Shown piece by piece: positions 1 through 64,000 of a stretch of DNA of 64,000 nt. The notes beneath the pieces were generated by a model, which had not been told where the DNA came from, searched no databases, and saw only the letters and a list, made by a program, of their open reading frames with translations. This stretch comes from Alphaproteobacteria bacterium (GTDB taxonomy: Bacteria; Pseudomonadota; Alphaproteobacteria; TMED109): contig OZ244069.1 of NCBI GenBank assembly GCA_965215575.1, positions 2,293,155 to 2,357,154 of the forward strand, given 5' to 3'. The translations under genes were made by a program, and so were the position numbers. Every line of letters begins with the position of its first letter. The stretch's first letter is position 1.

Positions 1-1
1 C

Positions 2-499
2 ATCGGCCCGCTGGCGGTGGTGGTGTTCAATGTGGGGCCTAACGTTCAGTTCCCCATTGTCGAAACCACCAGCCGTGTGTACAGAAAGCTCTGGGAACTA
101 GCCGCCTACGCGGGTTTCCTGACGGGCCGAGAAGCGGCTCGGCACATGGTGCCGCGGGGCAAGGGAACCATTTTCTTTACGGGGGCGACGGCCTCGGTGC
201 GCGGCGGCAGCGGATTTTCGGCGTTCGCTGGTGCCAAGTTTGCGCTCCGAGCCTTGGCGCAGTCGATGGCCAGGGAACTGGGACCGAAAGGAATTCACGT
301 GGTCCACGCCATTATCGACGGCCCGATCGACACGGCCTTTGTCCGCGAGAATCGGCACGACCTGCTGGAGGCCCGCCCCCATCGCCCCAATCTGCTAGAC
401 CCCGAGCACATAGCCGAGACCTATTGGTCAGCCCACACACAGCCGAGAAGCGCATGGACCTTTGAGTTCGATCTCCGGCCGTGGGCCGAGTCCTGGTAA
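2..499 (+). CDS. Short-chain dehydrogenase/reductase, atypical, 5' end cut by window edge
   Basis: The frame is open from nt 2. The translation carries an SDR core (GTIFFTGATASVRGGSGFSAFAGAKFALRALAQSMARELGPKGIHVVHAIIDGPIDT). Phe replaces the usual catalytic Tyr in S-A-F-A-G-A-K. Confidence 0.8.
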   Translation: MGPLAVVVFNVGPNVQFPIVETTSRVYRKLWELAAYAGFLTGREAARHMVPRGKGTIFFTGATASVRGGSGFSAFAGAKFALRALAQSMARELGPKGIHVVHAIIDGPIDTAFVRENRHDLLEARPHRPNLLDPEHIAETYWSAHTQPRSAWTFEFDLRPWAESW

Positions 500-535
500 C
501 CCGGTTCTCACCTGCTCAGGAAAGGAATCGACACG

Positions 536-1333
536 ATGGCAGAGCCTAACGTTCTGTACGAAAAGTCCGGCACGATCGGTCGCATCATCATGAATCGGCC
601 CGATGAGGCCAATGCCCTTGATCTTCAGAGCACGAAGGATCTCTACGCCGCCTCGCTGGCAGCCGCCGCCGACCCGGAGATCAGGGCCGTCCTTGTTGAA
701 GCCCGAGGTGCGATGTTCTGTGCGGGTGGGGACCTCAAACACTTCACCAGTTTTCGCAACGACCGGGTGGCACTCGGAGCAGAGATTCTCCAGATGACCA
801 CCTACCTCCACGGGGCGATTTCCCACCTGAACCGCATGGCTGCGCCGGTGGTCTGCAAGATCCAGGGAACCGCGGCTGGCGGAGGGTTGTCGTTCGCCCT
901 CAGTTGCGATCTCGTGTTCGCTGCCCGTTCCGTGAAATTCGCGGTCGCCTACACCGCTGCTGGGCTGGCACCCGACGGAAGTTCGACATTTTTCCTGCCG
1001 AGACTTGTGGGACTTCGAAGGGCCCGCGAATTGATGTTGACGAACCGGCGGTTCACGGCTGAAGAGGCATTGGCGATGAACATGATCGACCGCGTGTGCG
1101 ACGACGATCAGTTGGATGCGGAAGTGGCTGCACAGGTTGAGCGCTTCGCGAACGGCCCGACTCAGGCGTACGGAGCCGTTAAGCGGCTTCTGCTGGCCTC
1201 GGTTGGCGGCACGTTGGAAAGCCAGATGGATCTCGAGTCCCGCGCGATTGCGGAAGCTGCAACAAGCGCTGACGGTATCGAAGGTGTCATGGCGTTCGCG
1301 GACAAACGTGCTCCGTCATTCACCGGGGCTTGA
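536..1333 (+). CDS. Enoyl-CoA hydratase/isomerase (crotonase) family protein
   Basis: A 265-aa ORF with an AGGAAAGGA RBS upstream. Crotonase-fold strings are present: IIMNRPDEANALD, FCAGGDLKHF, IQGTAAGGGLSFALSCD. Confidence 0.85.
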   Translation: MAEPNVLYEKSGTIGRIIMNRPDEANALDLQSTKDLYAASLAAAADPEIRAVLVEARGAMFCAGGDLKHFTSFRNDRVALGAEILQMTTYLHGAISHLNRMAAPVVCKIQGTAAGGGLSFALSCDLVFAARSVKFAVAYTAAGLAPDGSSTFFLPRLVGLRRARELMLTNRRFTAEEALAMNMIDRVCDDDQLDAEVAAQVERFANGPTQAYGAVKRLLLASVGGTLESQMDLESRAIAEAATSADGIEGVMAFADKRAPSFTGA

Positions 1334-1340
1334 GGTAACG

Positions 1341-2234
1341 ATGGCATCCGCCCGCGACATTTCCGCTGCTGAACTCCCGAAGAAACGGGTTCAGGTCACC
1401 GGTCTCGAACTCGCCTACGTCGATGAGGGAGCAGGGGACCCGGTCCTATTCCTGCACGGAAACCCGACCTCTTCCTACCTGTGGCGCAACATCATCCCGT
1501 ACCTGTCAGACCGGGCGCGGTGCTTGGCACCCGACCTGGTGGGAATGGGAGACTCCGACCGTCTGCCTCGGTCGGGGCCCGGAACGTACCGGTACCCTGA
1601 CCACCGGGCATTCGTGGACGGTTTTGTCGCAGCAATGGGGATTGGCAAACGACTCACACTGGTAGTGCATGACTGGGGATCGGCGCTTGGATTTGACTGG
1701 GCCGCGCGACATCCGGATGCGGTGCGTGGCGTGGCCTACATGGAGGCGGTCGTTCGCGTGGTCAGTTGGGACGAGTGGCCTGAGGCGTCACGCGGCATCT
1801 TCCAGGGCTTTCGCTCGCCCAAGGGGGAAGAGCTGATCCTGGAACGCAACCTCTTCGTGGAGCGCGTGCTTCCGGGGTCTGTCCTGCGGGGTCTGTCTCC
1901 GGAGGAGATGGCAGTCTATCTGCGCCCCTATGTCGAAGCCGGCGAATCGCGCCGACCCACGCTCTCTTGGCCGCGCGAAATTCCCGTGGAAGGCGAGCCC
2001 GCCGATGTCTGTGCCATCGTCGACAACTATGCCCGATGGATGGGCGAAACCGAGGTGCCGAAGCTGTTCGTCAATGCCGACCCCGGGGCCATCCTGGTGG
2101 GGCAGCAACGCGAGTTCTGCCGAACGTGGAAGAGCCAGACGGAGGTGACGGTGAAGGGAAGCCACTTTATCCAGGAGGATTCTCCGCACGAGATCGGGGA
2201 AGCCCTGCGTCACTGGTATGGCCGGCTTCCATAG
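1341..2234 (+). CDS. Haloalkane dehalogenase, HLD-II (LinB/DmbA-like) alpha/beta hydrolase
   Basis: ATG 1341 follows a GAGG. Motifs HGNPTSSYLWRNIIP, nucleophile elbow VVHDWGSALGF and C-terminal GSHFIQEDSP are essentially collinear with DmbA/LinB as I recall them. The track start at 1116 is an over-extension into the previous gene. Confidence 0.9.
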   Translation: MASARDISAAELPKKRVQVTGLELAYVDEGAGDPVLFLHGNPTSSYLWRNIIPYLSDRARCLAPDLVGMGDSDRLPRSGPGTYRYPDHRAFVDGFVAAMGIGKRLTLVVHDWGSALGFDWAARHPDAVRGVAYMEAVVRVVSWDEWPEASRGIFQGFRSPKGEELILERNLFVERVLPGSVLRGLSPEEMAVYLRPYVEAGESRRPTLSWPREIPVEGEPADVCAIVDNYARWMGETEVPKLFVNADPGAILVGQQREFCRTWKSQTEVTVKGSHFIQEDSPHEIGEALRHWYGRLP

Positions 2235-2622
2235 TCGCTCCGTGCGCACGCATTCCGGCAACACGGGCAGGATCTGTGCCGGCGTGAGAGCCTTCGTCGT
2301 ACTTGTTGCCACGGGGCTCGTCGTCGCGCCCGGGGTTGGGAGCAGCGTGGAAACGGCCGCACATGGGTCGCATCTTGCGTGGTGCCTGGGGTTGGCGAGC
2401 GAGACCGCAGCGCTTGCCCCGGATACCTCGGAGGCAGCGCTCAGCCTGGCGAGCGACATGCGCGCACGTATTGTCGAACTGGAGCTCGGGGACGACCTCG
2501 TGGCCGAAGGAGTCCGGAAAGGCGTTACGGCTGCGATGGGCTACCTGGAGGCCGGTCGGCGGCAACGTCTGGACGACGCACTGGCCGGCTGCCGGACCTC
2601 GCTCCTCACGGGTGTTCGCTAG
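2218..2622 (+). CDS. Hypothetical small protein with hydrophobic N-terminal segment
   Basis: High third-position GC in this frame and a hydrophobic stretch (FVVLVATGLVVAPGV). No family recognised. The start is uncertain: ATG 2218 overlaps the dehalogenase stop, and GTG 2242 or 2284 are alternatives. Confidence 0.3.
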   Translation: MAGFHSRSVRTHSGNTGRICAGVRAFVVLVATGLVVAPGVGSSVETAAHGSHLAWCLGLASETAALAPDTSEAALSLASDMRARIVELELGDDLVAEGVRKGVTAAMGYLEAGRRQRLDDALAGCRTSLLTGVR

Positions 2623-2674
2623 GGCGAGCCCAACGGCTCCTTGAGCCGGCCGACCCGCCGCCGGCGGTGTCGCG

Positions 2675-3295
2675 CTAAGGGGACGAGAATCTGAAGGCCT
2701 TGCAGGACGCGTAGTTCCCGGTCCAGCCGTTCCCTTCCACCTTGAGGTCGCCGTGCGTGACCCGGCGGAAGATCGAGTGGCAGCGGCCACAGGTTTGGCT
2801 CAGTTCGCATACGGAGCGCTGGGCCGCTGGACCGTCGTCGCTGGACAGCGCTTCGACGAGTCCGTCGGCGGCACTGACGGTATCGTCGAAATAACGCTGG
2901 AAAACCGAAGGAAGCACCCAAATCACTGGCTCAGCACGCGTGGTGCCGTGCCAGCCGCGATTGGTGTTCGATGGCCAAAGCGTTCGCACGTGTCCCAGAA
3001 GATCCGAAATATCCCGGGCGTCGGTCGCGGGCTCGGTCCCGTGAACCAGCGCGTACACTTCTGTGGGACTCATCTGGCCTGGCTGCACGATGACCTGGCC
3101 GCCCTCATCGCCCATGTCTGCGCGCGACTCCTTGATGAGCGCTGACAGACGGTCGAGACGCTGCCAAATGGCCGCCATGGTTTCCCGACGAAGCTCAATG
3201 GTGTCCTGACCCGCGCCAGTGCCTTGGGCCATGGCCGATGGCGCGGCCAAGAGGGCAAACGCCATCACTAGTGCAGTGCAACCGACTTTCCGCAT
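2675..3295 (-). CDS. Class II c-type cytochrome (cytochrome c'/c556-like), secreted
   Basis: Signal peptide ALVMAFALLAAPSAMA. A single CxxCH (CGRCH) lies about 20 residues from the C-terminus, which is the class II layout. At 206 aa it is longer than typical members. Confidence 0.6.
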   Translation of the reverse strand: MRKVGCTALVMAFALLAAPSAMAQGTGAGQDTIELRRETMAAIWQRLDRLSALIKESRADMGDEGGQVIVQPGQMSPTEVYALVHGTEPATDARDISDLLGHVRTLWPSNTNRGWHGTTRAEPVIWVLPSVFQRYFDDTVSAADGLVEALSSDDGPAAQRSVCELSQTCGRCHSIFRRVTHGDLKVEGNGWTGNYASCKAFRFSSP

Positions 3296-3409
3296 TTGAC
3301 TAGACCCCTGTGAGTATCGCTTACCGCACGAATCCTTCGTGCTGATTGCAGATCGTGAAGATGTGCCGGTACACGGATCAAGTCAACGCGGACGTCGACT
3401 GCTGCGCGG

Positions 3410-4150
3410 TCAGTCTTCGTCAACTGGCGCAAATCCGGCGCGGTCTGGAGGGCCGTCGGCGAAGCGCCACATCGGCCGCATCCCAGGGTCGGCTGGAATG
3501 GCGAGCAATGCACTGGAGACAGTTCCGAAGCCCCGTGCGTTCATCCTGACCACCATGCCTGCGTCAGGCTCCTCGTACCCCGCCGGCGTTCTTCCGAGCA
3601 GATCCGGCCAGTCGCTCCAGGCGTCGTGTTCCGGCTCGGGCGCAGGCGCCTTCTGGAATAGCGGTCGGTTGGTTCGTATCCGCGCGTGGGACAAAGCATT
3701 CAGATCATTGTTGGCCAGCAAGGAAAGTCCTTCGGGAACCCGGTGGCGGGTCATGACGGTTTCTCCCCGGATCCAGATCGCCCCATGTCGATCCGCGAGG
3801 ATGAGGTTGAACGGCTTCCACTCGGTAGGGTCGAGACTCATGATGGCGTCGGCCGCGGTGGCGGCCGAACCGTGTTCGAGAGCGAGGAGGGGCAGTTCAC
3901 CGCGCGTGCGGAACCCTGCTGCAAACGGATCGGGGGTTGGGCGATTGAGCAGCAGAGCAAGGACGTTGGCATCGCTCAACGCCAGCCACGTTCCTCTCCC
4001 TTGTAGATCGAGGCCTCCGCGGATGGAGGGATGTTCGGGCCAATGACGGCCAGGAGGGCGCCAGGGACGAGTGAACACTTCGTCCCGATTGGCGCCCACA
4101 ATCACGGGCCAGCGGTGTTCCGGGCGTGCAAGCAGGACCAGGGTGCACAT
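3410..4150 (-). CDS. NRDE family protein (DUF833/TANGO2-like)
   Basis: N-terminal MCT followed by VGANRDE. Length is about 246 aa. Confidence 0.8.
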   Translation of the reverse strand: MCTLVLLARPEHRWPVIVGANRDEVFTRPWRPPGRHWPEHPSIRGGLDLQGRGTWLALSDANVLALLLNRPTPDPFAAGFRTRGELPLLALEHGSAATAADAIMSLDPTEWKPFNLILADRHGAIWIRGETVMTRHRVPEGLSLLANNDLNALSHARIRTNRPLFQKAPAPEPEHDAWSDWPDLLGRTPAGYEEPDAGMVVRMNARGFGTVSSALLAIPADPGMRPMWRFADGPPDRAGFAPVDED

Positions 4151-4294
4151 CGCGTGTGTCTACCGAGGGCGAGGAGATCCGCGGAACCCTAGCGAATGCC
4201 GATTGGCGCGGCATTCTGCACGCTTGGCCTGCGGGCTCCCTGTGCACGGAGGAACGAGAACGCTACAATTTCCATCTGGATTGGGGAGTTTTCC

Positions 4295-4702
4295 ATGTCA
4301 AAACTGCAGACCGCTCAGAAGCTAGTGCATGCAACGGCCGAGACAGCCCCGAGTGTGGCTGGCCGGCGGGACTTCTTCACGTACCGTGATCTCGGCGTAA
4401 CGGACGCGAGCCTGGGCAAACTACGCGCCGAGACCATAACCGCGATACGCGGCATGACGGAGCCAACGGGTTGGCATTACCACGCCTGTGAGGGCCAGTT
4501 CGTCTACGCTCTGAAAGGATGGGTGGAACTGGAGTTCGAGACCGGAGAGACCATTCGGCTCAGTGAAGGCCAATCACTGTATATCCCCGGCGGGCTGCGC
4601 CACAACGAATTGGAGGCATCGGACGATCTCAAGATCCTGGAGCTCTCGATTCCTGCCAAGATGGATACCGTTGCCTGCGATCCGCCGACATCGACATCCT
4701 AG
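4295..4702 (+). CDS. Cupin domain protein
   Basis: A GGGGAG RBS lies 5 nt before ATG 4295. Cupin barrel strings are GWHYHACEGQFVYALKG and SLYIPGGLRHNE. Confidence 0.7.
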   Translation: MSKLQTAQKLVHATAETAPSVAGRRDFFTYRDLGVTDASLGKLRAETITAIRGMTEPTGWHYHACEGQFVYALKGWVELEFETGETIRLSEGQSLYIPGGLRHNELEASDDLKILELSIPAKMDTVACDPPTSTS

Positions 4703-4976
4703 AATTGCTCGAACGATCGTAAGTCTCTAGCGGTATTTCGGCTGCCTTCGTCCTTCTTCGGGCTGCGTCACCGAGCGCGGCCGGGCAGGCTGTGAGGCGT
4801 CGCGCGCCGCAAACGACGGGGGACCAGCCACCCCGCAGGATCACCCATTCGTGTTCCGGGAAGTCCGTCTGCGCATCGCCTGAGGCGTGGTATCTGGGCG
4901 CGTCATCCACCGATATACATAGTGAAGCCGGCAAGCGCCGTGGGTGCAGGATCCGGCCTTCAAGGGATACGAGAGC

Positions 4977-5297
4977 ATGACCACATTCGATGACCGCAAA
5001 GATGAAGCCGAGAAGAAGTACGTGCATGACAAGGAGCTGCAGTTTCGGATTGCCGCGAGACGCAACAAGCTCATTGGCATGTGGGCGGCCGAGGTCATGG
5101 GGAGGCCCGAATCCGAGTGGGCCACCTACGCGCAGGAAGTTGTAATCGCTGACTTCGACGAACCGGGTGACGCTGATGTTGTCCGGAAGCTACTGGCAGA
5201 TTTCGAGGCGGCCGGCATGCAAAAGTCCGAACAGGAAATCCGCGGCGAGATGGACCGCCTCCTTGAGGAGGCGAAGACCCAGATCATGTCCGCGTAG
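4977..5297 (+). CDS. ATPase inhibitor subunit zeta (DUF1476)
   Basis: MTTFDDRKDEAEKKYVHDKELQFRIAARRNKLIG...DFDEPGD matches the Paracoccus zeta-subunit pattern. The gene is convergent with purB and overlaps it by 14 nt. Confidence 0.9.
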   Translation: MTTFDDRKDEAEKKYVHDKELQFRIAARRNKLIGMWAAEVMGRPESEWATYAQEVVIADFDEPGDADVVRKLLADFEAAGMQKSEQEIRGEMDRLLEEAKTQIMSA

Positions 5298-6594
5298 CGC
5301 TGGTTCCGAACACGCGCTCGAAGATGGCGTCTGCGTGTCTCACGTGACGGCTGTCGTCAAACGCATCCGCAAGCGTTGCACTGTCTAGGTACCGAGTGAT
5401 ATCCGGGTCGTTGGCGAGGAGGTTCCGAAACGAGTCTCCCGTTTCCCACGCCCGCATGGCGTTGCGCTGAACCATTCGGTATGCGTCTTCGCGCGACGCG
5501 CCCGCTTCAGCGAGGGCCAAGAGAACAGCCTGGCTCGCGTGAAGGCCTCCAAGTCGATTCAAGTTGGCTAGCATGTTGTCAGGAAACAGCACTAATGCTT
5601 GGATTACATGCGTTAAACGAACCAAGGCAAAATCAAGCGTAATGGTGGCGTCGGGCGCAATCATGCGTTCGACGGAGGAATGCGAGATGTCGCGCTCATG
5701 CCAGAGCGCAACATTTTCAAGGGCGGGGAACGCCATCGAACGCACCAACCGTGCCAGTCCCGTCAGGTTTTCGGACAGAACCGGGTTCCGCTTGTGCGGC
5801 ATCGCGGAGCTGCCTTTCTGCGCATCTCCGAAGGCTTCCTCGACCTCGCGAACTTCGGTCCGTTGCAGGTGGCGGATTTCGGTAGCGAGCCGTTCGACCG
5901 AACTTGCAATCACGGACAACGTTGCAAAAAACATGGCATGGCGGTCGCGGGGCACGACCTGCGTGGAAATCGGCTCGACTTGAAGTCCCATTCGCTCCGC
6001 GACATGCTCCTCGACGGCTGGTGAGATCGACGCATAAGTGCCAACTGCGCCCGAAATCTTGCACGTGGCAATTTCTGCGCGCGCGGACCTCAGGCGCTCC
6101 CGGTTCCGGTCAAATTCGGCATAGGCCTGCGCAAACTTGAGGCCCATGCTGGTCGGCTCGGCGTGTACACCATGCGACCGGCCGATGCAGATCATGTCCT
6201 TCGCTTCGTAGGCGCGGACCCGAAGGGCGTCCAGAAGGGAGTCGAGATCCTCCAACAGGCGGTCCGAGGCCCGGGTCAGCTGTACCGCAAAACACGTATC
6301 CAGCACATCAGACGAGGTCATCCCGTAGTGCACGAAGCGAGCCTCGTCTCCCACTTGTTCGGCCAGGCTTGTGAGGAAAGCGACCACATCATGACGGACA
6401 TCGCGTTCGATGGCGTCGATCCGAGGGATGTCAATTCGGCCCTTGGCGCGCAGTTTTGCAGCGACCCCTGCGGGGATGGTTCCAAGTTCCTCATGCTTTT
6501 CGCAGGCTAGCGCCTCGATCTCGAGCCAGATGGAGTACTTTTCTTCTGCCGTCCAGAGATCGGCCATTTCAGCGCGTGCGTAGCGAGGGATCAT
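5284..6594 (-). CDS. purB: Adenylosuccinate lyase
   Basis: A 436-aa ORF with MIPRYARAEMADLW, and the fumarate-lyase signature region GSSAMPHKRNP. Confidence 0.95.
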   Translation of the reverse strand: MIPRYARAEMADLWTAEEKYSIWLEIEALACEKHEELGTIPAGVAAKLRAKGRIDIPRIDAIERDVRHDVVAFLTSLAEQVGDEARFVHYGMTSSDVLDTCFAVQLTRASDRLLEDLDSLLDALRVRAYEAKDMICIGRSHGVHAEPTSMGLKFAQAYAEFDRNRERLRSARAEIATCKISGAVGTYASISPAVEEHVAERMGLQVEPISTQVVPRDRHAMFFATLSVIASSVERLATEIRHLQRTEVREVEEAFGDAQKGSSAMPHKRNPVLSENLTGLARLVRSMAFPALENVALWHERDISHSSVERMIAPDATITLDFALVRLTHVIQALVLFPDNMLANLNRLGGLHASQAVLLALAEAGASREDAYRMVQRNAMRAWETGDSFRNLLANDPDITRYLDSATLADAFDDSRHVRHADAIFERVFGTSATRT

Positions 6595-6952
6595 CGGATT
6601 GCGTCCAGGTTTGGCGGGCTCGCCGGTCTGCGTGGGCGCGTGGCCGGTCAGGAGCCGGACAGTGCAGGGGACTTATACACTTCAAGCTGGGCGTCCAATC
6701 GTTGCAACCCCCTGCCGGCGGTCGGTAGCCCAGGAACGGTCGCCGTCCTGCCTTACGCTCGAGAAAAGACGCCTTTCGCTGGGCTTCGGCCAACGCTCAA
6801 AGCGGTCGATGTTGCATTCTGTGACGACTTCGCGGGATCGCTGGCACGGGTGGGCGATCCGTTGCCCGAGTTCTGTCGTGTGTCTATCGAGACCGGCGAA
6901 GTGCCGGCGGCATGGAGGCGAGAACTGGTCCGGCAACCTCGATCAAGCTCTT

Positions 6953-8512
6953 TTAGGCCGTTGCCGCACCGGCGACAGGCGTGAACGGATGGGCTGCACC
7001 CACGCAGCCCTTGCCTGCGTCAACAGCGACGCCGCTTGGGCAGGCGTACATCGTGGGAAACGTGGTTGGTGACCAGGGTACTGACGGGGCAACCGCCTCG
7101 AGCGAGGCCACGATGGCGTCGTCCATGCGGCTGTCGTGCACGAGGCTGTCAATGTTGCCCGCGTCAATGCGGGGATGGGCAAGCGCGCCGTTCAAATCCA
7201 TCCCGAAGTCGTTGGTGAATGAGGCAAGCTGGAAGACGGCGGGCATGATCTTCCGGCCCCCCGAGGCTCCGTAGCCGAACCACGGCAATCCTTCCCGGGT
7301 GGCGATCATGGGACACATGTTGGAGAGCGGCCGTGCTCCGGCCTTCATCGAGTTCGGCCGACTGGGCCGCGGATCGAACCAGTTGATCCCGTTGTTCATG
7401 AGCACGCCGCTGCCGGGCAAGAGGAGGCGCGAGCCGAACGGCGACAGCAGAGTCGAGGTCATCAACACGAGATTGCCTTCGGCATCGGCAGCTGAAATAT
7501 GCGTTGTGCAGCTCTCACTCGCGTGCCCCATGGTCGCTAGTCGGGTTCGATAGGCATTGAGCAGGGTGGTGGCATAGGACCGGTATGCGATGGCGTCAGG
7601 TTCCGCGGTATGGAACTCGGGAAGGCGCGACAGCGCGTCCGCAAATGTAGGCCCTGCGGTCAGTCCGGCCGGGAGGTGGTAGACGGCTTGGCCGCGCGAC
7701 ACCGCCAGAGGATCAACCAGCCGGGCACGGTAGGACGCGAGGTCACTTCCCGAAATTTGCCCCCCGGCAGCCTGGATGTCTGCGACTATGGAACGAGCAA
7801 GTGGCCCCTCATAGAAGCTGCGCGGTCCATGGTCGGCGAGGGTGCGGAGGGTTTGCGCAAGCGCATCCGTCCTCAGGTACGTGGGCGCCGTGTCGGAATC
7901 CATCGACGGAGGGAACCCAGCCGGAAGCCACAATGCGGCTGAGGATGGATAGCGCGCGAGAATCGAAGCTTCAGCCGCCACCTGAAGTGTGGTCCACCAG
8001 GTCACGCGGTGGCCACGCTCTGCGAGCGCAATTGCCGGGGCGAGCAATTCCGACCATGACTTGCGTCCGAACGACTTTGCCGCCAGCGAGTACCCGGCGA
8101 CCGAGCCTGGAACCGCGATCGATTTCGCCCCGTGGATGTTGGCGTCGTCCCGGACCTCCGGCCAGCCAAACATCTCGGCACCGGCGGCACCCGTCATCGG
8201 GTAGTCGGCTGGGTCAAGCGCTTGCGGGGCGACCATCCCGAAATCGATAACGCGCACTCTGCGCTCGGCGGCGACGTACACCACTGCAAAACCGCCGCCG
8301 CCAAGTCCGCTCATCCAAGGCTCCGTTACCGTCAGAGCAAGCGCGGTGGCTACCGCCCCATCGAACGCATTGCCACCGTCAGCAATGACCTCTGCCCCCA
8401 TACGCGCCGCTTCAATTTCTTGGGCAACCACCACCCCCCTTGGGCTGCACCGAGCGGCCTTCGCGACGCTCCAGGTTTCCAGTGAGTTAGGCAGTGAGGC
8501 TGTGGTGCGCAT
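6953..8512 (-). CDS. Gamma-glutamyltransferase family protein (no obvious signal peptide)
   Basis: Autoprocessing Thr region CTTHISAADAEGNLVLMTSTL, and N-terminal GGNAFDGAVATALAL. The start is set at ATG 8512 (AAGGGAAG RBS). The track start TTG 8620 cannot be excluded. Confidence 0.85.
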   Translation of the reverse strand: MRTTASLPNSLETWSVAKAARCSPRGVVVAQEIEAARMGAEVIADGGNAFDGAVATALALTVTEPWMSGLGGGGFAVVYVAAERRVRVIDFGMVAPQALDPADYPMTGAAGAEMFGWPEVRDDANIHGAKSIAVPGSVAGYSLAAKSFGRKSWSELLAPAIALAERGHRVTWWTTLQVAAEASILARYPSSAALWLPAGFPPSMDSDTAPTYLRTDALAQTLRTLADHGPRSFYEGPLARSIVADIQAAGGQISGSDLASYRARLVDPLAVSRGQAVYHLPAGLTAGPTFADALSRLPEFHTAEPDAIAYRSYATTLLNAYRTRLATMGHASESCTTHISAADAEGNLVLMTSTLLSPFGSRLLLPGSGVLMNNGINWFDPRPSRPNSMKAGARPLSNMCPMIATREGLPWFGYGASGGRKIMPAVFQLASFTNDFGMDLNGALAHPRIDAGNIDSLVHDSRMDDAIVASLEAVAPSVPWSPTTFPTMYACPSGVAVDAGKGCVGAAHPFTPVAGAATA

Positions 8513-8993
8513 GCTTGCTTCCCTTGCGGTTCCTTGCTCGCTGTGCTCGTCACGAAATGACTGCAGGAGATCGTACAGAGCGGCCCCTGCGCCCGTCGTG
8601 TCCGCACGCGGGTCTTTCAATGTATCGACCGCTGGGGACCGGACGAAGGGGCCCGCGATCTTCGCGGCTCCTGTCCAGCCCTATTTCGAGACACAAGCCG
8701 AGAACGTCGCCGACGCGAAGCGACCACAGCGCATCCCCACCAGGGGGGCCGCTTGAAATTCTGGGCGAAACGTCGGGTCACTCCGGAGCCGGGAGATGCG
8801 ACCGCACCTGATTGCAGACTGCGCTTGCGCTTTGCTCCCAGGATTCGCATCACCGTGCCGCTGGAGGCGATGCCGAGCCGCGGGGCGGGCTTCGGCAAGT
8901 CGCGAATGTGATCGGACGGCGTGGTGCAACGGACGATGCGGACGAACGACTGCAGCCCGGGCTTGATCGACTCGGACATCAGGTCATCGGGTT

Positions 8994-10706
8994 TTACAAC
9001 TGGATCGCGGCACTCTGTTCCTTGATGCGGTGGTTCAAGATTTCATCATTCTCGGCATAGTCGACAGGGCAGTCGACCAGGTGCACGCCATCGGTCTGAA
9101 GGCACTTCTCCAGCAGCGGGATCAATTCATCGGCATTCCCAACCCGATGTCCGTGCGCTCCATAGCTCTCGGCGTACGTCCGAAAATCGGGGTTTCCATA
9201 CTCCAGGCCCCAGTCACGAAAGCCCATGTTCGACTGCTTCCAGCGAATCATTCCGTAGGCGCTGTCGTTCAAAATCAGGCACGTCAAATTCATCCGTAAA
9301 CGTACCGCGGTCTCGATTTCCTGCGAGTTCATCATGAACCCACCGTCGCCGCAGACGGCCAGGACTTTGCGGTTCGGATGGACCAGATGCGCAGCCATCG
9401 CCGACGGTAACCCGGCTCCCATGGTCGCCAGCGCATTGTCCAGCAGCACCGTGTTCGGTGCACGAGCTCGGTAGTTCCGGGCAAACCAGATCTTGTACAC
9501 GCCGTTGTCCAGACACACGATGCCGTCATCGGGCATGACCGACTGGACGTCACGAACCAACCGCTGGGGATACAGGGGAAATCTCGGATCCTCTGCCCCT
9601 TCCTCCATGCTGGCGTCGTGGTGCGCCTTGATTGTCATCATCCGGCCGAAGTCCCACGACGTTTCCTCGAGTTCGAGCAACCTGCTGATCCGCCAAATCG
9701 CGTTGGCGATGTCACCGACCACCTCGATCTGGGGGAAATAGACGGGATCCACTTCCGCGGAGCGGAAATTCACGTGGATGACGTCCGTTTCGCGGGACAC
9801 GCTGACGGGGTCGACATCCGACTGGTGCGGGGCGTCGGCCGATACGGGGCCGCGGTGCATGAAGAAGGGGGGTTTTTCGATCACATCGTGGCCGACGTTG
9901 ATTACGAGGTCGGCACTTTCGATGGCTCGATGAACGAAATCGCCAGCGGAGAGGGCGGCACATCCCATGAACAGGGGATGGTATTCATCGATAACGCCCT
10001 TGCCGAGCTGGGTCGTGGCGAAGGGAATTCCGAAACGCTCGACCATGGCGGTCAGCATCCGACTGGTGAGTTTGCGGTTGCCGCCGGCGCCGATCACGAT
10101 GATCGGCGACCTGGCACTGGCGATCCTCTCAACTGCTGCCCTTACAGCCTTTTCCTCCGCGATGGGTCGCCGCACATAGGACGCAGGTACCGGCCGCTCT
10201 ACGGTCTCCTCTCCGGCAATGTCTTCGGGGAGTTCCAGGTGCACCGCCCCGGGTTTTTCTTCCTCCGCCTGTCGGAGCGCCTCCCGCACCCTGCTCGGGA
10301 TGTTATCGGCGGAAACGATTTGGTGAGCGTACTTCGTAATCGGCCGCATCATCTCGACAACGTCAAGAATCTGAAAACGACCCTGCTTCGAGCGCTTCAC
10401 CGGCTTTTGGCCGGTAATCATCATCATGGGCATCCCACCCAAGGTCGCGTAGGCCGCTGCCGTCGTGAAGTTCGTGGCACCAGGGCCCAGGGTCGAGAGA
10501 CAGATCCCGGCCTTGCCCGTGAAACGACCGTAAGTTGCAGCCATAAAGCCAGCGGCCTGCTCGTGGCGCGTCAGGACCAGCCGTACAGTGTCCGACCGGC
10601 TGAGGGAGTCCAGGAAATCAAGGTTTTCCTCACCGGGGATACCGAAGATCATGGTGACCCCTTCGGTCTCCAACGCTTTGACCAGCAGGTCTGATGCCTT
10701 GCCCAT
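8994..10706 (-). CDS. Thiamine-diphosphate enzyme, acetolactate synthase large-subunit-like
   Basis: N-terminal LETEGVTMIFGIPGEENLDF, and ThDP motif GDGGFMMNSQEIETAVRLRMNLTCLILNDSAYG. The start is trimmed to ATG 10706. The track start at 10850 adds 48 Arg/Gly-rich residues. Confidence 0.8.
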   Translation of the reverse strand: MGKASDLLVKALETEGVTMIFGIPGEENLDFLDSLSRSDTVRLVLTRHEQAAGFMAATYGRFTGKAGICLSTLGPGATNFTTAAAYATLGGMPMMMITGQKPVKRSKQGRFQILDVVEMMRPITKYAHQIVSADNIPSRVREALRQAEEEKPGAVHLELPEDIAGEETVERPVPASYVRRPIAEEKAVRAAVERIASARSPIIVIGAGGNRKLTSRMLTAMVERFGIPFATTQLGKGVIDEYHPLFMGCAALSAGDFVHRAIESADLVINVGHDVIEKPPFFMHRGPVSADAPHQSDVDPVSVSRETDVIHVNFRSAEVDPVYFPQIEVVGDIANAIWRISRLLELEETSWDFGRMMTIKAHHDASMEEGAEDPRFPLYPQRLVRDVQSVMPDDGIVCLDNGVYKIWFARNYRARAPNTVLLDNALATMGAGLPSAMAAHLVHPNRKVLAVCGDGGFMMNSQEIETAVRLRMNLTCLILNDSAYGMIRWKQSNMGFRDWGLEYGNPDFRTYAESYGAHGHRVGNADELIPLLEKCLQTDGVHLVDCPVDYAENDEILNHRIKEQSAAIQL

Positions 10707-11087
10707 GTTGCCTCTCCCGCGCCCACCGGCACATGACCGACCGTCTGATACAAGCGGATGCCATCTTTGTCGAACGACGGAGCCGGAAGGGAAACTACGG
10801 CCTCTGGCGGCACTGGCAACAGGGCAAGCCGGTCGGCCTCGGAAGCGCACTACCGCCGCGACCTACGGATTTTCGGATGCGGCCGCCTGTGGCTGCAGGC
10901 GAAACCATGCGCTGGTGCTGATGCCGCCGAAGGCTCATGCGGAGGTGGCTGCCCATTGCTAGGCGACTTTTGGGTGGTTATCGGGGCGATGCATGTACAT
11001 TTGTGTTGTAGGTGTTGCTGAAGTTGTGGGCTCGGCCGGAACAAATGCTCGAAGTTTTTCGGCCCTAAATCTTTCTGGAGGCAAAGT

Positions 11088-11699
11088 GTGGAAGACGTAG
11101 CCGCACAGAACATCCCCGAGGTGGGAAATCCCATCGAACTCTTGTTGGAGTGGCGTGCAGACGCCAAAGAGCGCGAAGTACACGATTCAACAGGCGCGTG
11201 CCTTGCCACCTGCGATACGCATGGCCTTCCCTCGGCGCGGATCGTGCTGATCAAGTTGGTCGATACCAGGGGACTGGTTTTCTATACCAACAGTTTGAGC
11301 CGAAAAGGAAGTGAGATCGCTCGAAATCCCCGCGCGGCGCTCGTCTTTCATTGGCCAACTTTGCAGCGGCAGGTTCGTGTAGAAGGAGCAGTTGAACAAG
11401 TGGATGGCGACGAGGCAGACGCCTATTTCGCGTCGCGCCCGAGAGGCAGCCAGATTGGTGCGTGGGCAAGTGCACAGTCGTCCGTGTTGAAAGGTGGGCT
11501 CGAAGAATTGGCATCAAGCTTCCGTGATGCAATCCAGCGTCACACCCAAGCCGACGTGCCACGCCCGTCATATTGGCAGGGATACCGAGTGGTTCCGGAG
11601 CGGATCGAATTCTGGCGGCATCGGGATGATCGCATGCACGAGCGCCTGCGGTACCGCCGCGATAGAGGAGGCTGGATACGCGAGCGCTTGGCGCCCTAG
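11088..11699 (+). CDS. pdxH: Pyridoxamine 5'-phosphate oxidase
   Basis: A GTG start lies 7 nt after GGAGG. The C-terminal signature is RIEFWRHRDDRMHERLRY. Confidence 0.9.
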   Translation: MEDVAAQNIPEVGNPIELLLEWRADAKEREVHDSTGACLATCDTHGLPSARIVLIKLVDTRGLVFYTNSLSRKGSEIARNPRAALVFHWPTLQRQVRVEGAVEQVDGDEADAYFASRPRGSQIGAWASAQSSVLKGGLEELASSFRDAIQRHTQADVPRPSYWQGYRVVPERIEFWRHRDDRMHERLRYRRDRGGWIRERLAP

Positions 11700-12541
11700 C
11701 GCCCGTGAGTGTGGAGGCCACATCCCAACCGGGAAGGATGGGGTGCGGAATCTAGCTCTGGAACCCCAGGTCGGGTGCCGGCCTTGGGGGGGGGGGCGTA
11801 AAAGCTTCTAGGCGGGAATGGACTGCGCGTTTCAGGACAGGCTCCGAAGTTCCAAGACAACGTATTCTCAGAGCAAATCCTGGCGGATCCTGGTAGGCGC
11901 GAGGCGGCCGCGCGAGGTTGTTGCCTTTGCTCGTCAACGATTCTCAAGAGGGAGAGGTTGTTGCCTTTGCTCGGGCGTGTGCCCTCGTTTCGGGCGCGCA
12001 CAAGCCAGGTCATGCCCTCGGCATAGCATCCCTCGAGCAGTTCGGAGCGATCAGCCCCGGTTCCGCCATACCTCTCGTCGATGAGTTTGAACTGTTCGAT
12101 ATAGCGTTGGGCTGCCGCCAGAATCCTAACCCCGTCAACGATGTACCGGAGTTCGTTCGCGCTCCAGCAATCAACCTTGAGTTCATCTCCGGACTGGAGC
12201 GCGATGTGACCGAATTCGTGGAGAAAGAAGAATTTTGATGCTCCGGGAAACCTGCGTTCGATCGCAACCACGCGCTGCAGGCAGTAGAAGATTCGCCCTT
12301 CGGGCTCCGCTACGGCAATGCCTCCACCGGTTCGGGCGCAACTCGGGATCAATTCGGCTTCCGAAACTGCGATCTGGTCGTCAGCGCCGTCGCCAGCGAA
12401 TGCCTGCACTTGCTCTACCACCAAGAGCATGCAAAGCGCCGTAAGGCCGCGCAGCAGTAACCCGTGGCGGAACCTTCCGACCAGCGCCGCGCAGCACGAA
12501 GTGCTTGAAGGCCTAGGCGGCAAAGGGCCGTCTGGCATCAC
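11696..12541 (-). CDS. Hypothetical exported protein with HExxH motif (putative metallopeptidase-like); C-terminal tail doubtful
   Basis: Hydrophobic N-terminus (LTALCMLLVVEQVQA) and FFLHEFGHIAL. The last ~90 codons are low-complexity, span a 20-nt direct repeat and a G11 tract, and end in a shared CTAG with the pdxH stop. Confidence 0.4.
   Translation of the reverse strand: MMPDGPLPPRPSSTSCCAALVGRFRHGLLLRGLTALCMLLVVEQVQAFAGDGADDQIAVSEAELIPSCARTGGGIAVAEPEGRIFYCLQRVVAIERRFPGASKFFFLHEFGHIALQSGDELKVDCWSANELRYIVDGVRILAAAQRYIEQFKLIDERYGGTGADRSELLEGCYAEGMTWLVRARNEGTRPSKGNNLSLLRIVDEQRQQPRAAASRLPGSARICSENTLSWNFGACPETRSPFPPRSFYAPPPKAGTRPGVPELDSAPHPSRLGCGLHTHGR
11786..11796. repeat. G11 homopolymer tract
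   Basis: Counted directly: eleven consecutive G at 11786-11796. It encodes PPP on the minus-strand ORF tail. Confidence 0.95.
11914..11973. repeat. 20-nt perfect direct repeat (GAGGTTGTTGCCTTTGCTCG), period 40 nt
   Basis: Copies lie at 11914-11933 and 11954-11973. The period is not a multiple of 3, so the two copies are read in different frames of the minus ORF. Confidence 0.9.
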
Positions 12542-12605
12542 GTGAACACCTCCAAGAATCGGCGGATGCTGGCGCCGACTTCGTCAGGAGTGTGATTTCG
12601 AGGGC

Positions 12606-13861
12606 GGAAGTCGCCGGATGGCGGCCTTGCCGCCGGGACGGGGCCGATGTTCGGGGCTGATCAGCCCCACCTGGCGGCATCGGGGCAGACTCAGGCTCTG
12701 GCCGCTCGGCGTTCGTGGAAGACCAGCCGCTGGAAGTTGTAGGCGAGGTTCACCAGACCGATCTTCGTGCGAGCCCGCGCGAGCCCGATCGTTCGCACGC
12801 GCAACCCCATCCGCTCTTTCTGGTGGGCGAAAACGTGCTCGACCGTGGCGCGCACCGACGATTTCCGCGCATTCCCGCGGGCGATAGGGCGCGGCATCGG
12901 CCGGCCCGGCGGTTTCTTCCGATGGATCTGCGACACCCGCCCCAGGCTCGCGAGCCACGCCTCGTTGGCCGCCGAGCGGTAGGCCGTATCCGCCCAGACA
13001 CTCGCCGCCAGGTTGTCACTCGTCACCAGCTCGGACAGCATCGATCCGTCATGGCAGGCCGCATCGGTCACCGCCGCTCGCCGGATGAACCCGAACCGAC
13101 GGTCGATCGCCACGTGGTTCTTGTATCCGAACACCGGGATCGCAATCGTCGGCAGCTGCCGCCCGGCGCCGTCCGGCGGACGCTGCCGCCCGGTTTTCAC
13201 CGTCCAGCGGGCATCAAGGTCCTTCTGCGCCGCCCTCGCCGGCTGCTCCGGCCAGATCACGTCCGCGGGCTGCCCGGACTTCGCCGCCTCCTTCTCCGGA
13301 CGCGTCAGGCGCTGCCGCGGCGCTGCCACCAGCGTCGCATCCACGATCTGGCCCCCCATCGGCAGATAGCCCGCCCCGCGCAGCGCCCGATCGAAGGCGA
13401 GGAACAGCGCATCGATCACGCCGGCCCTGATAAGCCGCTCCCGGAACGTCCAGATCGTGTTGCGATCCGGCGTCGGGGCACCCAGCTCGAAGCCGAGAAA
13501 CCGCAGCCAGCTCAGGCGGTCGCGGATCAGAAACTCCATCCGCTCGTCGCTGACCGTGTGCCGCGCCGCCAGGATCAGGACCTTGAACATCACCACCGGG
13601 TCATACGGCGGACGGCCGCCCTTCGACCCGTCCGCATAGCCCAGTGCGCGCTCCAGGGGCTCCCGGAACTGCTCGAAGTCGATCACCCGGTTCAAGACCT
13701 CCAGCGGATCTCCGGTCTTCGACAGCTGCGCAAGATGATCCGGCAAATCAAACAATCCCGTGGGTCGCATCGCTCGTGCCCCTCGCTGCTTCGGCAACCG
13801 GCCCGCACCTTAGTACATGCGCCAGGTAAATGGAGGGATCCACGTGGCTCCGGACAGTTCC
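12606..13861 (-). mobile_element. IS5-family insertion sequence (boundaries approximate)
   Basis: A single DDE transposase ORF with about 85-90 bp flanks. A candidate imperfect terminal inverted repeat is GGAAGTCGCCGGA (12606-12618) against the reverse complement of 13849-13861 (GGAACTGTCCGGA). No target duplication could be confirmed. Confidence 0.55.
12691..13770 (-). CDS. IS5-family DDE transposase
   Basis: GGRPPYDPVVMFKVLILAARHTVSDERMEFLIRDRLSWLRFLGF, GYKNHVAIDRRFGFIRRAAVTDAACHD, DTAYRS and RATVEHVFAHQKERMG. The start is taken at ATG 13770. Confidence 0.9.
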   Translation of the reverse strand: MRPTGLFDLPDHLAQLSKTGDPLEVLNRVIDFEQFREPLERALGYADGSKGGRPPYDPVVMFKVLILAARHTVSDERMEFLIRDRLSWLRFLGFELGAPTPDRNTIWTFRERLIRAGVIDALFLAFDRALRGAGYLPMGGQIVDATLVAAPRQRLTRPEKEAAKSGQPADVIWPEQPARAAQKDLDARWTVKTGRQRPPDGAGRQLPTIAIPVFGYKNHVAIDRRFGFIRRAAVTDAACHDGSMLSELVTSDNLAASVWADTAYRSAANEAWLASLGRVSQIHRKKPPGRPMPRPIARGNARKSSVRATVEHVFAHQKERMGLRVRTIGLARARTKIGLVNLAYNFQRLVFHERRAARA

Positions 13862-13939
13862 CGAATCTTTCAGCGAAGCCCGAAACTTTGTGCCGCGAGG
13901 CGGGGCACCACGGGGCCGGACGTGAATTGGTCCGCCCTG

Positions 13940-14395
13940 TCAAGCTGGATAGTGCACTGCTATTCCTTCGAGGATGCACGCGGGGCGTTCAGCTCCATCG
14001 ATCTCGATGGTTGAACGGTTTTCGACCTTGATGCCACCCTTGAAGTCCTCTACGCGGAGAATCTCCAGTCGACCGCGAATCCGGTCTCCTGGTCGGACGG
14101 GGGTCAGAAATCGAATTCTGTTGGCGCCGTAGTTGATTGTCTGCGCCACGCCATCAACCGTCAGGATTTCGCCGGTAAATGCGCTGACCAGCGAGAGAGT
14201 GAGGAATCCGTGCGCGATGGTGGATCCAAACGGGCCCGCAGCGGCTTTCTCTTCATCAAGATGAATCCATTGATAGTCGCGGGTTGCTTGAGCAAACGAG
14301 TCGATGCGCTTCTGATCAATCTCCAGCCAGGAGCTGGCGCCGATTTCGGTTCCGGCGTATTTCGGTAGATCTGCAAGTGCAATGACAGTTGGCAT
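13940..14395 (-). CDS. MaoC-like (R)-specific enoyl-CoA hydratase/dehydratase
   Basis: A 151-aa hot-dog fold pattern: DYQWIHLDEEKAAAGPFGSTIAHGFLTLSL. Confidence 0.8.
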   Translation of the reverse strand: MPTVIALADLPKYAGTEIGASSWLEIDQKRIDSFAQATRDYQWIHLDEEKAAAGPFGSTIAHGFLTLSLVSAFTGEILTVDGVAQTINYGANRIRFLTPVRPGDRIRGRLEILRVEDFKGGIKVENRSTIEIDGAERPACILEGIAVHYPA

Positions 14396-14835
14396 CGTGG
14401 ATTTGCTCCGGAGTTCTGATGGGTAGTGTCTCGGACTGACAGGTCAGGCGTCGGCGCCGCATTGGCGTCAATGCGAAATTAGATGCTCAGGACCGTGTCC
14501 TTGGAAGGAGCCTAGCAGGACAACCGCGCGATGGGCTGTATCCAGTTCCAAGAGCGATTCCTGGCAGGGTTCGAAGCGATAGCCTTCTTGGAGTTGGCCT
14601 CCAACCATCAATTTGCAGGCCAAGGCTGGCGAATCGGGTACCTGCTGCCTCCGGGCCGAGCGATGCCGGTACTGTTCGACTGTTGAAAACTGTGTCCCGC
14701 CTGCTCCCGGAGATCGGGCAGCATGGCGGTCTCCCCACGAGTGGAGCAGGAACCTTATCTTGAAAAGCGCCCTGCCTGACGGTTGGCGGCTCGGAGCGAC
14801 AGTGGCTACCGGCCCCTATGCAACAGTTGGCCAAC

Positions 14836-15405
14836 CTAGGCCGACGAATGGTCCGCCACACCTGGTCTTCGCAATTCGAGCAGGTGTCGCAGAAGCGACA
14901 CGAGACTGGTGATCGCCTGCCGGTCGAGATCACCAAGCCATTGACGCTCTCGCGCATGTTGGAGCTCGAACGCTTCCTTGACGCGGCGACGTCCCTTGTG
15001 GGTGACGATCACCGTCACCACCCGTCGATCCGCTGATTGCCTTCGACGCTTGACGAGTGCGTCCCGTTCCAGAGTATTGAGGACGCTCGATACCGTGCCT
15101 CTCGATACAGCGCACAACCTGGCGAGTTCGCGCGGCTCGACCTCCCTCTCTACCCAGGTGCAGAACAGCACCCTGAAGCCTGCCCAAGATATTCCAAGTG
15201 GTCGATGAACATTGGTTTCGAAGTCGTACATCAAGCGATTGGCGACGCGGATTAGATCGAACGCCGCAGCGAACACTTCCGGATCGACTACGGTTTCCGC
15301 TTCTTCGGCAAGCCGAGCGAGGGCCTGCCTTTCGAAGGTAGCGGCCCGTGAGAACTGGTCAGGGGACTCGCTCGCCAATGGTTTTGGCCGAATCTTGTCG
15401 CCCAT
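14836..15405 (-). CDS. MarR-family transcriptional regulator
   Basis: Winged-helix segment EPRELARLCAVSRGTVSSVLNTLERDALVKRRRQSADRRVVTV. It lies 380 nt downstream of the hpa-type operon on the same strand. Confidence 0.8.
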   Translation of the reverse strand: MGDKIRPKPLASESPDQFSRAATFERQALARLAEEAETVVDPEVFAAAFDLIRVANRLMYDFETNVHRPLGISWAGFRVLFCTWVEREVEPRELARLCAVSRGTVSSVLNTLERDALVKRRRQSADRRVVTVIVTHKGRRRVKEAFELQHARERQWLGDLDRQAITSLVSLLRHLLELRRPGVADHSSA

Positions 15406-15784
15406 CGTGTGTCTACCTCTCTTGTCAGGTTGCTCGGCTGGCGTGGAGATCAGAAGTCGGTCGGTCGATCGATCGGAAATCCTGCCGGTTCGGCGCCTAG
15501 AACGGAACGGAGCGCTCCAGTTTCACAGCCGGATGTGATCGACGGGGCTTTGCCCACCGCCTTCGCGGTGGTGAGAGCGACGATGCCCCAAAGTCTTAAG
15601 TGCATTGGAAGCTACCCCGCGCGTTGCGCGGCAATCATTTTCCCTAGAAGTCTATCGTATGGACGCTGTTCCCTCCGGGTTCCAAGCCGGGCTCACAACC
15701 GTCACCAAGACAGCGACGGCATGTCCGCCGGTCCTCTAGCCGATTGTGTTCGCCTTTATTCCGTTGAGCATACGTGGGGATCCA

Positions 15785-17035
15785 TCAGCCCACGCGCTTG
15801 TCCACAACACGTACGGCCTTGCCGCTAAATCGCTCGAAAGTATTGGGCGGCACGACTTCAAGAGAAGGCTTGACGCCGAGGCGTCTATACAGGTCGTAAA
15901 AAAGGTCTGATTGCAGTGAATCGTCCGGATGCTCGTACCTGACGGCTATCGTATCGTTGGCGGCCCGCTTTCGGTCAACCTCGATTCTCCACTCCGCGCC
16001 CTGGGTCAATTGCCCCGCAAGCACATCCTCGATCACGCTTGGGTAGACCAGCGCTCCGCGCACCTTGATGGCGTCATCTACGCGACCGACGAGCGTCGTC
16101 ACTTGCGGCCAACCCGACGCGTCGCGCTCGGATGGTAGTGATACTGCGAGATCTCTTGTCCGGTATCGGATCAGTAGCGTGCCTTCACGATAGGGCGTGC
16201 TCAGGGTGATTTCCCCGATTTCCCCGGCCCCCACGGGTTCATCTACATCGGGATGCAGAAGCTCCACCACAAAATATTCGGTGTTGATGTTTAGCCGACC
16301 GGCGAACGGATCCTCGGGAGGGGCAAAAGCCAGGATCGGTCCACCGGTTTCGGTCGCCCCGTACAGCTCTTGCCAGCGGAAGCCAGAGCCAAACGCGTTC
16401 GAGACGCCCCGCTTCAGAGACGCGCTCGACCCCTCCCCGCCGAGGAGGCCCATCCGGAGACCGAGCTCCTTGAGATCGTCCCCGGATTGAGTGGCTGTTT
16501 CGGCCAGTAGGCGCATGTAGGACGGCGTGGCCGAGATAAGGGTCACCGCCGGCAGCTCCTGAAGCCATTCGATGATCTGAGCGGGTCCCGTCGGCCCACA
16601 AGATACGGTGCCGGCACCGCCGGAACGGGCCAGTTCATCGAGCGACGGGGCTCCGATCCAGAGCCCTCCGCCGTGGGTGTTCAGCAGGACGTCGGTGCTT
16701 CCGATTCCGATGCACTGTGCCACCCAGTGATACTGGTCCCGGATCGCTTGCCAGTCGCTTTCCGTAAAGCCGATCAACAGTCGTGAACCGGTCGTGCCGG
16801 AAGTCGCCGACACCCGATACATTTCTGACAGCGGCCGTGCGGACAGGGGCAATCGGCCGAAGCTTGTCAGCTCTTCCTTACTGCAGGTGGGAAGGGCGTG
16901 CAGATCGAGGGAGCCTGTCTTGCGATGGAGATCGGCATAAAATGGGATCTCCCGCCGCGCACGATCAATCGTATCCCTGAACGCCGCCTCGTGGCGGCCC
17001 AACTCACCGATAGGGGGTGCCTTGGCCTCAGGCAC
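15785..17035 (-). CDS. Phenylacetate-CoA ligase-like (PaaK/F390 synthetase family) adenylate-forming enzyme
   Basis: IPFYADLHRKTG, the P-loop-like SATSGTTGS, and WQELYGATETGG. GTG start 17035 overlaps the upstream FAH stop by 8 nt. Confidence 0.75.
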   Translation of the reverse strand: MPEAKAPPIGELGRHEAAFRDTIDRARREIPFYADLHRKTGSLDLHALPTCSKEELTSFGRLPLSARPLSEMYRVSATSGTTGSRLLIGFTESDWQAIRDQYHWVAQCIGIGSTDVLLNTHGGGLWIGAPSLDELARSGGAGTVSCGPTGPAQIIEWLQELPAVTLISATPSYMRLLAETATQSGDDLKELGLRMGLLGGEGSSASLKRGVSNAFGSGFRWQELYGATETGGPILAFAPPEDPFAGRLNINTEYFVVELLHPDVDEPVGAGEIGEITLSTPYREGTLLIRYRTRDLAVSLPSERDASGWPQVTTLVGRVDDAIKVRGALVYPSVIEDVLAGQLTQGAEWRIEVDRKRAANDTIAVRYEHPDDSLQSDLFYDLYRRLGVKPSLEVVPPNTFERFSGKAVRVVDKRVG

Positions 17036-17978
17036 TCCCTGGGCCTTCTTCCCGATTTCGGCGGAGAAAGTCGTCGCGATTGTTGAAGTAGTCTGCGGGC
17101 TCGATACCGTAGCCTTCGTTCTTCATGCGGTGGTAGTCCTTGCCGAGAGCCACCGCTCTGACTCCCTTGCTGTTGTTGGGTTGATGACCCTCAGCATGGC
17201 TTGGAACTGGCCCTCCAATCACGGTGTTGGAGAGGCGACCCAGGCCGTCGATCTCTACCTCCACTTTGTCGCCGACCGCCATCGGCCGCGAGTGCCATGG
17301 CGTTCCTGTGAGCACGACGTCTCCCGGCAGCAGTGTGATATGGCGGCTCAAATCCGCGAGGAGATAGTCGATTCCCCAGACCATCTCGCTCACGGGCCCT
17401 TCCTGGACAACCTGGCCATTGAGATAGGTGCGAAGCATCGAATTCCGCACATCTACGCCGCTCACGATTCCCGGGCCGATTGGACAAAAGCCGTCCATGC
17501 CTTTGACTCGCAGCATGGAGCCAGCGTCGGTCCCGCGAAAATCATGCGCGCCGACGTCATTGGCCGGGGAGAAGCCTGAGAGATGCTCCCAGACCTGATC
17601 ACGGGAAGCGTTCTTCAGGGGCCGGCCCACGATTGCAGCGATCTCCCCCTCGTAGTTGAGCCAATGACAATCAGCGGGTCGTACCAAGTCCCCGCGATGA
17701 ACGTTGAGCGCGCTCGCCGGTTTCGCGAAGTAGGTCGGGGTCTCCCCTTCGAGATCGCGGCCAAACTCGATGGCACGCGAACGGAAATTCAAGTGCACGC
17801 AGATGATCTTGCTCGGCTCGCAAGGCGGCAAATAGACCGCTTCCCGTTCCGGCACTCGACGACCGTCAGACAGGGCGAGCATCTCGCCGTCCGGTTCGCA
17901 CCACTGCGCCCTGCCTTCGAGGAGAATGCGGCGTCGATCCTGTCGGGGACCCTCGAGAACGCTCATTTCCAGCGCCAT
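17028..17978 (-). CDS. Fumarylacetoacetate hydrolase (FAH) family hydratase/decarboxylase (HpaG-like), with about 55-aa C-terminal extension
   Basis: A GGGAGG RBS lies 7 nt before ATG 17978. FAH core strings are YFAKPASAL, NYEGEIAAIVG and GDVVLTGTP...VEVEIDGLGRLSNTV. Confidence 0.85.
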   Translation of the reverse strand: MALEMSVLEGPRQDRRRILLEGRAQWCEPDGEMLALSDGRRVPEREAVYLPPCEPSKIICVHLNFRSRAIEFGRDLEGETPTYFAKPASALNVHRGDLVRPADCHWLNYEGEIAAIVGRPLKNASRDQVWEHLSGFSPANDVGAHDFRGTDAGSMLRVKGMDGFCPIGPGIVSGVDVRNSMLRTYLNGQVVQEGPVSEMVWGIDYLLADLSRHITLLPGDVVLTGTPWHSRPMAVGDKVEVEIDGLGRLSNTVIGGPVPSHAEGHQPNNSKGVRAVALGKDYHRMKNEGYGIEPADYFNNRDDFLRRNREEGPGSA

Positions 17979-18008
17979 GCTCGCACCTCCCGCTCAATCT
18001 GCAGCGTG

Positions 18009-18869
18009 TCAGTTCTCGAGATCAAAGACCATATGCACCTGACCGGTGCCGATCGAATTCTCGTAAGCGGAATATCGTTCGCCACAAGCCTTGCAGGCGC
18101 GGCCGCCGACGGCGCCTAGGAGCATCAAGTAGTGGGCGAAGCGCCCTTCCGGCCCATGGCGGCGGTACTCGGGGTAGAAATCGTAAACGGCGGCGTGGTC
18201 GCCACGCTCCCAGCATTCCAGCACATATCGATCCGCAGCTTGCGCCTCCAGCGTAACAACGTGGCTCGGATCGTAGTCCTGATGGTCAAAGAGCGCCCGC
18301 AACGGCCAGAATCGATGTGACAGGCCGCCGCTCCCGAGAAGAGCGACGCGGGCCGGTGTGCGTTCTATTGCGGCAGCGATCACGCCCCCAAAGGCGAGAT
18401 AGTCGTCAAGTTCCGCGGTCTGGCAGACGCCTACGGATAGGACTTTCTCGTCGCGGCGGATGTGATGCACGAGGTTAATGGTGGGGTAGTGGTGAGGCAG
18501 CGTCGGCGTGGTGACGTTGGTTGTCCTGATGCGCCGCTCCTTCGCCACGCTGCGGATTGCTTCGGCAAGAACCGGGGCACCCGCATAGTCAAACGGGACT
18601 TCGTGTATGACCCGGGGTACCTCTTCCGAGGTGTAGACGCCCTTATGGTGTGTGGCGCCAGCGATGACATGCTCGGTGGTGGTGAACCAGTGGGTATCGA
18701 AGATCACCCAGCTATCAACCGCCTTGGCCTCGAAGTGTGCTCGCAAGCGCTGGTAACCCTCGACCAAAGTGGTGTCTTGCCCACTGCCTCCAAGTCTCCG
18801 CCGGACATCTTCCTCCAGCATTACGGTCGGCACGTGTCCGACCACTGCCGCGCTTACGATCTCACCCAC
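18009..18869 (-). CDS. hpaD: Homoprotocatechuate 2,3-dioxygenase-like class III (LigB-type) extradiol dioxygenase
   Basis: Collinear with E. coli HpcB features: HVPT near the N-terminus, FDTHW, GVYTSEE, SGGLSHRF, GTGQVHMVF. GTG 18869 lies 8 nt after GGGAG. ATG 18908 is the alternative start. Confidence 0.8.
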   Translation of the reverse strand: MGEIVSAAVVGHVPTVMLEEDVRRRLGGSGQDTTLVEGYQRLRAHFEAKAVDSWVIFDTHWFTTTEHVIAGATHHKGVYTSEEVPRVIHEVPFDYAGAPVLAEAIRSVAKERRIRTTNVTTPTLPHHYPTINLVHHIRRDEKVLSVGVCQTAELDDYLAFGGVIAAAIERTPARVALLGSGGLSHRFWPLRALFDHQDYDPSHVVTLEAQAADRYVLECWERGDHAAVYDFYPEYRRHGPEGRFAHYLMLLGAVGGRACKACGERYSAYENSIGTGQVHMVFDLEN

Positions 18870-20334
18870 GCGTTGGGCTCCCGAAGCTTGCTCTTTGGAT
18901 TGCCACATTCTTGACGTCGCAGAAGAAGTCGAAACTCCAACGTCCGCCTTCGCGACCGATGCCGGATATACCGGATCCCCCGAAAGGTGCTGCCAAGTCG
19001 CGAACGAAGAAGCAATTGACCCACACCGTGCCTGCGACAACGGCGCCGGCCACACGCTCGGCCTTGGCCTGATCCGTCGTGTAGACCATGGCGGCAAGCC
19101 CGTAGCGGGTGGCATTGGCGAGTACGATCGCCTCGTCCTCGTCCTCGAACACGTTCCACGTGAGCACCGGACCGAACACCTCTTCCTGGAAAATCTCGTC
19201 GGTGGGCGAAATGTCGGTCAGTAGGGTCGGTTCATAGTAGAGCTCACCGAACGGATGCTGCCCCCCTCCGAAAAGGGGCCGAGCCCCGTTCGCAATCGCT
19301 CGCTCCACATAACCGTGGACCCGCGCGTGCTGGCGGGGGTGGATCAGGGGGCCGACCCGCGTTGCAAGCGCCCGAGGATCGCCGACGGGTAGCTTCGCAG
19401 TCTCGACGCGGACCTTGCGGAGTAGTGAGTCCGCAACGCTTCTCTCGACGAGCACTCGGGTCCCGGCGAGGCATACCTGCCCCGCGTTGATGTATTGATG
19501 GGCAATGGTGCGTGCGGCGGCGTCTGGGTCGGCGTCGGCGAACACGATGAACGGCGACTTGCCGCCAAGCTCAAAGCTGACCGGTGTTAGCGACCCGGCC
19601 GCGGCTTGACCGATCAGGCGGGCCGTCTCGGGAGAACCTGTAAAGCTGATGCGATCGATGTCCGGATGCGCCGCCAGGGAAGCCCCGGCGTCGGTGCCCG
19701 CTCCCTGCACGACGTTCAATGCGCCAGGAGGCAGGCCGGCCTCGCTCGCGATATCGGCCAGCATCGAGCAAGTAAGTGGCGCCCACTCCGGCGGTTTGAG
19801 CACAACCGTGTTGCCCGCCGCCAAGGCAGGGCCCGCCTTCCAGGTGCTCAACATCAAGGGCGCATTCCAGGGCGTGATCAGCGCCGCTACCCCTGCGGGC
19901 TCGTAGTGAACGTGGTTGTCGACGGTGCTTCCGGCAATAACATTGCCGTGCATCCTGGACGCTAGTTCAGCGAAAAAACCGATATTGTGCGCACATCGCG
20001 CCATGGTGTTCTTTCGGTTGCCGAGGAGCAGGGATCCATTGTCGTGAGTCTCGACAGTGGCGAGATCGTCGATGCGATCACGGATGCCCGCTGCTAGGCG
20101 CTCCAGGATAGGTCTGCGGCCGTCGGGCCCGAGCGCGGCCCACTGTGGGAACGCGTCCCGGGCGGCCTGTACCGCCTCATCCACGTCCTTGGCAGTGCCG
20201 GCAAAGACCTCGCCGAGGGGCTGCCGGTCAACGGGCGAGAACACCTCGAATCGGTCGGATGAGGCAATGCGCTGACCGCCAATCCAGTGTCGGGTGTCGA
20301 CATCAACAGAGGCGATTCGAAGGTGATCCGACAT
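18862..20334 (-). CDS. hpaE: 5-carboxymethyl-2-hydroxymuconate semialdehyde dehydrogenase-like aldehyde dehydrogenase
   Basis: ALDH core (ELGGKSP, catalytic-Cys region GQVCLAGTR) plus the HpaE-like tail FVRDLAAPFGGSGISGIGREGG. The start is trimmed to ATG 20334, 4 nt after the hpaB stop. Confidence 0.8.
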   Translation of the reverse strand: MSDHLRIASVDVDTRHWIGGQRIASSDRFEVFSPVDRQPLGEVFAGTAKDVDEAVQAARDAFPQWAALGPDGRRPILERLAAGIRDRIDDLATVETHDNGSLLLGNRKNTMARCAHNIGFFAELASRMHGNVIAGSTVDNHVHYEPAGVAALITPWNAPLMLSTWKAGPALAAGNTVVLKPPEWAPLTCSMLADIASEAGLPPGALNVVQGAGTDAGASLAAHPDIDRISFTGSPETARLIGQAAAGSLTPVSFELGGKSPFIVFADADPDAAARTIAHQYINAGQVCLAGTRVLVERSVADSLLRKVRVETAKLPVGDPRALATRVGPLIHPRQHARVHGYVERAIANGARPLFGGGQHPFGELYYEPTLLTDISPTDEIFQEEVFGPVLTWNVFEDEDEAIVLANATRYGLAAMVYTTDQAKAERVAGAVVAGTVWVNCFFVRDLAAPFGGSGISGIGREGGRWSFDFFCDVKNVAIQRASFGSPTRG

Positions 20335-20338
20335 GTGT

Positions 20339-21805
20339 CTATGGCGCGGCGTCCAGGTGCGCCCAGAATGCTGGAACTTGGCTCCACTCTTGGTCCCTCT
20401 GCGCCGCGACATGAGCCAGCGTAAAGGCGCGCGCTGCGGAAGCGAGATAGTAGCGCTCGTAGAGTTCCGTCCGCGCCCCAAGCGCGGAGCCCGCGAAATC
20501 CCAGGCGGTTCGGAACAAGCGGCTTCGCTGCTCGGGATCCACGCCGCCCGTACCCGGCAGGTAGGAGTTGAGCAAGGGGCGGAGGTCGGGATGCCCGAGT
20601 TCAGATTTTGAGGGCGTCGCGAGCAGATTGTGCGAGGCGATGAGCTTGATGATCTCATTCACCCGAGCCATCCACCCCGGCAGCGTCGGGCGAAGTGCGC
20701 GGAACGGGGCCTCATTGCAGAACCAGGTGCCGTCGCCGAATTCATGTGCGTCGGCTTCCGCTGCACGAATGGCGGCGCGGGTGAGTTCGGCGTAGCTCCA
20801 GATCTCTCCCAGCATCTGCATCACGTCTGGCCGCCGGCTCTGGCCGATGGTCTCAGCCATGCGGCAGCAGAGCTCGTAGGCAAACTCCAGCTTGACCATC
20901 GCCCGAATGCAGGTCTGCTGCATGACATTGCCGATCCAACCACGGGCCATGACGGCGTTATAGATTTCCGGATCCCCGTCCAAGAAGATGCGATGCCGTG
21001 GTATTTCCACGTTGTCGAACACGACAAAGGCGTCCTGCTCGTCGAAGCGGGAGGAAAAGGGTTTGTCGAAAGGGTCGGCTTCGAGCCCGTAGTGATCTCG
21101 GCAGAGGATCTTGAGGCCAGGGGTGGACAGCGGAATCGAGAACACAAGAGCCACGTCGTGACGATCTTTCGGGATTGGTTGGCCGGGATAGACGGCAAGC
21201 TCATCGGCGAATGGCCCTAGCGTGGCTAGGATCCGGGCCCCGCGTACGATGATCCCCTGGCTGGTTTCATCCACCTTCCTCAGCGCGACTTCACCGTTGA
21301 CGCCATCGTAGGGCGCGATCCGCCCGTCCACGGTGGGGTGAATGATGGTATGGGTTAGGGCGAGGTCTCGCTTGGCGACATGGCGCTGAAAGGCGGCGAG
21401 CTTCTCGGCGCCTTGCGCATTGCCGTTGGCGGACCAGGCGCTTGGCTGGCCGGCAAATCCGGCAAACGTAAGGTTCACGTAGTCGGGTGTGCGACCGAGC
21501 ATCCCCACGCTGTAGCGCGCCAGCCGTTCGAGGCCGCAGTGACGGCGGTGCAAATCGTCAGGGCTGCGCGGAATGAGATGGCTGATGCCGGTCGGTTGCT
21601 TCGAAATCGGATCGGCGACGATGCAATCTTCGGAGTGGAGGTGCTGCCAGTCGAAGAAGCCGGATATCCCTTGGAGCGAGCCCCTGAATCCCGAGTGCTC
21701 GGTGACGTCAGGTACCTGTTCTCCGCCGATCCAAACCTCTCGCCCGTCAGCGCGCAGGCCGCCAACGTATTCGGCCCCGGTTCTGGCTGCCATTTGACAA
21801 CTCAT
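20339..21805 (-). CDS. hpaB: 4-hydroxyphenylacetate 3-monooxygenase oxygenase component family protein
   Basis: A 488-aa ORF whose N-terminus GAEYVGGLRADGREVWIGGEQV and length fit the HpaB family. ATG 21793 is an alternative start. No hpaC reductase is nearby. Confidence 0.8.
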   Translation of the reverse strand: MSCQMAARTGAEYVGGLRADGREVWIGGEQVPDVTEHSGFRGSLQGISGFFDWQHLHSEDCIVADPISKQPTGISHLIPRSPDDLHRRHCGLERLARYSVGMLGRTPDYVNLTFAGFAGQPSAWSANGNAQGAEKLAAFQRHVAKRDLALTHTIIHPTVDGRIAPYDGVNGEVALRKVDETSQGIIVRGARILATLGPFADELAVYPGQPIPKDRHDVALVFSIPLSTPGLKILCRDHYGLEADPFDKPFSSRFDEQDAFVVFDNVEIPRHRIFLDGDPEIYNAVMARGWIGNVMQQTCIRAMVKLEFAYELCCRMAETIGQSRRPDVMQMLGEIWSYAELTRAAIRAAEADAHEFGDGTWFCNEAPFRALRPTLPGWMARVNEIIKLIASHNLLATPSKSELGHPDLRPLLNSYLPGTGGVDPEQRSRLFRTAWDFAGSALGARTELYERYYLASAARAFTLAHVAAQRDQEWSQVPAFWAHLDAAP

Positions 21806-21815
21806 TTGAAACGAA

Positions 21816-21835
21816 ATGATTTGATCTTAAATCAT
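21816..21835. promoter_or_regulatory. Perfect palindrome ATGATTT-N6-AAATCAT just upstream of hpaB start
   Basis: Read directly. It lies in an AT-rich patch 11-30 nt upstream of ATG 21805. A second palindrome, CTATCG-CC-CGATAG, is at 21869-21882. Confidence 0.3.
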
Positions 21836-22556
21836 CATCCTGCGAGTGTCAATTTATCGCTGTTTTTGCTATCGCCCGATAGGGTGGGCGAGTGCGCTTT
21901 CCCCCTTGGAGCTGCGACCTGTTGGTCAGATCAGGGTGAGGAATCCTTGTGCTCATGTTCTAGTCCCTGTCGAGTATGTCCATTGCAAGCGGGAAAACGG
22001 TCGGCACCAACAACAGGAAGGATTCGATACGTCGGGCATTGCTTGGGGCCTGCGGCTGGATCTGGGCTGCGCAAGGAACAGATACCTTGACGGGGTCGCT
22101 CGAAGGAAATGATGGCTCAACGTGACCGCTGGCAGAGGGGAGTCGGCCGAGCACAGGGGCTCGATGCCGAGGGAGTGCGAGACTGCCTCGGAAGTGCTAT
22201 CGCGGCGACGGACTAGCGAGCCTTCCGAGCACGGACGGCAATGGGGCGCGAACTGCTGGTCAGAGCCGCATTTCATTTCGCTGCCGATTTGGCCGGCTTT
22301 GGGACTTGGCGGTGGACGGCATCTCAGCGTAACAGGTTGCGGTTGTCCTGGGGTCCTCGCTGACTTGATGAATTCGCTCGAATGTGATCCATCCATCGGG
22401 CATGGCCGGCCTTGCCTGATCCGGCGCCCGCTACGCTAGAGGGCCGCGTGCGGGTACGGAGCGGGGTTGTTGCCAGCTGGTCACCGGTTCAGATTGTTCG
22501 CCAAACCCGGCTTCTGGTAGGGTGCAGCGACCCGGCAACAGGCGGAGTTTGCCCCA

Positions 22557-23357
22557 ATGTACCGACCCGGCCTCGCTCTCTTAGCGGCCTGCACAACCCT
22601 CCTAGTCGTCGGTGGCACGCCGCGGGCGGGAGACTACGACCCGATGCGTTCGGCCCTGTGGGCAGATATGCACACAGCGTTCCTCGGGGATGGACCAGTC
22701 AAATACGACTATCAGGTCCGGCTGATCATCCCGCGCACGGTTGAGGACGCGTTCAGTGTTCCATTGGTGGTCGAACTGACCGACCGCATTCAACCCGTCC
22801 AGGAAGTGGTGGTGATCGCGGAAAATAATCCCATCCAGACCGCCGCCCAGATTTTCCCGAGGCGGGCGATCCGCTCGGTCGGAATGAATATTCGCCTTGA
22901 GCAGAGCACGCCGGTTCGCGCTGCAGCGCGCGATGCCAACGGTGTGTGGCACGTCGCGAGTGTCAGGGTTGAGGTCCTGAATCCTGGAGGTTGCACCGCG
23001 GCGGGCGGAGCAGGCAGTGCAGAGAATCCGCCCGGCACGATCGCGATGAAGCGATTCAGACGGCCGAAGAGCGTGACGCGGCTCAAGGTCGGCATCACCC
23101 ATCCGATGGATACCGGTCTGGCAATGGACCTGGACGGCGCAATCGTCCCCGCCTACTTTGTCGATACGGTGACGCTTGCCGATACGGCGGGCCCGATCGC
23201 TGACCTTGTTACGTCGGCTGCGATTTCCACGGATCCGAATTTCTATTTTGACCTACCTGACCGACTGCAAAGCGTCCGCGTCTCCGCGTCCGATTCCAAG
23301 GGCCTCACCTTCGATTTCCTAGAGGCGTCACGCGACGATCCGAAGGGCGAGATCTAG
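22557..23357 (+). CDS. SoxY-SoxZ-like fused sulfur-carrier protein (quinoprotein dehydrogenase-associated type)
   Basis: Signal-like N-terminus. The SoxY-like half ends in VEVLNPGGCTAAGG (Cys146, nt 22992-22994). The SoxZ-like half has VGITHPMDTGL, IVPAYFV and ISTDPNFYFDL. Confidence 0.7.
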   Translation: MYRPGLALLAACTTLLVVGGTPRAGDYDPMRSALWADMHTAFLGDGPVKYDYQVRLIIPRTVEDAFSVPLVVELTDRIQPVQEVVVIAENNPIQTAAQIFPRRAIRSVGMNIRLEQSTPVRAAARDANGVWHVASVRVEVLNPGGCTAAGGAGSAENPPGTIAMKRFRRPKSVTRLKVGITHPMDTGLAMDLDGAIVPAYFVDTVTLADTAGPIADLVTSAAISTDPNFYFDLPDRLQSVRVSASDSKGLTFDFLEASRDDPKGEI

Positions 23358-23460
23358 AAAACCGGCCATGCCTAGAAGTGTCCGGCCGGTGCTGGAACGC
23401 GGGCACTAGTCGGAAAAACGCGCCGACCAGCGCTTGCGCCTAGATGGGAGATTTGCGGCC

Positions 23461-23904
23461 ATGTGCACATGGATCCGAAATATGGTTGTGATGGCCGCCG
23501 TCCTGGGACTCTCCGCGAGCTTGGGCGCTAACCCTGGCTTGGCGGCAGCCGGATCGCCCCCCGTCGGCCCGATCGATGCAGTCGAGACCGGGTCCGATCT
23601 CAAATTCGCCTGCGGCCAGGAAGCCGAGGGCTTCGAGGACGTGGTCGGGGAACAATTCCATCGCTGGATGCTGATCGTCCAGTGCCGCGCTGTCGTCGGC
23701 GCGATCACCACGATGATCAGGTCCGGGCAATTCGCCCTCGACGATGCGCCGCGTTGGCAGTGCGTTACAATTCCCGAGGATCTCGGCGAACTGTCGGCGA
23801 CGTTCGTGACCTGGGTCGGCCGCCGGCCCGCGCTGATGCGCGAATCCGCCGCGGTCGCCTTCGTAGAAGCCATCGAACTCAGTGCGCCGTGTCGGGATTC
23901 CTGA
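23461..23904 (+). CDS. Hypothetical secreted protein, 4 Cys in mature part
   Basis: High GC3. Signal peptide MVVMAAVLGLSASLGA. No family recognised. Competing minus-strand ORFs (23406-24062 and 23440-23925) look like antisense artefacts. Confidence 0.45.
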   Translation: MCTWIRNMVVMAAVLGLSASLGANPGLAAAGSPPVGPIDAVETGSDLKFACGQEAEGFEDVVGEQFHRWMLIVQCRAVVGAITTMIRSGQFALDDAPRWQCVTIPEDLGELSATFVTWVGRRPALMRESAAVAFVEAIELSAPCRDS

Positions 23905-24075
23905 GCAATCAACCGGTCTGGCCAAAGTGCTGACGCATCAATTTGTTCTGTAACCTTGCGGACCAGTTCGAACAAGCTGGATTGGGCAGGCGCTGGGCCG
24001 GCGGTTTGACCGCGCGGGTAACCCGGTGACAATGATCGCTCTTTGGGACGGATTGAATTCAAGAAGGAACCTTAG

Positions 24076-24501
24076 ATGAAGTTGGCGGCTCCCATTCTTG
24101 CGCTCCTCATGTGCACCGGCGTGGTGCAGGCGGCGATGGAAGATTGTGCACAAGGGCCGGAAGGCAACCTGTGCAAGGCCCAAAACGGCGATGCGCCCGC
24201 GATGTACATGATCGGGCGCGAGGCCTATGACAAGGCGCGCGAGACCGGGGATTTCAGCGAAGCCTATCTGTGGGCAACCCGCGCGCGGGAAGCCGGCTTC
24301 CTCGGCGGCAGGATGCTGTTCAAGATGGTTCATCTTCAGGCGGGCCAGGGACGTCACCACGATAATGTGGAGGCCCACCAATGGATCACCAAGGCGATTG
24401 CAGAGGGGGAGGACTATCTGGTTCCTTGGAAACGCCGGCTTGAAGCCATCATGACGCCCGAGCAGATCAGAGCGGCGCTTCGCGCGGCGCTGGCGGAGTA
24501 G
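24076..24501 (+). CDS. Secreted Sel1-like/TPR repeat protein
   Basis: GGAA RBS and signal peptide LALLMCTGVVQA. Repeat-like strings are AMYMIGREAY...EAYLWATRAREAG and EAHQWITKAIAEG. Confidence 0.55.
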   Translation: MKLAAPILALLMCTGVVQAAMEDCAQGPEGNLCKAQNGDAPAMYMIGREAYDKARETGDFSEAYLWATRAREAGFLGGRMLFKMVHLQAGQGRHHDNVEAHQWITKAIAEGEDYLVPWKRRLEAIMTPEQIRAALRAALAE

Positions 24502-24594
24502 GGTGCGGTCGGCTTTATGTCGATAAGGGGAGACGCGGACGGCAGTGCGCGATCCGCGCTGCAATTGAGATTCGGGGGCTGCCGACTTTAGACG

Positions 24595-25056
24595 CTAGTC
24601 TTGGGAGATTGCCCTCCGCGGGCCTTCCATATTTGCGGCCTCTTCCAGGGTGATGCGGTTGCCAGCGTCGTCGTAATAGACGCCCTTGATTTTCCCTTCG
24701 ATATACGTCGCGATGCCGGCGATCTCGCGCTTCGACATCGTGCTCTTGAATTCAGGCATGCCGCGGTCGCGAATCCCGACTGTGATGACGTAAACCAAGC
24801 CGTCGTGATCGAACAGTGTGGCGCGCAGATCGGCTGCGAAACCGCCATAGGCTGGCCCACCGCGCCCGTCGGCCTTGTGGCATCGCGCGCATTGGTTCGG
24901 AAATTCGGTAAATACCATTGGCGGCGGACCTGAACGTCGGGGCTTTTCGTTGTCCGCCGATACCGGGCTCGCCGACGCCGCGTAAAACGCTGCACCAATA
25001 ACTACCGCTGCTGCCAGGCTGCCGAGAGTTCGTCCTTGCTTGGTGAAATCTTGCAT
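24595..25056 (-). CDS. Class I c-type cytochrome, probable electron acceptor of the adjacent PQQ dehydrogenase
   Basis: Signal peptide, a single CARCH haem motif, and a downstream Met (RGMPEF). It lies 166 nt downstream of the PQQ dehydrogenase on the same strand. Confidence 0.8.
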   Translation of the reverse strand: MQDFTKQGRTLGSLAAAVVIGAAFYAASASPVSADNEKPRRSGPPPMVFTEFPNQCARCHKADGRGGPAYGGFAADLRATLFDHDGLVYVITVGIRDRGMPEFKSTMSKREIAGIATYIEGKIKGVYYDDAGNRITLEEAANMEGPRRAISQD

Positions 25057-25222
25057 TTCTTCAAATCCGGCCCATTGGTCGGGTAAGGCCTATCTGAGGC
25101 GCTTCGCCTGCGAGGCAAATTGGCTAGGCGCGTCACTGCCGGAGTCTGGACTAACCAATTGCGGGCTTAGGAAAAAAGTTGTGGGCCGGCGCAGGGGCCG
25201 GCCCACATTAGGAGTGTGCGCT

Positions 25223-27049
25223 CTAGAGCGCGAATACGTACAGAACGTTACTCGGTACAGCGGCCTTCAACTCGGGTGTCGAGTCGGTGAACCACTGCGG
25301 CCAAGCACCGCCCAGGCCGACCTGGATGGCGATGTACTGCTTGCCGTCAGCTTCGTAGGCCATTGGCGGAGCATTGATCGACGAGCCGGTCTCGAAACGC
25401 CACAGCTCTTCGAGAGTCGTGTCGTCAAGAGCGACCACCGCGCCGTCAGCCGTACCAGTGAACACCAGGCCGCCCGCCGTCGACAGAATGCCGCCCAGCA
25501 TCGGGAACTCGGTCTCCCACTTGCGTACGACAACGCCGGTCGAAACATCGATCGCGGTCACGCTACCGGTAATACGGCCCGAGCGCGGGTCGTCAAAGGT
25601 GAAGTAAGGTGCCCCACCCAGGAACCACTGACGCGTCGCCGGATCGAAGTTCGTCGGGGAGACTGAGGCAAACGCCTTGTTGCAGCTCTCGATCACCGGA
25701 ATGTAGTACAGGCCGGTGTGCGGGCTGTACGAGGTCGGGGGCCAGTTCTTTCCGCCAGTATGCGCTGGGCAGGAAATACCCTCGATCTCACTCCGCGCAC
25801 CGACTTCGGTCAACTCGCCGCGATGCGCCGCACTGCCCGCAGCGTAGCTCTGGACATCGGCGTCGGGGTCGTACGCGGCTGGCCGGCCGTTGGCGTCGAG
25901 CCCGTCCGTCCAGTTCAGCTTCTTGACGAACTGCGTGCCCCAAACGAACTCGCCGTTCGAACGGTCGAGCGCGTAGGCAAAACCGTTACGGTTGGCATGC
26001 AGGGTCGAGCGCACGAACTGACCGTTGATCACGGTGTCGACGAACGTGTTCTCCGCAATCGAGTCGTAGTCGTACGGGTCGTTCGGCGTGTGCTGGAAGC
26101 CCCAGAGGAACTCGCCCGTGTCGGCATCCACCGCGATGGTGCTGTCGGTCCACAGGTTGTCGCCGGGACGGTAGGCGTTGTCCCAGTCCGGACCCGGATT
26201 GGCGGTGCCCCAGACGATGATGTTCAACTCGGGGTCGTAGGAACCGGTCACCCAAGTCGAGCCGCCACCGGTCTTCCATGCGCCGTAATCGTCCTTCCAC
26301 GTCTCATGGCCAGGCTCACCCGGTCCAGGAATCGTGTGGGTCCGCCAAATTTCCTCGCCGGTGTTGATGTCGAGCGCAGCAATCCAACCGCGGACGCCGA
26401 ACTCGGCACCAGCCATGCCCGTGACCACTGTGTCCTTGACGATCAGCGGAGCGCCGGTGATGGTCTCGGCGATGCCCGGATCGGCCACTTGGCTCTCCCA
26501 GACCAGGGTGCCGTCCGTCTTGTTCAAGGCGCGGATGCGGCCGTCGATGACCCCAGCAATAACGAGATCGCTGTGGAGTGCCACACCGCGGTTGTTGATG
26601 CCGCAGCACAGGACGCTTGGCCCCCAGTCCTTGTCGGCTTCAGGATCCGACTTCCACACCGTGACCGGCTTGCCGCCGCGCACGTCGAGCTTGGTCACCA
26701 CACCCCAACCGGTGGTCAGGTAAAGGAAACCGTCTTCGGCGATCGTCGTGCCTTCCAGGCCTGCGAACGGGAACACCACCGGATCTGTGCCGCCACCCTG
26801 GGCGCTGCCCATGGCATAGGTGAAGGCGACTCTCAGATCACCGACATTGTCCGTGTTGATCTCGCGAAGGGCCGAGAAGCGATGGGCCTCGTAGTTGCCG
26901 TGATGATTGATCCAGTTTCCCGGTTCGTTTTCGCTATTGGCCAGACGGTCATGCGTAACGTCGCCGGCGATTGCCGTTCCGGCAAGCATGGCCGCGCCAA
27001 TTGCTCCAACGGCAAATAGGCGCAGCTTGCTGAATCTATCGAATATCAT
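25223..27049 (-). CDS. PQQ-dependent dehydrogenase, methanol/ethanol family
   Basis: A GGGAGG RBS precedes ATG 27049. Signal peptide, a vicinal disulfide (VLCCGINNRG), repeated W-propeller motifs, and an active-site region TPNDPYDYDSIAE. Confidence 0.9.
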   Translation of the reverse strand: MIFDRFSKLRLFAVGAIGAAMLAGTAIAGDVTHDRLANSENEPGNWINHHGNYEAHRFSALREINTDNVGDLRVAFTYAMGSAQGGGTDPVVFPFAGLEGTTIAEDGFLYLTTGWGVVTKLDVRGGKPVTVWKSDPEADKDWGPSVLCCGINNRGVALHSDLVIAGVIDGRIRALNKTDGTLVWESQVADPGIAETITGAPLIVKDTVVTGMAGAEFGVRGWIAALDINTGEEIWRTHTIPGPGEPGHETWKDDYGAWKTGGGSTWVTGSYDPELNIIVWGTANPGPDWDNAYRPGDNLWTDSTIAVDADTGEFLWGFQHTPNDPYDYDSIAENTFVDTVINGQFVRSTLHANRNGFAYALDRSNGEFVWGTQFVKKLNWTDGLDANGRPAAYDPDADVQSYAAGSAAHRGELTEVGARSEIEGISCPAHTGGKNWPPTSYSPHTGLYYIPVIESCNKAFASVSPTNFDPATRQWFLGGAPYFTFDDPRSGRITGSVTAIDVSTGVVVRKWETEFPMLGGILSTAGGLVFTGTADGAVVALDDTTLEELWRFETGSSINAPPMAYEADGKQYIAIQVGLGGAWPQWFTDSTPELKAAVPSNVLYVFAL

Positions 27050-27232
27050 ATGGGATCCTCCCAGTGCGTTGCCGGCCGCAACGCGAACCGGGTCATGAAA
27101 CCTAGGGACGCGTAAACAGGCACGCACCTCTGCTTCGACCCGAGTTCCGCGTTGTACCGCCACGTCCACTTGATCCGGGGCACCCCGGACCGACGCCAAT
27201 AGTCGCTGTCCGACGTTGGCGCCGCACGGATG

Positions 27233-27577
27233 CTAGCAGCGAAGGATAGAGCCCGCGAATCCTGCCGTTTTGCGCACCTCGGGACCGGTCTCGGGCATTC
27301 GGAGCACCGTCGCTCCGGAAAGAAATCTCATGCTTCCGGCCTCACGGTTCGAAGCTGTGGGTGCGAACGCCAACGCGTGCTTGTCCTCGGTGATGGGCAG
27401 CAGTGCGGTTACGCCGCGCTTGGCACTCGATCGCAGTTCAAGACCGGCGGCATAGGCGTTTGATCGGGAACTGCAGGCGATGCACGTCACCGGTGTGGCG
27501 GCTGTCCGGATTCGCCGTGTTTGGTCAAGACCAGCGGAGTTCAGCGAGGCCGGCTCCGCGACTGGACATTGACTCAA
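27233..27577 (-). CDS. Hypothetical ORF between rhodanese and PQQ dehydrogenase (doubtful)
   Basis: TTG start only, moderate GC3, and no family recognised. Confidence 0.2.
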   Translation of the reverse strand: MSQCPVAEPASLNSAGLDQTRRIRTAATPVTCIACSSRSNAYAAGLELRSSAKRGVTALLPITEDKHALAFAPTASNREAGSMRFLSGATVLRMPETGPEVRKTAGFAGSILRC

Positions 27578-27821
27578 GGCCTAGGGACGAAAGTTGAGCG
27601 CATCGAGTTTCTGTACGCGCTCTTGGAAGCGCTCCCGGACACCGTCCAATGCACTCGTAGTTGTCCGCAGCTGGTGCTGTTCAAACCCTGAGAGCACAAG
27701 GCCGTCGGAACCCAAAACAAGTCTGTCACATCAGAATCTTATGGCGTGCAGAAGGCTTTGCATAAGTCGCGGGAGCGACATGACCGTTCGGTGATCGCGG
27801 GTCGAAGACCTGCTCACTTGA

Positions 27822-28733
27822 TCAGCCTTCTGTGGTGGCCGGGCCGGTCTGAATGGGAAGGTCGGAGTCGGGCGCCCACTCGCCCATTGATCCGTCGTAC
27901 AGGGTGAGGTCGGGGTAACCGAGCTGGTGCAGCATGAAGAGCCCGACGGTCGCGGAGATTCCGCCGCCGCAGTAGGCGACGACGTGCTTGTCCGGGGTGA
28001 CGCCAGACGCCTCGTGCGTTCGCTTTGCGTCTTCCAGGGAAACGAAGGTTCCGTCAGCGGAGTCGAGCAGGTTCGCCGCCGGTACGTTGATGCTTCCCGG
28101 GATGCGACCAGGACGTCCATAGCGGCTCGGCCCCTCACCGAGATGAAACGCGGGCGCGAGCGCGTTCACCATCGTGGAGCCGTCATCGTCCAGTCGGGCC
28201 AATACATGGTCGCGGTCCACAAAAAAACCGGGTTGCGCTCGGGTATCGAACCGGGCGGGCGGATAGCCGCCGGCGACGGCGGACACCGGGCGTCCCTCCG
28301 ACTTCCACTTGGCGAAGCCGCCGTCGAGCACTGCGGCCCCATCGAACCCGAATCCCCGCAACATCCACCAAACCCGAGTCGCCCACATAATGCTGCCGTT
28401 CGAGTAGAGCACCACACGGGATTCATTTTCGATTCCAAGGCGTCCCATGGCTTCGGCGAACTGTTGCTCGGACGGGGCCATGAAGCGGAGCCGCGTGCCG
28501 GAATCCGAGATTTCGCCCTGAATGTCGAGGAACACCGCTCCGGGGATGTGTTCCGCCTGGTACTCGGCGATTCCGGGCACGACCCGGTAGGGCGCTTCGT
28601 CGCCTGGCTCGGCCGGCATGAGCCAAGTGGTGCAGTCCACAATTCGCAGGGCCGGATCCGATAGGTTCGCCTCAAGGGTGTGGGGTTCAATGAGCGCGGC
28701 CGGGTCGCGCCAGTCCTGGAGATCGCTTCGCAC
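27822..28733 (-). CDS. Two-domain rhodanese (thiosulfate/3-mercaptopyruvate sulfurtransferase, SseA-like)
   Basis: GTG start 7 nt after GGAGGG. Contains AEHIPGAVFLD and the active-site loop VVAYCGGGISAT. No signal peptide. Confidence 0.85.
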   Translation of the reverse strand: MRSDLQDWRDPAALIEPHTLEANLSDPALRIVDCTTWLMPAEPGDEAPYRVVPGIAEYQAEHIPGAVFLDIQGEISDSGTRLRFMAPSEQQFAEAMGRLGIENESRVVLYSNGSIMWATRVWWMLRGFGFDGAAVLDGGFAKWKSEGRPVSAVAGGYPPARFDTRAQPGFFVDRDHVLARLDDDGSTMVNALAPAFHLGEGPSRYGRPGRIPGSINVPAANLLDSADGTFVSLEDAKRTHEASGVTPDKHVVAYCGGGISATVGLFMLHQLGYPDLTLYDGSMGEWAPDSDLPIQTGPATTEG

Positions 28734-29181
28734 GGGCTCGACCCTCCGTTCGTCAAGGCCTCAGCGGCACGATGGTATCAGCCTGGGTCCCCGAGATCCC
28801 GACCGCTATGGCGTCCGTGGCGACGCCGGCCGTAGCGCCTAATCGGATGCCGGCGGGTCAATCGCATCGGACTTGGGTGCCGCTGCGGCCAACCGCCCAC
28901 TAGGGTGAACTGCGTTCGCCCGCGATGTTGGAACCGACGGAGAGAGCGCAGTATCCGTGGTGCTCAGGCTGTGGCGCCGAGCCAGACCCGCGCTCGGTTG
29001 TGGCGGCGTGACAAAGGGCTGCGATATGGCCAGCGGGCCGAGTGAATTGCCGCGCGGACGGCCCGGGGGACTGGCGGCCCGGATACTGCCTTGGAGCCTG
29101 GATTTATCGTGGCGCAACCAGGCCGTATCGTGATGGCAGGATCGTCCCTTGGAATGGTGAGCGCTTGAACAGGAATTTCCG

Positions 29182-30057
29182 ATGCCCCGAATCAACCGTG
29201 CGATTGAACTACTGGAGCAGGGTCAGTCGGTGTACTGCGATGCTGTCACCGAGCTGACCTATGACAGCGGCCTGCGTCAGGCCCGCACTTGGGCGGACTA
29301 CCTGACCGTTGACCTTGAACACCACCCGTTCGACATGACCCGGCTCCACGACTTCATGCGCGGTCTTGTCGCCGGCGGACCCACGGCCAGTGGGCATCGA
29401 ACACCGGCGGTGTTCATCACACTGCCGACCGATGGCAGTGGCATCCAGACGGTACAGGCCAACCGGTGGATGACCCAGCAAGCGCTGGCTGCGGGGGTGC
29501 ATGGCCTTCTTCTGTGTCATGCGGAAGCTCCGGAGGCAGTGAAGGTCTTTGTGGAGGGAGCAAGGTATTCCTTTCAAACCCTTGGTGTCGGCAGGCACTT
29601 GGCAGAGGGACGGCGGGGCTCCGGGGGGCAAGGGACCGCCGCTGAAATCTGGGGTACAACGGTGGAGGACTATCTGGAGTCCGCCGATGTCTGGCCGCTC
29701 AACCCGAGCGGTGAACTGATGCTTGGCGTGAAGATCGAGAACCGCCGGGCGCTGGTTCAGGTCGAAGCCAGCGTCGCCGTGCCCGGCATCGCCTTCGCGG
29801 AATGGGGCCCTGGTGACATGGGCATGTCTTACGGCTACCGAGAGGCACATGATCCACCGTATCCGGCAGACATGCTGGCGGCGAGAGACCGGGTCAAGGC
29901 TGCTTGCGACCGGACAGGTATCGCTTTTCTCGAAATCATGCAGCGCGACAACGTGATTGAGCTTATCGATGCCGGCGTGAAAATCGGTGCGACAACCGAA
30001 GAGGTTGCTGCCATCGGGCGCCACCACAGCAGAGGCAGATCAGGATCCAACGGCTGA
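29182..30057 (+). CDS. HpcH/HpaI aldolase/citrate-lyase family protein
   Basis: TVDLEHHPFD, LMLGVKIENRRAL and GIAFAEWGPGDMGMSYG. Its 3' end overlaps the convergent choV by 18 nt. Confidence 0.8.
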   Translation: MPRINRAIELLEQGQSVYCDAVTELTYDSGLRQARTWADYLTVDLEHHPFDMTRLHDFMRGLVAGGPTASGHRTPAVFITLPTDGSGIQTVQANRWMTQQALAAGVHGLLLCHAEAPEAVKVFVEGARYSFQTLGVGRHLAEGRRGSGGQGTAAEIWGTTVEDYLESADVWPLNPSGELMLGVKIENRRALVQVEASVAVPGIAFAEWGPGDMGMSYGYREAHDPPYPADMLAARDRVKAACDRTGIAFLEIMQRDNVIELIDAGVKIGATTEEVAAIGRHHSRGRSGSNG

Positions 30058-31179
30058 CTGGCCGGCAGTGGCACCTTGACTCATCAGGCCGCGGTAAATT
30101 TCGTTGTCGCCGATCACGCCGACCATGCGGCCGTCCTCCATCAGCAGGATCGGCCGGCCGGTGCAGTGCCGGAGTTCGATCGCAGCGCGAATGCGCAGGT
30201 CGGGCGTGGCCGTGCAGATCGTCTCACCGGTAAGCGTCGCGGTATCCATCTCCGGCGTGTAGTGCCGGATCGTCACCGGCGCGGGCTCGATGCTGGCTTC
30301 GTCCGGCTCGCCCTTGTCGTTCAATTTCAGCTTGTTGAGCCCGGACCAGTCGAGTTGCAGCGTGTCACCCTGGCGAGGTACGTCGGCGACCGACGTCATC
30401 AGGGATCGACAGCGCAGCACGTTGAGCGCGTCCATGTGGGCGATGAATTCGGCGACATAGGCGTTGGCCGGATTGAGGACGATGGCCTCGGGCTCGCCGA
30501 ACTGGACGATGCGTCCTGCCTGCATAATCGCGATGTGCTGGCCGAGCTTCAGCGCCTCATTGAGGTCGTGGCTGACGAATAGGATCGTCTTGTTGAGCCG
30601 GCGTTGCAGGTCCAGCAACTCATCCTGCAGATGCTCCCGAATCAGAGGGTCGAGCGCCGAGAACGGTTCATCCATCAGCAGGATGTCGGAATCCGTAGCG
30701 AGCGCGCGGGCGAGGCCGACGCGCTGTTGCATACCCCCGGACAGTTCATGCACGAACCGCTCGCCCCACTGGTCGAGATCGACCAGCTTGAGTTGTTCAC
30801 GGACGATGGCGTCGCGTTCGGCCCGGCCGGCGCCGCGCAGTTCGAGACCGAAACTGACATTCTCATGGACAGTGCGCCACGGCAGGAGGGCGAACTGCTG
30901 AAACACCATGGCGATGCGCTCCGTTCGCATGCGCCTTAGCGTGGCGAAGCCAGAATCAGCCATGTCGAGCGAAGCTTCGCCGACGCGCACCAAGACCTGA
31001 CCACGAGTGACGCGGCAGAGGCCGTTGACGGCACGCAGCAGGGTCGACTTGCCGGAGCCCGATAGGCCCATCAGGACGCAGATCTCGCCCTGCCGGACGG
31101 TGAGCGATGCCCCCGCGACGCCGACGACCGAGCCGGTGGCATCCTGAATTTCTTGCCGGTCGGCGCCGCGGTCGAGCAT
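30040..31179 (-). CDS. choV: Choline/glycine betaine ABC transporter ATP-binding protein with C-terminal CBS pair
   Basis: Walker A GLSGSGKST, signature LSGGMQQRVGLARAL, Walker B ILLMDEPFSALD. The conserved N-terminus continues upstream of ATG 31179 to the choW stop, so the real start is probably non-canonical (ATT 31245 or ATC 31236). Confidence 0.85.
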   Translation of the reverse strand: MLDRGADRQEIQDATGSVVGVAGASLTVRQGEICVLMGLSGSGKSTLLRAVNGLCRVTRGQVLVRVGEASLDMADSGFATLRRMRTERIAMVFQQFALLPWRTVHENVSFGLELRGAGRAERDAIVREQLKLVDLDQWGERFVHELSGGMQQRVGLARALATDSDILLMDEPFSALDPLIREHLQDELLDLQRRLNKTILFVSHDLNEALKLGQHIAIMQAGRIVQFGEPEAIVLNPANAYVAEFIAHMDALNVLRCRSLMTSVADVPRQGDTLQLDWSGLNKLKLNDKGEPDEASIEPAPVTIRHYTPEMDTATLTGETICTATPDLRIRAAIELRHCTGRPILLMEDGRMVGVIGDNEIYRGLMSQGATAGQSAVGS

Positions 31180-31248
31180 ATCCAGGGCAGCCGGTATATC
31201 GCCCCCGAACAGGATGTCGACATCCTTCAGTTCGATCGCGTGAATGGC

Positions 31249-32097
31249 TCAGCCCCGCTGACCGCCGCTGCCGCGCTGCTTGCACATGCGGTCGAGCAGG
31301 ATGGCGACGATGACGATGGCAAGGCCGGCTTCGAAGCCCTTGGCGATGTTGACCGTGTTCAGCGCGCGCAATACCGGAACGCCGAGCCCGGGCGCGCCGA
31401 CCATCGCCGCGATCACGACCATCGATAGACTGAGCATGATGCATTGGGTGACGCCCGCCATGATGGTCGGCATGGCGTGCGGCAGCTCAACTTTCCAAAG
31501 GACCTGGCGCTTCGTCGCCCCGAACGCCTCGCCGGCCTCAACAAGCGGTCGCGGCACACCAGAGACCCCGAGGTGCGTGAGCCGTATCGGCGACGGAATG
31601 GCGAAGATCACGGTCGAGATCAGGCCCGGCACGACGCCCAGCCCGAACATGATCATGGTGGGGATCAGATAGACGAAGGTCGGGATCGTCTGCATTAGGT
31701 CGAGCACGGGGCGGAGGGCGTTGTAGAGCCATGGCCGGTGTGCCGCCGCAATGCCCACGGGCACGCCCACGGCGATGCAGATCACCGTGGAGAACAGGAT
31801 GAGAGTCAGGGTCTGTACCGTGGTCTCCCAGTAGCCGAGATTGATCACCAGCATCAGCAGCAACGCGACCGCGGCGACCAGTTTCCACGACCGGTGCAGC
31901 CAGAATGCGAAGCCGGCAAGCGCCGCCACCATGGCAAGCGAAGGAACAGCCAGCGCTAGGCCGGCCACGCCCTCGATCAAGAATTTCAGGATCTCGGACA
32001 GATAGTCGAAAAACCAGGCCCCGTGGTCGAGCAGAAAGTCCGCAAAGGACTTAATCCACTTACCAAGGGGAATCTTCTGGTCGGTCAACCAGTTCAA
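31249..32097 (-). CDS. choW: Choline/glycine betaine ABC transporter permease
   Basis: MNWLTDQKIPLGKW, multiple TM segments, and an EAA-like loop EAGEAFGATKRQVLWKVELP. TTG is the only in-frame start. Confidence 0.85.
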   Translation of the reverse strand: MNWLTDQKIPLGKWIKSFADFLLDHGAWFFDYLSEILKFLIEGVAGLALAVPSLAMVAALAGFAFWLHRSWKLVAAVALLLMLVINLGYWETTVQTLTLILFSTVICIAVGVPVGIAAAHRPWLYNALRPVLDLMQTIPTFVYLIPTMIMFGLGVVPGLISTVIFAIPSPIRLTHLGVSGVPRPLVEAGEAFGATKRQVLWKVELPHAMPTIMAGVTQCIMLSLSMVVIAAMVGAPGLGVPVLRALNTVNIAKGFEAGLAIVIVAILLDRMCKQRGSGGQRG

Positions 32098-32155
32098 GGA
32101 CTACCCCGCGGCGCTAGCCGCCCCGTCCCGCTACCGGGACGGGGCGGAACCGGTT

Positions 32156-33103
32156 CTAGAGACCTAGGCTCGCGTTCACCGCAGCCATGCCGTCGTCGCC
32201 GCTCGTGGTCATCACTCCAGCGAGCCAGTCTTGGAGGATGGCTGAGTTCTCCTTGAGCCATGCCGCTGCCGCCGCCTGGGGCTCTTCTCCGTCTTCGAGG
32301 ATCGCTGTCATGATCTCGTTTTCCATCGCCAGCGTAAATCTCAGGTTGGTCAGCAGCTTGCCGACGTTCGGGCATTCCTCGACGTACCCCATGCGGGTGT
32401 TGGTGTACACCTCTGCACCGCCGAAATTAGGGCCGAAAATGTCATCGCCGCCGGCGAGGTAGGTCATCTCGAACTTCGCGTTCATCGGATGCGGCTCCCA
32501 CCCCAGGAACACGATCCACTCGTCCCTGCGGTTGGCCCGGTCAACCTGGGTCAGCATGCCTTGCTCGCTCGATTCGACCACTTCGAACCCGTTCAGGCCA
32601 AAGGTGTTGTCGTCGATCATGGCCTGGATCAGCCGGTTGCCGTCATTGCCCGGTTCGATCCCGTAGATCTTGCCCTCAAGTTCAGCGCTGTAATTCGCGA
32701 TGTCGCCGAAACTCTGGATGCCACCGTCGGCCGCTAGCTTGTTGACGGCCAACGTGTACTTCGCCCCGGTCAGGTTCTGTGCCACCACCTCGACCGATCC
32801 TTCGTCCCGGTAGGGCGCGATGTCGGCTTCCATGGTCGGCATCCAGTTGCCGAGGAAGACGTCGATATCGCCATTCTTGAGACTGGTGTAGGTGATCGGC
32901 ACTGAAAGCACCGTAGCTGTCGGCTCGTAGCCGAGGGCCTTGAGGACCACCGAGGTGGCGGCGGTTGTCGCGGTAATGTCGGTCCAGCCGACATCGGAGA
33001 ATCGAACCGTCTGGCACGATTCGGAATCGGCCGCCCAGGAGGCGGACGAAAACAACAGAGCAGAAATCGCTCCCAGCACTGCCATACGCACGCTTTTTGT
33101 CAC
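32156..33103 (-). CDS. choX: Choline ABC transporter substrate-binding protein
   Basis: GTG 33103 lies 8 nt after GGAGGA, with a signal peptide. FSDVGWTDITATTA, LKNGDIDVFLGNWMPTMEADIAPY and IYGIEPGNDGN are near-collinear with Sinorhizobium ChoX as I recall it. Confidence 0.85.
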   Translation of the reverse strand: MTKSVRMAVLGAISALLFSSASWAADSESCQTVRFSDVGWTDITATTAATSVVLKALGYEPTATVLSVPITYTSLKNGDIDVFLGNWMPTMEADIAPYRDEGSVEVVAQNLTGAKYTLAVNKLAADGGIQSFGDIANYSAELEGKIYGIEPGNDGNRLIQAMIDDNTFGLNGFEVVESSEQGMLTQVDRANRRDEWIVFLGWEPHPMNAKFEMTYLAGGDDIFGPNFGGAEVYTNTRMGYVEECPNVGKLLTNLRFTLAMENEIMTAILEDGEEPQAAAAAWLKENSAILQDWLAGVMTTSGDDGMAAVNASLGL

Positions 33104-33214
33104 TGCCTTGTCCTCCGATAGGGTTCTGATGTGCGCCCTCGCGTTGGCACGGCGCTCGCTAGGGCTACCATGACGGCCATATCCCTGCAAGGGCGACAGC
33201 GGCAAAACAACCGG

Positions 33215-34873
33215 ATGAACGCGGGTCAGGAGTTCGATTTTGTCGTGGTTGGGGCCGGGTCCGCGGGATGCGTTCTTGCCAATCGGCTGACCGAGGATGG
33301 ATCGGCACGGGTGCTGCTGATCGAGGCCGGCGGCGCCGATCGAAGCATATTCCTGCAGATGCCGACAGCGCTGGCCATCGCCATGACGCATCCACGGTAC
33401 GGCTGGGACTATTGGACCGAGCCAGAGCCGCACCTGGGCGGCCGGCGACTGCACTGTCCACGTGGCCGGGTGCTCGGCGGCTCCTCTTCGGTGAATGGTA
33501 TGGCTTATGTCCGGGGCAACGCTTTGGACTACCAGGGCTGGGTCGCGGCCGGCGCAACCGGCTGGTCCTATGCCGAGGTGCTGCCGTACTTTCGCAAGGC
33601 CGAGAGCTTCAGCGGTGGCGGCGACGACTACCGCGGTGGCGGGGGCCCTCTACACGTCTCGCGCGGGACCATGGCGAACCCGCTTTACGGCGCCTTCATC
33701 GAAGCCGGCGAACAGGCCGGTTATCCCCGCACCGCTGACATGAATGGCTACCAGCAGGAAGGCTTTGGACCGATGGACATGACGGTCCATCGTGGCCGGC
33801 GCTGGAGTACCGCGAACGCCTATCTGAAGCCGGCGGCGAGGCGGGCCAATTTGGCTGTCGCAACCAATGCGCTGGCGACCCGGCTGCTGCTGGACGGCCG
33901 TCGCGTCAGCGGCGTGGAATACCGGCGGGGTGGGGCGGTCCGAACCGTGCAGGCGCGACGCGAGGTGATCCTGAGCGGCGGACCGGTCAACGCGCCGCAA
34001 CTGTTGATGCTCTCGGGCATCGGTCCAGCTGCACATCTGCGCGAACTCGGCATCGAAGTGGTGCACGACCTTCCGGGCGTCGGTGACAATCTCCAGGACC
34101 ATCTGGAGCTCTATATCCAGCAGGCCTGCACCCAGCCCATCACGCTCTACGCTGCTACTGGGCTGCTGCAAAAGGCCCTGATCGGCATCCGGTGGGTCAC
34201 GTTCAAGTCCGGGCTCGGTGCGACCAATCATTTCGAAACCGGCGGGTTCATTCGCTCAGGTGCGGGCGTCCGCTGGCCCGACATTCAGTATCATTTCCTG
34301 CCGTTGGCGGCCTCATACGACATGCAGCAGCAGATCCGCTGCCACGGCTACCAAGCCCATGCCGGCCCGATGCGCTCGAAGTCGCGCGGCACGGTCCGCT
34401 TGGCGTCGGCCGATCCGCACCAGGTACCGCGGGTCTCCTTCAACTACATGAGCCATGCCGACGACTGGGCGGAAATGCGGGCCTGTGTCCGGCTCACCCG
34501 GGACATATTCGCGCAGCCCGCCTTTGATCCCTATCGGGGCGAGGAACTGGCGCCTGGTGCCGCGGTTCAGAGCGACGCGGAGATCGACGCCTTCGTGCGC
34601 GAGACGGTCCAGAGCGCCTACCATCCCTGCGGCACCTGCAAGATGGGCACGGACGGGATGGCGGTAGTGGATCCGAAGAACCGTGTGCACGGCGTGGACG
34701 GCTTGCGCGTCGTCGACAGCTCGATCATGCCGACGATCACGACTGGCAATCTCAACGCGCCCACGATCATGGTTGCCGAGAAGGCCGCCGATGCGATCCG
34801 CGGTCGCGAGCCCTTGCCTTCGTCGGAAACCCCGGCCTACACAGCGCCCGATTGGGAGACTGCGCAGCGCTAA
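33215..34873 (+). CDS. betA: Choline dehydrogenase (GMC oxidoreductase)
   Basis: FDFVVVGAGSAGCVLANRLTEDG, GGSSSVNGMAYVRG and YHPCGTCKMG. It is divergent from choXWV. Confidence 0.9.
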   Translation: MNAGQEFDFVVVGAGSAGCVLANRLTEDGSARVLLIEAGGADRSIFLQMPTALAIAMTHPRYGWDYWTEPEPHLGGRRLHCPRGRVLGGSSSVNGMAYVRGNALDYQGWVAAGATGWSYAEVLPYFRKAESFSGGGDDYRGGGGPLHVSRGTMANPLYGAFIEAGEQAGYPRTADMNGYQQEGFGPMDMTVHRGRRWSTANAYLKPAARRANLAVATNALATRLLLDGRRVSGVEYRRGGAVRTVQARREVILSGGPVNAPQLLMLSGIGPAAHLRELGIEVVHDLPGVGDNLQDHLELYIQQACTQPITLYAATGLLQKALIGIRWVTFKSGLGATNHFETGGFIRSGAGVRWPDIQYHFLPLAASYDMQQQIRCHGYQAHAGPMRSKSRGTVRLASADPHQVPRVSFNYMSHADDWAEMRACVRLTRDIFAQPAFDPYRGEELAPGAAVQSDAEIDAFVRETVQSAYHPCGTCKMGTDGMAVVDPKNRVHGVDGLRVVDSSIMPTITTGNLNAPTIMVAEKAADAIRGREPLPSSETPAYTAPDWETAQR

Positions 34874-34875
34874 AT

Positions 34876-34925
34876 GGGCAGCTGGGCGCCGTCAGTGGTC
34901 CCTGAGGTTCGCTCTACAGCTGCCC
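34876..34925. terminator. Inverted repeat GGGCAGCTG/CAGCTGCCC between convergent betA and soxG
   Basis: A 9-bp perfect stem (34876-34884 and 34917-34925) with a 32-nt loop. There is no U-tract, so terminator function is only a guess. Confidence 0.3.
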
Positions 34926-34971
34926 GGCCCATTCCTTGAGTCCGCGATAGACCAGGAGGCGCACATCTCAG

Positions 34972-35523
34972 TCATGAGAGCTGAACGTATTCCAGCGCGG
35001 CGTCTCTGAGCCAGTGCGACGTGTACTCGGAGAAACTGCGCGCCACGGTGATTTCGTACAGAAGACCGTCTCCAGGCCGATGCAGCAGGACGGGTGCCTT
35101 CGCGAGCAGGCTGCGGGCGCAGCAACCCGCGCGGAATTGATCCGGGTCGAGGTCCAGCGTCATTCCCTTGGCCAGTACGTCGACCGCCCTCGGACCTGCG
35201 AGCGACAGTGTGACACTGCTGTTGCCGACGATTGCAACCGAGGCGTGGAGTTCGGAGAGGGCGTTCTCGAGCGACTCGGCGATTTTGGTCTCCACGGCTG
35301 CCGGGACTTCGATCACCCACTCATCGGGGCCTAGCCAGAGGATGGCGGCATCGGGCCCTTGGCGACCGGTGTTGGCCGTCGATGGCGGATCCACTCCGAT
35401 GACCTCTTCCACCCCCGCCAAGAATTCGGGGTTTGCGGCATCGCCGCGGAGGTTGATCCGTCCGCGTGGCGGACATTGGGTCAGTGCAACCGCGGGCGCT
35501 TCGGTGGCAGCGGTCTCAGCCAT
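34972..35523 (-). CDS. soxG: Sarcosine oxidase subunit gamma
   Basis: Last gene of the soxBDAG order. ATG 35523 overlaps the soxA stop by 8 nt. Contains INLRGD and ILWLGPDEW. Confidence 0.8.
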   Translation of the reverse strand: MAETAATEAPAVALTQCPPRGRINLRGDAANPEFLAGVEEVIGVDPPSTANTGRQGPDAAILWLGPDEWVIEVPAAVETKIAESLENALSELHASVAIVGNSSVTLSLAGPRAVDVLAKGMTLDLDPDQFRAGCCARSLLAKAPVLLHRPGDGLLYEITVARSFSEYTSHWLRDAALEYVQLS

Positions 35524-38482
35524 GCAGGCGCACCCCTTCGGGATCGTAGAACCGTGGATCGCAGATCCCGGCCCGAATTGTGCGACCGTCCAGCGAAACG
35601 TGGACATTGTCGGGCTCTCTGTCGCGGCCACCCTGGACGAGCGCCAATGCAATCGAGCGCCCCAGAGTTGCGCTCCAGTAGCTGGAGGTGACGTGGCCGA
35701 TCATGGTTTCCGGTGGCCCGGAGGGCGGTGCCGGCAGGATCTGCGCCCCTTCGGCTAGCACCACCGCTGGATCTTCCGTCCTGAGCCCGACCAGCCGCTT
35801 GCGCATCGGGTCGAGCATCGCAGGGCGCGCGAGCGATCGGCGGCCGAGGAAGTCCTTCTTGCGGCTCAGGATCCATTTCATGTCTAGATCCAGAGGTGTC
35901 ACCGTCCCATCGGTTTCCTGGCCGATCATCGGATAGCCCTTTTCCGCACGGAGCACGTGCATGGCCTCGGTTCCGAACGGCGTGACTGTGGGTTCTGAAT
36001 CTCGCTGACTCAGCGCAGTCCAGAGGCTTATGCCAAGACCTGCTGGTATGCTGATCTCATACGCGAGTTCGCCCGAATAGCTGATCCGGAACACCCGTGC
36101 CGGAAGCCCCGCTACATGACCTTCGCGCCAGGTCATGAACGGGAATGCGTCAGGCCCTACGTCGATATCGCTAGTAAGCCCTGCCAGAATTTCCCGGGCC
36201 TCGGGGCCCGCCAGCGCCACCGTCGCGAACTGTTCCGTGACCGAGGTGAGATAGACATTGAGGGCGGGCCATTCGGTCTGCAGCCAGTCCTCCAACCAGG
36301 CAAACACACGGGACGCATTGCCGGTCGTCGCCGTCATCAGGAACTTGTCTTGTGCGAGGCGTGCTGTCACCCCGTCGTCCAGGACCATGCCGTCCTCGCC
36401 CAGCATCAGGCCGTAACGGCACTGCCCCACGTCCAAGCTGTCCCACGCATTGGTGTAGACCCGGTTCAGAAACTCTGCCGCATCGGGACCGCGAATCACG
36501 ATCTTGCCGAGGGTGGTGACGTCCATGATGCCGGCCGCATTGCGCACGGCTAGGCATTCCCGCGCGACGGCGTCACGCTTGGTCTCGCCGGGTCGTGGGT
36601 AGTAGAAGGGGCGTTTCCAGAGGCCCACGTTTTCGAATACGGCTCCGGCATCCGCATGCCAGGAATCCATCGGCGTCCGGCGCACCGGATCCGCCAGGGC
36701 CCCGATATCGCGTCCCGCGATCGCGCCGAATGTGACCGGGTCGTAGGGAGGGCGGAAGGTGGTCGTACCGAGGGTGGGGATCGGGACGTCCAGCGAGTCG
36801 GCAAGGATGGCGAGCCCTGGCACGTTTCCGGTCTTCCCCTGGTCGGTGCCCATCCCGAGGGTGGTGTAGCGCTTCAGGTGCTCGACCGACTCGTAGCCTT
36901 CGCGCGCCGCCAGCCTGATGTCAGCCGCGGTGACGTCGTTCTGGAAATCAACGAAACATCTTGCCTCGCCGGCGCGGGTTCTGGCCGGAACCCGCCAGGA
37001 CGGGCAGATGGACGTCGGCTTCGGTGCTTCCGCCGCTGGACAGGACTTGCTCATGCCGGCGTTGCGTCCCTCCAGAATGCAGGTCGCCGTGTCCGCAGCG
37101 CCGTTCACGGCGCCGGCACAGCGGACATTCTGCCGCGAACGGTCGGGAAGAAAGCCGCCGCGTGCCTCGTCGTAGCGCAGTCTTCCGCCGGACTGCGAAA
37201 ACAGGTGCACGACCGGGCTCCAGCCGCCGGACATCAAGATCAGATCGCAATCCAGCGTGCGAACAGGTCCCGCCAGCGTTTCGTCCTGGCCGATACTGGC
37301 GATATGGGCGGCACGTACCCGGCGGCGTCCGCTGGTGTCCACGACGGCATGACCGTTCAGGACATTGAGCCCGGCTTCACGGGCGCTCTGGATTGCGTTT
37401 CCTTCTGCATCGTCCCGGAGATCGGCGATGGCGGCGATCTCGACACCGCGGCGATGGAGTTCCACAGCCGCACCGTAGGCACTGTCGTTGTTGGTCACGA
37501 TCACTGCACGGCGGCCGGGGCGGACCGCGAAGCGGTTGACGTAGGCCCGGGCGGCTCCGGAAAGCATCAGCCCCGGCCGGTCATTGTTGGCGAACACCAA
37601 CGGGCGCTCCTGGGCTCCCGTCGCCAACACGACCCGACCGGCACGGATGCGCCACAGCCGTTGGCGAGGAAGGTGGGGGGGCGCGCCGGGACCGAGATGG
37701 TCCGCGACCTGTTCCAGGGCAGTCAGGAAATTGTGATCGAAATACCCGGCTACCGTGGTCCGCGTCAGAACCCGCACGTTCTCCATCGATTGCAGTTCGG
37801 CCGCCACTTCGCCGACCCAGCCGGCGCCGGGTAGTCCTTCCTTGCCGGCCATGTCTAGGAGCGTGCCACCAAGCTGGCTGCGTTCCTCGGCAAGCATGAC
37901 CCTTGCGCCGCTCCGTCCCGCGGCTTGCGCCGCAGCCAGTCCGGCGGGTCCGGCTCCGATCACCAGGACATCACAATGCGCGTTCATGCGTTCGTACCGG
38001 TCCGGGTCCGAACCCTCGGGCGCGCGCCCCAGCCCCGCCATCTGACGGATCAGCCGCTCATAGAAATGCCAGCTGCCATGCGGCCACATGAAGGTCTTGT
38101 AGTAGAAACCCGCCGGGACCAGACGGTGGGCGATGTCGATGACGGCACCGGCATCGAATCGCACGCCGGGCCAGCAATTGACACTGGCCGCGGACAGATC
38201 CTCATAAAGCTCGACCCGGGTGGCCTTGAGATTGGGGACGCTGCGGTTCCCGGACTCCAGCTGCACGAGCGCGCTCGGCTCCTCCGTGCCGGCAGAGAGG
38301 ATGCCGCGTGGTCGGTGGTACTTGAAGCTGCGGCCAACCAGATGCACGCCGTTTGCGAGTAGGGCCGAAGCCAGCGTATCGCCCGCGAATCCCGTCAGTT
38401 GCTTGCCATTGAAGGAGAAGGCAATCGGCCGGGTCCGGTCGATTGCGCCGCCGTCGGACAGGCGATGCGGCTGGACCGTCAC
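35516..38482 (-). CDS. soxA: Sarcosine oxidase subunit alpha
   Basis: 988 aa. The N-terminus is RLSDGGAIDRTRPIAFSFNGKQLTGFAGDTLASALLANGV, followed by NAD/FAD folds and a C-terminal GcvT-like domain. The GTG start forms a GTGA overlap with the soxD stop. The track start at 38749 is over-extended. Confidence 0.9.
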   Translation of the reverse strand: MTVQPHRLSDGGAIDRTRPIAFSFNGKQLTGFAGDTLASALLANGVHLVGRSFKYHRPRGILSAGTEEPSALVQLESGNRSVPNLKATRVELYEDLSAASVNCWPGVRFDAGAVIDIAHRLVPAGFYYKTFMWPHGSWHFYERLIRQMAGLGRAPEGSDPDRYERMNAHCDVLVIGAGPAGLAAAQAAGRSGARVMLAEERSQLGGTLLDMAGKEGLPGAGWVGEVAAELQSMENVRVLTRTTVAGYFDHNFLTALEQVADHLGPGAPPHLPRQRLWRIRAGRVVLATGAQERPLVFANNDRPGLMLSGAARAYVNRFAVRPGRRAVIVTNNDSAYGAAVELHRRGVEIAAIADLRDDAEGNAIQSAREAGLNVLNGHAVVDTSGRRRVRAAHIASIGQDETLAGPVRTLDCDLILMSGGWSPVVHLFSQSGGRLRYDEARGGFLPDRSRQNVRCAGAVNGAADTATCILEGRNAGMSKSCPAAEAPKPTSICPSWRVPARTRAGEARCFVDFQNDVTAADIRLAAREGYESVEHLKRYTTLGMGTDQGKTGNVPGLAILADSLDVPIPTLGTTTFRPPYDPVTFGAIAGRDIGALADPVRRTPMDSWHADAGAVFENVGLWKRPFYYPRPGETKRDAVARECLAVRNAAGIMDVTTLGKIVIRGPDAAEFLNRVYTNAWDSLDVGQCRYGLMLGEDGMVLDDGVTARLAQDKFLMTATTGNASRVFAWLEDWLQTEWPALNVYLTSVTEQFATVALAGPEAREILAGLTSDIDVGPDAFPFMTWREGHVAGLPARVFRISYSGELAYEISIPAGLGISLWTALSQRDSEPTVTPFGTEAMHVLRAEKGYPMIGQETDGTVTPLDLDMKWILSRKKDFLGRRSLARPAMLDPMRKRLVGLRTEDPAVVLAEGAQILPAPPSGPPETMIGHVTSSYWSATLGRSIALALVQGGRDREPDNVHVSLDGRTIRAGICDPRFYDPEGVRLHG

Positions 38483-38772
38483 GACCCGTCCTGACCGCTG
38501 TCCCGAGGAGGACGCTTGCCCATCGGATAGACCGAAATGATGTCGTGGGTCACGGTGTGGCGCTCCACATTGAACCAACGGCCACAGCCACGGGTGTGGC
38601 ACCAACGCTCGCAATGATGGCCCTTCGAATTCGTCCGCATGAAGAGGTAGTCGGCCCATTCCACGTCGTCGAGCGCGTCGGGATCGGGCGGACGCTGGAT
38701 ATGCGCCTCGCCACCGCAGGTGAACTCGCTTTCGTCGCGTGGGCCGCACCAGGGGCAGGGGATCAGAAGCAC
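38479..38772 (-). CDS. soxD: Sarcosine oxidase subunit delta
   Basis: (M)LLIPCPWCGPRDESEF...CERWCHTRGCGRWF zinc-ribbon pattern. GTG 38772 lies 5 nt after GAGGA. Confidence 0.85.
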   Translation of the reverse strand: MLLIPCPWCGPRDESEFTCGGEAHIQRPPDPDALDDVEWADYLFMRTNSKGHHCERWCHTRGCGRWFNVERHTVTHDIISVYPMGKRPPRDSGQDGS

Positions 38773-38779
38773 GACATCC

Positions 38780-40030
38780 TCAATGCGCAACCGCAGCGGC
38801 GCCATGCTCATCGATCAGCACGCCGGTGTTGAAACGCTCTAATGCGAACGGAGCATTCAGTTCGTGCGGCCTGTCCTGGGCGATGGTATGGGCAAACACC
38901 CAGCCCGACCCCGGCGTCGCCTTGAAACCGCCCGTGCCCCAGCCGCAATTGATGTAGAGACCGTCAACGGGCGCCTTGCCGACAATGGGGCTCGCGTCCG
39001 GGCAGACATCGACGATACCGCCCCACTGGCGCAGCATCCGGAGCCGCGAGAAGATCGGAAACAGTTCCAGCAGGGCTCCCATCTGACTCTCGACGATGTG
39101 GAAGCTGCCGCGTTGCGAATACGAGTTGTAGCCGTCGATTCCTGCGCCAATGACAAGCTCGCCCTTGTCGGACTGGCTGACATAGACATGGACCGTGTTC
39201 GACATCACGACACTGTTGAGGACCGGTTTGATCGGTTCGGACACCATGGCTTGCAGCGCGTGGCTTTCAATGGGCAGCCTCAGGCCCGCCATGGCGGCGA
39301 GGACGCTCGAATGTCCCGCGGCAACGATGCCCACCTTTCTTGCGGCAATCGCGCCGCGCGACGTCTGGAGACCCCTGACGCGGCCGTTCGCAATATCGAT
39401 CCCGGTCACCTCGCAGTTCTGGATGATGTCCACGCCGCGTGCATCGGCTGCGCGTGCAAATCCCCAGGCGACCGCGTCATGGCGTGCCACCCCTCCGCGT
39501 CTCTGCAGGGATGCCCCCAAAATGGGGTGTCGCACCTGCTGCGAGGTGTTGATGATGGGGACTTCCGCCTTCACTCCATCTGGATCCAGAATCTCCGAGT
39601 CGATTCCGTTGAGGCGAATGGCCCGCACGCGCCGGGACATTTCCTTGAGGTCATGCTCGTTGTGGGCAAGGTTCAAGACGCCCCGCTGGCTCAGCATGAT
39701 GTTGAAGTTCAACTCGCGGCTGAGGCCTTCGTAGAGCTTCAGGGCCTTTTCGTAGAGATGCGCACTCTCGTCCCACAGGTAGTTGGAGCGGATGATGGTG
39801 GTATTGCGCCCCGTATTGCCGCCACCCAGCCAGCCCTTCTCTAGAACCGCAACGCTGCCGACGTCATGCTCCTTCGCCAGATAGTAGGCAGTCGCCAGCC
39901 CGTGGCCGCCGCCGCCGACGATCACAACGTCATAGGACGGGCCCGGATCGGGGCTGCGCCAGACGCGCGGCCAGTTGCGGTGATAACCGAGCGCGTTGCG
40001 GGCAAGGCTGAAGATCGAGTAGCGGGTCAT
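38780..40030 (-). CDS. soxB: Sarcosine oxidase subunit beta
   Basis: [23 protein letters not shown] and the usual length of 416 aa. Confidence 0.95.
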
Positions 40031-40193
40031 GACCGCTTTCCCCTTGCAACCTCGATAGCGTCAACGACGGAGGACGATCCGATGATGCGGCAGCACAATA
40101 CCGAATGCCTGCGGTCTGGAATCGTGTCCGCCCGTCCGTTCGGGGGAGACGTACGCCGGCCGATGCGCCGTTCACGCGGTCGGGAGAAGCCCA

Positions 40194-41498
40194 TCAATAG
40201 GCCGTATCTCGCCCCTGCGCCTTCGCGATTTCCCGTGCATTCGGGTTGACCGAGGGGCGGAACGGCATTTCTACGATTGTACCGTCAACCGGCTGCCCCG
40301 GGCTGGCCTGGTATTCGTCGGGAAGCCAGACTTTTACGTCGGTTCCCAGCGCCGACATGGCGCAAGGGACGTAACCCATTGCGATGTTGGCTTCCAGTTC
40401 GGGCGAGTACCAAGGCGATGTGACATAGCCGACGGGACTGCCTCCATCGCCACCCGAGATCAGCCAGAAATCCGGCGCGTAGTCGTCAATCGGTTTTCCC
40501 CCGAAAACCAATCCGACCAGAGTCAACCGGAAGGGCGGATTGCCTGACTCGAGGAGGGCACGGACCTCCTCCAGCCGGGCTTTGCCGACGTACTCGGCTG
40601 TCTTGGAGCGCGGCACCTGGTATCCCAGATTGCATTGGAACGGCAGGGTCTCGGCATCCATGTCCTGGCCCCAGGACAGGATTCCCGCCGCGATCCGGCG
40701 GTGGTGAGCCGGCGCGATCACCATCAGATTGTGTGCCCTGCCGGCTTCCAGGATCGCATCCCACAATTTTTCGGCGTGCAGTGTCGCGTCGCGCAAATAG
40801 ACTTCGTAGCCCTTTTCTCCGCTGAACCCGGTCTGGGAAATGATCGCGTCACACCCGGCCACACGGGCCTCCTTGAGACCGTAAGGCGGCAATGCGCGAA
40901 CTTCCCCGCCCACCAGATCGGCCATCAGATCTGCTGACTTGGGTCCCTGGATCTGCAATGGGCAAACATCGATTTCGTCAATCTCGACGTCGGCATTCCT
41001 CCCCACGTTGACGCCCTGCAGCCAGAACATGATGTCGGAGTCCGACAGGCTGAACCAAAATTCGTTCTCCGACAAACGCAGCAGCACCGGGTCGTTGAGA
41101 ATTCCTCCCTTTTCATTGCACAGGATCACGTACTTGCCGTTCATCGGCTGAATGCGCGTCGCATCCCTTGTGATCACATAGTTGACGAAAGCTTCCGCAT
41201 CGGGGCCGGCGACCCGAATCTGGCGTTCCACGGCGACATTCCACAGTGTCACGTGGTTGACCAGGGCCTCGTATTCGGCCATTGCGCCGCCGTCTTCTGG
41301 CCTGACGTACCCGCGCGGATGATAGATCCGGTTATAGACGGTGGCCCGCCAGCAACCCGCCTGGTGCGACAGGTGCCAGTAGGGCGACTTGCGCACTCGA
41401 GTCGAAATCAGCAACTCCGTCGGCGTAGAACCGGACTGCCGTAGATTGATCGGTACCCTGCGATCGGATTGATCGACCGAGTCCTGATAGTTCACCAT
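40194..41498 (-). CDS. Aminomethyltransferase (GcvT) family protein, DmdA-like THF-dependent demethylase candidate
   Basis: AAGGAAGGG RBS. The N-terminus STRVRKSPYWHLSHQAGCWRATVYNRIYHP resembles the DmdA-type R-R-T-P-F...YTVYNHM pattern, followed by a GcvT fold. Confidence 0.75.
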   Translation of the reverse strand: MVNYQDSVDQSDRRVPINLRQSGSTPTELLISTRVRKSPYWHLSHQAGCWRATVYNRIYHPRGYVRPEDGGAMAEYEALVNHVTLWNVAVERQIRVAGPDAEAFVNYVITRDATRIQPMNGKYVILCNEKGGILNDPVLLRLSENEFWFSLSDSDIMFWLQGVNVGRNADVEIDEIDVCPLQIQGPKSADLMADLVGGEVRALPPYGLKEARVAGCDAIISQTGFSGEKGYEVYLRDATLHAEKLWDAILEAGRAHNLMVIAPAHHRRIAAGILSWGQDMDAETLPFQCNLGYQVPRSKTAEYVGKARLEEVRALLESGNPPFRLTLVGLVFGGKPIDDYAPDFWLISGGDGGSPVGYVTSPWYSPELEANIAMGYVPCAMSALGTDVKVWLPDEYQASPGQPVDGTIVEMPFRPSVNPNAREIAKAQGRDTAY

Positions 41499-41602
41499 GA
41501 TCGGTGCCCTTCCTTGCGACGTGTCACGACACCTGGCGCCCGGGCCTACGGAGCCGCTGAACGGAGCCGAAAACCAGGACCCGAACGTCAGCGGGCCAAC
41601 CT

Positions 41603-41619
41603 GCAAATGCTACATTTGC
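41603..41619. promoter_or_regulatory. Palindrome GCAAATG-CTA-CATTTGC in divergent promoter region (plus GCAATTGC at 41632-41639)
   Basis: Read directly. It lies in the AT-richer part of the 433-nt gap between the GcvT-family gene and the dimethylglycine dehydrogenase. Confidence 0.3.
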
Positions 41620-41931
41620 TGTAGAGAATCGTGCAATTGCAATCGCCCGGATATGCGGGTCCGGCGTCGAAGGAGAAGGTTCATGGCAGACCGTCGACGT
41701 GATTCGAATGCCCTGACGGATCGTGCTGATCCATCTGAAGTCCGATCGACAGGGACCGAAACGGGTGGTTCGCCCGGCGAGACCTGCACGGGGACTTCCC
41801 CCGCTCGGTCGCCATGCGCGACTTATTCCTGAGGGCCTACCGGGTGTCGCAGCTCGGGTCGTCGGAGGATGCTTGCGCCGCAACTTCTGTAGAAATGTAG
41901 CTCGGGACCTGCGGCATGGCGGAGGGGAACC

Positions 41932-44367
41932 TTGAAGACACATGCAAGGGTGGTGGTGATCGGCGGCGGGGTCGTTGGCGTCTCAACCCTGTATCACCTG
42001 ACCAAGAAGGGTTGGTCGGAGGTAGTTCTGTGCGAGCGTACGGAGTTGACCGCCGGCTCAACGTGGCACGCCGCCGGCTTGTTGCCCCTGTTCAACATGA
42101 GCTACAGCGTCGGTCAGCTGCACAAGTATTCGATTGACCTTTACAAGACCTTGCCCACGGAGACCAGCCAGGACGTCAGCTTCCATGTGACCGGCAACCT
42201 GCGGCTAGCGACCAGCGAGCAGCGGATGGACGAGTACCGCAATTACTGCGGTACCGCCAACACGATCGGCGTCCCGTTCGAGATCATCACGCCAGACGAG
42301 ATCGCGTCGCTATGGCCCTTGTGCAACACCGAAGGCTTGGTCGGCGCGCTTTATCACCCGCATGACGGCCATATCGCGCCAGCGGACGTCACCCAGGCCT
42401 TGGCGATCGGCGCCCGCAACAATGGAGCCGAGATCTACCAGAACACCCCTGTCACCGCGCTCGAGCGGAGACCCAACGGCGAATGGCTGGTCAGGACAAC
42501 TAACGGCGACATCGCCTGCGAGCACGTGGTCTGTGCCAGCGGAAACTACAGCTGGCACACCAGCCAGATGCTGGGGATCTACATTCCGTCGATGCCGGTG
42601 GAACACCAGTACATCGTCACGGACGAGGTGCCGGAACTGGTGGAACGCCACCGGCAAGGGCTGCCGGAAATGGCGGTCTTGCGCGAACCCGACGCTTCCT
42701 ACTACCTGCGTGAAGAGCGCCAGGGTTACATTCTGGGTCCCTACGAGCGGGGTGCGCCGGCCCGCTTCGGGGATGGTGTTCCGGACGGTTTCGAGCGTGA
42801 TCTGTTTCCAGGTGACCTGGATCGCTTGCTGCCGCATGTGGAGGCGGCGATCAACCGTGTGCCGAGTTTTGAGCGTGCCGGCATCAAGGACATCGTCAAT
42901 GGTCCGATCGCCTACACGCCCGATGGCAGCCCCCTGGTCGGGCCGGCTTGGGACTTACGCAACATTTGGCTGAACGAGGGCCACAGCTTCGGCATCACGG
43001 CGGCTGGCGGGGCCGGCTGGCAACTCGCGGAATGGATTGTCGAGGGTCAACCTTCCATTGACATGATGGATGTCGATCCGCGCCGGTTTGGGAGCTATGC
43101 GAACAGACCGTATGTGAAGGCCAAGAATGAAGAAGCCTACGAGCACGTCTTCATCATTCACTATCCGGACGAGGAACGACCCGCTGCCCGTCCGGCCAAG
43201 ACCAGCCCGATTCACGACCTGCTCGACGGCATGGGTGCGGTCTGGGGCCAGCGCTACGGTTGGGAGCGGCCCAACTGGTTTGCGTCGGCCGGCGTTGCGC
43301 GTTCGGATGCCTGGAGTTTCCGGCGGACCAACTATTTTCCGCATGTGGCGAGCGAACACCGCAACATTCGCGAAAACGTCGGGCTCATCGACATCACGAG
43401 TTTCTCCAAATTCCGGGTTTCGGGACCGGGTGCGGAGGTTTGGCTCGACCGTCTGGTCTGCCGCAGACTGCCGCGGGCCACCGGCCGCATCCATCTGTCC
43501 CACGCACTGACCCACCGAGGTGGCGTCCGTTCGGAATTCACGATCATGCGGGACGGCGCAGACGCCTTCTATCTGGTCAGTTCTGGTGCTGCAGAGCGTT
43601 TCGATGGGGACTACCTGACCAAGAATCTGCCTGCCGACAACAGTGTCCGGCTTGACAACCTCACGACCTCCCACGCGACCCTTGTGGTGGCCGGCCCTAA
43701 CTCTCGGGCCGTGTTGTCGAAGATCACAGAGGCCGATCTCGACAATAGCTCCTTCAAGTGGTTGACCGGACAGCACACGCATGTGGGGTTCGCGCCGGTC
43801 CGCCTGATGCGCATCAATTTCGTCGGTGAGCTTGGCTGGGAAATTCACCACCCGGTGGAATACCAGCGACACATCTTCTTGGAACTATTGCGCGCAGGCG
43901 CTGAATTCGATATCGGCCAATGTGGAATGCGCGCGATGGATTCGCTGCGTATCGAAAAATCCTATCGCATGTGGGCGCAGGACCTCACTCGCGATTACAC
44001 GATTCTGGAAGCCGGACTGGGCCAGTTTGCTGCCATCGATAAGGGGGATTTCATTGGCCGCGACGCCCTGATTCGCCAGCGAGCTGAGGGTGTTCCCCAG
44101 CAATTTGTCACCATCCACGTGCACGATATCGACGACGCCGATGCCATTGGCAATGAACCGCTATGGCGGGGCGAGCGCCTTGTCGGGCGCGCGACGGCCG
44201 GCGCCTATGGTCATTTCACGGACAAGTCTCTGGCATTGGGCTACGTAGACAGTGGGCATGAAACCGTCGGAACCGAACTGGAAATCGAAATCCTAGGAAC
44301 GCGATATCCGGCTCGAGTGATACCTGAATCCCCACATGATCCTGACAACGAGCGATTGCGATCGTGA
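41932..44367 (+). CDS. Dimethylglycine dehydrogenase/oxidase (FAD domain fused to GcvT-like domain)
   Basis: TTG start 6 nt after GGAGG. Contains VVVIGGGVVGVSTLYHL and STWHAAGL (covalent-FAD His region), with a C-terminal aminomethyltransferase fold. 811 aa. Confidence 0.9.
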   Translation: MKTHARVVVIGGGVVGVSTLYHLTKKGWSEVVLCERTELTAGSTWHAAGLLPLFNMSYSVGQLHKYSIDLYKTLPTETSQDVSFHVTGNLRLATSEQRMDEYRNYCGTANTIGVPFEIITPDEIASLWPLCNTEGLVGALYHPHDGHIAPADVTQALAIGARNNGAEIYQNTPVTALERRPNGEWLVRTTNGDIACEHVVCASGNYSWHTSQMLGIYIPSMPVEHQYIVTDEVPELVERHRQGLPEMAVLREPDASYYLREERQGYILGPYERGAPARFGDGVPDGFERDLFPGDLDRLLPHVEAAINRVPSFERAGIKDIVNGPIAYTPDGSPLVGPAWDLRNIWLNEGHSFGITAAGGAGWQLAEWIVEGQPSIDMMDVDPRRFGSYANRPYVKAKNEEAYEHVFIIHYPDEERPAARPAKTSPIHDLLDGMGAVWGQRYGWERPNWFASAGVARSDAWSFRRTNYFPHVASEHRNIRENVGLIDITSFSKFRVSGPGAEVWLDRLVCRRLPRATGRIHLSHALTHRGGVRSEFTIMRDGADAFYLVSSGAAERFDGDYLTKNLPADNSVRLDNLTTSHATLVVAGPNSRAVLSKITEADLDNSSFKWLTGQHTHVGFAPVRLMRINFVGELGWEIHHPVEYQRHIFLELLRAGAEFDIGQCGMRAMDSLRIEKSYRMWAQDLTRDYTILEAGLGQFAAIDKGDFIGRDALIRQRAEGVPQQFVTIHVHDIDDADAIGNEPLWRGERLVGRATAGAYGHFTDKSLALGYVDSGHETVGTELEIEILGTRYPARVIPESPHDPDNERLRS

Positions 44368-44844
44368 GGGGGGCGAACCAGCAGGCGGCCTGAACCACGC
44401 GATCGGGCCTGGTCGGTCAGGTGGCACTGTTCTCCCTAGGTCGTCGGTCGCGAGGGAGCGCCGGCTCCGGCTTCCAATTGTGACTCCTCCCACCCTTGGG
44501 AGCATATCGGCAGGTGGGTTCGAACTCCTGTCGTGCCGCGCCAACGGCGAGGTCAGCCATCCTGCCATCAACCGCCCATGCAAGGCCTCCAGGCTGCGCA
44601 CTGTTGCGACCGACACCAAGGCGCCTGCGACGCGTCTCCAGCTGAGCTTCGCCTTTTGCGGAGTGCCTGCCGGTCCTCCGGCATCTGAACGGACAGCCAG
44701 GCGATTGCACACGGCAGCCTGCCAGTACGCCCAGAACGGGCACACGGTGATCGTCTGGCAACGACTGAGGCTTTTCCGCCGGCGAACCTGACGTCACGGG
44801 GCTTGACCGGACTCTCGAGTTGCTCGTCGCGGGCGGGAGCTGGT

Positions 44845-45694
44845 TCAAAGATCGCGCAAGAAGCTGTCCAGGGCAGCGATGCACTCGGGCTCGGTCAGGG
44901 TCGGGGCATGACCCGTCCTAGGCACGGTCACGAGGCGGGCATCGGGGTGCTCTTGGCCCAATCGTGCGAAGCATTCATCGGGAAATAAATCCGAAAACTC
45001 GCCGCGAAAGGCGAGCAGCGGGATCGGACGAAGTCCCCGGAAATAGGGCCAAAGGTCGGGGAGCCCGCCTGAAGTTCCGATGATCGGCTTGACGATATTC
45101 ACATCCCAGTCGAAGTACAGTAACCCGTCCTCCCCTTGGCGATAGGTATTGCGGACCATCGCTTGGAACATCGCTTCGGTCTGAAATACGGCGCTGGGTG
45201 TCTGCGTCCTGATTGCCTCTGCCGCCGCCTTCCAATCGGGCTGTGGTCGGTCGACGCTGATATAGGCCAGCACTTGACTTAGCTTTTTTGGGATCGGTCT
45301 CCGGACCTGCGTCGTTGAGCACCACGCCCGCGAGTGAGAACGGCATAAACGCCCCGAGCGCCATCGCCAGCAAGCCGCCGAACGAGGTTCCGATCACAAC
45401 AAACCGATGGATATTCGCGAGGCGAAGCAAACCAGAGATGTCGTTGAGAGGGGTTCCCGGACGGTAGTTGCCCCGGTCCGGGTCGTAGTCCGACCGTCCG
45501 TCGCCACGGAGGTCCGGGCACAGAACCTGCCGCTCCCCTGCGAGTCTGTGTGCGAGGGGCTCGAAGTCGCGGCCGTTTCGGAAGAGTCCACTAAGACAGA
45601 GCACGGGCGTTGCGGCCAAGCTCGGATCGCCGCAATCCCGGAAATAGAGGCCGAGGCCATCCTCGCTGATGAATCGGTGCTCGCGATATGCCAT
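44845..45694 (-). pseudogene. Alpha/beta hydrolase, split by a 1-nt frameshift in an A6/T6 run
   Basis: The N-terminal half (ORF 44975-45955, from ATG 45694) has the nucleophile elbow GTSFGG. The C-terminal half (44845-45273) ends in GHAPTLTEP. Removing one T from T6 at 45284-45289 joins ...PETDPKK to LSQVLAYISVD in frame. Confidence 0.7.
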
Positions 45695-46296
45695 CAGTAC
45701 TCCGGTCAGACATCGGCGGGGGGGCAGGTCTTTGACCACATGCCGGAAATCAACGAACTTGCCATCGGCTTTGCCCCCGAAGGGATGCGAGCAAGGCGCG
45801 TAGCAGCTTGTCCAGCATATCCGTAGGCGGATCGCCGCAGCAGGCCACGGCCAGCGTTTTCCTGCCGAGCGGCGCGGGTGAAGAAGAGCCCACGCTGGCA
45901 ACCGTGTTTGGCGGCACAGCACGCACACCCGGCATTTGCGCGGATTTCCTGGCACGAGGCGACGCGCATCACTTGGGCAATCGTGCCGACTAGAACGCTG
46001 TGACTAGAGCTGGGGTCGAACCGACACCCTCCGTTCCGGCCGCCGTCGTTCCTCAGTTTTCAGGGGGCTTCCGGCCGCGCTCGTTAACTACCTGGATCTA
46101 CGCTCGCCGCAATCGTCGCCGGGAGCCTGCCTGCGCGGCCCCGCTCCGAAGGCAAGCGCGGCCGCTGGAGTGGACGCTCGACAACGACCGGATGACGATC
46201 GACATCTGAACGGCGCGCGTTGCCACCAACTGACACCCTTCTGATGGCTCCATCACCACCACGGTCGTCATGCCGCCGGGTCTGCCCTAACTAGTA

Positions 46297-46572
46297 TTGA
46301 GATTAGCCCTGATCGCAACCCTGACCCGGACGGCCGACACGACGGACCCAAAAGCCCCCCGGCCGGCCCCGGAGCCGCCCGGCCGCAGCAAGTCCCTTCC
46401 GCCGGTCAAGGAGCAGGCCTTGGTCCTTGCCCATGACGGCGGCTGGACGCTCCACCACACCCCGGCCACCGGACGCTGGCACGCCACTCGCGGCCGCGCC
46501 GCCACGCGCACCTACCCGAACGAGTACGAAGCTGCACTGGCTGCGCTCGCCCGCGCCCAAGCCCCCGTGTGA
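46297..46572 (+). CDS. Hypothetical small ORF (possibly a gene remnant)
   Basis: GC3 is above 80% in this frame. There is no canonical ATG or RBS (TTG at 46297) and no family recognised. Confidence 0.3.
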   Translation: MRLALIATLTRTADTTDPKAPRPAPEPPGRSKSLPPVKEQALVLAHDGGWTLHHTPATGRWHATRGRAATRTYPNEYEAALAALARAQAPV

Positions 46573-47023
46573 GCGGCCGCCAAGGGCCGTTTCTCCATTC
46601 CCGATTCTCCCATTGGCCGCCGCCGCCAATGGCCCTCGCTATCGACGCCCGCGCCATCCCGGAGCGGCGCGCAATCGTCACCGGGAACCTTTCGGCGCGG
46701 CCCCGTTCCGCGGTCAGGTACGGCCGACTGGAGTCGGCGCTCGACCACAACCGGATGGTGATGGTTCCGCTGCCCTCCAGAGACAATCAGGAGCCGTCAC
46801 AACGCGTTTAAGCCCGAGACGGGCAAACACGACCTAGGCACGGCCGCAGCGCCCATAACGACTGCGACCACGCCGGCGCCGCCAACATCCTCCTCGAAGG
46901 TGCGGCCCAGGCCGCTTCCGCCCACAACAGGCCTGCCGGGTCCGTCGAGGCCAAGGTCTCACGTCGACCCGCTGCCTTGAACAGTGACCGAGCGTGCCCG
47001 GAGCCCCAGACGTCAGCTTCAAT

Positions 47024-47070
47024 CTCATAATCTAAAGGTCATAGGTTCAAATCCTACCCCGAAATTACCA
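47024..47070 (+). pseudogene. tRNA-Met(CAU)-like 3' fragment (anticodon loop to ACCA), not a functional tRNA
   Basis: CTCATAA-TCTAA-AGGTC-ATAGG-TTCAAAT-CCTAC-CCCGAAATT-ACCA has canonical spacing from the anticodon loop through the T-arm. There is no matching 5' anticodon-stem, D-arm or acceptor strand upstream, and 9 nt instead of 7 before ACCA. Confidence 0.5.
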
Positions 47071-47618
47071 ATAAAACCTGGAAATCAGGGGTGTTCCCAA
47101 GATTTTTTTCGTGCTGTTGGGAAGACCGGGTGGGCGATCTGGCAAACAATCGGGATCTAATTTGGGGCGATGATCGGCATGGTTGACGCGCGTATTTGCG
47201 CCGTTGCGGGTTCTGGCTAAGGATCGGCAGGGAGCTACTCGTAGAGGCTGTTTACACGTCGGTGCACACGGGTGGCGCTAAGGCACTTCGCTACTGACGT
47301 CGTGTTCGGAGTGGTCGGCGAGGCGCTTGCGGAGAAACAGTATGCGATGATCCCGAGGTTCGGGGAAAGTTCACGACGAGGAGCCGGTCCGCCCATACCG
47401 GGCGCGATGTGCGCACGGGAGAGATCATGGAGATACTGGCCGCCACGACGCCGGAATTCACGGCGGCCAAGGCACTCAGGACATGGTGAATGCCGGCGAC
47501 GCGTCGTGAACCGGAAAGGGGTACCAGAAATGGTTTCGACCTCAGCCGGGTCGTGCTCACCGACACGGGCAACTAGCGTCGGTAAGGTGGTTTGGCGTGC
47601 GGCCGCTTGGGCGGGGTG

Positions 47619-47855
47619 TCAAGTCGTACTGGGTTTCAGGGGGAAGGAGCTACCAACACCTGAGACAATTCCGAAGTCAGCAAGCTTGGCCACGGGCCCC
47701 CAGTCATGGGGCTGCGCCGACGACGGTGGGGCGGCCGGCTTCCACGTCGTCTTGGCGGGCGCGACCGCATTGCCGAAGAGGTCGCGGCCGGCGACGGTAG
47801 CGGGCGCTGGCCGGTCCGGCTCGATGACGAGGCGCGGCGGCACCTTGACGATCAC
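47619..47855 (-). CDS. Hypothetical small ORF (doubtful)
   Basis: GTG start. About 90% GC3 over the first 50 codons, and a more protein-like composition than the overlapping plus-strand ORF 47272-47970. No family recognised. Confidence 0.25.
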   Translation of the reverse strand: MIVKVPPRLVIEPDRPAPATVAGRDLFGNAVAPAKTTWKPAAPPSSAQPHDWGPVAKLADFGIVSGVGSSFPLKPSTT

Positions 47856-48159
47856 GGCATCCGGTCCGGGAAAGCCGGTCCGGCTCGCCCTCCTCGACCG
47901 CCGACCCGGCGCGGCGAAGGACGGGGCGCCGCCCGAGCGCCGGCGCTTCGAGGGATTGGTCCCGATTTGAGCGCGGCATCACCCGGCCGGGCGGCACGGG
48001 GCCAATTCGACGTTGAAATTCACCGAGACCATATCTTTTTATGGTGATAATTCACACTCAATTCAGACCAAATATTGTAGCTTCGTAACCCACTTATGCG
48101 GACGTGGCGATGGTGGCGACGCGTGCCCGGGAGGCCTCGCGAACCTTGGCACGGCATCG

Positions 48160-48400
48160 CGCTGCGCGGCGGGATTCGCTGGTGAATGTCAGGCTAACTC
48201 TGACGTGGATAGCCGGTGAAAGTCCGGCGGGAGGAAAGGTGTAACGAGCCGCCTTCGCCGCGAGCCGTGCGCAGGACATCGTGAGGTGTCATGTGAAGTG
48301 TCGGTAGCGGCGCGTGCGGGCTGTCATTCACTGCCATGGGCCGTTTTCGGCAAAGTTACGCGGTGCTTCCCGCCGGGATGATTGCGCGTCGCTTTCGGGT
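48160..48400 (+). promoter_or_regulatory. Candidate cobalamin-riboswitch-like leader of the ABC transporter operon
   Basis: Motifs occur in the expected order: GGGAT...GGTGAA (48171-48186), hairpin GCCGGTGAAAGTCCGGC (48212-48228), AGGAAAGGTGTAAC (48232-48245), CACTGCC (48329-48335). I could not identify a clean B12 box or a CCCGC-ACTGTA core. Confidence 0.4.
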
Positions 48401-48426
48401 CGACTGGCAAGCACGGAGAAACCCTC

Positions 48427-50025
48427 ATGTTCTATTTCCTGAAACGACTCGCTTCAACGCTCGCATTGACCCTTGCAGCAATGCTGTTGGCAGCCGGCGC
48501 ACATGCGGCGACGCCGAAGAACACGCTCGTGACGGCCAAGGACATCGCCGATCTGATCACGCTGGATCCGGCGGAGGTGTTCGAGCTGTCCGGCGGCGAG
48601 GTTATCGCCAACATCTACGACTGCCTGATGATGTACGAGCCGGAAGATCTGACGACGCTGGTGGGCGGCGTGGCCGAGAGCTGGGACGTGAGCGCCGACG
48701 GCAAGGTCATCACCTTCACCATTCGGCCGGGATTGACGTTCCATTCCGGCAATCCGGTGACGGCCGAGGACGTCGTGTTCTCGCTGCGCCGGGTGGTCAA
48801 GCTGAACAAGACGCCTTCGTTCATCGTCACGCAGTTCGGCTGGACGCCGGAGAACGTCGACAGCCTGGTGGTGGTGGAGGGCGACAAGGCGAAGATCACG
48901 ATTGCCGAGGAGTTCTCGCCCGGGCTGGTCCTGAACGCCTTTTCGGCCGGAATCGGCTCGATCGTTGACAAGGAGACGGTGCTCTCGCACGAGAAGGACG
49001 GCGATCTCGGGTATGGCTGGCTGAAGACCAACAGCGCGGGCTCCGGACCCTTCAAGCTGAAGACCTGGAAGGCCAACGAGCTGGTCACCCTGGAGTCCTT
49101 TGCCGACTATCGTCACGGCGAGCCGGCGATGAAGCGCGTCATCGTTCGCCACGTGGCAGAGCCGTCCGCGCAGCGTCTGATGGTCGAGAAGGGCGATGTG
49201 GACATCACGCGCGACCTGACCCCGGATCAGATCAAGGGTATCGCCGGCAACGCCGATCTCGAGGTCGACGCCAATCCCAAGAGTGCGCTCATGTATCTGG
49301 CCGCCAACGCCGCGCATCCGATCGTGGGCGATCCGAGAGTGTCGAAGGCGCTGCGCTACCTCGTCGACTACGAAGGAATGGCGGGATCGTTCCTGGCCGG
49401 GCAGCAGCGGGTGCACCAGGCGGTCTGGCCGTCCGGTCTGTGGGGAGCGCTGGACGAGACGCCCTACTCGCTGGACGTCGATGCGGCCAAGGCGCTCCTG
49501 GCCGAGGCCGGACATCAGGACGGATTCAAGATCCGGCTCGACACGCTGACCAGTTCGCCGTTTCCGGAGGTCGCGCAGTCGATTCAGTCGACGCTCGCCA
49601 AGGCGGGTATCGAGGTGGAGATCATCACCGCCGAGGGCAAGACCCTGTGGCCGATGTACCGCGCGCGCAAGCATGAGCTCATCCTCGCGCGCTGGTCGCC
49701 CGACTACACCGATCCGCATTCCAACGTCGACGCCTTCGCGCGCAACCCCGACAACCGCCCGGAGGCAAAGCTGACCGGGGTGCTGGCATGGCGCAACTCC
49801 TGGCAGGACGAGAACATGAACGCGATGGTGGTGGCGGCGCGCAACGAGCCCGACCTGGCCAGACGCGAGCAGCGCTACCATGAGATCCAGCGCTCGTTGC
49901 AGGAGAATTCGCCGTACGTGGTCATGTTCCAGCAGACGGAGCAGGTGGCGCGGCGCAAGAACGTGCAGGGATTCGTGTCCGGCTCGAACTCCGACCTCGT
50001 GTTCTACCGCAACGTGACCAAGTAG
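48427..50025 (+). CDS. ABC transporter substrate-binding protein, family 5 (peptide/nickel/opine type)
   Basis: GGAGA RBS and signal peptide LALTLAAMLLAAGAHA. Family-5 length of 532 aa. Confidence 0.85.
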   Translation: MFYFLKRLASTLALTLAAMLLAAGAHAATPKNTLVTAKDIADLITLDPAEVFELSGGEVIANIYDCLMMYEPEDLTTLVGGVAESWDVSADGKVITFTIRPGLTFHSGNPVTAEDVVFSLRRVVKLNKTPSFIVTQFGWTPENVDSLVVVEGDKAKITIAEEFSPGLVLNAFSAGIGSIVDKETVLSHEKDGDLGYGWLKTNSAGSGPFKLKTWKANELVTLESFADYRHGEPAMKRVIVRHVAEPSAQRLMVEKGDVDITRDLTPDQIKGIAGNADLEVDANPKSALMYLAANAAHPIVGDPRVSKALRYLVDYEGMAGSFLAGQQRVHQAVWPSGLWGALDETPYSLDVDAAKALLAEAGHQDGFKIRLDTLTSSPFPEVAQSIQSTLAKAGIEVEIITAEGKTLWPMYRARKHELILARWSPDYTDPHSNVDAFARNPDNRPEAKLTGVLAWRNSWQDENMNAMVVAARNEPDLARREQRYHEIQRSLQENSPYVVMFQQTEQVARRKNVQGFVSGSNSDLVFYRNVTK

Positions 50026-50056
50026 GCGCGGATTCGGAGCCGACACCCGTGGATTG

Positions 50057-51100
50057 ATGTCGATCGCGAACGCCGCCGCCCGGGGACGGGCGGCGGCAAG
50101 AATCATCGGAGGGATGGGGTTCACCCTGCTCCTCACGCTCATCGGCCTCACCGCGGTGACGTTCGTCATCGGCCGGGTCATGCCCGCCGACCCGGTGCTC
50201 GCCATCGTCGGCGATCGCGCCCCGCAGGACGTCTACGACCTCGTCTACCGGCAGATGGGCCTGGACCGGCCGCTGTACGAGCAATACTGGCGTTATCTCG
50301 GACAGCTCGCGCGGGGCGATCTGGGCACGTCGATCATGACCGCCCGGCCGGTGCTTGACGATCTCATCAGGTTCGTCCCCGCCACGATGGAGTTGGCCAC
50401 CATCGCGACGGTGCTCGGCGTGTTCCTCGGCATCCCCATGGGGGTGCTGGCAGCGGTGCGCCAGGGGCAGTGGCCGGACCACGTGGTCCGGGTGGTGGGG
50501 CTCATCGGCTACTCCATGCCGATCTTCTGGCTCGGCATGGTGGCGCTGCTCATCTTCTACGCGAACCTTGATTGGGTGGGTGGGCCGGGCCGGCTCGACG
50601 TGTACTACGACGGGGTCGTGGAACCGGTCACCGGACTGATTCTGGTCGACGCCGCGCTTGCCGACGAGTGGGAGATCTTCGCCAACGCGGTCTCGCACCT
50701 GATTCTGCCTTCGCTGGTGCTCGCCACCTTCGCGCTCGCCTACATCGCGCGGATGACGCGCAGCTTCATGCTCGACCAGCTCAATCAGGAATACGTGCTG
50801 ACGGCCAGGGTCAAGGGCGTGTCGGAATTCGCCGTCATCTGGCGCCATGCGTTCCGCAACGTCCTGGTGCAGCTCATCACCATCATCGGGCTGACCTATG
50901 CGTCCCTGCTCGAAGGCTCGGTGCTGACCGAGACCGTCTTCTCGTGGCCCGGGATCGGGCAGTACATCACCACCTCGCTGTTCAACGGCGACATGCCGGC
51001 GGTGCTCGGCGCCACCATCGTGGTGGGGATCTGCTTCGTCTGCATCAACATGTTCTCAGACCTGCTCTACCGGCTGGTCGACCCCAGGGCACGGGCATGA
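50057..51100 (+). CDS. ABC transporter permease (DppB/NikB-like)
   Basis: N-terminus LTAVTFVIGRVMPADP, LGLDRPLYEQYWRYL, and an EAA-type loop EYVLTARVKGVSEFAVIWRHAFRN. Confidence 0.85.
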   Translation: MSIANAAARGRAAARIIGGMGFTLLLTLIGLTAVTFVIGRVMPADPVLAIVGDRAPQDVYDLVYRQMGLDRPLYEQYWRYLGQLARGDLGTSIMTARPVLDDLIRFVPATMELATIATVLGVFLGIPMGVLAAVRQGQWPDHVVRVVGLIGYSMPIFWLGMVALLIFYANLDWVGGPGRLDVYYDGVVEPVTGLILVDAALADEWEIFANAVSHLILPSLVLATFALAYIARMTRSFMLDQLNQEYVLTARVKGVSEFAVIWRHAFRNVLVQLITIIGLTYASLLEGSVLTETVFSWPGIGQYITTSLFNGDMPAVLGATIVVGICFVCINMFSDLLYRLVDPRARA

Positions 51101-52032
51101 CCAGGGACACGTACCGGGAACGACCGCCGGCGCGCACCGCGCTGCGCGCCTGGCTGCTGTCCAACAAGCCGGCGTCGGTGACTCAGGCGCGCTGCCAGCG
51201 CTTCTACCTCTCCTGGCTGGCGTTCCGGGCGAACCCACTCGCCATGACCGGTCTCGGCATCGTCCTGGCCCTGGTGCTCATGGCGGCCTTCGCGCCGTGG
51301 ATCACGAACAGTGACGCGCTGGAGCCGGAACTCGGCAACCGCCTGCAGGGCGCGAGCGCGGAACACTGGTTCGGCACCGACCAGCTTGGCCGGGACCTGC
51401 GGGATCGCATCATCTGGGGATCACGCATCACCCTCTACATCGTGGGGCTGGTCGGCATCATCGTGGTTCCCGTCGGCCTGCTGATCGGCACGGTGGCGGG
51501 ATACGTCGGCGGCGCGGTCGACAACGTGCTGATGCGGATCACCGACATTTTCCTGGCCTTTCCGCGCCTGATCCTCGCGCTGGCGCTGGTTGCGGCCCTG
51601 GGTCCGGGACTCGAGAACGCGGTGCTGGCCATCGCGCTCACAACGTGGTCGCCGTATGCACGCACCGTACGCGCGGAGGCGCTCACCATCCGCAACAGCG
51701 AGTTCATCCTGGCTGCCCAGGTCCAGGGCGCATCGACCGTCGGCATCCTCTATCGCCACGTCATGCCGCTCTGCGTCTCGTCGGTCATCGTCCGCCTCAC
51801 CCTGGACATGGCGGGCATTATCCTCACCGCGGCAGGGCTCGGGTTCCTCGGGCTCGGCGCGCAGCCGCCGTCCCCGGAGTGGGGGGCGATGATCTCCACT
51901 GGAAGGCAGTATCTTCTCGACCAATGGTGGGTCCCCACGGTGCCGGGTATCGCGATCTTCGTCGTGAGCCTGGGCTTCAACCTGCTCGGCGACGGTCTCC
52001 GCGACGTACTCGATCCGAAGAGCGAGCGGTGA
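51097..52032 (+). CDS. ABC transporter permease (DppC/NikC-like)
   Basis: ATGA overlap with the upstream stop. Contains HWFGTDQLGRDL and EFILAAQVQGASTVGILYRHVMP. Confidence 0.85.
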   Translation: MTRDTYRERPPARTALRAWLLSNKPASVTQARCQRFYLSWLAFRANPLAMTGLGIVLALVLMAAFAPWITNSDALEPELGNRLQGASAEHWFGTDQLGRDLRDRIIWGSRITLYIVGLVGIIVVPVGLLIGTVAGYVGGAVDNVLMRITDIFLAFPRLILALALVAALGPGLENAVLAIALTTWSPYARTVRAEALTIRNSEFILAAQVQGASTVGILYRHVMPLCVSSVIVRLTLDMAGIILTAAGLGFLGLGAQPPSPEWGAMISTGRQYLLDQWWVPTVPGIAIFVVSLGFNLLGDGLRDVLDPKSER

Positions 52033-52143
52033 CGTGGATGCTGCCCTCCCGACGACACGCCGCCGAATTCCGTCCCACCAAATTTGCGTGTTCGCGCGCA
52101 CCTTGAACTCACATGCATTACCTCGAACTCATGCACGGACCTC

Positions 52144-53001
52144 ATGGACAAGGACCTGCTGACGATTGAAGACCTGCGGGTTCGGTATCGGACCCCGAAG
52201 GGGGTGATCGACGCGGTGCGCGGGGTGAGCTTCACGCTCGGACGCGAACGCCTCGGCATCGTCGGCGAATCGGGCTCCGGAAAGACGCAGACCGGGCGCG
52301 CCATCCTCGGGCTGATTCCCCGCAACGGGATGGTCCGGGCGCGGCGCATGGCGTTCCGCGACGTCGACCTGCTGAACGCGAGCGAGCGCACGATGCGTAG
52401 GATCCGCGGGGACCACATCTCGATGGTGATGCAGGATCCCAAGTACTCCCTGAATCCGGTCATCACCGTCGGCAAGCAGATCGAGGAAGCGTTCCTCGTC
52501 CACACCCGCGCCGGGCGGCGCGAGGCGCGCGAGCGCGCCATCGAGATGCTTGCGGCGGTGCGTATCCGCAACCCGGAACGCGTCTATCGCGCCTATCCGC
52601 ACGAGATGTCGGGCGGCATGGGGCAGCGCATTATGATCGCGATGATGATGATCCCGAATCCCGAGATCATCATTGCCGACGAGCCGACCTCCGCCCTGGA
52701 CGTGACGGTCCAGATGCAGGTGCTGGCGATTCTCGACGACATGGTCCGCGAACGCGGTATGGGGCTCATCATGATCAGCCACGACCTGAACCTCGTAGCG
52801 TCGTTCTGCGATCGCGTAATCATCATGTACGGCGGTCGGATCATGGAGATACTGGATGCCCGCGATCTGGGCCGGTCGAACCACGGCTACACCCGCGGGC
52901 TCATGAGCTGCCTGCCCGGAATCGACAAGGATGCCGAGACGCTGCCGGTGCTCGTGCGCGACCCCGCGTGGCTGGAGCCGCAGGACTCCGGGCATGATTG
53001 A
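52144..53001 (+). CDS. ABC transporter ATP-binding protein (DppD-like)
   Basis: GESGSGKTQTG, MSGGMGQRIMIAMMM and IIIADEPTSALD. Confidence 0.85.
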   Translation: MDKDLLTIEDLRVRYRTPKGVIDAVRGVSFTLGRERLGIVGESGSGKTQTGRAILGLIPRNGMVRARRMAFRDVDLLNASERTMRRIRGDHISMVMQDPKYSLNPVITVGKQIEEAFLVHTRAGRREARERAIEMLAAVRIRNPERVYRAYPHEMSGGMGQRIMIAMMMIPNPEIIIADEPTSALDVTVQMQVLAILDDMVRERGMGLIMISHDLNLVASFCDRVIIMYGGRIMEILDARDLGRSNHGYTRGLMSCLPGIDKDAETLPVLVRDPAWLEPQDSGHD

Positions 53002-53770
53002 AGTCCAGAACCTGAACGTCGTGTTCGGGCACGGCGCGCAGCGCGTGCACGCGGTGCGCGATATGACCTTCTCGGTCCCGCGCGGCGAGAGCTTCGGGCT
53101 GGTCGGAGAGTCGGGCTCGGGCAAGTCCACGGTGCTGCGCGCCCTCGCGGGGCTCGTCCGCAACGCCGCGGGTGCGATGCGCATCGACGGCGACGCGCTG
53201 GGGCGCCGCCGGTCGCGGCAGTTCCGCAAGCGCGTGCAGATGGTGTTCCAGGACCCCTACGGCTCGCTGCATCCGCGCCACACCGTGTACCAGATCGTGA
53301 GCGAGCCGGCGCGCATCCATCGCTTTGACGGCATCGAGGCGCGGGTGGTGCGCGCACTGGAGGAAGTCGGGCTCGACGCCTCATTCCGCTTCCGCTACCC
53401 ACATCAGATATCCGGGGGGCAGCGCCAGCGGGTGGCGGTCGCCCGGGCTCTGATCATCAAGCCGGAGGTGGTGCTCCTCGACGAGCCGACCTCGGCGCTG
53501 GACGTCTCGGTGCAGGCGGAGGTGCTCAACCTGCTGACCCGGCTCAGGCGCGAGCACGGACTCACCTTCGTGCTGGTGAGCCACGATTTTGCGGTGGTCA
53601 GCCACATGTGCGACCGCCTGTCGGTGATGCAGCACGGGGCGGAACTGGAGACGTTGTCCGTGCAGCAACTGCGCGCCAACGAGCCCGAGCACCCGTACAC
53701 GCGGCAACTCCTGATGGCGAGCCGCGGCTACGACCGATCCGCGGTCGACAGCCTGGAAGACGACTTCTGA
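52994..53770 (+). CDS. ABC transporter ATP-binding protein (DppF-like)
   Basis: An 8-nt overlap with the upstream gene. Contains GESGSGKSTVL, ISGGQRQRVAVARAL and VVLLDEPTSALD. Confidence 0.85.
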   Translation: MIEVQNLNVVFGHGAQRVHAVRDMTFSVPRGESFGLVGESGSGKSTVLRALAGLVRNAAGAMRIDGDALGRRRSRQFRKRVQMVFQDPYGSLHPRHTVYQIVSEPARIHRFDGIEARVVRALEEVGLDASFRFRYPHQISGGQRQRVAVARALIIKPEVVLLDEPTSALDVSVQAEVLNLLTRLRREHGLTFVLVSHDFAVVSHMCDRLSVMQHGAELETLSVQQLRANEPEHPYTRQLLMASRGYDRSAVDSLEDDF

Positions 53771-54160
53771 GCGTTGTTCCCCGACGGCTATCTGAAGCTC
53801 GCCGCGCAATGGTAGAGCGCGCCGGGCCGGATCTCCGGCATCCGTCCCGCAGGCCCCTCCTCCCCTTGCCGAAGGTCACCGATGTAGCCGGTGCGCCCCG
53901 CGGACGCAGCCCATGCGGGCGACGGTGACGCCGGAGTAGCGCGCCAGGAGGCATGTGCGATTCCGCCCCGGGGATTGTCGCCGATGTGGCCTGCGATTGC
54001 CGGCCGGCTGCCTAATCTCACCGAAGTTCGACGCGCTCACAAATCCGCCGCCGCATCGCCCGCGCAGGCTGCGGCGGAGGAAGATCACGCGATGGGCGGA
54101 CGTGCTGACGCGGGAAATCACGTCGTCCCAGAACATCGTATTTTCTGGCGCGGGGCCTAG

Positions 54161-55927
54161 CCCGCTTCGCTCACCACCGGACCTGCCGCCGCCGGCTCAA
54201 GGCGTCTGCGGGCGGTGTCGGGGGTTTCGAAGCCGTTGGCGGCGTGCCCGGCGGCCCGGGGCCGCCGGGATCGGGCGCGACAGAGCCCGGCAATGCGGAT
54301 TCCGGGCGCGGGTCACGCTGGATGGCGGGCGCCGGGCAGACGGCCTCCGTGGCGCCGGTCGCGGCGCGTGCGGCAGGAGGAGGCTGGGACCGTCGCGGGC
54401 GGGGTCAGCCGGGCTCCGCGCGGGCCGGCGGGGCGCGCAGGGCGGCGAGCACATGCGCGAACAGCTCTTGCAGCGGGTAGCCGGACGGGAACGCGACCCG
54501 GATCCTGCGGACGGTGACGGTGATGCGGGCGGCGACCTTCAGCAACCGGGCGCGGATGGTGTCGGCGCGGGCGCGGGCCAGCGCCGTGCCCTGCAGCCCG
54601 ACCTGGCGCAGGAGGGTGAGCAGGGCGCCGGCGAACGCGGAGAAGGTCAGCCGCAGCTGGTTGGCGCGCATCGTCGCGCTCGAGGTGCGGTCGGCGAACA
54701 GCCACAGCTGCTGTTCCTTGATCCGGTTCTCCATGTCGCCCCGGGCGCAGTACAGGTCCTCGTAGAGGGCCTGCGCCCCGAGGGTGCGGCGCGGGATGTT
54801 GGTGACCACGAAGCGCGGGTTGGCGCCGCGCAGCCCCGGCAGCCACTCGGCCTTGCCGATCACCCGGCGGGCGCAACTCCAGGACGTCAACGTGCGGTAG
54901 CGGCATTCCCGGAACCGCCGCGAGGCCCGGCCGGTGGCGGCGCCCCGGCGCCGGGACTTGTGCAGCGCCTTCGCGAGCCACGGTTCCAGGCGGGCGTTGC
55001 GCGCGAGCCCGAACACGTACTCGAGGCCGGCGTCCTCGCACCAGCGCAGGATGTCCTCGCGGCAGAACCCGGCATCGCCGCGCACCCGGATCCGGGTCCC
55101 GGGCCAGCGCCGGCGGATCTGCGGCACGATCCGCGCCGGTTCGTCCACCGCGCCCGCCGCCGCATCGATATCGGCCGGGCGCAGCCGGGCGCACAGCACG
55201 TGCTCGCCGCAGGTCACGTACAGCGGGAGATAGCAGTAGTGCCCGTAGTAGCCGTGGAAGAACCGGCCCTCCTGGCGGCCGTGCAGCGGATCGTCGGTGG
55301 CGTCGAGATCCAGCACGATCTCCGCCGGCGGGGCGGCATGGGCCTCCAGGAACAGGTCCACCAGCAGCCGCTCGATCGCTTCCCGGTCGGCGGCAATCCG
55401 CTGGTAGCGGTCCTGCGCCGCCGCCTCCGGCACCCCGAGCTCCAGGCGGTTCAGCGTGCTCGATCCCGCCAGCGCATGCCCCCGGTCCCGCGCCCGCCGC
55501 CGCCCCTCCCCGGTCACGTCCGCACACCCGCTCGCCAGCGCGAAGGCGCTGTCGGCGCGCAGCCGGTCATGGTCGTTGAGGTCCTCGTAGCCCGCCGCCA
55601 GGGCCAACACCCGCTGCGCCACCAGCGTCTCCAGGCGATGCTCGATGCGTCGTGGGTCGCGGTGGTCCCGGAAGCACGCCGCCAGCCGCGACGTCACCCG
55701 GAAGCGCCGGTCGACCTCCCGCAGCAGCAGCACGCCGCCATCGGTCGTCAGCCGGCCGCCGTCGAACCGGCCTACCACCGCACGCCGGCCAAGGCCTTCA
55801 AACGTCAGTGGCGTCGAGGTACAGTCTGTGTGCATGGGGTGGCTCCGTCATGGCCGGTAAGGGGTTAACTTTCTTACCTGTACCACGCGTTCCGCTCCAT
55901 GCACCCCCCGCTGGTGAGATATCCGGG
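54161..55927 (-). mobile_element. IS1380-family insertion sequence, 1767 bp, flanked by 4-bp CTAG direct repeats
   Basis: Terminal inverted repeats CCCGCTTCGCTCACCACCGG (54161-54180) and the reverse complement of 55908-55927 (CCCGGATATCTCACCAGCGG) match at 15 of 20 positions. CTAG lies at 54157-54160 and 55928-55931. GC is clearly higher than the flanks. Confidence 0.8.
54405..55835 (-). CDS. IS1380-family transposase
   Basis: 476 aa. The N-terminus is TPLTFEGLGRRAVVGRFDGGRLTTDGGVLLLREVDRR. Also AAGYEDLNDHDRLR and HGYYGHYCYLPLYV. Confidence 0.9.
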   Translation of the reverse strand: MHTDCTSTPLTFEGLGRRAVVGRFDGGRLTTDGGVLLLREVDRRFRVTSRLAACFRDHRDPRRIEHRLETLVAQRVLALAAGYEDLNDHDRLRADSAFALASGCADVTGEGRRRARDRGHALAGSSTLNRLELGVPEAAAQDRYQRIAADREAIERLLVDLFLEAHAAPPAEIVLDLDATDDPLHGRQEGRFFHGYYGHYCYLPLYVTCGEHVLCARLRPADIDAAAGAVDEPARIVPQIRRRWPGTRIRVRGDAGFCREDILRWCEDAGLEYVFGLARNARLEPWLAKALHKSRRRGAATGRASRRFRECRYRTLTSWSCARRVIGKAEWLPGLRGANPRFVVTNIPRRTLGAQALYEDLYCARGDMENRIKEQQLWLFADRTSSATMRANQLRLTFSAFAGALLTLLRQVGLQGTALARARADTIRARLLKVAARITVTVRRIRVAFPSGYPLQELFAHVLAALRAPPARAEPG

Positions 55928-56755
55928 CTAGAACCAGCCCTTGTCCTTGAGGTCGCTGGCGAAGGAACGGCTCACCGGGACCGCGCTTCCATTCACCAGG
56001 TGGAGCACTATCCGGCCGTTTCGGCGCGCGATCCTGTCGAGGGCGGCGCGGGCGACCCAATGGGAACGGTGTACCTGCGCGCCGTCCAGATCTGCGACCT
56101 CGCGCAGCGCGTCCCGGAACCGGATCAGGAGTAGGTCGCTTCCCCGGTCAGTATGAATCTCCAGATAGTGATCCTGCATGTGCAGGTGCAGCAGGTTCCG
56201 TCCAAGGCGGGCCGGGATGCGCTTTAGAAAGGCGTTGGCGGGCGTGGCGGGGGGTGGCGTCAGATGCGGTGCCTCTTCCGGTTTCACGTGCCGTGACGGC
56301 CGGACGTTCAACCAGGTGACGAGGGACGTCAGTACGAGATGAATCGCAATGACCTGCGAGTACAAGGATGTGATTCCCACCGCACCGGCAGCTCGGGAGT
56401 CCATGAAGGCTGTCACCAGTAGCCATACCACGGCGGTCCCCGGTATCGCCGCCACCGCGCTCCCGCCGGCAACCACCACAGCCCAGGCGAGCATTCCCCG
56501 CCTCCAGAATGCCAGCATTGCGCCGAATCCGACGATCAGTCCAAAGATCCAGTTGGCCGCCGTCGCGAGGGCCCAGAACGCGACCCGGTCCGGTAACGCT
56601 AGACGGCCCCAGGTGTCGAACGGCCCGAGGTAGGCAAGCACTGCGACCGCGGCCGCGAGTCCGAGAGCCTGGTATTCGAACCGAAGCCGCGCCTGCAGTT
56701 CACGAAACGCGAATTGCAGCGTGTGTCTCATTCGCGAAAAAAGACGTTGCCTCAC
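55928..56755 (-). CDS. Membrane-anchored LytTR-domain DNA-binding protein
   Basis: About 4 TM segments followed by a LytTR domain (LHLHMQDHYLEIHTDRGSDLLLIRFRDALREV...VHRSHWVA). GTG 56755 or ATG 56731 is the start. The stop TAG lies inside the IS target duplication. Confidence 0.8.
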   Translation of the reverse strand: MRQRLFSRMRHTLQFAFRELQARLRFEYQALGLAAAVAVLAYLGPFDTWGRLALPDRVAFWALATAANWIFGLIVGFGAMLAFWRRGMLAWAVVVAGGSAVAAIPGTAVVWLLVTAFMDSRAAGAVGITSLYSQVIAIHLVLTSLVTWLNVRPSRHVKPEEAPHLTPPPATPANAFLKRIPARLGRNLLHLHMQDHYLEIHTDRGSDLLLIRFRDALREVADLDGAQVHRSHWVARAALDRIARRNGRIVLHLVNGSAVPVSRSFASDLKDKGWF

Positions 56756-56862
56756 GAATTTCCGCTTGTCAGCACCGACGGGGCCGGGAACCCTTTCCGT
56801 GGCAGCCCGCTCTTAGCGAAGTGCTGCCATATCGATTATCACACTCTCGTGGAGGACACACC

Positions 56863-57312
56863 ATGCCCCGTTCCCTCATCGTAGCCACGACGACCGCGGG
56901 CATCATGACCCTAGCTGGTCTGGTTGCGTTGCCCGCTTCCGCTGCCGATCTCACTATCGAGGTCCATGGTGTTCGTTCCGGTGCCGGCCACCTCTTCGTG
57001 GCTGTTCACACGCAGCGGGAGGGAGAGGAACTGCCATATGCGGCGGGCATGTTCGCAGGTACACTCCAGCAGGCTCGCGAAGGCAGCATGCGGTTCGTGT
57101 TCCTTGATCTTCCGGCCGGGCGTTATGCCGTGCAGGGGTTCCACGACGAGAACGGCAACGGGGAACTCGACTCCAGCGCGCTCGGAATCCCGACGGAAGG
57201 GTACGGTTTCGCGAATGATCCTCCTTCACAGTTCGGTCCTCCCAGCTTCGAGGAAGTTGCGGTGACAATCAGCGATGAACTGGCGAAAGCTGTACTGACC
57301 ATCACGTATTGA
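56863..57312 (+). CDS. DUF2141 domain secreted protein
   Basis: GGAGGA RBS and signal peptide LAGLVALPASA. Contains HDENGNGELDSSALGIPTEGYGFAND. Confidence 0.75.
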   Translation: MPRSLIVATTTAGIMTLAGLVALPASAADLTIEVHGVRSGAGHLFVAVHTQREGEELPYAAGMFAGTLQQAREGSMRFVFLDLPAGRYAVQGFHDENGNGELDSSALGIPTEGYGFANDPPSQFGPPSFEEVAVTISDELAKAVLTITY

Positions 57313-57518
57313 CGCGGAAGAGGGGCCGAGGATGCAATCGAACCACAGCGTAAGCCGGCGGCGCCTGCTGGTGTCGTCCTCCCAGCTTCGAGGAAGTTGC
57401 GGTGACAATCAGCGATGAACTGGCGAAAGCTGTACTGACCATCACGTATTGACGCGGAAGAGGGGCCGAGGATGCAATCGAACCACAGCGTAAGCCGGCG
57501 GCGCCTGCTGGTGTCGTC
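57236..57518. repeat. Perfect tandem duplication, 140-bp unit, two copies
   Basis: 57236-57378 is identical to 57376-57518, with GTC microhomology at the junction. The unit spans the last 25 codons and stop of the DUF2141 gene, the intergenic RBS, and the first 15 codons of the oxygenase gene. Confidence 0.95.
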
Positions 57519-59022
57519 AACGCTTGGAGGGGCCGCGGCCCTTGTCCCGTCGGGCATGCTGCCATTGGGCCGGAACTTGGCGGGGGCGGAGAAGTCCGAA
57601 GAAGACTGGTCCGAGGGCTTCTCCGCTAGCGTCAGATCGGATCCGATGCTGCTGGGCTGGCAAGGGATAACCGTCGATCGACTCGCCAGCGAAGCCCGGA
57701 TTGATGGGCGCCTCCCGGCGGAGCTTCGGGGCACCTTGTATCGCAATGGGCCTGCGGTGCACGAGCGGTTCGGGCTTCGTTACCGCCACTGGTTCGACGG
57801 CGACGGCATGGTGCAGGCGTTCCGCTTTGACGGCACAGGAATCAGCCATCGGGGACGGGTAATTCAGACGCCCAAGTTCGCTCAGGAGGCCGCGGCCGGA
57901 CGACGGCTCTATCCCACCTTCGCGACCTTGGTGGTTCGTGCGGCGCCGGTGCGCGAGCCCGACGACCTCAATGCCGCGAACATCTCCATGCTTGACCACC
58001 ACGGTGAATTGCTCGCTTTGTGGGAAGGCGGGTCAGCGAGCCGGCTCGACCGCAAGACGCTTGCCTGGCAGGGCTTCAAATCCTGGAGCGAAGGGCTGCA
58101 GGGCGCGCCGTTCACTGCCCACCCCAAGGTCGAGACCGACGGAACCCTGTGGGCGTTCGGTATTAGCTACCTCCCTAGGATGCGATTGGTGCTGTACCAG
58201 ATTGCGCCTGACGGAGTGCTGATGAACTTTGCGGTGATCGACGTAGGTCGTATCGGCATGGTTCACGACTTTGTGGTCACAGAGAGACACCTTGTCATCG
58301 TCATCCCGCCGTTCATTTTCGGGCCGGAAGCGATACGAGACAAAGCCTTCCTCGACGCGATCGCCTGGCGACCGGAGCTGGGTTCGCGGGTGCTCATCAT
58401 CGCCAAGGACGATTTCTCGGTGCGGCGCTGGCATCAGCTTCCGGCCGGCTTCGGCTTTCACCATGGCAACGGCTGGGAAGACGCAGAAGGCGTTATCCGA
58501 TTCGATCACTGCATTGCGGCTGACGCCACGTTCTTGACTGAGCGGACCCGGTTCATCATGCGGGGCGAGTTCCGCAGTGCTGCGCCGGAGCGCTACACGC
58601 ACTTCACTCTGTACCCGGATGGGAAAGCCGATATCGAGACCACGCCGGGGTGGACCGAATTTCCCCGGGTTGCGCCCTCGGTAGTGGGCCGGCGTAACCG
58701 TTACGTCTATACGCTCGGTGCGCCGGACAGCGCGGGCGAGCGATGGCTCCGGCGGGTCGAGAAACGTGATCTCCAGCGCGGCACCCTGGACGCGTTCGAC
58801 GTTGGTCCCGGTGTCATCCCGGAGGAGCATGTGTTCGTTCCGCGGCGAAATCCGATTGACGAGGACGACGGGTGGCTAGTCGGTACATTCCTTGACTACG
58901 AGCGGCGCGAGAGTGGCGTCATGGTCTTTGACGCCAGCCGGATCGGGGACGGGCCGATCGCGCAGGGGAGGTTCGACTACGCTTTGCCTCTTGGATTTCA
59001 CGGCCACTTCAGCTCGGCCTGA
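57472..59022 (+). CDS. Carotenoid/apocarotenoid (stilbene) cleavage oxygenase family protein with Tat-type signal
   Basis: The N-terminus is SRRRLLVSSTLGGAAAL. Contains LYRNGPAVHERFGLRYRHWFDGDGMVQAFRF, and His-containing blades (FTAHP, MVHDF, GFHHGN, GFHGHF). Confidence 0.9.
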   Translation: MQSNHSVSRRRLLVSSTLGGAAALVPSGMLPLGRNLAGAEKSEEDWSEGFSASVRSDPMLLGWQGITVDRLASEARIDGRLPAELRGTLYRNGPAVHERFGLRYRHWFDGDGMVQAFRFDGTGISHRGRVIQTPKFAQEAAAGRRLYPTFATLVVRAAPVREPDDLNAANISMLDHHGELLALWEGGSASRLDRKTLAWQGFKSWSEGLQGAPFTAHPKVETDGTLWAFGISYLPRMRLVLYQIAPDGVLMNFAVIDVGRIGMVHDFVVTERHLVIVIPPFIFGPEAIRDKAFLDAIAWRPELGSRVLIIAKDDFSVRRWHQLPAGFGFHHGNGWEDAEGVIRFDHCIAADATFLTERTRFIMRGEFRSAAPERYTHFTLYPDGKADIETTPGWTEFPRVAPSVVGRRNRYVYTLGAPDSAGERWLRRVEKRDLQRGTLDAFDVGPGVIPEEHVFVPRRNPIDEDDGWLVGTFLDYERRESGVMVFDASRIGDGPIAQGRFDYALPLGFHGHFSSA

Positions 59023-59672
59023 ATCGCCCCTTCAGGACCGCTATCAGTAAACGGGTCGGGCGCTAATCCCTTGCGCACGAACAAGAATAATTGCAAGACC
59101 TGAGGAAGCCGAAAGGTTCCAACCAAATCGCTACAACAGAAGCCGTTACTGGCGTAGGAGTCGCAGTAAAGCCGCGCAATGCATGGCCGGGGAATCAGAG
59201 GCCGAATGCACGATCCTGTCCGAAAAAGCCCGGCTCGCCGGCGTTCTGGGGTCTGGGTCTGCCCCCGACGTTCCAGCCCAATGACTGGAAATTCCGGCGT
59301 TTCGCGAATGCTCTTGTCCCGATTCGCAGTTATTCATGCCCCGAGTCGGAGGTGCTTCAGAACTATGGCCTGACGCTCGACTCGATCCTGCCAACGCGAA
59401 GCTTGAGGCCGATCTGGGCGTCGTTCTCGCCCGTCTGGTCCGCGCAGCGTAAGCGCCTTCGAAGCTTAGACCGGGGCCGTGCCCCTGGATCGGGCTCTCA
59501 AGCCCTCACGCTCTGCTCGTCGGCAGTTGTTGAACAGACGCCGGTAGGATGCCGCGCACCCGGCAAGCCGCATTGTTGCTTGCTCTCTCTTGTCACGTAT
59601 GTGTCGAGTTGACCGAGAATTTTCCCCAATGCGCCCCGACACCTTGCTTCGGCGGGTAGTGGTACAAACCGT

Positions 59673-61949
59673 TCAAGCACGGATTACGTCGACCAGGGTC
59701 GTGTGCGCGGTGCAGCCTTGGCCAATGCGCGAGGTGCCGATGTCCCGCGTTAGCACATTCGGATTGCCTTGGCAGTCGGTGTCGTCTTCGTCGGGATCAA
59801 ACCAGGCGCCAGTGGATATGGCGACGACGCGTTCCCGGATGTCGTCCGAGATCTTGGCTCTAGCGCGACATCGGCCCCGATCGTTGAATACGAGAACCAG
59901 GTCGCCGTCGCCGATCGCGCGCGCCCTTGCGTCCTCGGGATTCATGACGATCGGCATCGGGCGCGCATCCTCGATGTCCGCGAGCGCACTCTCCATTTGG
60001 CTGTGTAGTTTGTCGCCGGGTTGCGGCGACACGAGATGGAGCGGATAGGTGGCGGCGGACAGCGCGCCAAGCCATTCATCGGGCGCACGCCAGACGGGAT
60101 GGCCCGGGCACTCGTCATATCCGAAGTCCGCGATGGTCTCCGAGAAGATTTCGATCCGGCCGGAAGGGGTATCGAGCGGGTTCGCGACCGGGTTCTCACG
60201 GAAGGCGGCAAAGGGAACCGGGGCGAATTCGGGGCCTTCAATCGGAAGTTCCACCCAGTTACGTTTCCGCAACTCGTCGAGGCCCGGAGTTTCGACGCCG
60301 TCGCGCGCCGCGTTCTGGCGGAAGCGGTCGTAGAGGTAGCGTTGCCAATCCGCGGCCGTCCGGCCTTCTGAGAACGCCACGCCCTTGCCCAGCCGACGCG
60401 CCAGTTCTGTGAAGATCTCATAGTCGTCGCGAGCTTCGCCCACGGGTTCGATCAGCCGGTCCATGTGAAACAGATAGGCGTCGTTCGGCGAGCGCCCGAT
60501 ATCCTCACGCTCGAAGGGTGTCGTGGCCGGAAACACGATGTCAGCCCGCTTCGCCGTGGCGGTCCACCAGGGTTCGTGGACGATGATCGTGTCAGGCTTC
60601 TCCCAGGCTCGGTTCAGCCGGTGCAAGTCCTGATGGTGATGGAACGGGTTGCCGCCGCACCAGTAGATCAGTCGGATGTCCGGGTAAGTCCTGCACTGTC
60701 CGTTGAAGTCATATTGGGCACCGGGATTGAGCAGCATGTCTGCGATGCGTGCCACCGGGATCGCCTCAGCGACGGGATTGTCTCCTTGGGGGAGTGACAA
60801 GCCGGTCAAGCGCTTGAGGGGAACACCGACACCACCGATCGCTCCATAGCCGTATCCGATGCCACCGCCGGGAAGGCCGATCTGTCCCAGCATCGCCGCC
60901 AGGACCGCTGCCATCCAGTAGGGCTGCTCTCCGTTCTGTCCCCTCTGTAGGGACCACGCGACGGTGATCAACGTGCGTGTCGTCGCCATCCTGCGTGCGA
61001 GTGCATCAATTCTTTCTACGTCGATGCCGCAAATTGCGGCCGCCCAATCCGGGGACTTCGGCTGACCGTCCGCTTCGCCGAGAAGGTAGGTGCGAAACCG
61101 GTCATAGCCGATCGTGCACCGGTCCAGAAACGTGCGATCGACGAACCCCTCCGTCTCCAGAACATGGGCGATCCCCAGCATCAGGGCGGTGTCGGTGCCC
61201 GGTATTGCGGGAAGCCACTCGGAGCTTGCGATGGTGTCCGTGCGCTGCGGGCCAATATTGACGAGATGCATGCCCTTCGCCCGGTAGCAGTCCAGCCACC
61301 CGAGGGCCTGGTGCCGGGTCACCCCGCCCATGCTCACCTGCGAATTCTTCGGGTTGATCCCGCCGAACATGACGAGGGTCTCGGTGTGCCCTTCGATCAT
61401 TGGCCAGGGGTTCTGATGACCCCATAGCAGCTTGAGAAACGGCATGCCAAACACGTGGGGGATGATGGCCTGTGCCCCGGCGGTGCTGTAGCTAGCGACC
61501 GAGGCGACGTAGCCGCCGATCGAGTTCAGGAATCGGTGGACCTGGCTTAATGCATGGTGGAAGCGGCCGGCACTGGCCCAACCGTAGGAGCCGCCGAAGA
61601 TTGCGCTGTTGCCATGTTCGCGCCGAACGCGCTGGAGCTCGGCACCGGCGATATCCAGCGCCTCGTCCCAAGGGAGTTCGACGAAGGTGTCCTTTCCGCG
61701 ACACGCCCGCGCCCGGTCTGCGCGCCCTTCGAGCCATCCCTTGCGGATCGACGGACGGGAAACCCGCGTGCGGTGGTGGATGGCGGCGGGAACAATATCG
61801 GAGATGGCAGGGGGATTCGGATCATCCGCAAAAGGCGCTGCCGCAACGATTCGGCCGTTTTCGGTCGTTACCTGGATCGCACCCCAGTGGCTGGTGGTGA
61901 CCCTGGTTTTTCGGCCCGCAGCTGGGCTTTCTTTAGTGACTCGCGGCAT
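59673..61949 (-). CDS. Molybdopterin (bis-MGD) S-/N-oxide reductase, BisC/TorZ-like, cytoplasmic
   Basis: GGTGGAG RBS. TTSHWGAIQV, FGGSYGWASAGRFHHA and YSTAGAQAIIPHVFG are collinear with E. coli BisC as I recall it. No Tat signal. Confidence 0.85.
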   Translation of the reverse strand: MPRVTKESPAAGRKTRVTTSHWGAIQVTTENGRIVAAAPFADDPNPPAISDIVPAAIHHRTRVSRPSIRKGWLEGRADRARACRGKDTFVELPWDEALDIAGAELQRVRREHGNSAIFGGSYGWASAGRFHHALSQVHRFLNSIGGYVASVASYSTAGAQAIIPHVFGMPFLKLLWGHQNPWPMIEGHTETLVMFGGINPKNSQVSMGGVTRHQALGWLDCYRAKGMHLVNIGPQRTDTIASSEWLPAIPGTDTALMLGIAHVLETEGFVDRTFLDRCTIGYDRFRTYLLGEADGQPKSPDWAAAICGIDVERIDALARRMATTRTLITVAWSLQRGQNGEQPYWMAAVLAAMLGQIGLPGGGIGYGYGAIGGVGVPLKRLTGLSLPQGDNPVAEAIPVARIADMLLNPGAQYDFNGQCRTYPDIRLIYWCGGNPFHHHQDLHRLNRAWEKPDTIIVHEPWWTATAKRADIVFPATTPFEREDIGRSPNDAYLFHMDRLIEPVGEARDDYEIFTELARRLGKGVAFSEGRTAADWQRYLYDRFRQNAARDGVETPGLDELRKRNWVELPIEGPEFAPVPFAAFRENPVANPLDTPSGRIEIFSETIADFGYDECPGHPVWRAPDEWLGALSAATYPLHLVSPQPGDKLHSQMESALADIEDARPMPIVMNPEDARARAIGDGDLVLVFNDRGRCRARAKISDDIRERVVAISTGAWFDPDEDDTDCQGNPNVLTRDIGTSRIGQGCTAHTTLVDVIRA

Positions 61950-62739
61950 ATCTTGCTCCACCTCGTTTACCGGGCCTCGGCCTGGCCTCCCGTCAATCCC
62001 GGGCAATCTCTGTAATCAAGTCGCCTCTTTGCGTTCACTCGTCCCTGATGCCGATCTGCTGATGTCCACGACCCGGCCAACTCGCGTCGAAGCGGATCTT
62101 CGATGAGCTTGCTGTGGATCGGTCCTGGTCAACTGGTCCAAGCGAAATGTTAGTGCAAGGTGAGTTTTGCGGCCATGACGGCCATGCTGTCGCCGCAATT
62201 CTGCCGCCCCGGCTGCGCCGCGGCGACGTAACCCTTCACCGGCACCACCAAGTCAGGGGCGTCCACCCGCCAGACCGCCTCAGCGATGTCCTCGAATGGA
62301 TCAACGAGTTGATTTCCCGCGATCAGGCTCTTGGCTTGCGGCGATCCGTGGTCCGGCCGGCGGCGTTGCTCAAAACCGATGCTCTTGGGATACCTCACGG
62401 CTGCCAGCAAACAACACCGTGTCATGTTCCAAGACCGTCCGTTCAGTCAAGAGAATGCGTCAGATCGCATGGACATGATTGAGGAACGTCGGTCTCGCTG
62501 ATTCGATACCTCTGCATCCGAAGAAAGGGCAGTGAAGACACTGCGGTCCTCAAGATTCCTGGATTTGCCGCATCTGGCGTCCTGAATGGCTGTCAACTTA
62601 TGATGAACACCGGTGCCGAGGCTGCGAAACGGGCCAACAGCGTCTGTAAACAGGTAAGTTGGTCGGTTGTCGCTGATCGACTTTGCGATACGGGCGAAGG
62701 CGGTGGCGAGGAGAATTACGGCAACTTGGGAGTAGGGCG

Positions 62740-63129
62740 ATGATCGATCGGATAGATCATGTGGTGCTCAACTGTCGCGACGTCGATGGGATGGCGGAAT
62801 GGTATGAACGGGTGTTGGGATTTGAACGCGAGGAATTCTTCGGGCCGATTCGGCGGATTGCACTCAAATTCGGCCGCCAGAAGATCAACCTTCGTCCGAG
62901 CGGGGTGAAGAGTTGGATGACCGGTGAGGTCGATCCGCCGGGCGCGTTGGATCTCTGCTTCGTTACGGAAGGCGGTCTCGACGCAGCAATCGAGCGTCTG
63001 CGGGCAGAGGCTGTCGACATCGTCCACGGACCCGTCGCACAGAAGGGCGCGCTGGGCGAGATGACCTCGGTCTATTTCCGGGATCCGGAGGGCAACTTGC
63101 TCGAGATCGCCTCCTACGGCTCAAATTAG
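62740..63129 (+). CDS. VOC (glyoxalase/bleomycin resistance/dioxygenase) family protein
   Basis: MIDRIDHVVLNCRDVDGMAEWYERVLGF and SVYFRDPEGNLLEI. Confidence 0.8.
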   Translation: MIDRIDHVVLNCRDVDGMAEWYERVLGFEREEFFGPIRRIALKFGRQKINLRPSGVKSWMTGEVDPPGALDLCFVTEGGLDAAIERLRAEAVDIVHGPVAQKGALGEMTSVYFRDPEGNLLEIASYGSN

Positions 63130-63312
63130 CCGTCGGATCGCCGGGCTTTCGGGCACGGCGATCGACAGTGGCGGGCTCGCCTTGCGACTTGCCACGAATG
63201 GATGGGGATGGCGATGACACGTCGTCTGACCGCTGACGCCCCCAAAAAGGGTGTCAGGGACCCGGCCTTGCGCCAAAATACCGGAAATATCTCAACCAAT
63301 CGGAATACCAGT

Positions 63313-64000
63313 ATGTCTCCCGAAGCCGTGCATGACCTTGCCCCGAGCGGGACTCTGCGTGCTGCCATCAATATGTCCAACTTTCTTCTGGTCACCGGCC
63401 GGACGGCAAGCGGTGATCCGGATGGCGTCTCGCCGGACATGGCGCGCGAACTGGCCCGTCGGCTCGGCGTCGGGCTCGAACTCCTGCAATACAGGACCCC
63501 GGGCGAGATTTCCGACGATGCCGGGACCGGTGTCTGGGACATTGGCAATATTGGCGCAGAACCCAAACGTGCCGAAAAGATAGATTTTACAGCCGCCTAT
63601 TGTGAGATCCAGGCGACGTACCTGGTGCCTGCCTGCTCACCGCTCGAAACCATCGAGAATGTCGATACTCCGGGAGTGCGCATCGCTGTCTCTGCCCGCA
63701 GCGCTTATGATCTGTGGCTGGAACGCAATATCGAGCACGCCGAGCTGATCCGCATCGATGGTCTCGATGCATCATTTGAACTGTTCGTGAATGAAGAGCT
63801 CGACGCGCTTGCCGGGCTGCGGCCCTGGTTGACAACCGATGTGGAGAAACTGCCAGGCGCCCGCATTCTCGATGGACAATTTACCGCGGTACAGCAGGCC
63901 ATAGGATGCACCCGTGGGCACGATGCCGGCGCTGCCTTTCTCAAGGAATTCGTCGAAGAGATGAAGGCCTCGGGCCTCGTCGCCGAGCTGATCCAGAAGC
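63313..64000 (+). CDS. Family-3 (amino-acid type) substrate-binding-domain protein, 3' end cut by window edge
   Basis: This ORF is not in the track because it has no stop inside the window. I translated it by hand: GTLRAAINMSNFLLV...GVSPDMARELARRLGV...IDFTAAYCEIQATYLV...DGQFTAVQQAIG. There is no signal peptide, and upstream in-frame ATGs (63202-63214) are possible starts. Confidence 0.55.
   Translation, partial: MSPEAVHDLAPSGTLRAAINMSNFLLVTGRTASGDPDGVSPDMARELARRLGVGLELLQYRTPGEISDDAGTGVWDIGNIGAEPKRAEKIDFTAAYCEIQATYLVPACSPLETIENVDTPGVRIAVSARSAYDLWLERNIEHAELIRIDGLDASFELFVNEELDALAGLRPWLTTDVEKLPGARILDGQFTAVQQAIGCTRGHDAGAAFLKEFVEEMKASGLVAELIQK

Follow-up and report, generated by a model that had tools for sequence, protein, structure and literature searches.

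Six open reading frames lie between positions 22557 and 28733 of the window (the 64,000-nucleotide stretch of alphaproteobacterial DNA analysed here), each confirmed at the coordinates where the first-pass annotation had placed it, and all six with coding-type GC1/GC2/GC3 patterns. Five of them, which belong to uncultured marine alphaproteobacteria, form a unit for alcohol oxidation in the periplasm: a PQQ enzyme that is, from its signature residues, probably lanthanide-dependent, its cytochrome c, a SoxYZ-like carrier that bears a cysteine, and two small helpers. The sixth encodes a rhodanese that we judge to be a neighbour, and not a component, of this module.

The PQQ-dependent dehydrogenase (25223..27049, minus strand, 608 aa) belongs to the methanol/ethanol family, scoring 528.6 bits against a TIGR03075 cut-off of 480, and carries a signal peptide, a vicinal Cys-Cys pair and a D-Y-D motif, the lanthanide-type signature. 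Its closest solved structure is the P. putida quinoprotein ethanol dehydrogenase 6zcv/6zcw (∼40% identity), which we take to be PedH. The catalytic residues of the two align, including DYD versus DFD, and the D-[YF]-D and CC motifs are found in the representatives of the dehydrogenase clade that were checked; XoxF and MxaF structures give bit scores at or below that of the PedH-type enzyme. The sequence places the protein in an uncharacterised clade, ∼40% identical to PedH. The start codon is preceded by ∼210 nt of leader and promoter sequence (27050..27262, minus strand) that is conserved and apparently structured. It is kept in 9–10 relatives although the gene upstream of it differs there, so the dehydrogenase has a control region to itself. 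Of the 39 pairs predicted in the leader fold, 10 show compensatory changes; the covariation energy term is about 0, and Rfam has no match.

The gene for a class I c-type cytochrome (24595..25056, minus strand, 153-aa precursor, Pfam Cytochrome_CBB3 40 bits) follows that of the dehydrogenase by 129–444 nt in 32/32 loci. The protein, for which no solved relative was found by sequence, bears a CARCH haem motif (CxxCH) as well as a signal peptide, and probably accepts the electrons of the dehydrogenase. A terminator-like GC-rich hairpin with a T run (25180..25207, minus strand) separates the dehydrogenase stop from the cytochrome start. Its 11-bp stem with 9 GC pairs is a consensus match only; it could possibly act as an attenuator setting the dehydrogenase:cytochrome ratio.

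The two small secreted proteins proposed in the first-pass annotation are real, conserved genes without a curated family. The first (23461..23904, plus strand, 147 aa, with the start codon placed according to the family alignment) has cysteines at positions 51, 75, 101 and 144 that are invariant in 32 homologues, and its 58 homologue clusters (48–93% identity) contain no Pfam domain. Its structural model has a pLDDT of ∼90 across the mature part, and Foldseek returns Tai4 (6ije, probability 1.0, TM 0.63) and Rap1a as the best matches, consistent with a helical fold of the Rap1a/Tai4 type; Pfam Rap1a is matched sub-threshold by 29 of 32 family members, by the protein here with 17 bits versus a gathering threshold of 27.7. 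It resembles these type VI secretion immunity proteins in being small, periplasmic and helical with disulfide-forming cysteines, but its Pfam score is sub-threshold, its gene always adjoins a PQQ dehydrogenase, and neither an effector nor an apparatus gene of type VI secretion is nearby. Present in 17/17 loci of the closest dehydrogenase subclade, in two different arrangements, and confined there, the four-cysteine protein is predicted from its modelled fold to be a protein-binding accessory.

The second small protein (24076..24501, plus strand, 141 aa) is assigned as a Sel1-repeat protein from its all-helical model (pLDDT 91) and fold matches, the best of which are Sel1-repeat proteins with weak E-values; it scores under the Pfam Sel1 threshold. 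Cys24 and Cys33 are invariant in the family alignment. The protein has 60 homologue clusters, and the family profile matches 16,679 proteins, many of them long and multi-repeat, with just 10 at E<=1e-30. The order of dehydrogenase, then cytochrome c and Sel1-repeat protein, recurs in every one of the 32 related clade loci with sufficient flank (1.3 kb or more on the downstream side of the dehydrogenase), and in L096–L103 all three genes are on one strand. This trio is the real core of the unit, and the Sel1-repeat protein is an obligatory third partner in this dehydrogenase clade.

The remaining member is the SoxYZ-like fusion carrier (22557..23357, plus strand, 266 aa), proposed initially as SoxY/SoxZ-like; profile searches assign it to the quinoprotein-associated SoxYZ-like carriers (TIGR04557, 158.4 bits versus a cut-off of 140), with Pfam scores of 71 bits for SoxY and 53.5 bits for SoxZ. 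After an N-terminal Sec-type signal come a SoxY domain and, joined to it by a linker of variable sequence, a SoxZ domain that contains the motif HPMDTG. The SoxY domain ends in a G144-G145-C146 loop, the GGC being invariant in 37 homologues, and Cys146 aligns with the sulfur-carrying cysteine in solved SoxY structures. Both domains are thus homologous to those of the thiosulfate-oxidising Sox system, with an equivalent cysteine after GG. Unlike in Sox SoxYZ, the two domains are fused in a single chain, and the cysteine is therefore on an internal, Gly-rich loop between the domains (GGCTAAGG) instead of a C-terminal GGCGG arm; the signal is, by inspection, Sec-type and not twin-arginine, and no soxXA, soxB or soxCD genes are found near the carrier. 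As a true SoxY or SoxZ the protein fails the models (44 bits versus 125 and 43 versus 76, respectively).

In 13 distinct relatives the carrier gene accompanies the dehydrogenase, and the flanking contexts there are of at least three kinds, bearing out the conserved linkage anticipated for it. A different, canonical SoxYZ-like carrier adjoins the same dehydrogenase clade in one further lineage, L089, as part of a canonical relay trio (TIGR04559 395 bits, TIGR03865 204 bits, TIGR04557 263 bits) that constitutes a second, independent association. Given both observations, the linkage of carrier and dehydrogenase exceeds chance. The carrier is nonetheless not the centre of the module, since more distant clade members without it always retain the cytochrome and the Sel1-repeat protein. 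Of 22 fully covered loci, 14 have it; it is missing from L081, L086 and L092, where all other module parts are kept, and is a lineage-specific addition. In a neighbour-joining gene tree without support values its clade is nested at a tip of a large SoxYZ-like expansion in alphaproteobacteria, whose members are mostly unlinked to quinoproteins. Eight module-bearing genomes hold a separate SoxYZ-like and SoxH-like cassette. Most cassettes of a SoxYZ-like gene and a hydrolase in these bacteria have no quinoprotein within 10 kb, so the periplasmic role of the carrier could be a general one unrelated to the dehydrogenase. Rhodanese-type partners recur with SoxYZ-like genes, namely a CXXCW protein (L089) and a periplasmic two-domain rhodanese (L044/L045), which suggests sulfur chemistry.

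[quoted passage not shown] Both systems combine a PQQ alcohol dehydrogenase, soluble and periplasmic and carrying a Cys-Cys pair and lanthanide-type Asp, with a distinct c-type cytochrome and a TIGR04557 carrier that has the GGC cysteine. However, the dehydrogenase is distant from PedH (see above), the cytochrome is ruled out as PedF (TIGR04494, 20 bits versus a cut-off of 122) and the carrier is barely over the TIGR04557 cut-off, at 32–38% identity to canonical members. In place of the SoxH-like hydrolase, CXXCW protein, PedG-type binding protein and PedABC transporter, the module has the Sel1-repeat protein and the Rap1a/Tai4-fold protein. In the window, Pfam models run on most large ORFs, a motif scan and an HMM derived from 34 SoxH-like proteins found no SoxH-like hydrolase, no CXXCW protein and, in agreement with the reported absence of canonical mxa/exa accessory genes, no MoxJ/PedG-type binding protein, pqq or mxaRSACKL gene. 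The module also recalls the XoxF-XoxG-XoxJ and MxaF-MxaJ-MxaG-MxaI operons in combining a dehydrogenase, here with the lanthanide signature of XoxF, with a dedicated cytochrome c and a small partner in the periplasm; some clade members have the three genes in that order on one strand. The third partner here is, in contrast, a Sel1-repeat protein of some 140 aa and not the periplasmic-binding-protein-fold MxaJ/XoxJ, and a small subunit is missing.

The locus was described as an under-described system, but it is less so than proposed: NCBIfam has models of the CXXCW protein, of the SoxH-like hydrolases and of the carrier, and the association is discussed in two recent papers. The carrier-quinoprotein association is known and reviewed without a demonstrated function (P. 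putida PP_2677, AEM 2026), and the ped-cluster review of 2026 offers only hypotheses (PMC12997753), in line with the earlier statement that no biochemical role has been published for such carriers. The pairing of enzyme and carrier is thus already catalogued, with its function still unexplained, while the helper set is new.

We favour, at about even confidence, a self-contained periplasmic module for alcohol/aldehyde oxidation, built on a lanthanide-type PQQ clade with a sulfur-adduct carrier, and with the rhodanese outside. The dehydrogenase would oxidise an alcohol with PQQ and a lanthanide ion and pass electrons through the cytochrome c to the respiratory chain. As the Sel1-repeat protein co-occurs with the enzyme and the module has no MxaJ-type gene, it may stand in for MxaJ/XoxJ in cofactor loading or docking, MxaJ being an established PQQ-insertion chaperone (PMC12276312). 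The four-cysteine protein may bind and modulate some module protein, and the apparently protein-binding folds modelled for both small proteins are consistent with these roles. The carrier would be dispensable for catalysis; its Cys146 most likely takes a covalent sulfur adduct, of persulfide or thiosulfonate type, which would shield PQQ and the Cys-Cys disulfide of the active site from reactive sulfur nucleophiles, or help restore them. We assume the adduct could be cleared in trans by the SoxH-like hydrolase that a second locus of these genomes encodes together with a paralogous carrier. The published hypotheses point the same way, while RB-TnSeq in P. putida, performed without lanthanides, counts against the proposal with minimal phenotypes for the homologous genes (PMC12997753).

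Alternatively, Cys146 could act as a covalent co-substrate, holding the aldehyde made by the dehydrogenase as a thiohemiacetal that the same enzyme oxidises to a thioester, from which a SoxH-like (glyoxalase-II-like) hydrolase frees the acid. Such a relay would parallel, in the periplasm, both glutathione-dependent formaldehyde oxidation and the Sox carrier logic. The canonical set does bring together a carrier, a metallo-beta-lactamase-fold hydrolase and a PQQ dehydrogenase, SoxH-like hydrolases are weakly similar to the hydroxyacylglutathione hydrolase GloB (E 2e-8), and both the homology of Cys146 to the Sox swinging-arm cysteine and the independent association in L089 would fit. We nevertheless consider this unlikely: the module has no hydrolase, most carrier-hydrolase cassettes are remote from quinoproteins, the rhodanese-type partners favour sulfur over carbonyl chemistry, and PQQ alcohol dehydrogenases oxidise aldehyde hydrates without a thiol.

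That the SoxYZ-like gene is a mobile paralogue landed beside the module, with no functional tie, would agree with its position at the tip of an expansion whose other members occupy unrelated contexts, and with dehydrogenase clade members working without it. Its retention in 13 relatives and three contexts, the canonical carrier in L089 and a TIGR04557 family defined across Proteobacteria by quinoprotein association make such a coincidence quite improbable.

The two-domain SseA/3-mercaptopyruvate-sulfurtransferase-like rhodanese (27822..28733, minus strand, 303 aa) had been regarded as wired into the module. It scores 176.8 bits against an NF008557 cut-off of 250, among solved structures it matches E. 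coli SseA (1urh) best and its catalytic cysteine aligns there, and by inspection it has no signal peptide, so that it reads as a cytoplasmic, SseA-type enzyme. It is directly beside the dehydrogenase in this genome only, across a 772-nt gap that holds the conserved leader of the latter. Six relatives carry a 78–80% identical orthologue 4.6–6.1 kb from the dehydrogenase, beside a TauD gene and with three unrelated genes between this pair and the dehydrogenase, and the 3.3–6.3 kb sampled upstream of the dehydrogenase in six further close relatives do not contain it. In a Burkholderiales MAG, a cytoplasmic rhodanese of the SseA type, unrelated to this one, lies 390 nt upstream of a member of the same dehydrogenase clade, but 40 nt separate it from nadE, and no SoxYZ-like gene accompanies it. 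A single sulfur-carrier system in which the rhodanese loads or unloads the carrier, or handles a thiol-containing substrate, draws on these adjacencies and on the rhodanese-like CXXCW protein of the canonical relay system, yet is highly improbable when carrier and dehydrogenase are secreted, the leader intervenes, the orthologues pair with TauD and the rhodanese and CXXCW protein are of different families. A local rearrangement may instead have brought the rhodanese next to the dehydrogenase.

The window encodes a SoxYZ-like carrier 1.9 kb from a methanol/ethanol-family PQQ dehydrogenase. All six open reading frames proposed by the first-pass annotation were found and are coding-like on their annotated strands (GC1 ~0.65, GC2 ~0.5 and GC3 ~0.75), and they form two convergent units. 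The forward-strand unit opens with the SoxYZ-like gene (22557-23357, +), followed by the gene for a 147-residue four-cysteine (4-Cys) protein (23461-23904, +, its start taken from the family alignment) and a Sel1-like gene encoding 141 residues (24076-24501, +). On the reverse strand, a two-domain rhodanese gene (27822-28733, -) lies 772 nt upstream of the PQQ dehydrogenase gene (25223-27049, -), downstream of which is the gene for a c-type cytochrome (24595-25056, -). A strong terminator-like hairpin (25180-25207, -; 11-bp stem with 9 GC pairs, and a T run) separates the dehydrogenase stop codon from the start of the cytochrome c gene and suggests partial termination setting the enzyme to cytochrome ratio. 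By inspection, five of the six proteins have signal-peptide-like N-termini. No pqq, mxa or MoxJ/PedG genes were found in the window, as the annotation had stated, and an Rfam scan of 21-30 kb gave no match at E<=0.1.

The carrier scores 158.4 bits against the TIGR04557 equivalog model (cut-off 140), with a match that spans positions 1-225 of the 226 in the profile, and carries Pfam SoxY (residues 41-146) and SoxZ (169-252) domains on a single chain, the same spans across which solved SoxY and SoxZ chains match it. In a profile of 37 homologues its N-terminal half aligns to solved SoxY up to the sulfur-carrying Cys, and C146, which is invariant among the 37 aligned sequences together with G144 and G145, aligns with the terminal GGC of the SoxY structures 4uwq_B and 2ox5_Y. 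The homologue of the carrier cysteine in the Sox system is the swinging-arm cysteine. With the profile tests passed and C146 so aligned, the earlier assignment of the protein to the SoxY/SoxZ type stands. It fails both true-Sox models, with 44.2 bits against 125 for SoxY (TIGR04488) and 43.2 against 76 for SoxZ (TIGR04490), and whereas the Sox thiosulfate carrier bears its cysteine on a C-terminal GGCGG arm, that of the window carrier is internal, in GGCTAAGG. Sox enzyme families (soxXA, soxB, soxCD) are absent from the Pfam listings of the locus and window. A reading of the carrier as a lipoprotein (LAAC, residues 9-12) was ruled out because Cys12 is not conserved among homologues.

The locus also differs from the quinoprotein relay system, in which the carrier is accompanied by a SoxH-like metallo-beta-lactamase-fold hydrolase (TIGR04558/04559) and a periplasmic rhodanese-like CXXCW protein (TIGR03865). 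An HMM built from 34 SoxH-like hydrolases found none in the 64-kb window, none of the window's six proteins matches TIGR03865, and the C-x-x-C-W motif is absent from all window ORFs of at least 50 aa; the CXXCW protein is thus missing, and the window rhodanese is a cytoplasmic two-domain protein closest to SseA.

The dehydrogenase belongs to TIGR03075 (528.6 bits, cut-off 480), a family characterised by an eight-bladed propeller, a vicinal Cys-Cys pair and catalytic Asp, Glu, Asn and Arg. Among solved structures it comes closest to the P. putida quinoprotein ethanol dehydrogenase 6zcv/6zcw (~40% identity), taken here to be PedH on account of its DFD motif. In a residue-by-residue alignment to 6zcv, CC, AGxEFG, NP, D-x-D and R are conserved, as are the metal and PQQ ligands, and the DYD of the window enzyme aligns with the DFD of 6zcv/6zcw, giving an extra Asp two residues after the catalytic Asp. 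An extra metal-coordinating Asp is the mark of lanthanide-dependent PQQ alcohol dehydrogenases (XoxF/ExaF/PedH type). Both D-[YF]-D and the Cys-Cys pair occur in the representatives checked of the dehydrogenase clade. The cytochrome c has a signal peptide, a CARCH motif and a Pfam Cytochrome_CBB3 domain; at 20.3 bits against the PedF/ExaB-type c550 model TIGR04494 (cut-off 122) it is not PedF-type, and no solved structure matches it by sequence. Its public call in the database record of the same contig (L001, 12039-12362) is 107 aa long and lacks the signal peptide, which the 153-aa reading (24595-25056) includes, in agreement with calls of 148-154 aa in several relatives.

The two small proteins each have roughly 60 homologue clusters at ~40-93% identity, almost never with a Pfam domain. 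The model of the 4-Cys protein is a helical bundle (pLDDT about 90 over the mature part), with the type VI immunity proteins Tai4 and Rap1a as best structural matches; it scores 17.2 bits against Pfam Rap1a PF18602 (gathering score 27.7), and sub-threshold Rap1a matches occur in 29 of 32 family members. The likeness to Rap1a/Tai4 immunity proteins is of fold only, and no type VI effector or secretion genes appear in any locus listing. The Sel1-like protein is modelled as stacked helical hairpins (pLDDT 91), for which the top Foldseek matches are Sel1-repeat proteins at weak E-values; its score against Pfam PF08238 is 18.1 bits (gathering score 30.7), and three homologues carry a precomputed Pfam Sel1 match. 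The family profile matched 16,679 proteins, many of them long and multi-repeat, in a library of 1.84 billion representatives that carries no gene context and so gives family size rather than neighbourhoods; only ten reach E<=1e-30, and the short Sel1 form is therefore a small family. The predicted folds of both proteins are typical of protein-binding modules, and neither looks enzymatic.

Distant-member look-ups and a metagenome scan with the dehydrogenase gave 55 non-redundant loci of its clade at 58% identity or more, near-identical loci having been de-duplicated by hand. The cytochrome c gene starts 129-444 nt past the dehydrogenase stop in all 32 loci with at least 1.3 kb downstream, and the Sel1-like gene lies 457-943 nt downstream, barring an intervening IS element, in 32/32. 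Among the 22 loci covered on both sides the 4-Cys gene is present in 17 (17/17 in the closest subclade), the SoxYZ-like gene in 14, a rhodanese in 8 (within 1 kb in only 2), a TauD-family gene in 7 and a SoxH-like hydrolase in 1. The 4-Cys gene follows the carrier in some loci and lies divergently to the dehydrogenase start in others, and in L096-L103 dehydrogenase, cytochrome and Sel1-like genes follow in that order on one strand. The clade also occurs without a carrier, as in three loci (L081, L086 and L092) that retain the dehydrogenase, cytochrome, Sel1-like and 4-Cys genes. At the other extreme, one locus (L089, WLWD01000007.1, 4462-10953; also L090) combines a clade dehydrogenase of 86% identity and its 4-Cys, cytochrome c and Sel1-like genes with the canonical relay trio, a TIGR04559 hydrolase (395 bits), a TIGR03865 CXXCW protein (204 bits) and a TIGR04557 carrier (263 bits). 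Set beside the loci with window-type carriers, this trio indicates that a carrier has joined the dehydrogenase clade at least twice, from different branches of the carrier family.

Every organism carrying the clade in our samples is uncultured, and no cultured host was found among 72,556 plasmids; the best match there, from Skermanella sp. TT6 (54.7% identity), has a cytochrome c gene and was placed outside the clade because Sel1-like, 4-Cys and SoxYZ-like genes are absent. A low-GC marine subclade (L096-L104, L120), in which a single strand carries the dehydrogenase, cytochrome and Sel1-like genes, has a different 130-aa secreted four-Cys protein in place of the 4-Cys gene product, with no detectable homology between this positionally equivalent protein and the 4-Cys family; nearby genes for a membrane iron-sulfur protein (NosR-like, 750 aa) and a protein with MORN-like repeats are conserved there. 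On soil metagenome contigs (L121-L135), between two and four PQQ dehydrogenase paralogues stand in tandem and share 46-49% identity with the window enzyme, none with Sel1-like, 4-Cys or SoxYZ-like genes; the D-[YF]-D lanthanide signature is present in those that were checked (L121, L128).

A second scan, anchored on the carrier and taking one genome per GTDB species, gave 78 loci, with heuristic ORF calls in those fetched. In 13 of them (L002-L012, L014 and the window's own contig, L001), all from uncultured Alphaproteobacteria or Rhodospirillales MAGs, the carrier is 76-84% identical to the window's and the five module genes (dehydrogenase, cytochrome c, Sel1-like, 4-Cys and carrier) keep an unchanged order, so the proposed linkage of the carrier to orthologous dehydrogenases is borne out as an arrangement common to the 13. 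An insertion element (DDE transposase, DruA domain) lies between the Sel1-like and cytochrome c genes in one relative (L002/L009, 12128-14170), where all five module genes still match at full length. The surroundings of the module vary: glyQS and ppdK adjoin it in most relatives, one relative has unrelated neighbours and a GST that parts the carrier from the 4-Cys gene, and in the window hpaB stands on one side and the rhodanese on the other. Inferring the substrate from neighbours was therefore ruled out, since the flanks, aromatic catabolism here, glyQS/ppdK in most relatives and others elsewhere, differ wholly between lineages.

In related marine alphaproteobacteria, about 50 other loci hold SoxYZ-like paralogues (35-65% identity) for which a 10-kb neighbourhood contains no PQQ dehydrogenase. 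A SoxH-like hydrolase (TIGR04558, 410 bits for one representative) directly follows most of these unlinked paralogues; some form tandem triplets plus hydrolase (L021-L023, L171) and some stand alone. Eight related genomes with the module have a second, separate carrier-hydrolase cassette, and the canonical adjacency of dehydrogenase, carrier and hydrolase is found in loci L064-L080, from Rhodocyclales and Gammaproteobacteria. A neighbour-joining tree, which carries no support values, places window-type carriers in a tip clade nested in the alphaproteobacterial expansion, with stand-alone paralogues as nearest sisters. The quinoprotein-unlinked fusion genes (L013-L063, L170, L171), all from uncultured bacteria, reach four loci per genome. 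In two of these loci (L044, 8376-10009; L045, 6293-7876) the SoxYZ-like paralogue faces, in convergent orientation, the gene of a two-domain rhodanese with an evident signal peptide, a periplasmic carrier-sulfurtransferase pair with no quinoprotein, and in low-GC marine alphaproteobacteria (L058-L063, L015, L017-L020) an enolase-superfamily dehydratase and a short-chain dehydrogenase consistently flank the stand-alone SoxYZ-like gene.

The inclusion of the window rhodanese in the module, proposed in the first-pass annotation, is not upheld by the relatives. In six of them an orthologue (78-80% identical) lies 4.6-6.1 kb from the dehydrogenase, adjoining a TauD-family gene and separated from the dehydrogenase by three unrelated genes, and in six other close relatives the orthologue is absent from the sampled flank. 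The window protein has two rhodanese domains and no signal peptide, scores below equivalog level against the SseA model NF008557 (176.8 bits, cut-off 250), and aligns its CGGGISA with the CGSGVTA of its closest structure, E. coli SseA 1urh, catalytic Cys on catalytic Cys. Upstream of the dehydrogenase start is a leader of ~210 nt (27050-27262, -), conserved in relatives, which has a TGCTAGCAT box and a hairpin of GGTCCGGG and CCCGGATC; of the 39 pairs that RNAalifold predicts in it, 10 show compensatory changes, and no Rfam family matches it. The leader is kept in relatives even though the gene upstream is there a divergently oriented polyprenyl synthase, and it may serve control by lanthanide or substrate, as a regulatory RNA or a promoter element. 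Because it follows this different, divergently oriented gene, we judge co-transcription of rhodanese and dehydrogenase unlikely, and because the relatives' rhodanese also lies apart, the adjacency in the window looks like the outcome of a local rearrangement in which the genes between them were lost. In a Burkholderiales MAG another, different SseA-type rhodanese, also cytoplasmic and abutting nadE, is encoded 390 nt upstream of a clade dehydrogenase with no carrier; the recurrence of rhodanese proximity to the clade is weak. The TauD-family dioxygenase gene, absent from the window, recurs near the module (L168, 18069-19960; L169, 15408-16310; L003, L005, L006, L007 and L014), and in L169 it immediately precedes the dehydrogenase gene.

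In methylotrophs, pseudomonads and symbionts, lanthanide-type PQQ dehydrogenases have genes for SoxYZ-like carriers, SoxH-like hydrolases and rhodanese-like proteins as neighbours. For the ped cluster of Pseudomonas, a review from 2026 lists PP_2677 (SoxYZ-like), PP_2678 (SoxH-like zinc hydrolase) and PP_2666 (rhodanese-domain protein), describes such genes as conserved with lanthanide- and PQQ-dependent dehydrogenases, without clear phenotype, and as co-transcribed near xoxFGJ in M. extorquens, and offers as hypotheses that they form disulfides, stabilise the cofactor or shield PQQ from sulfur nucleophiles (PMC12997753). In lucinid symbionts, a 2024 study found SoxYZ fusions adjoining a PQQ alcohol dehydrogenase or xoxF, together with soxH, and argued that they serve carbon rather than sulfur metabolism (PMC11237559), and work on H. 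denitrificans recorded this gene set without taking it further (PMC11582611). That TIGR04557 carriers pair with PQQ dehydrogenases of lanthanide type is thus already known; the term TIGR04557 itself was not found in the literature searched. New here are a distinct dehydrogenase clade whose invariant partner is a small protein of probable Sel1-repeat fold, not MxaJ/XoxJ, together with its Rap1a/Tai4-fold partner; a locus without hydrolase, CXXCW or PedG components in cis; the multiplication, in marine alphaproteobacteria, of carrier-hydrolase cassettes unlinked to quinoproteins; and the occurrence in nature of the same enzyme without a carrier, with the carrier only or with the full relay trio, a ready-made comparison.

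From established knowledge of its family, the dehydrogenase would oxidise an alcohol or aldehyde using PQQ and a lanthanide, and would reduce its dedicated cytochrome. Co-occurrence makes the Sel1-like protein the best candidate for an MxaJ-equivalent role in maturation or docking, since MxaJ is the demonstrated chaperone for inserting PQQ into MxaF (PMC12276312) and no gene of the MxaJ/XoxJ/PedG type was found here; from co-occurrence, too, the 4-Cys protein may be a second binding partner. For the carrier we tentatively favour the handling of sulfur adducts, protecting or restoring the cofactor and the active-site disulfide, since rhodanese-type partners and metallo-beta-lactamase-fold hydrolases recur beside SoxYZ-like genes, and carrier-hydrolase cassettes also occur far from any quinoprotein. 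That it instead serves as a thiohemiacetal relay is unlikely, and that its gene is a neutral neighbour is very unlikely; the remaining probability falls to some other role. The expansion of the carrier-hydrolase pair in marine alphaproteobacteria, mostly unlinked to quinoproteins, argues that its chemistry is more general than the family name suggests. It is a long shot that both parts of a stronger proposal hold, namely that the Sel1-like and Rap1a/Tai4-fold proteins are an unrecognised class of maturation or control factors of lanthanide-type PQQ dehydrogenases, replacing MxaJ/XoxJ, and that Cys146 enters a covalent intermediate with the dehydrogenase's product or cofactor; if they did, the natural carrier series would reveal the role of quinoprotein-associated SoxYZ-like carriers. 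Were the helpers needed for maturation, they would be relevant to the heterologous expression of lanthanide-dependent dehydrogenases.

The module sits in the window between two catabolic clusters (12557-22000 and 29182-44367), and its neighbours in relatives are entirely different. One cluster is for aromatic catabolism (HpaB-type monooxygenase, aldehyde dehydrogenase, LigB-type dioxygenase and FAA hydrolase) and the other for choline, betaine and sarcosine (OpuA-type transporter, GMC oxidoreductase, sarcosine oxidase subunits and a dimethylglycine dehydrogenase-like protein). Further along, local G+C rises to 0.73 at 54001-56000, against ~0.62 elsewhere, in a stretch that includes an ORF (54405-55847, -) with a GC3 of 0.93.
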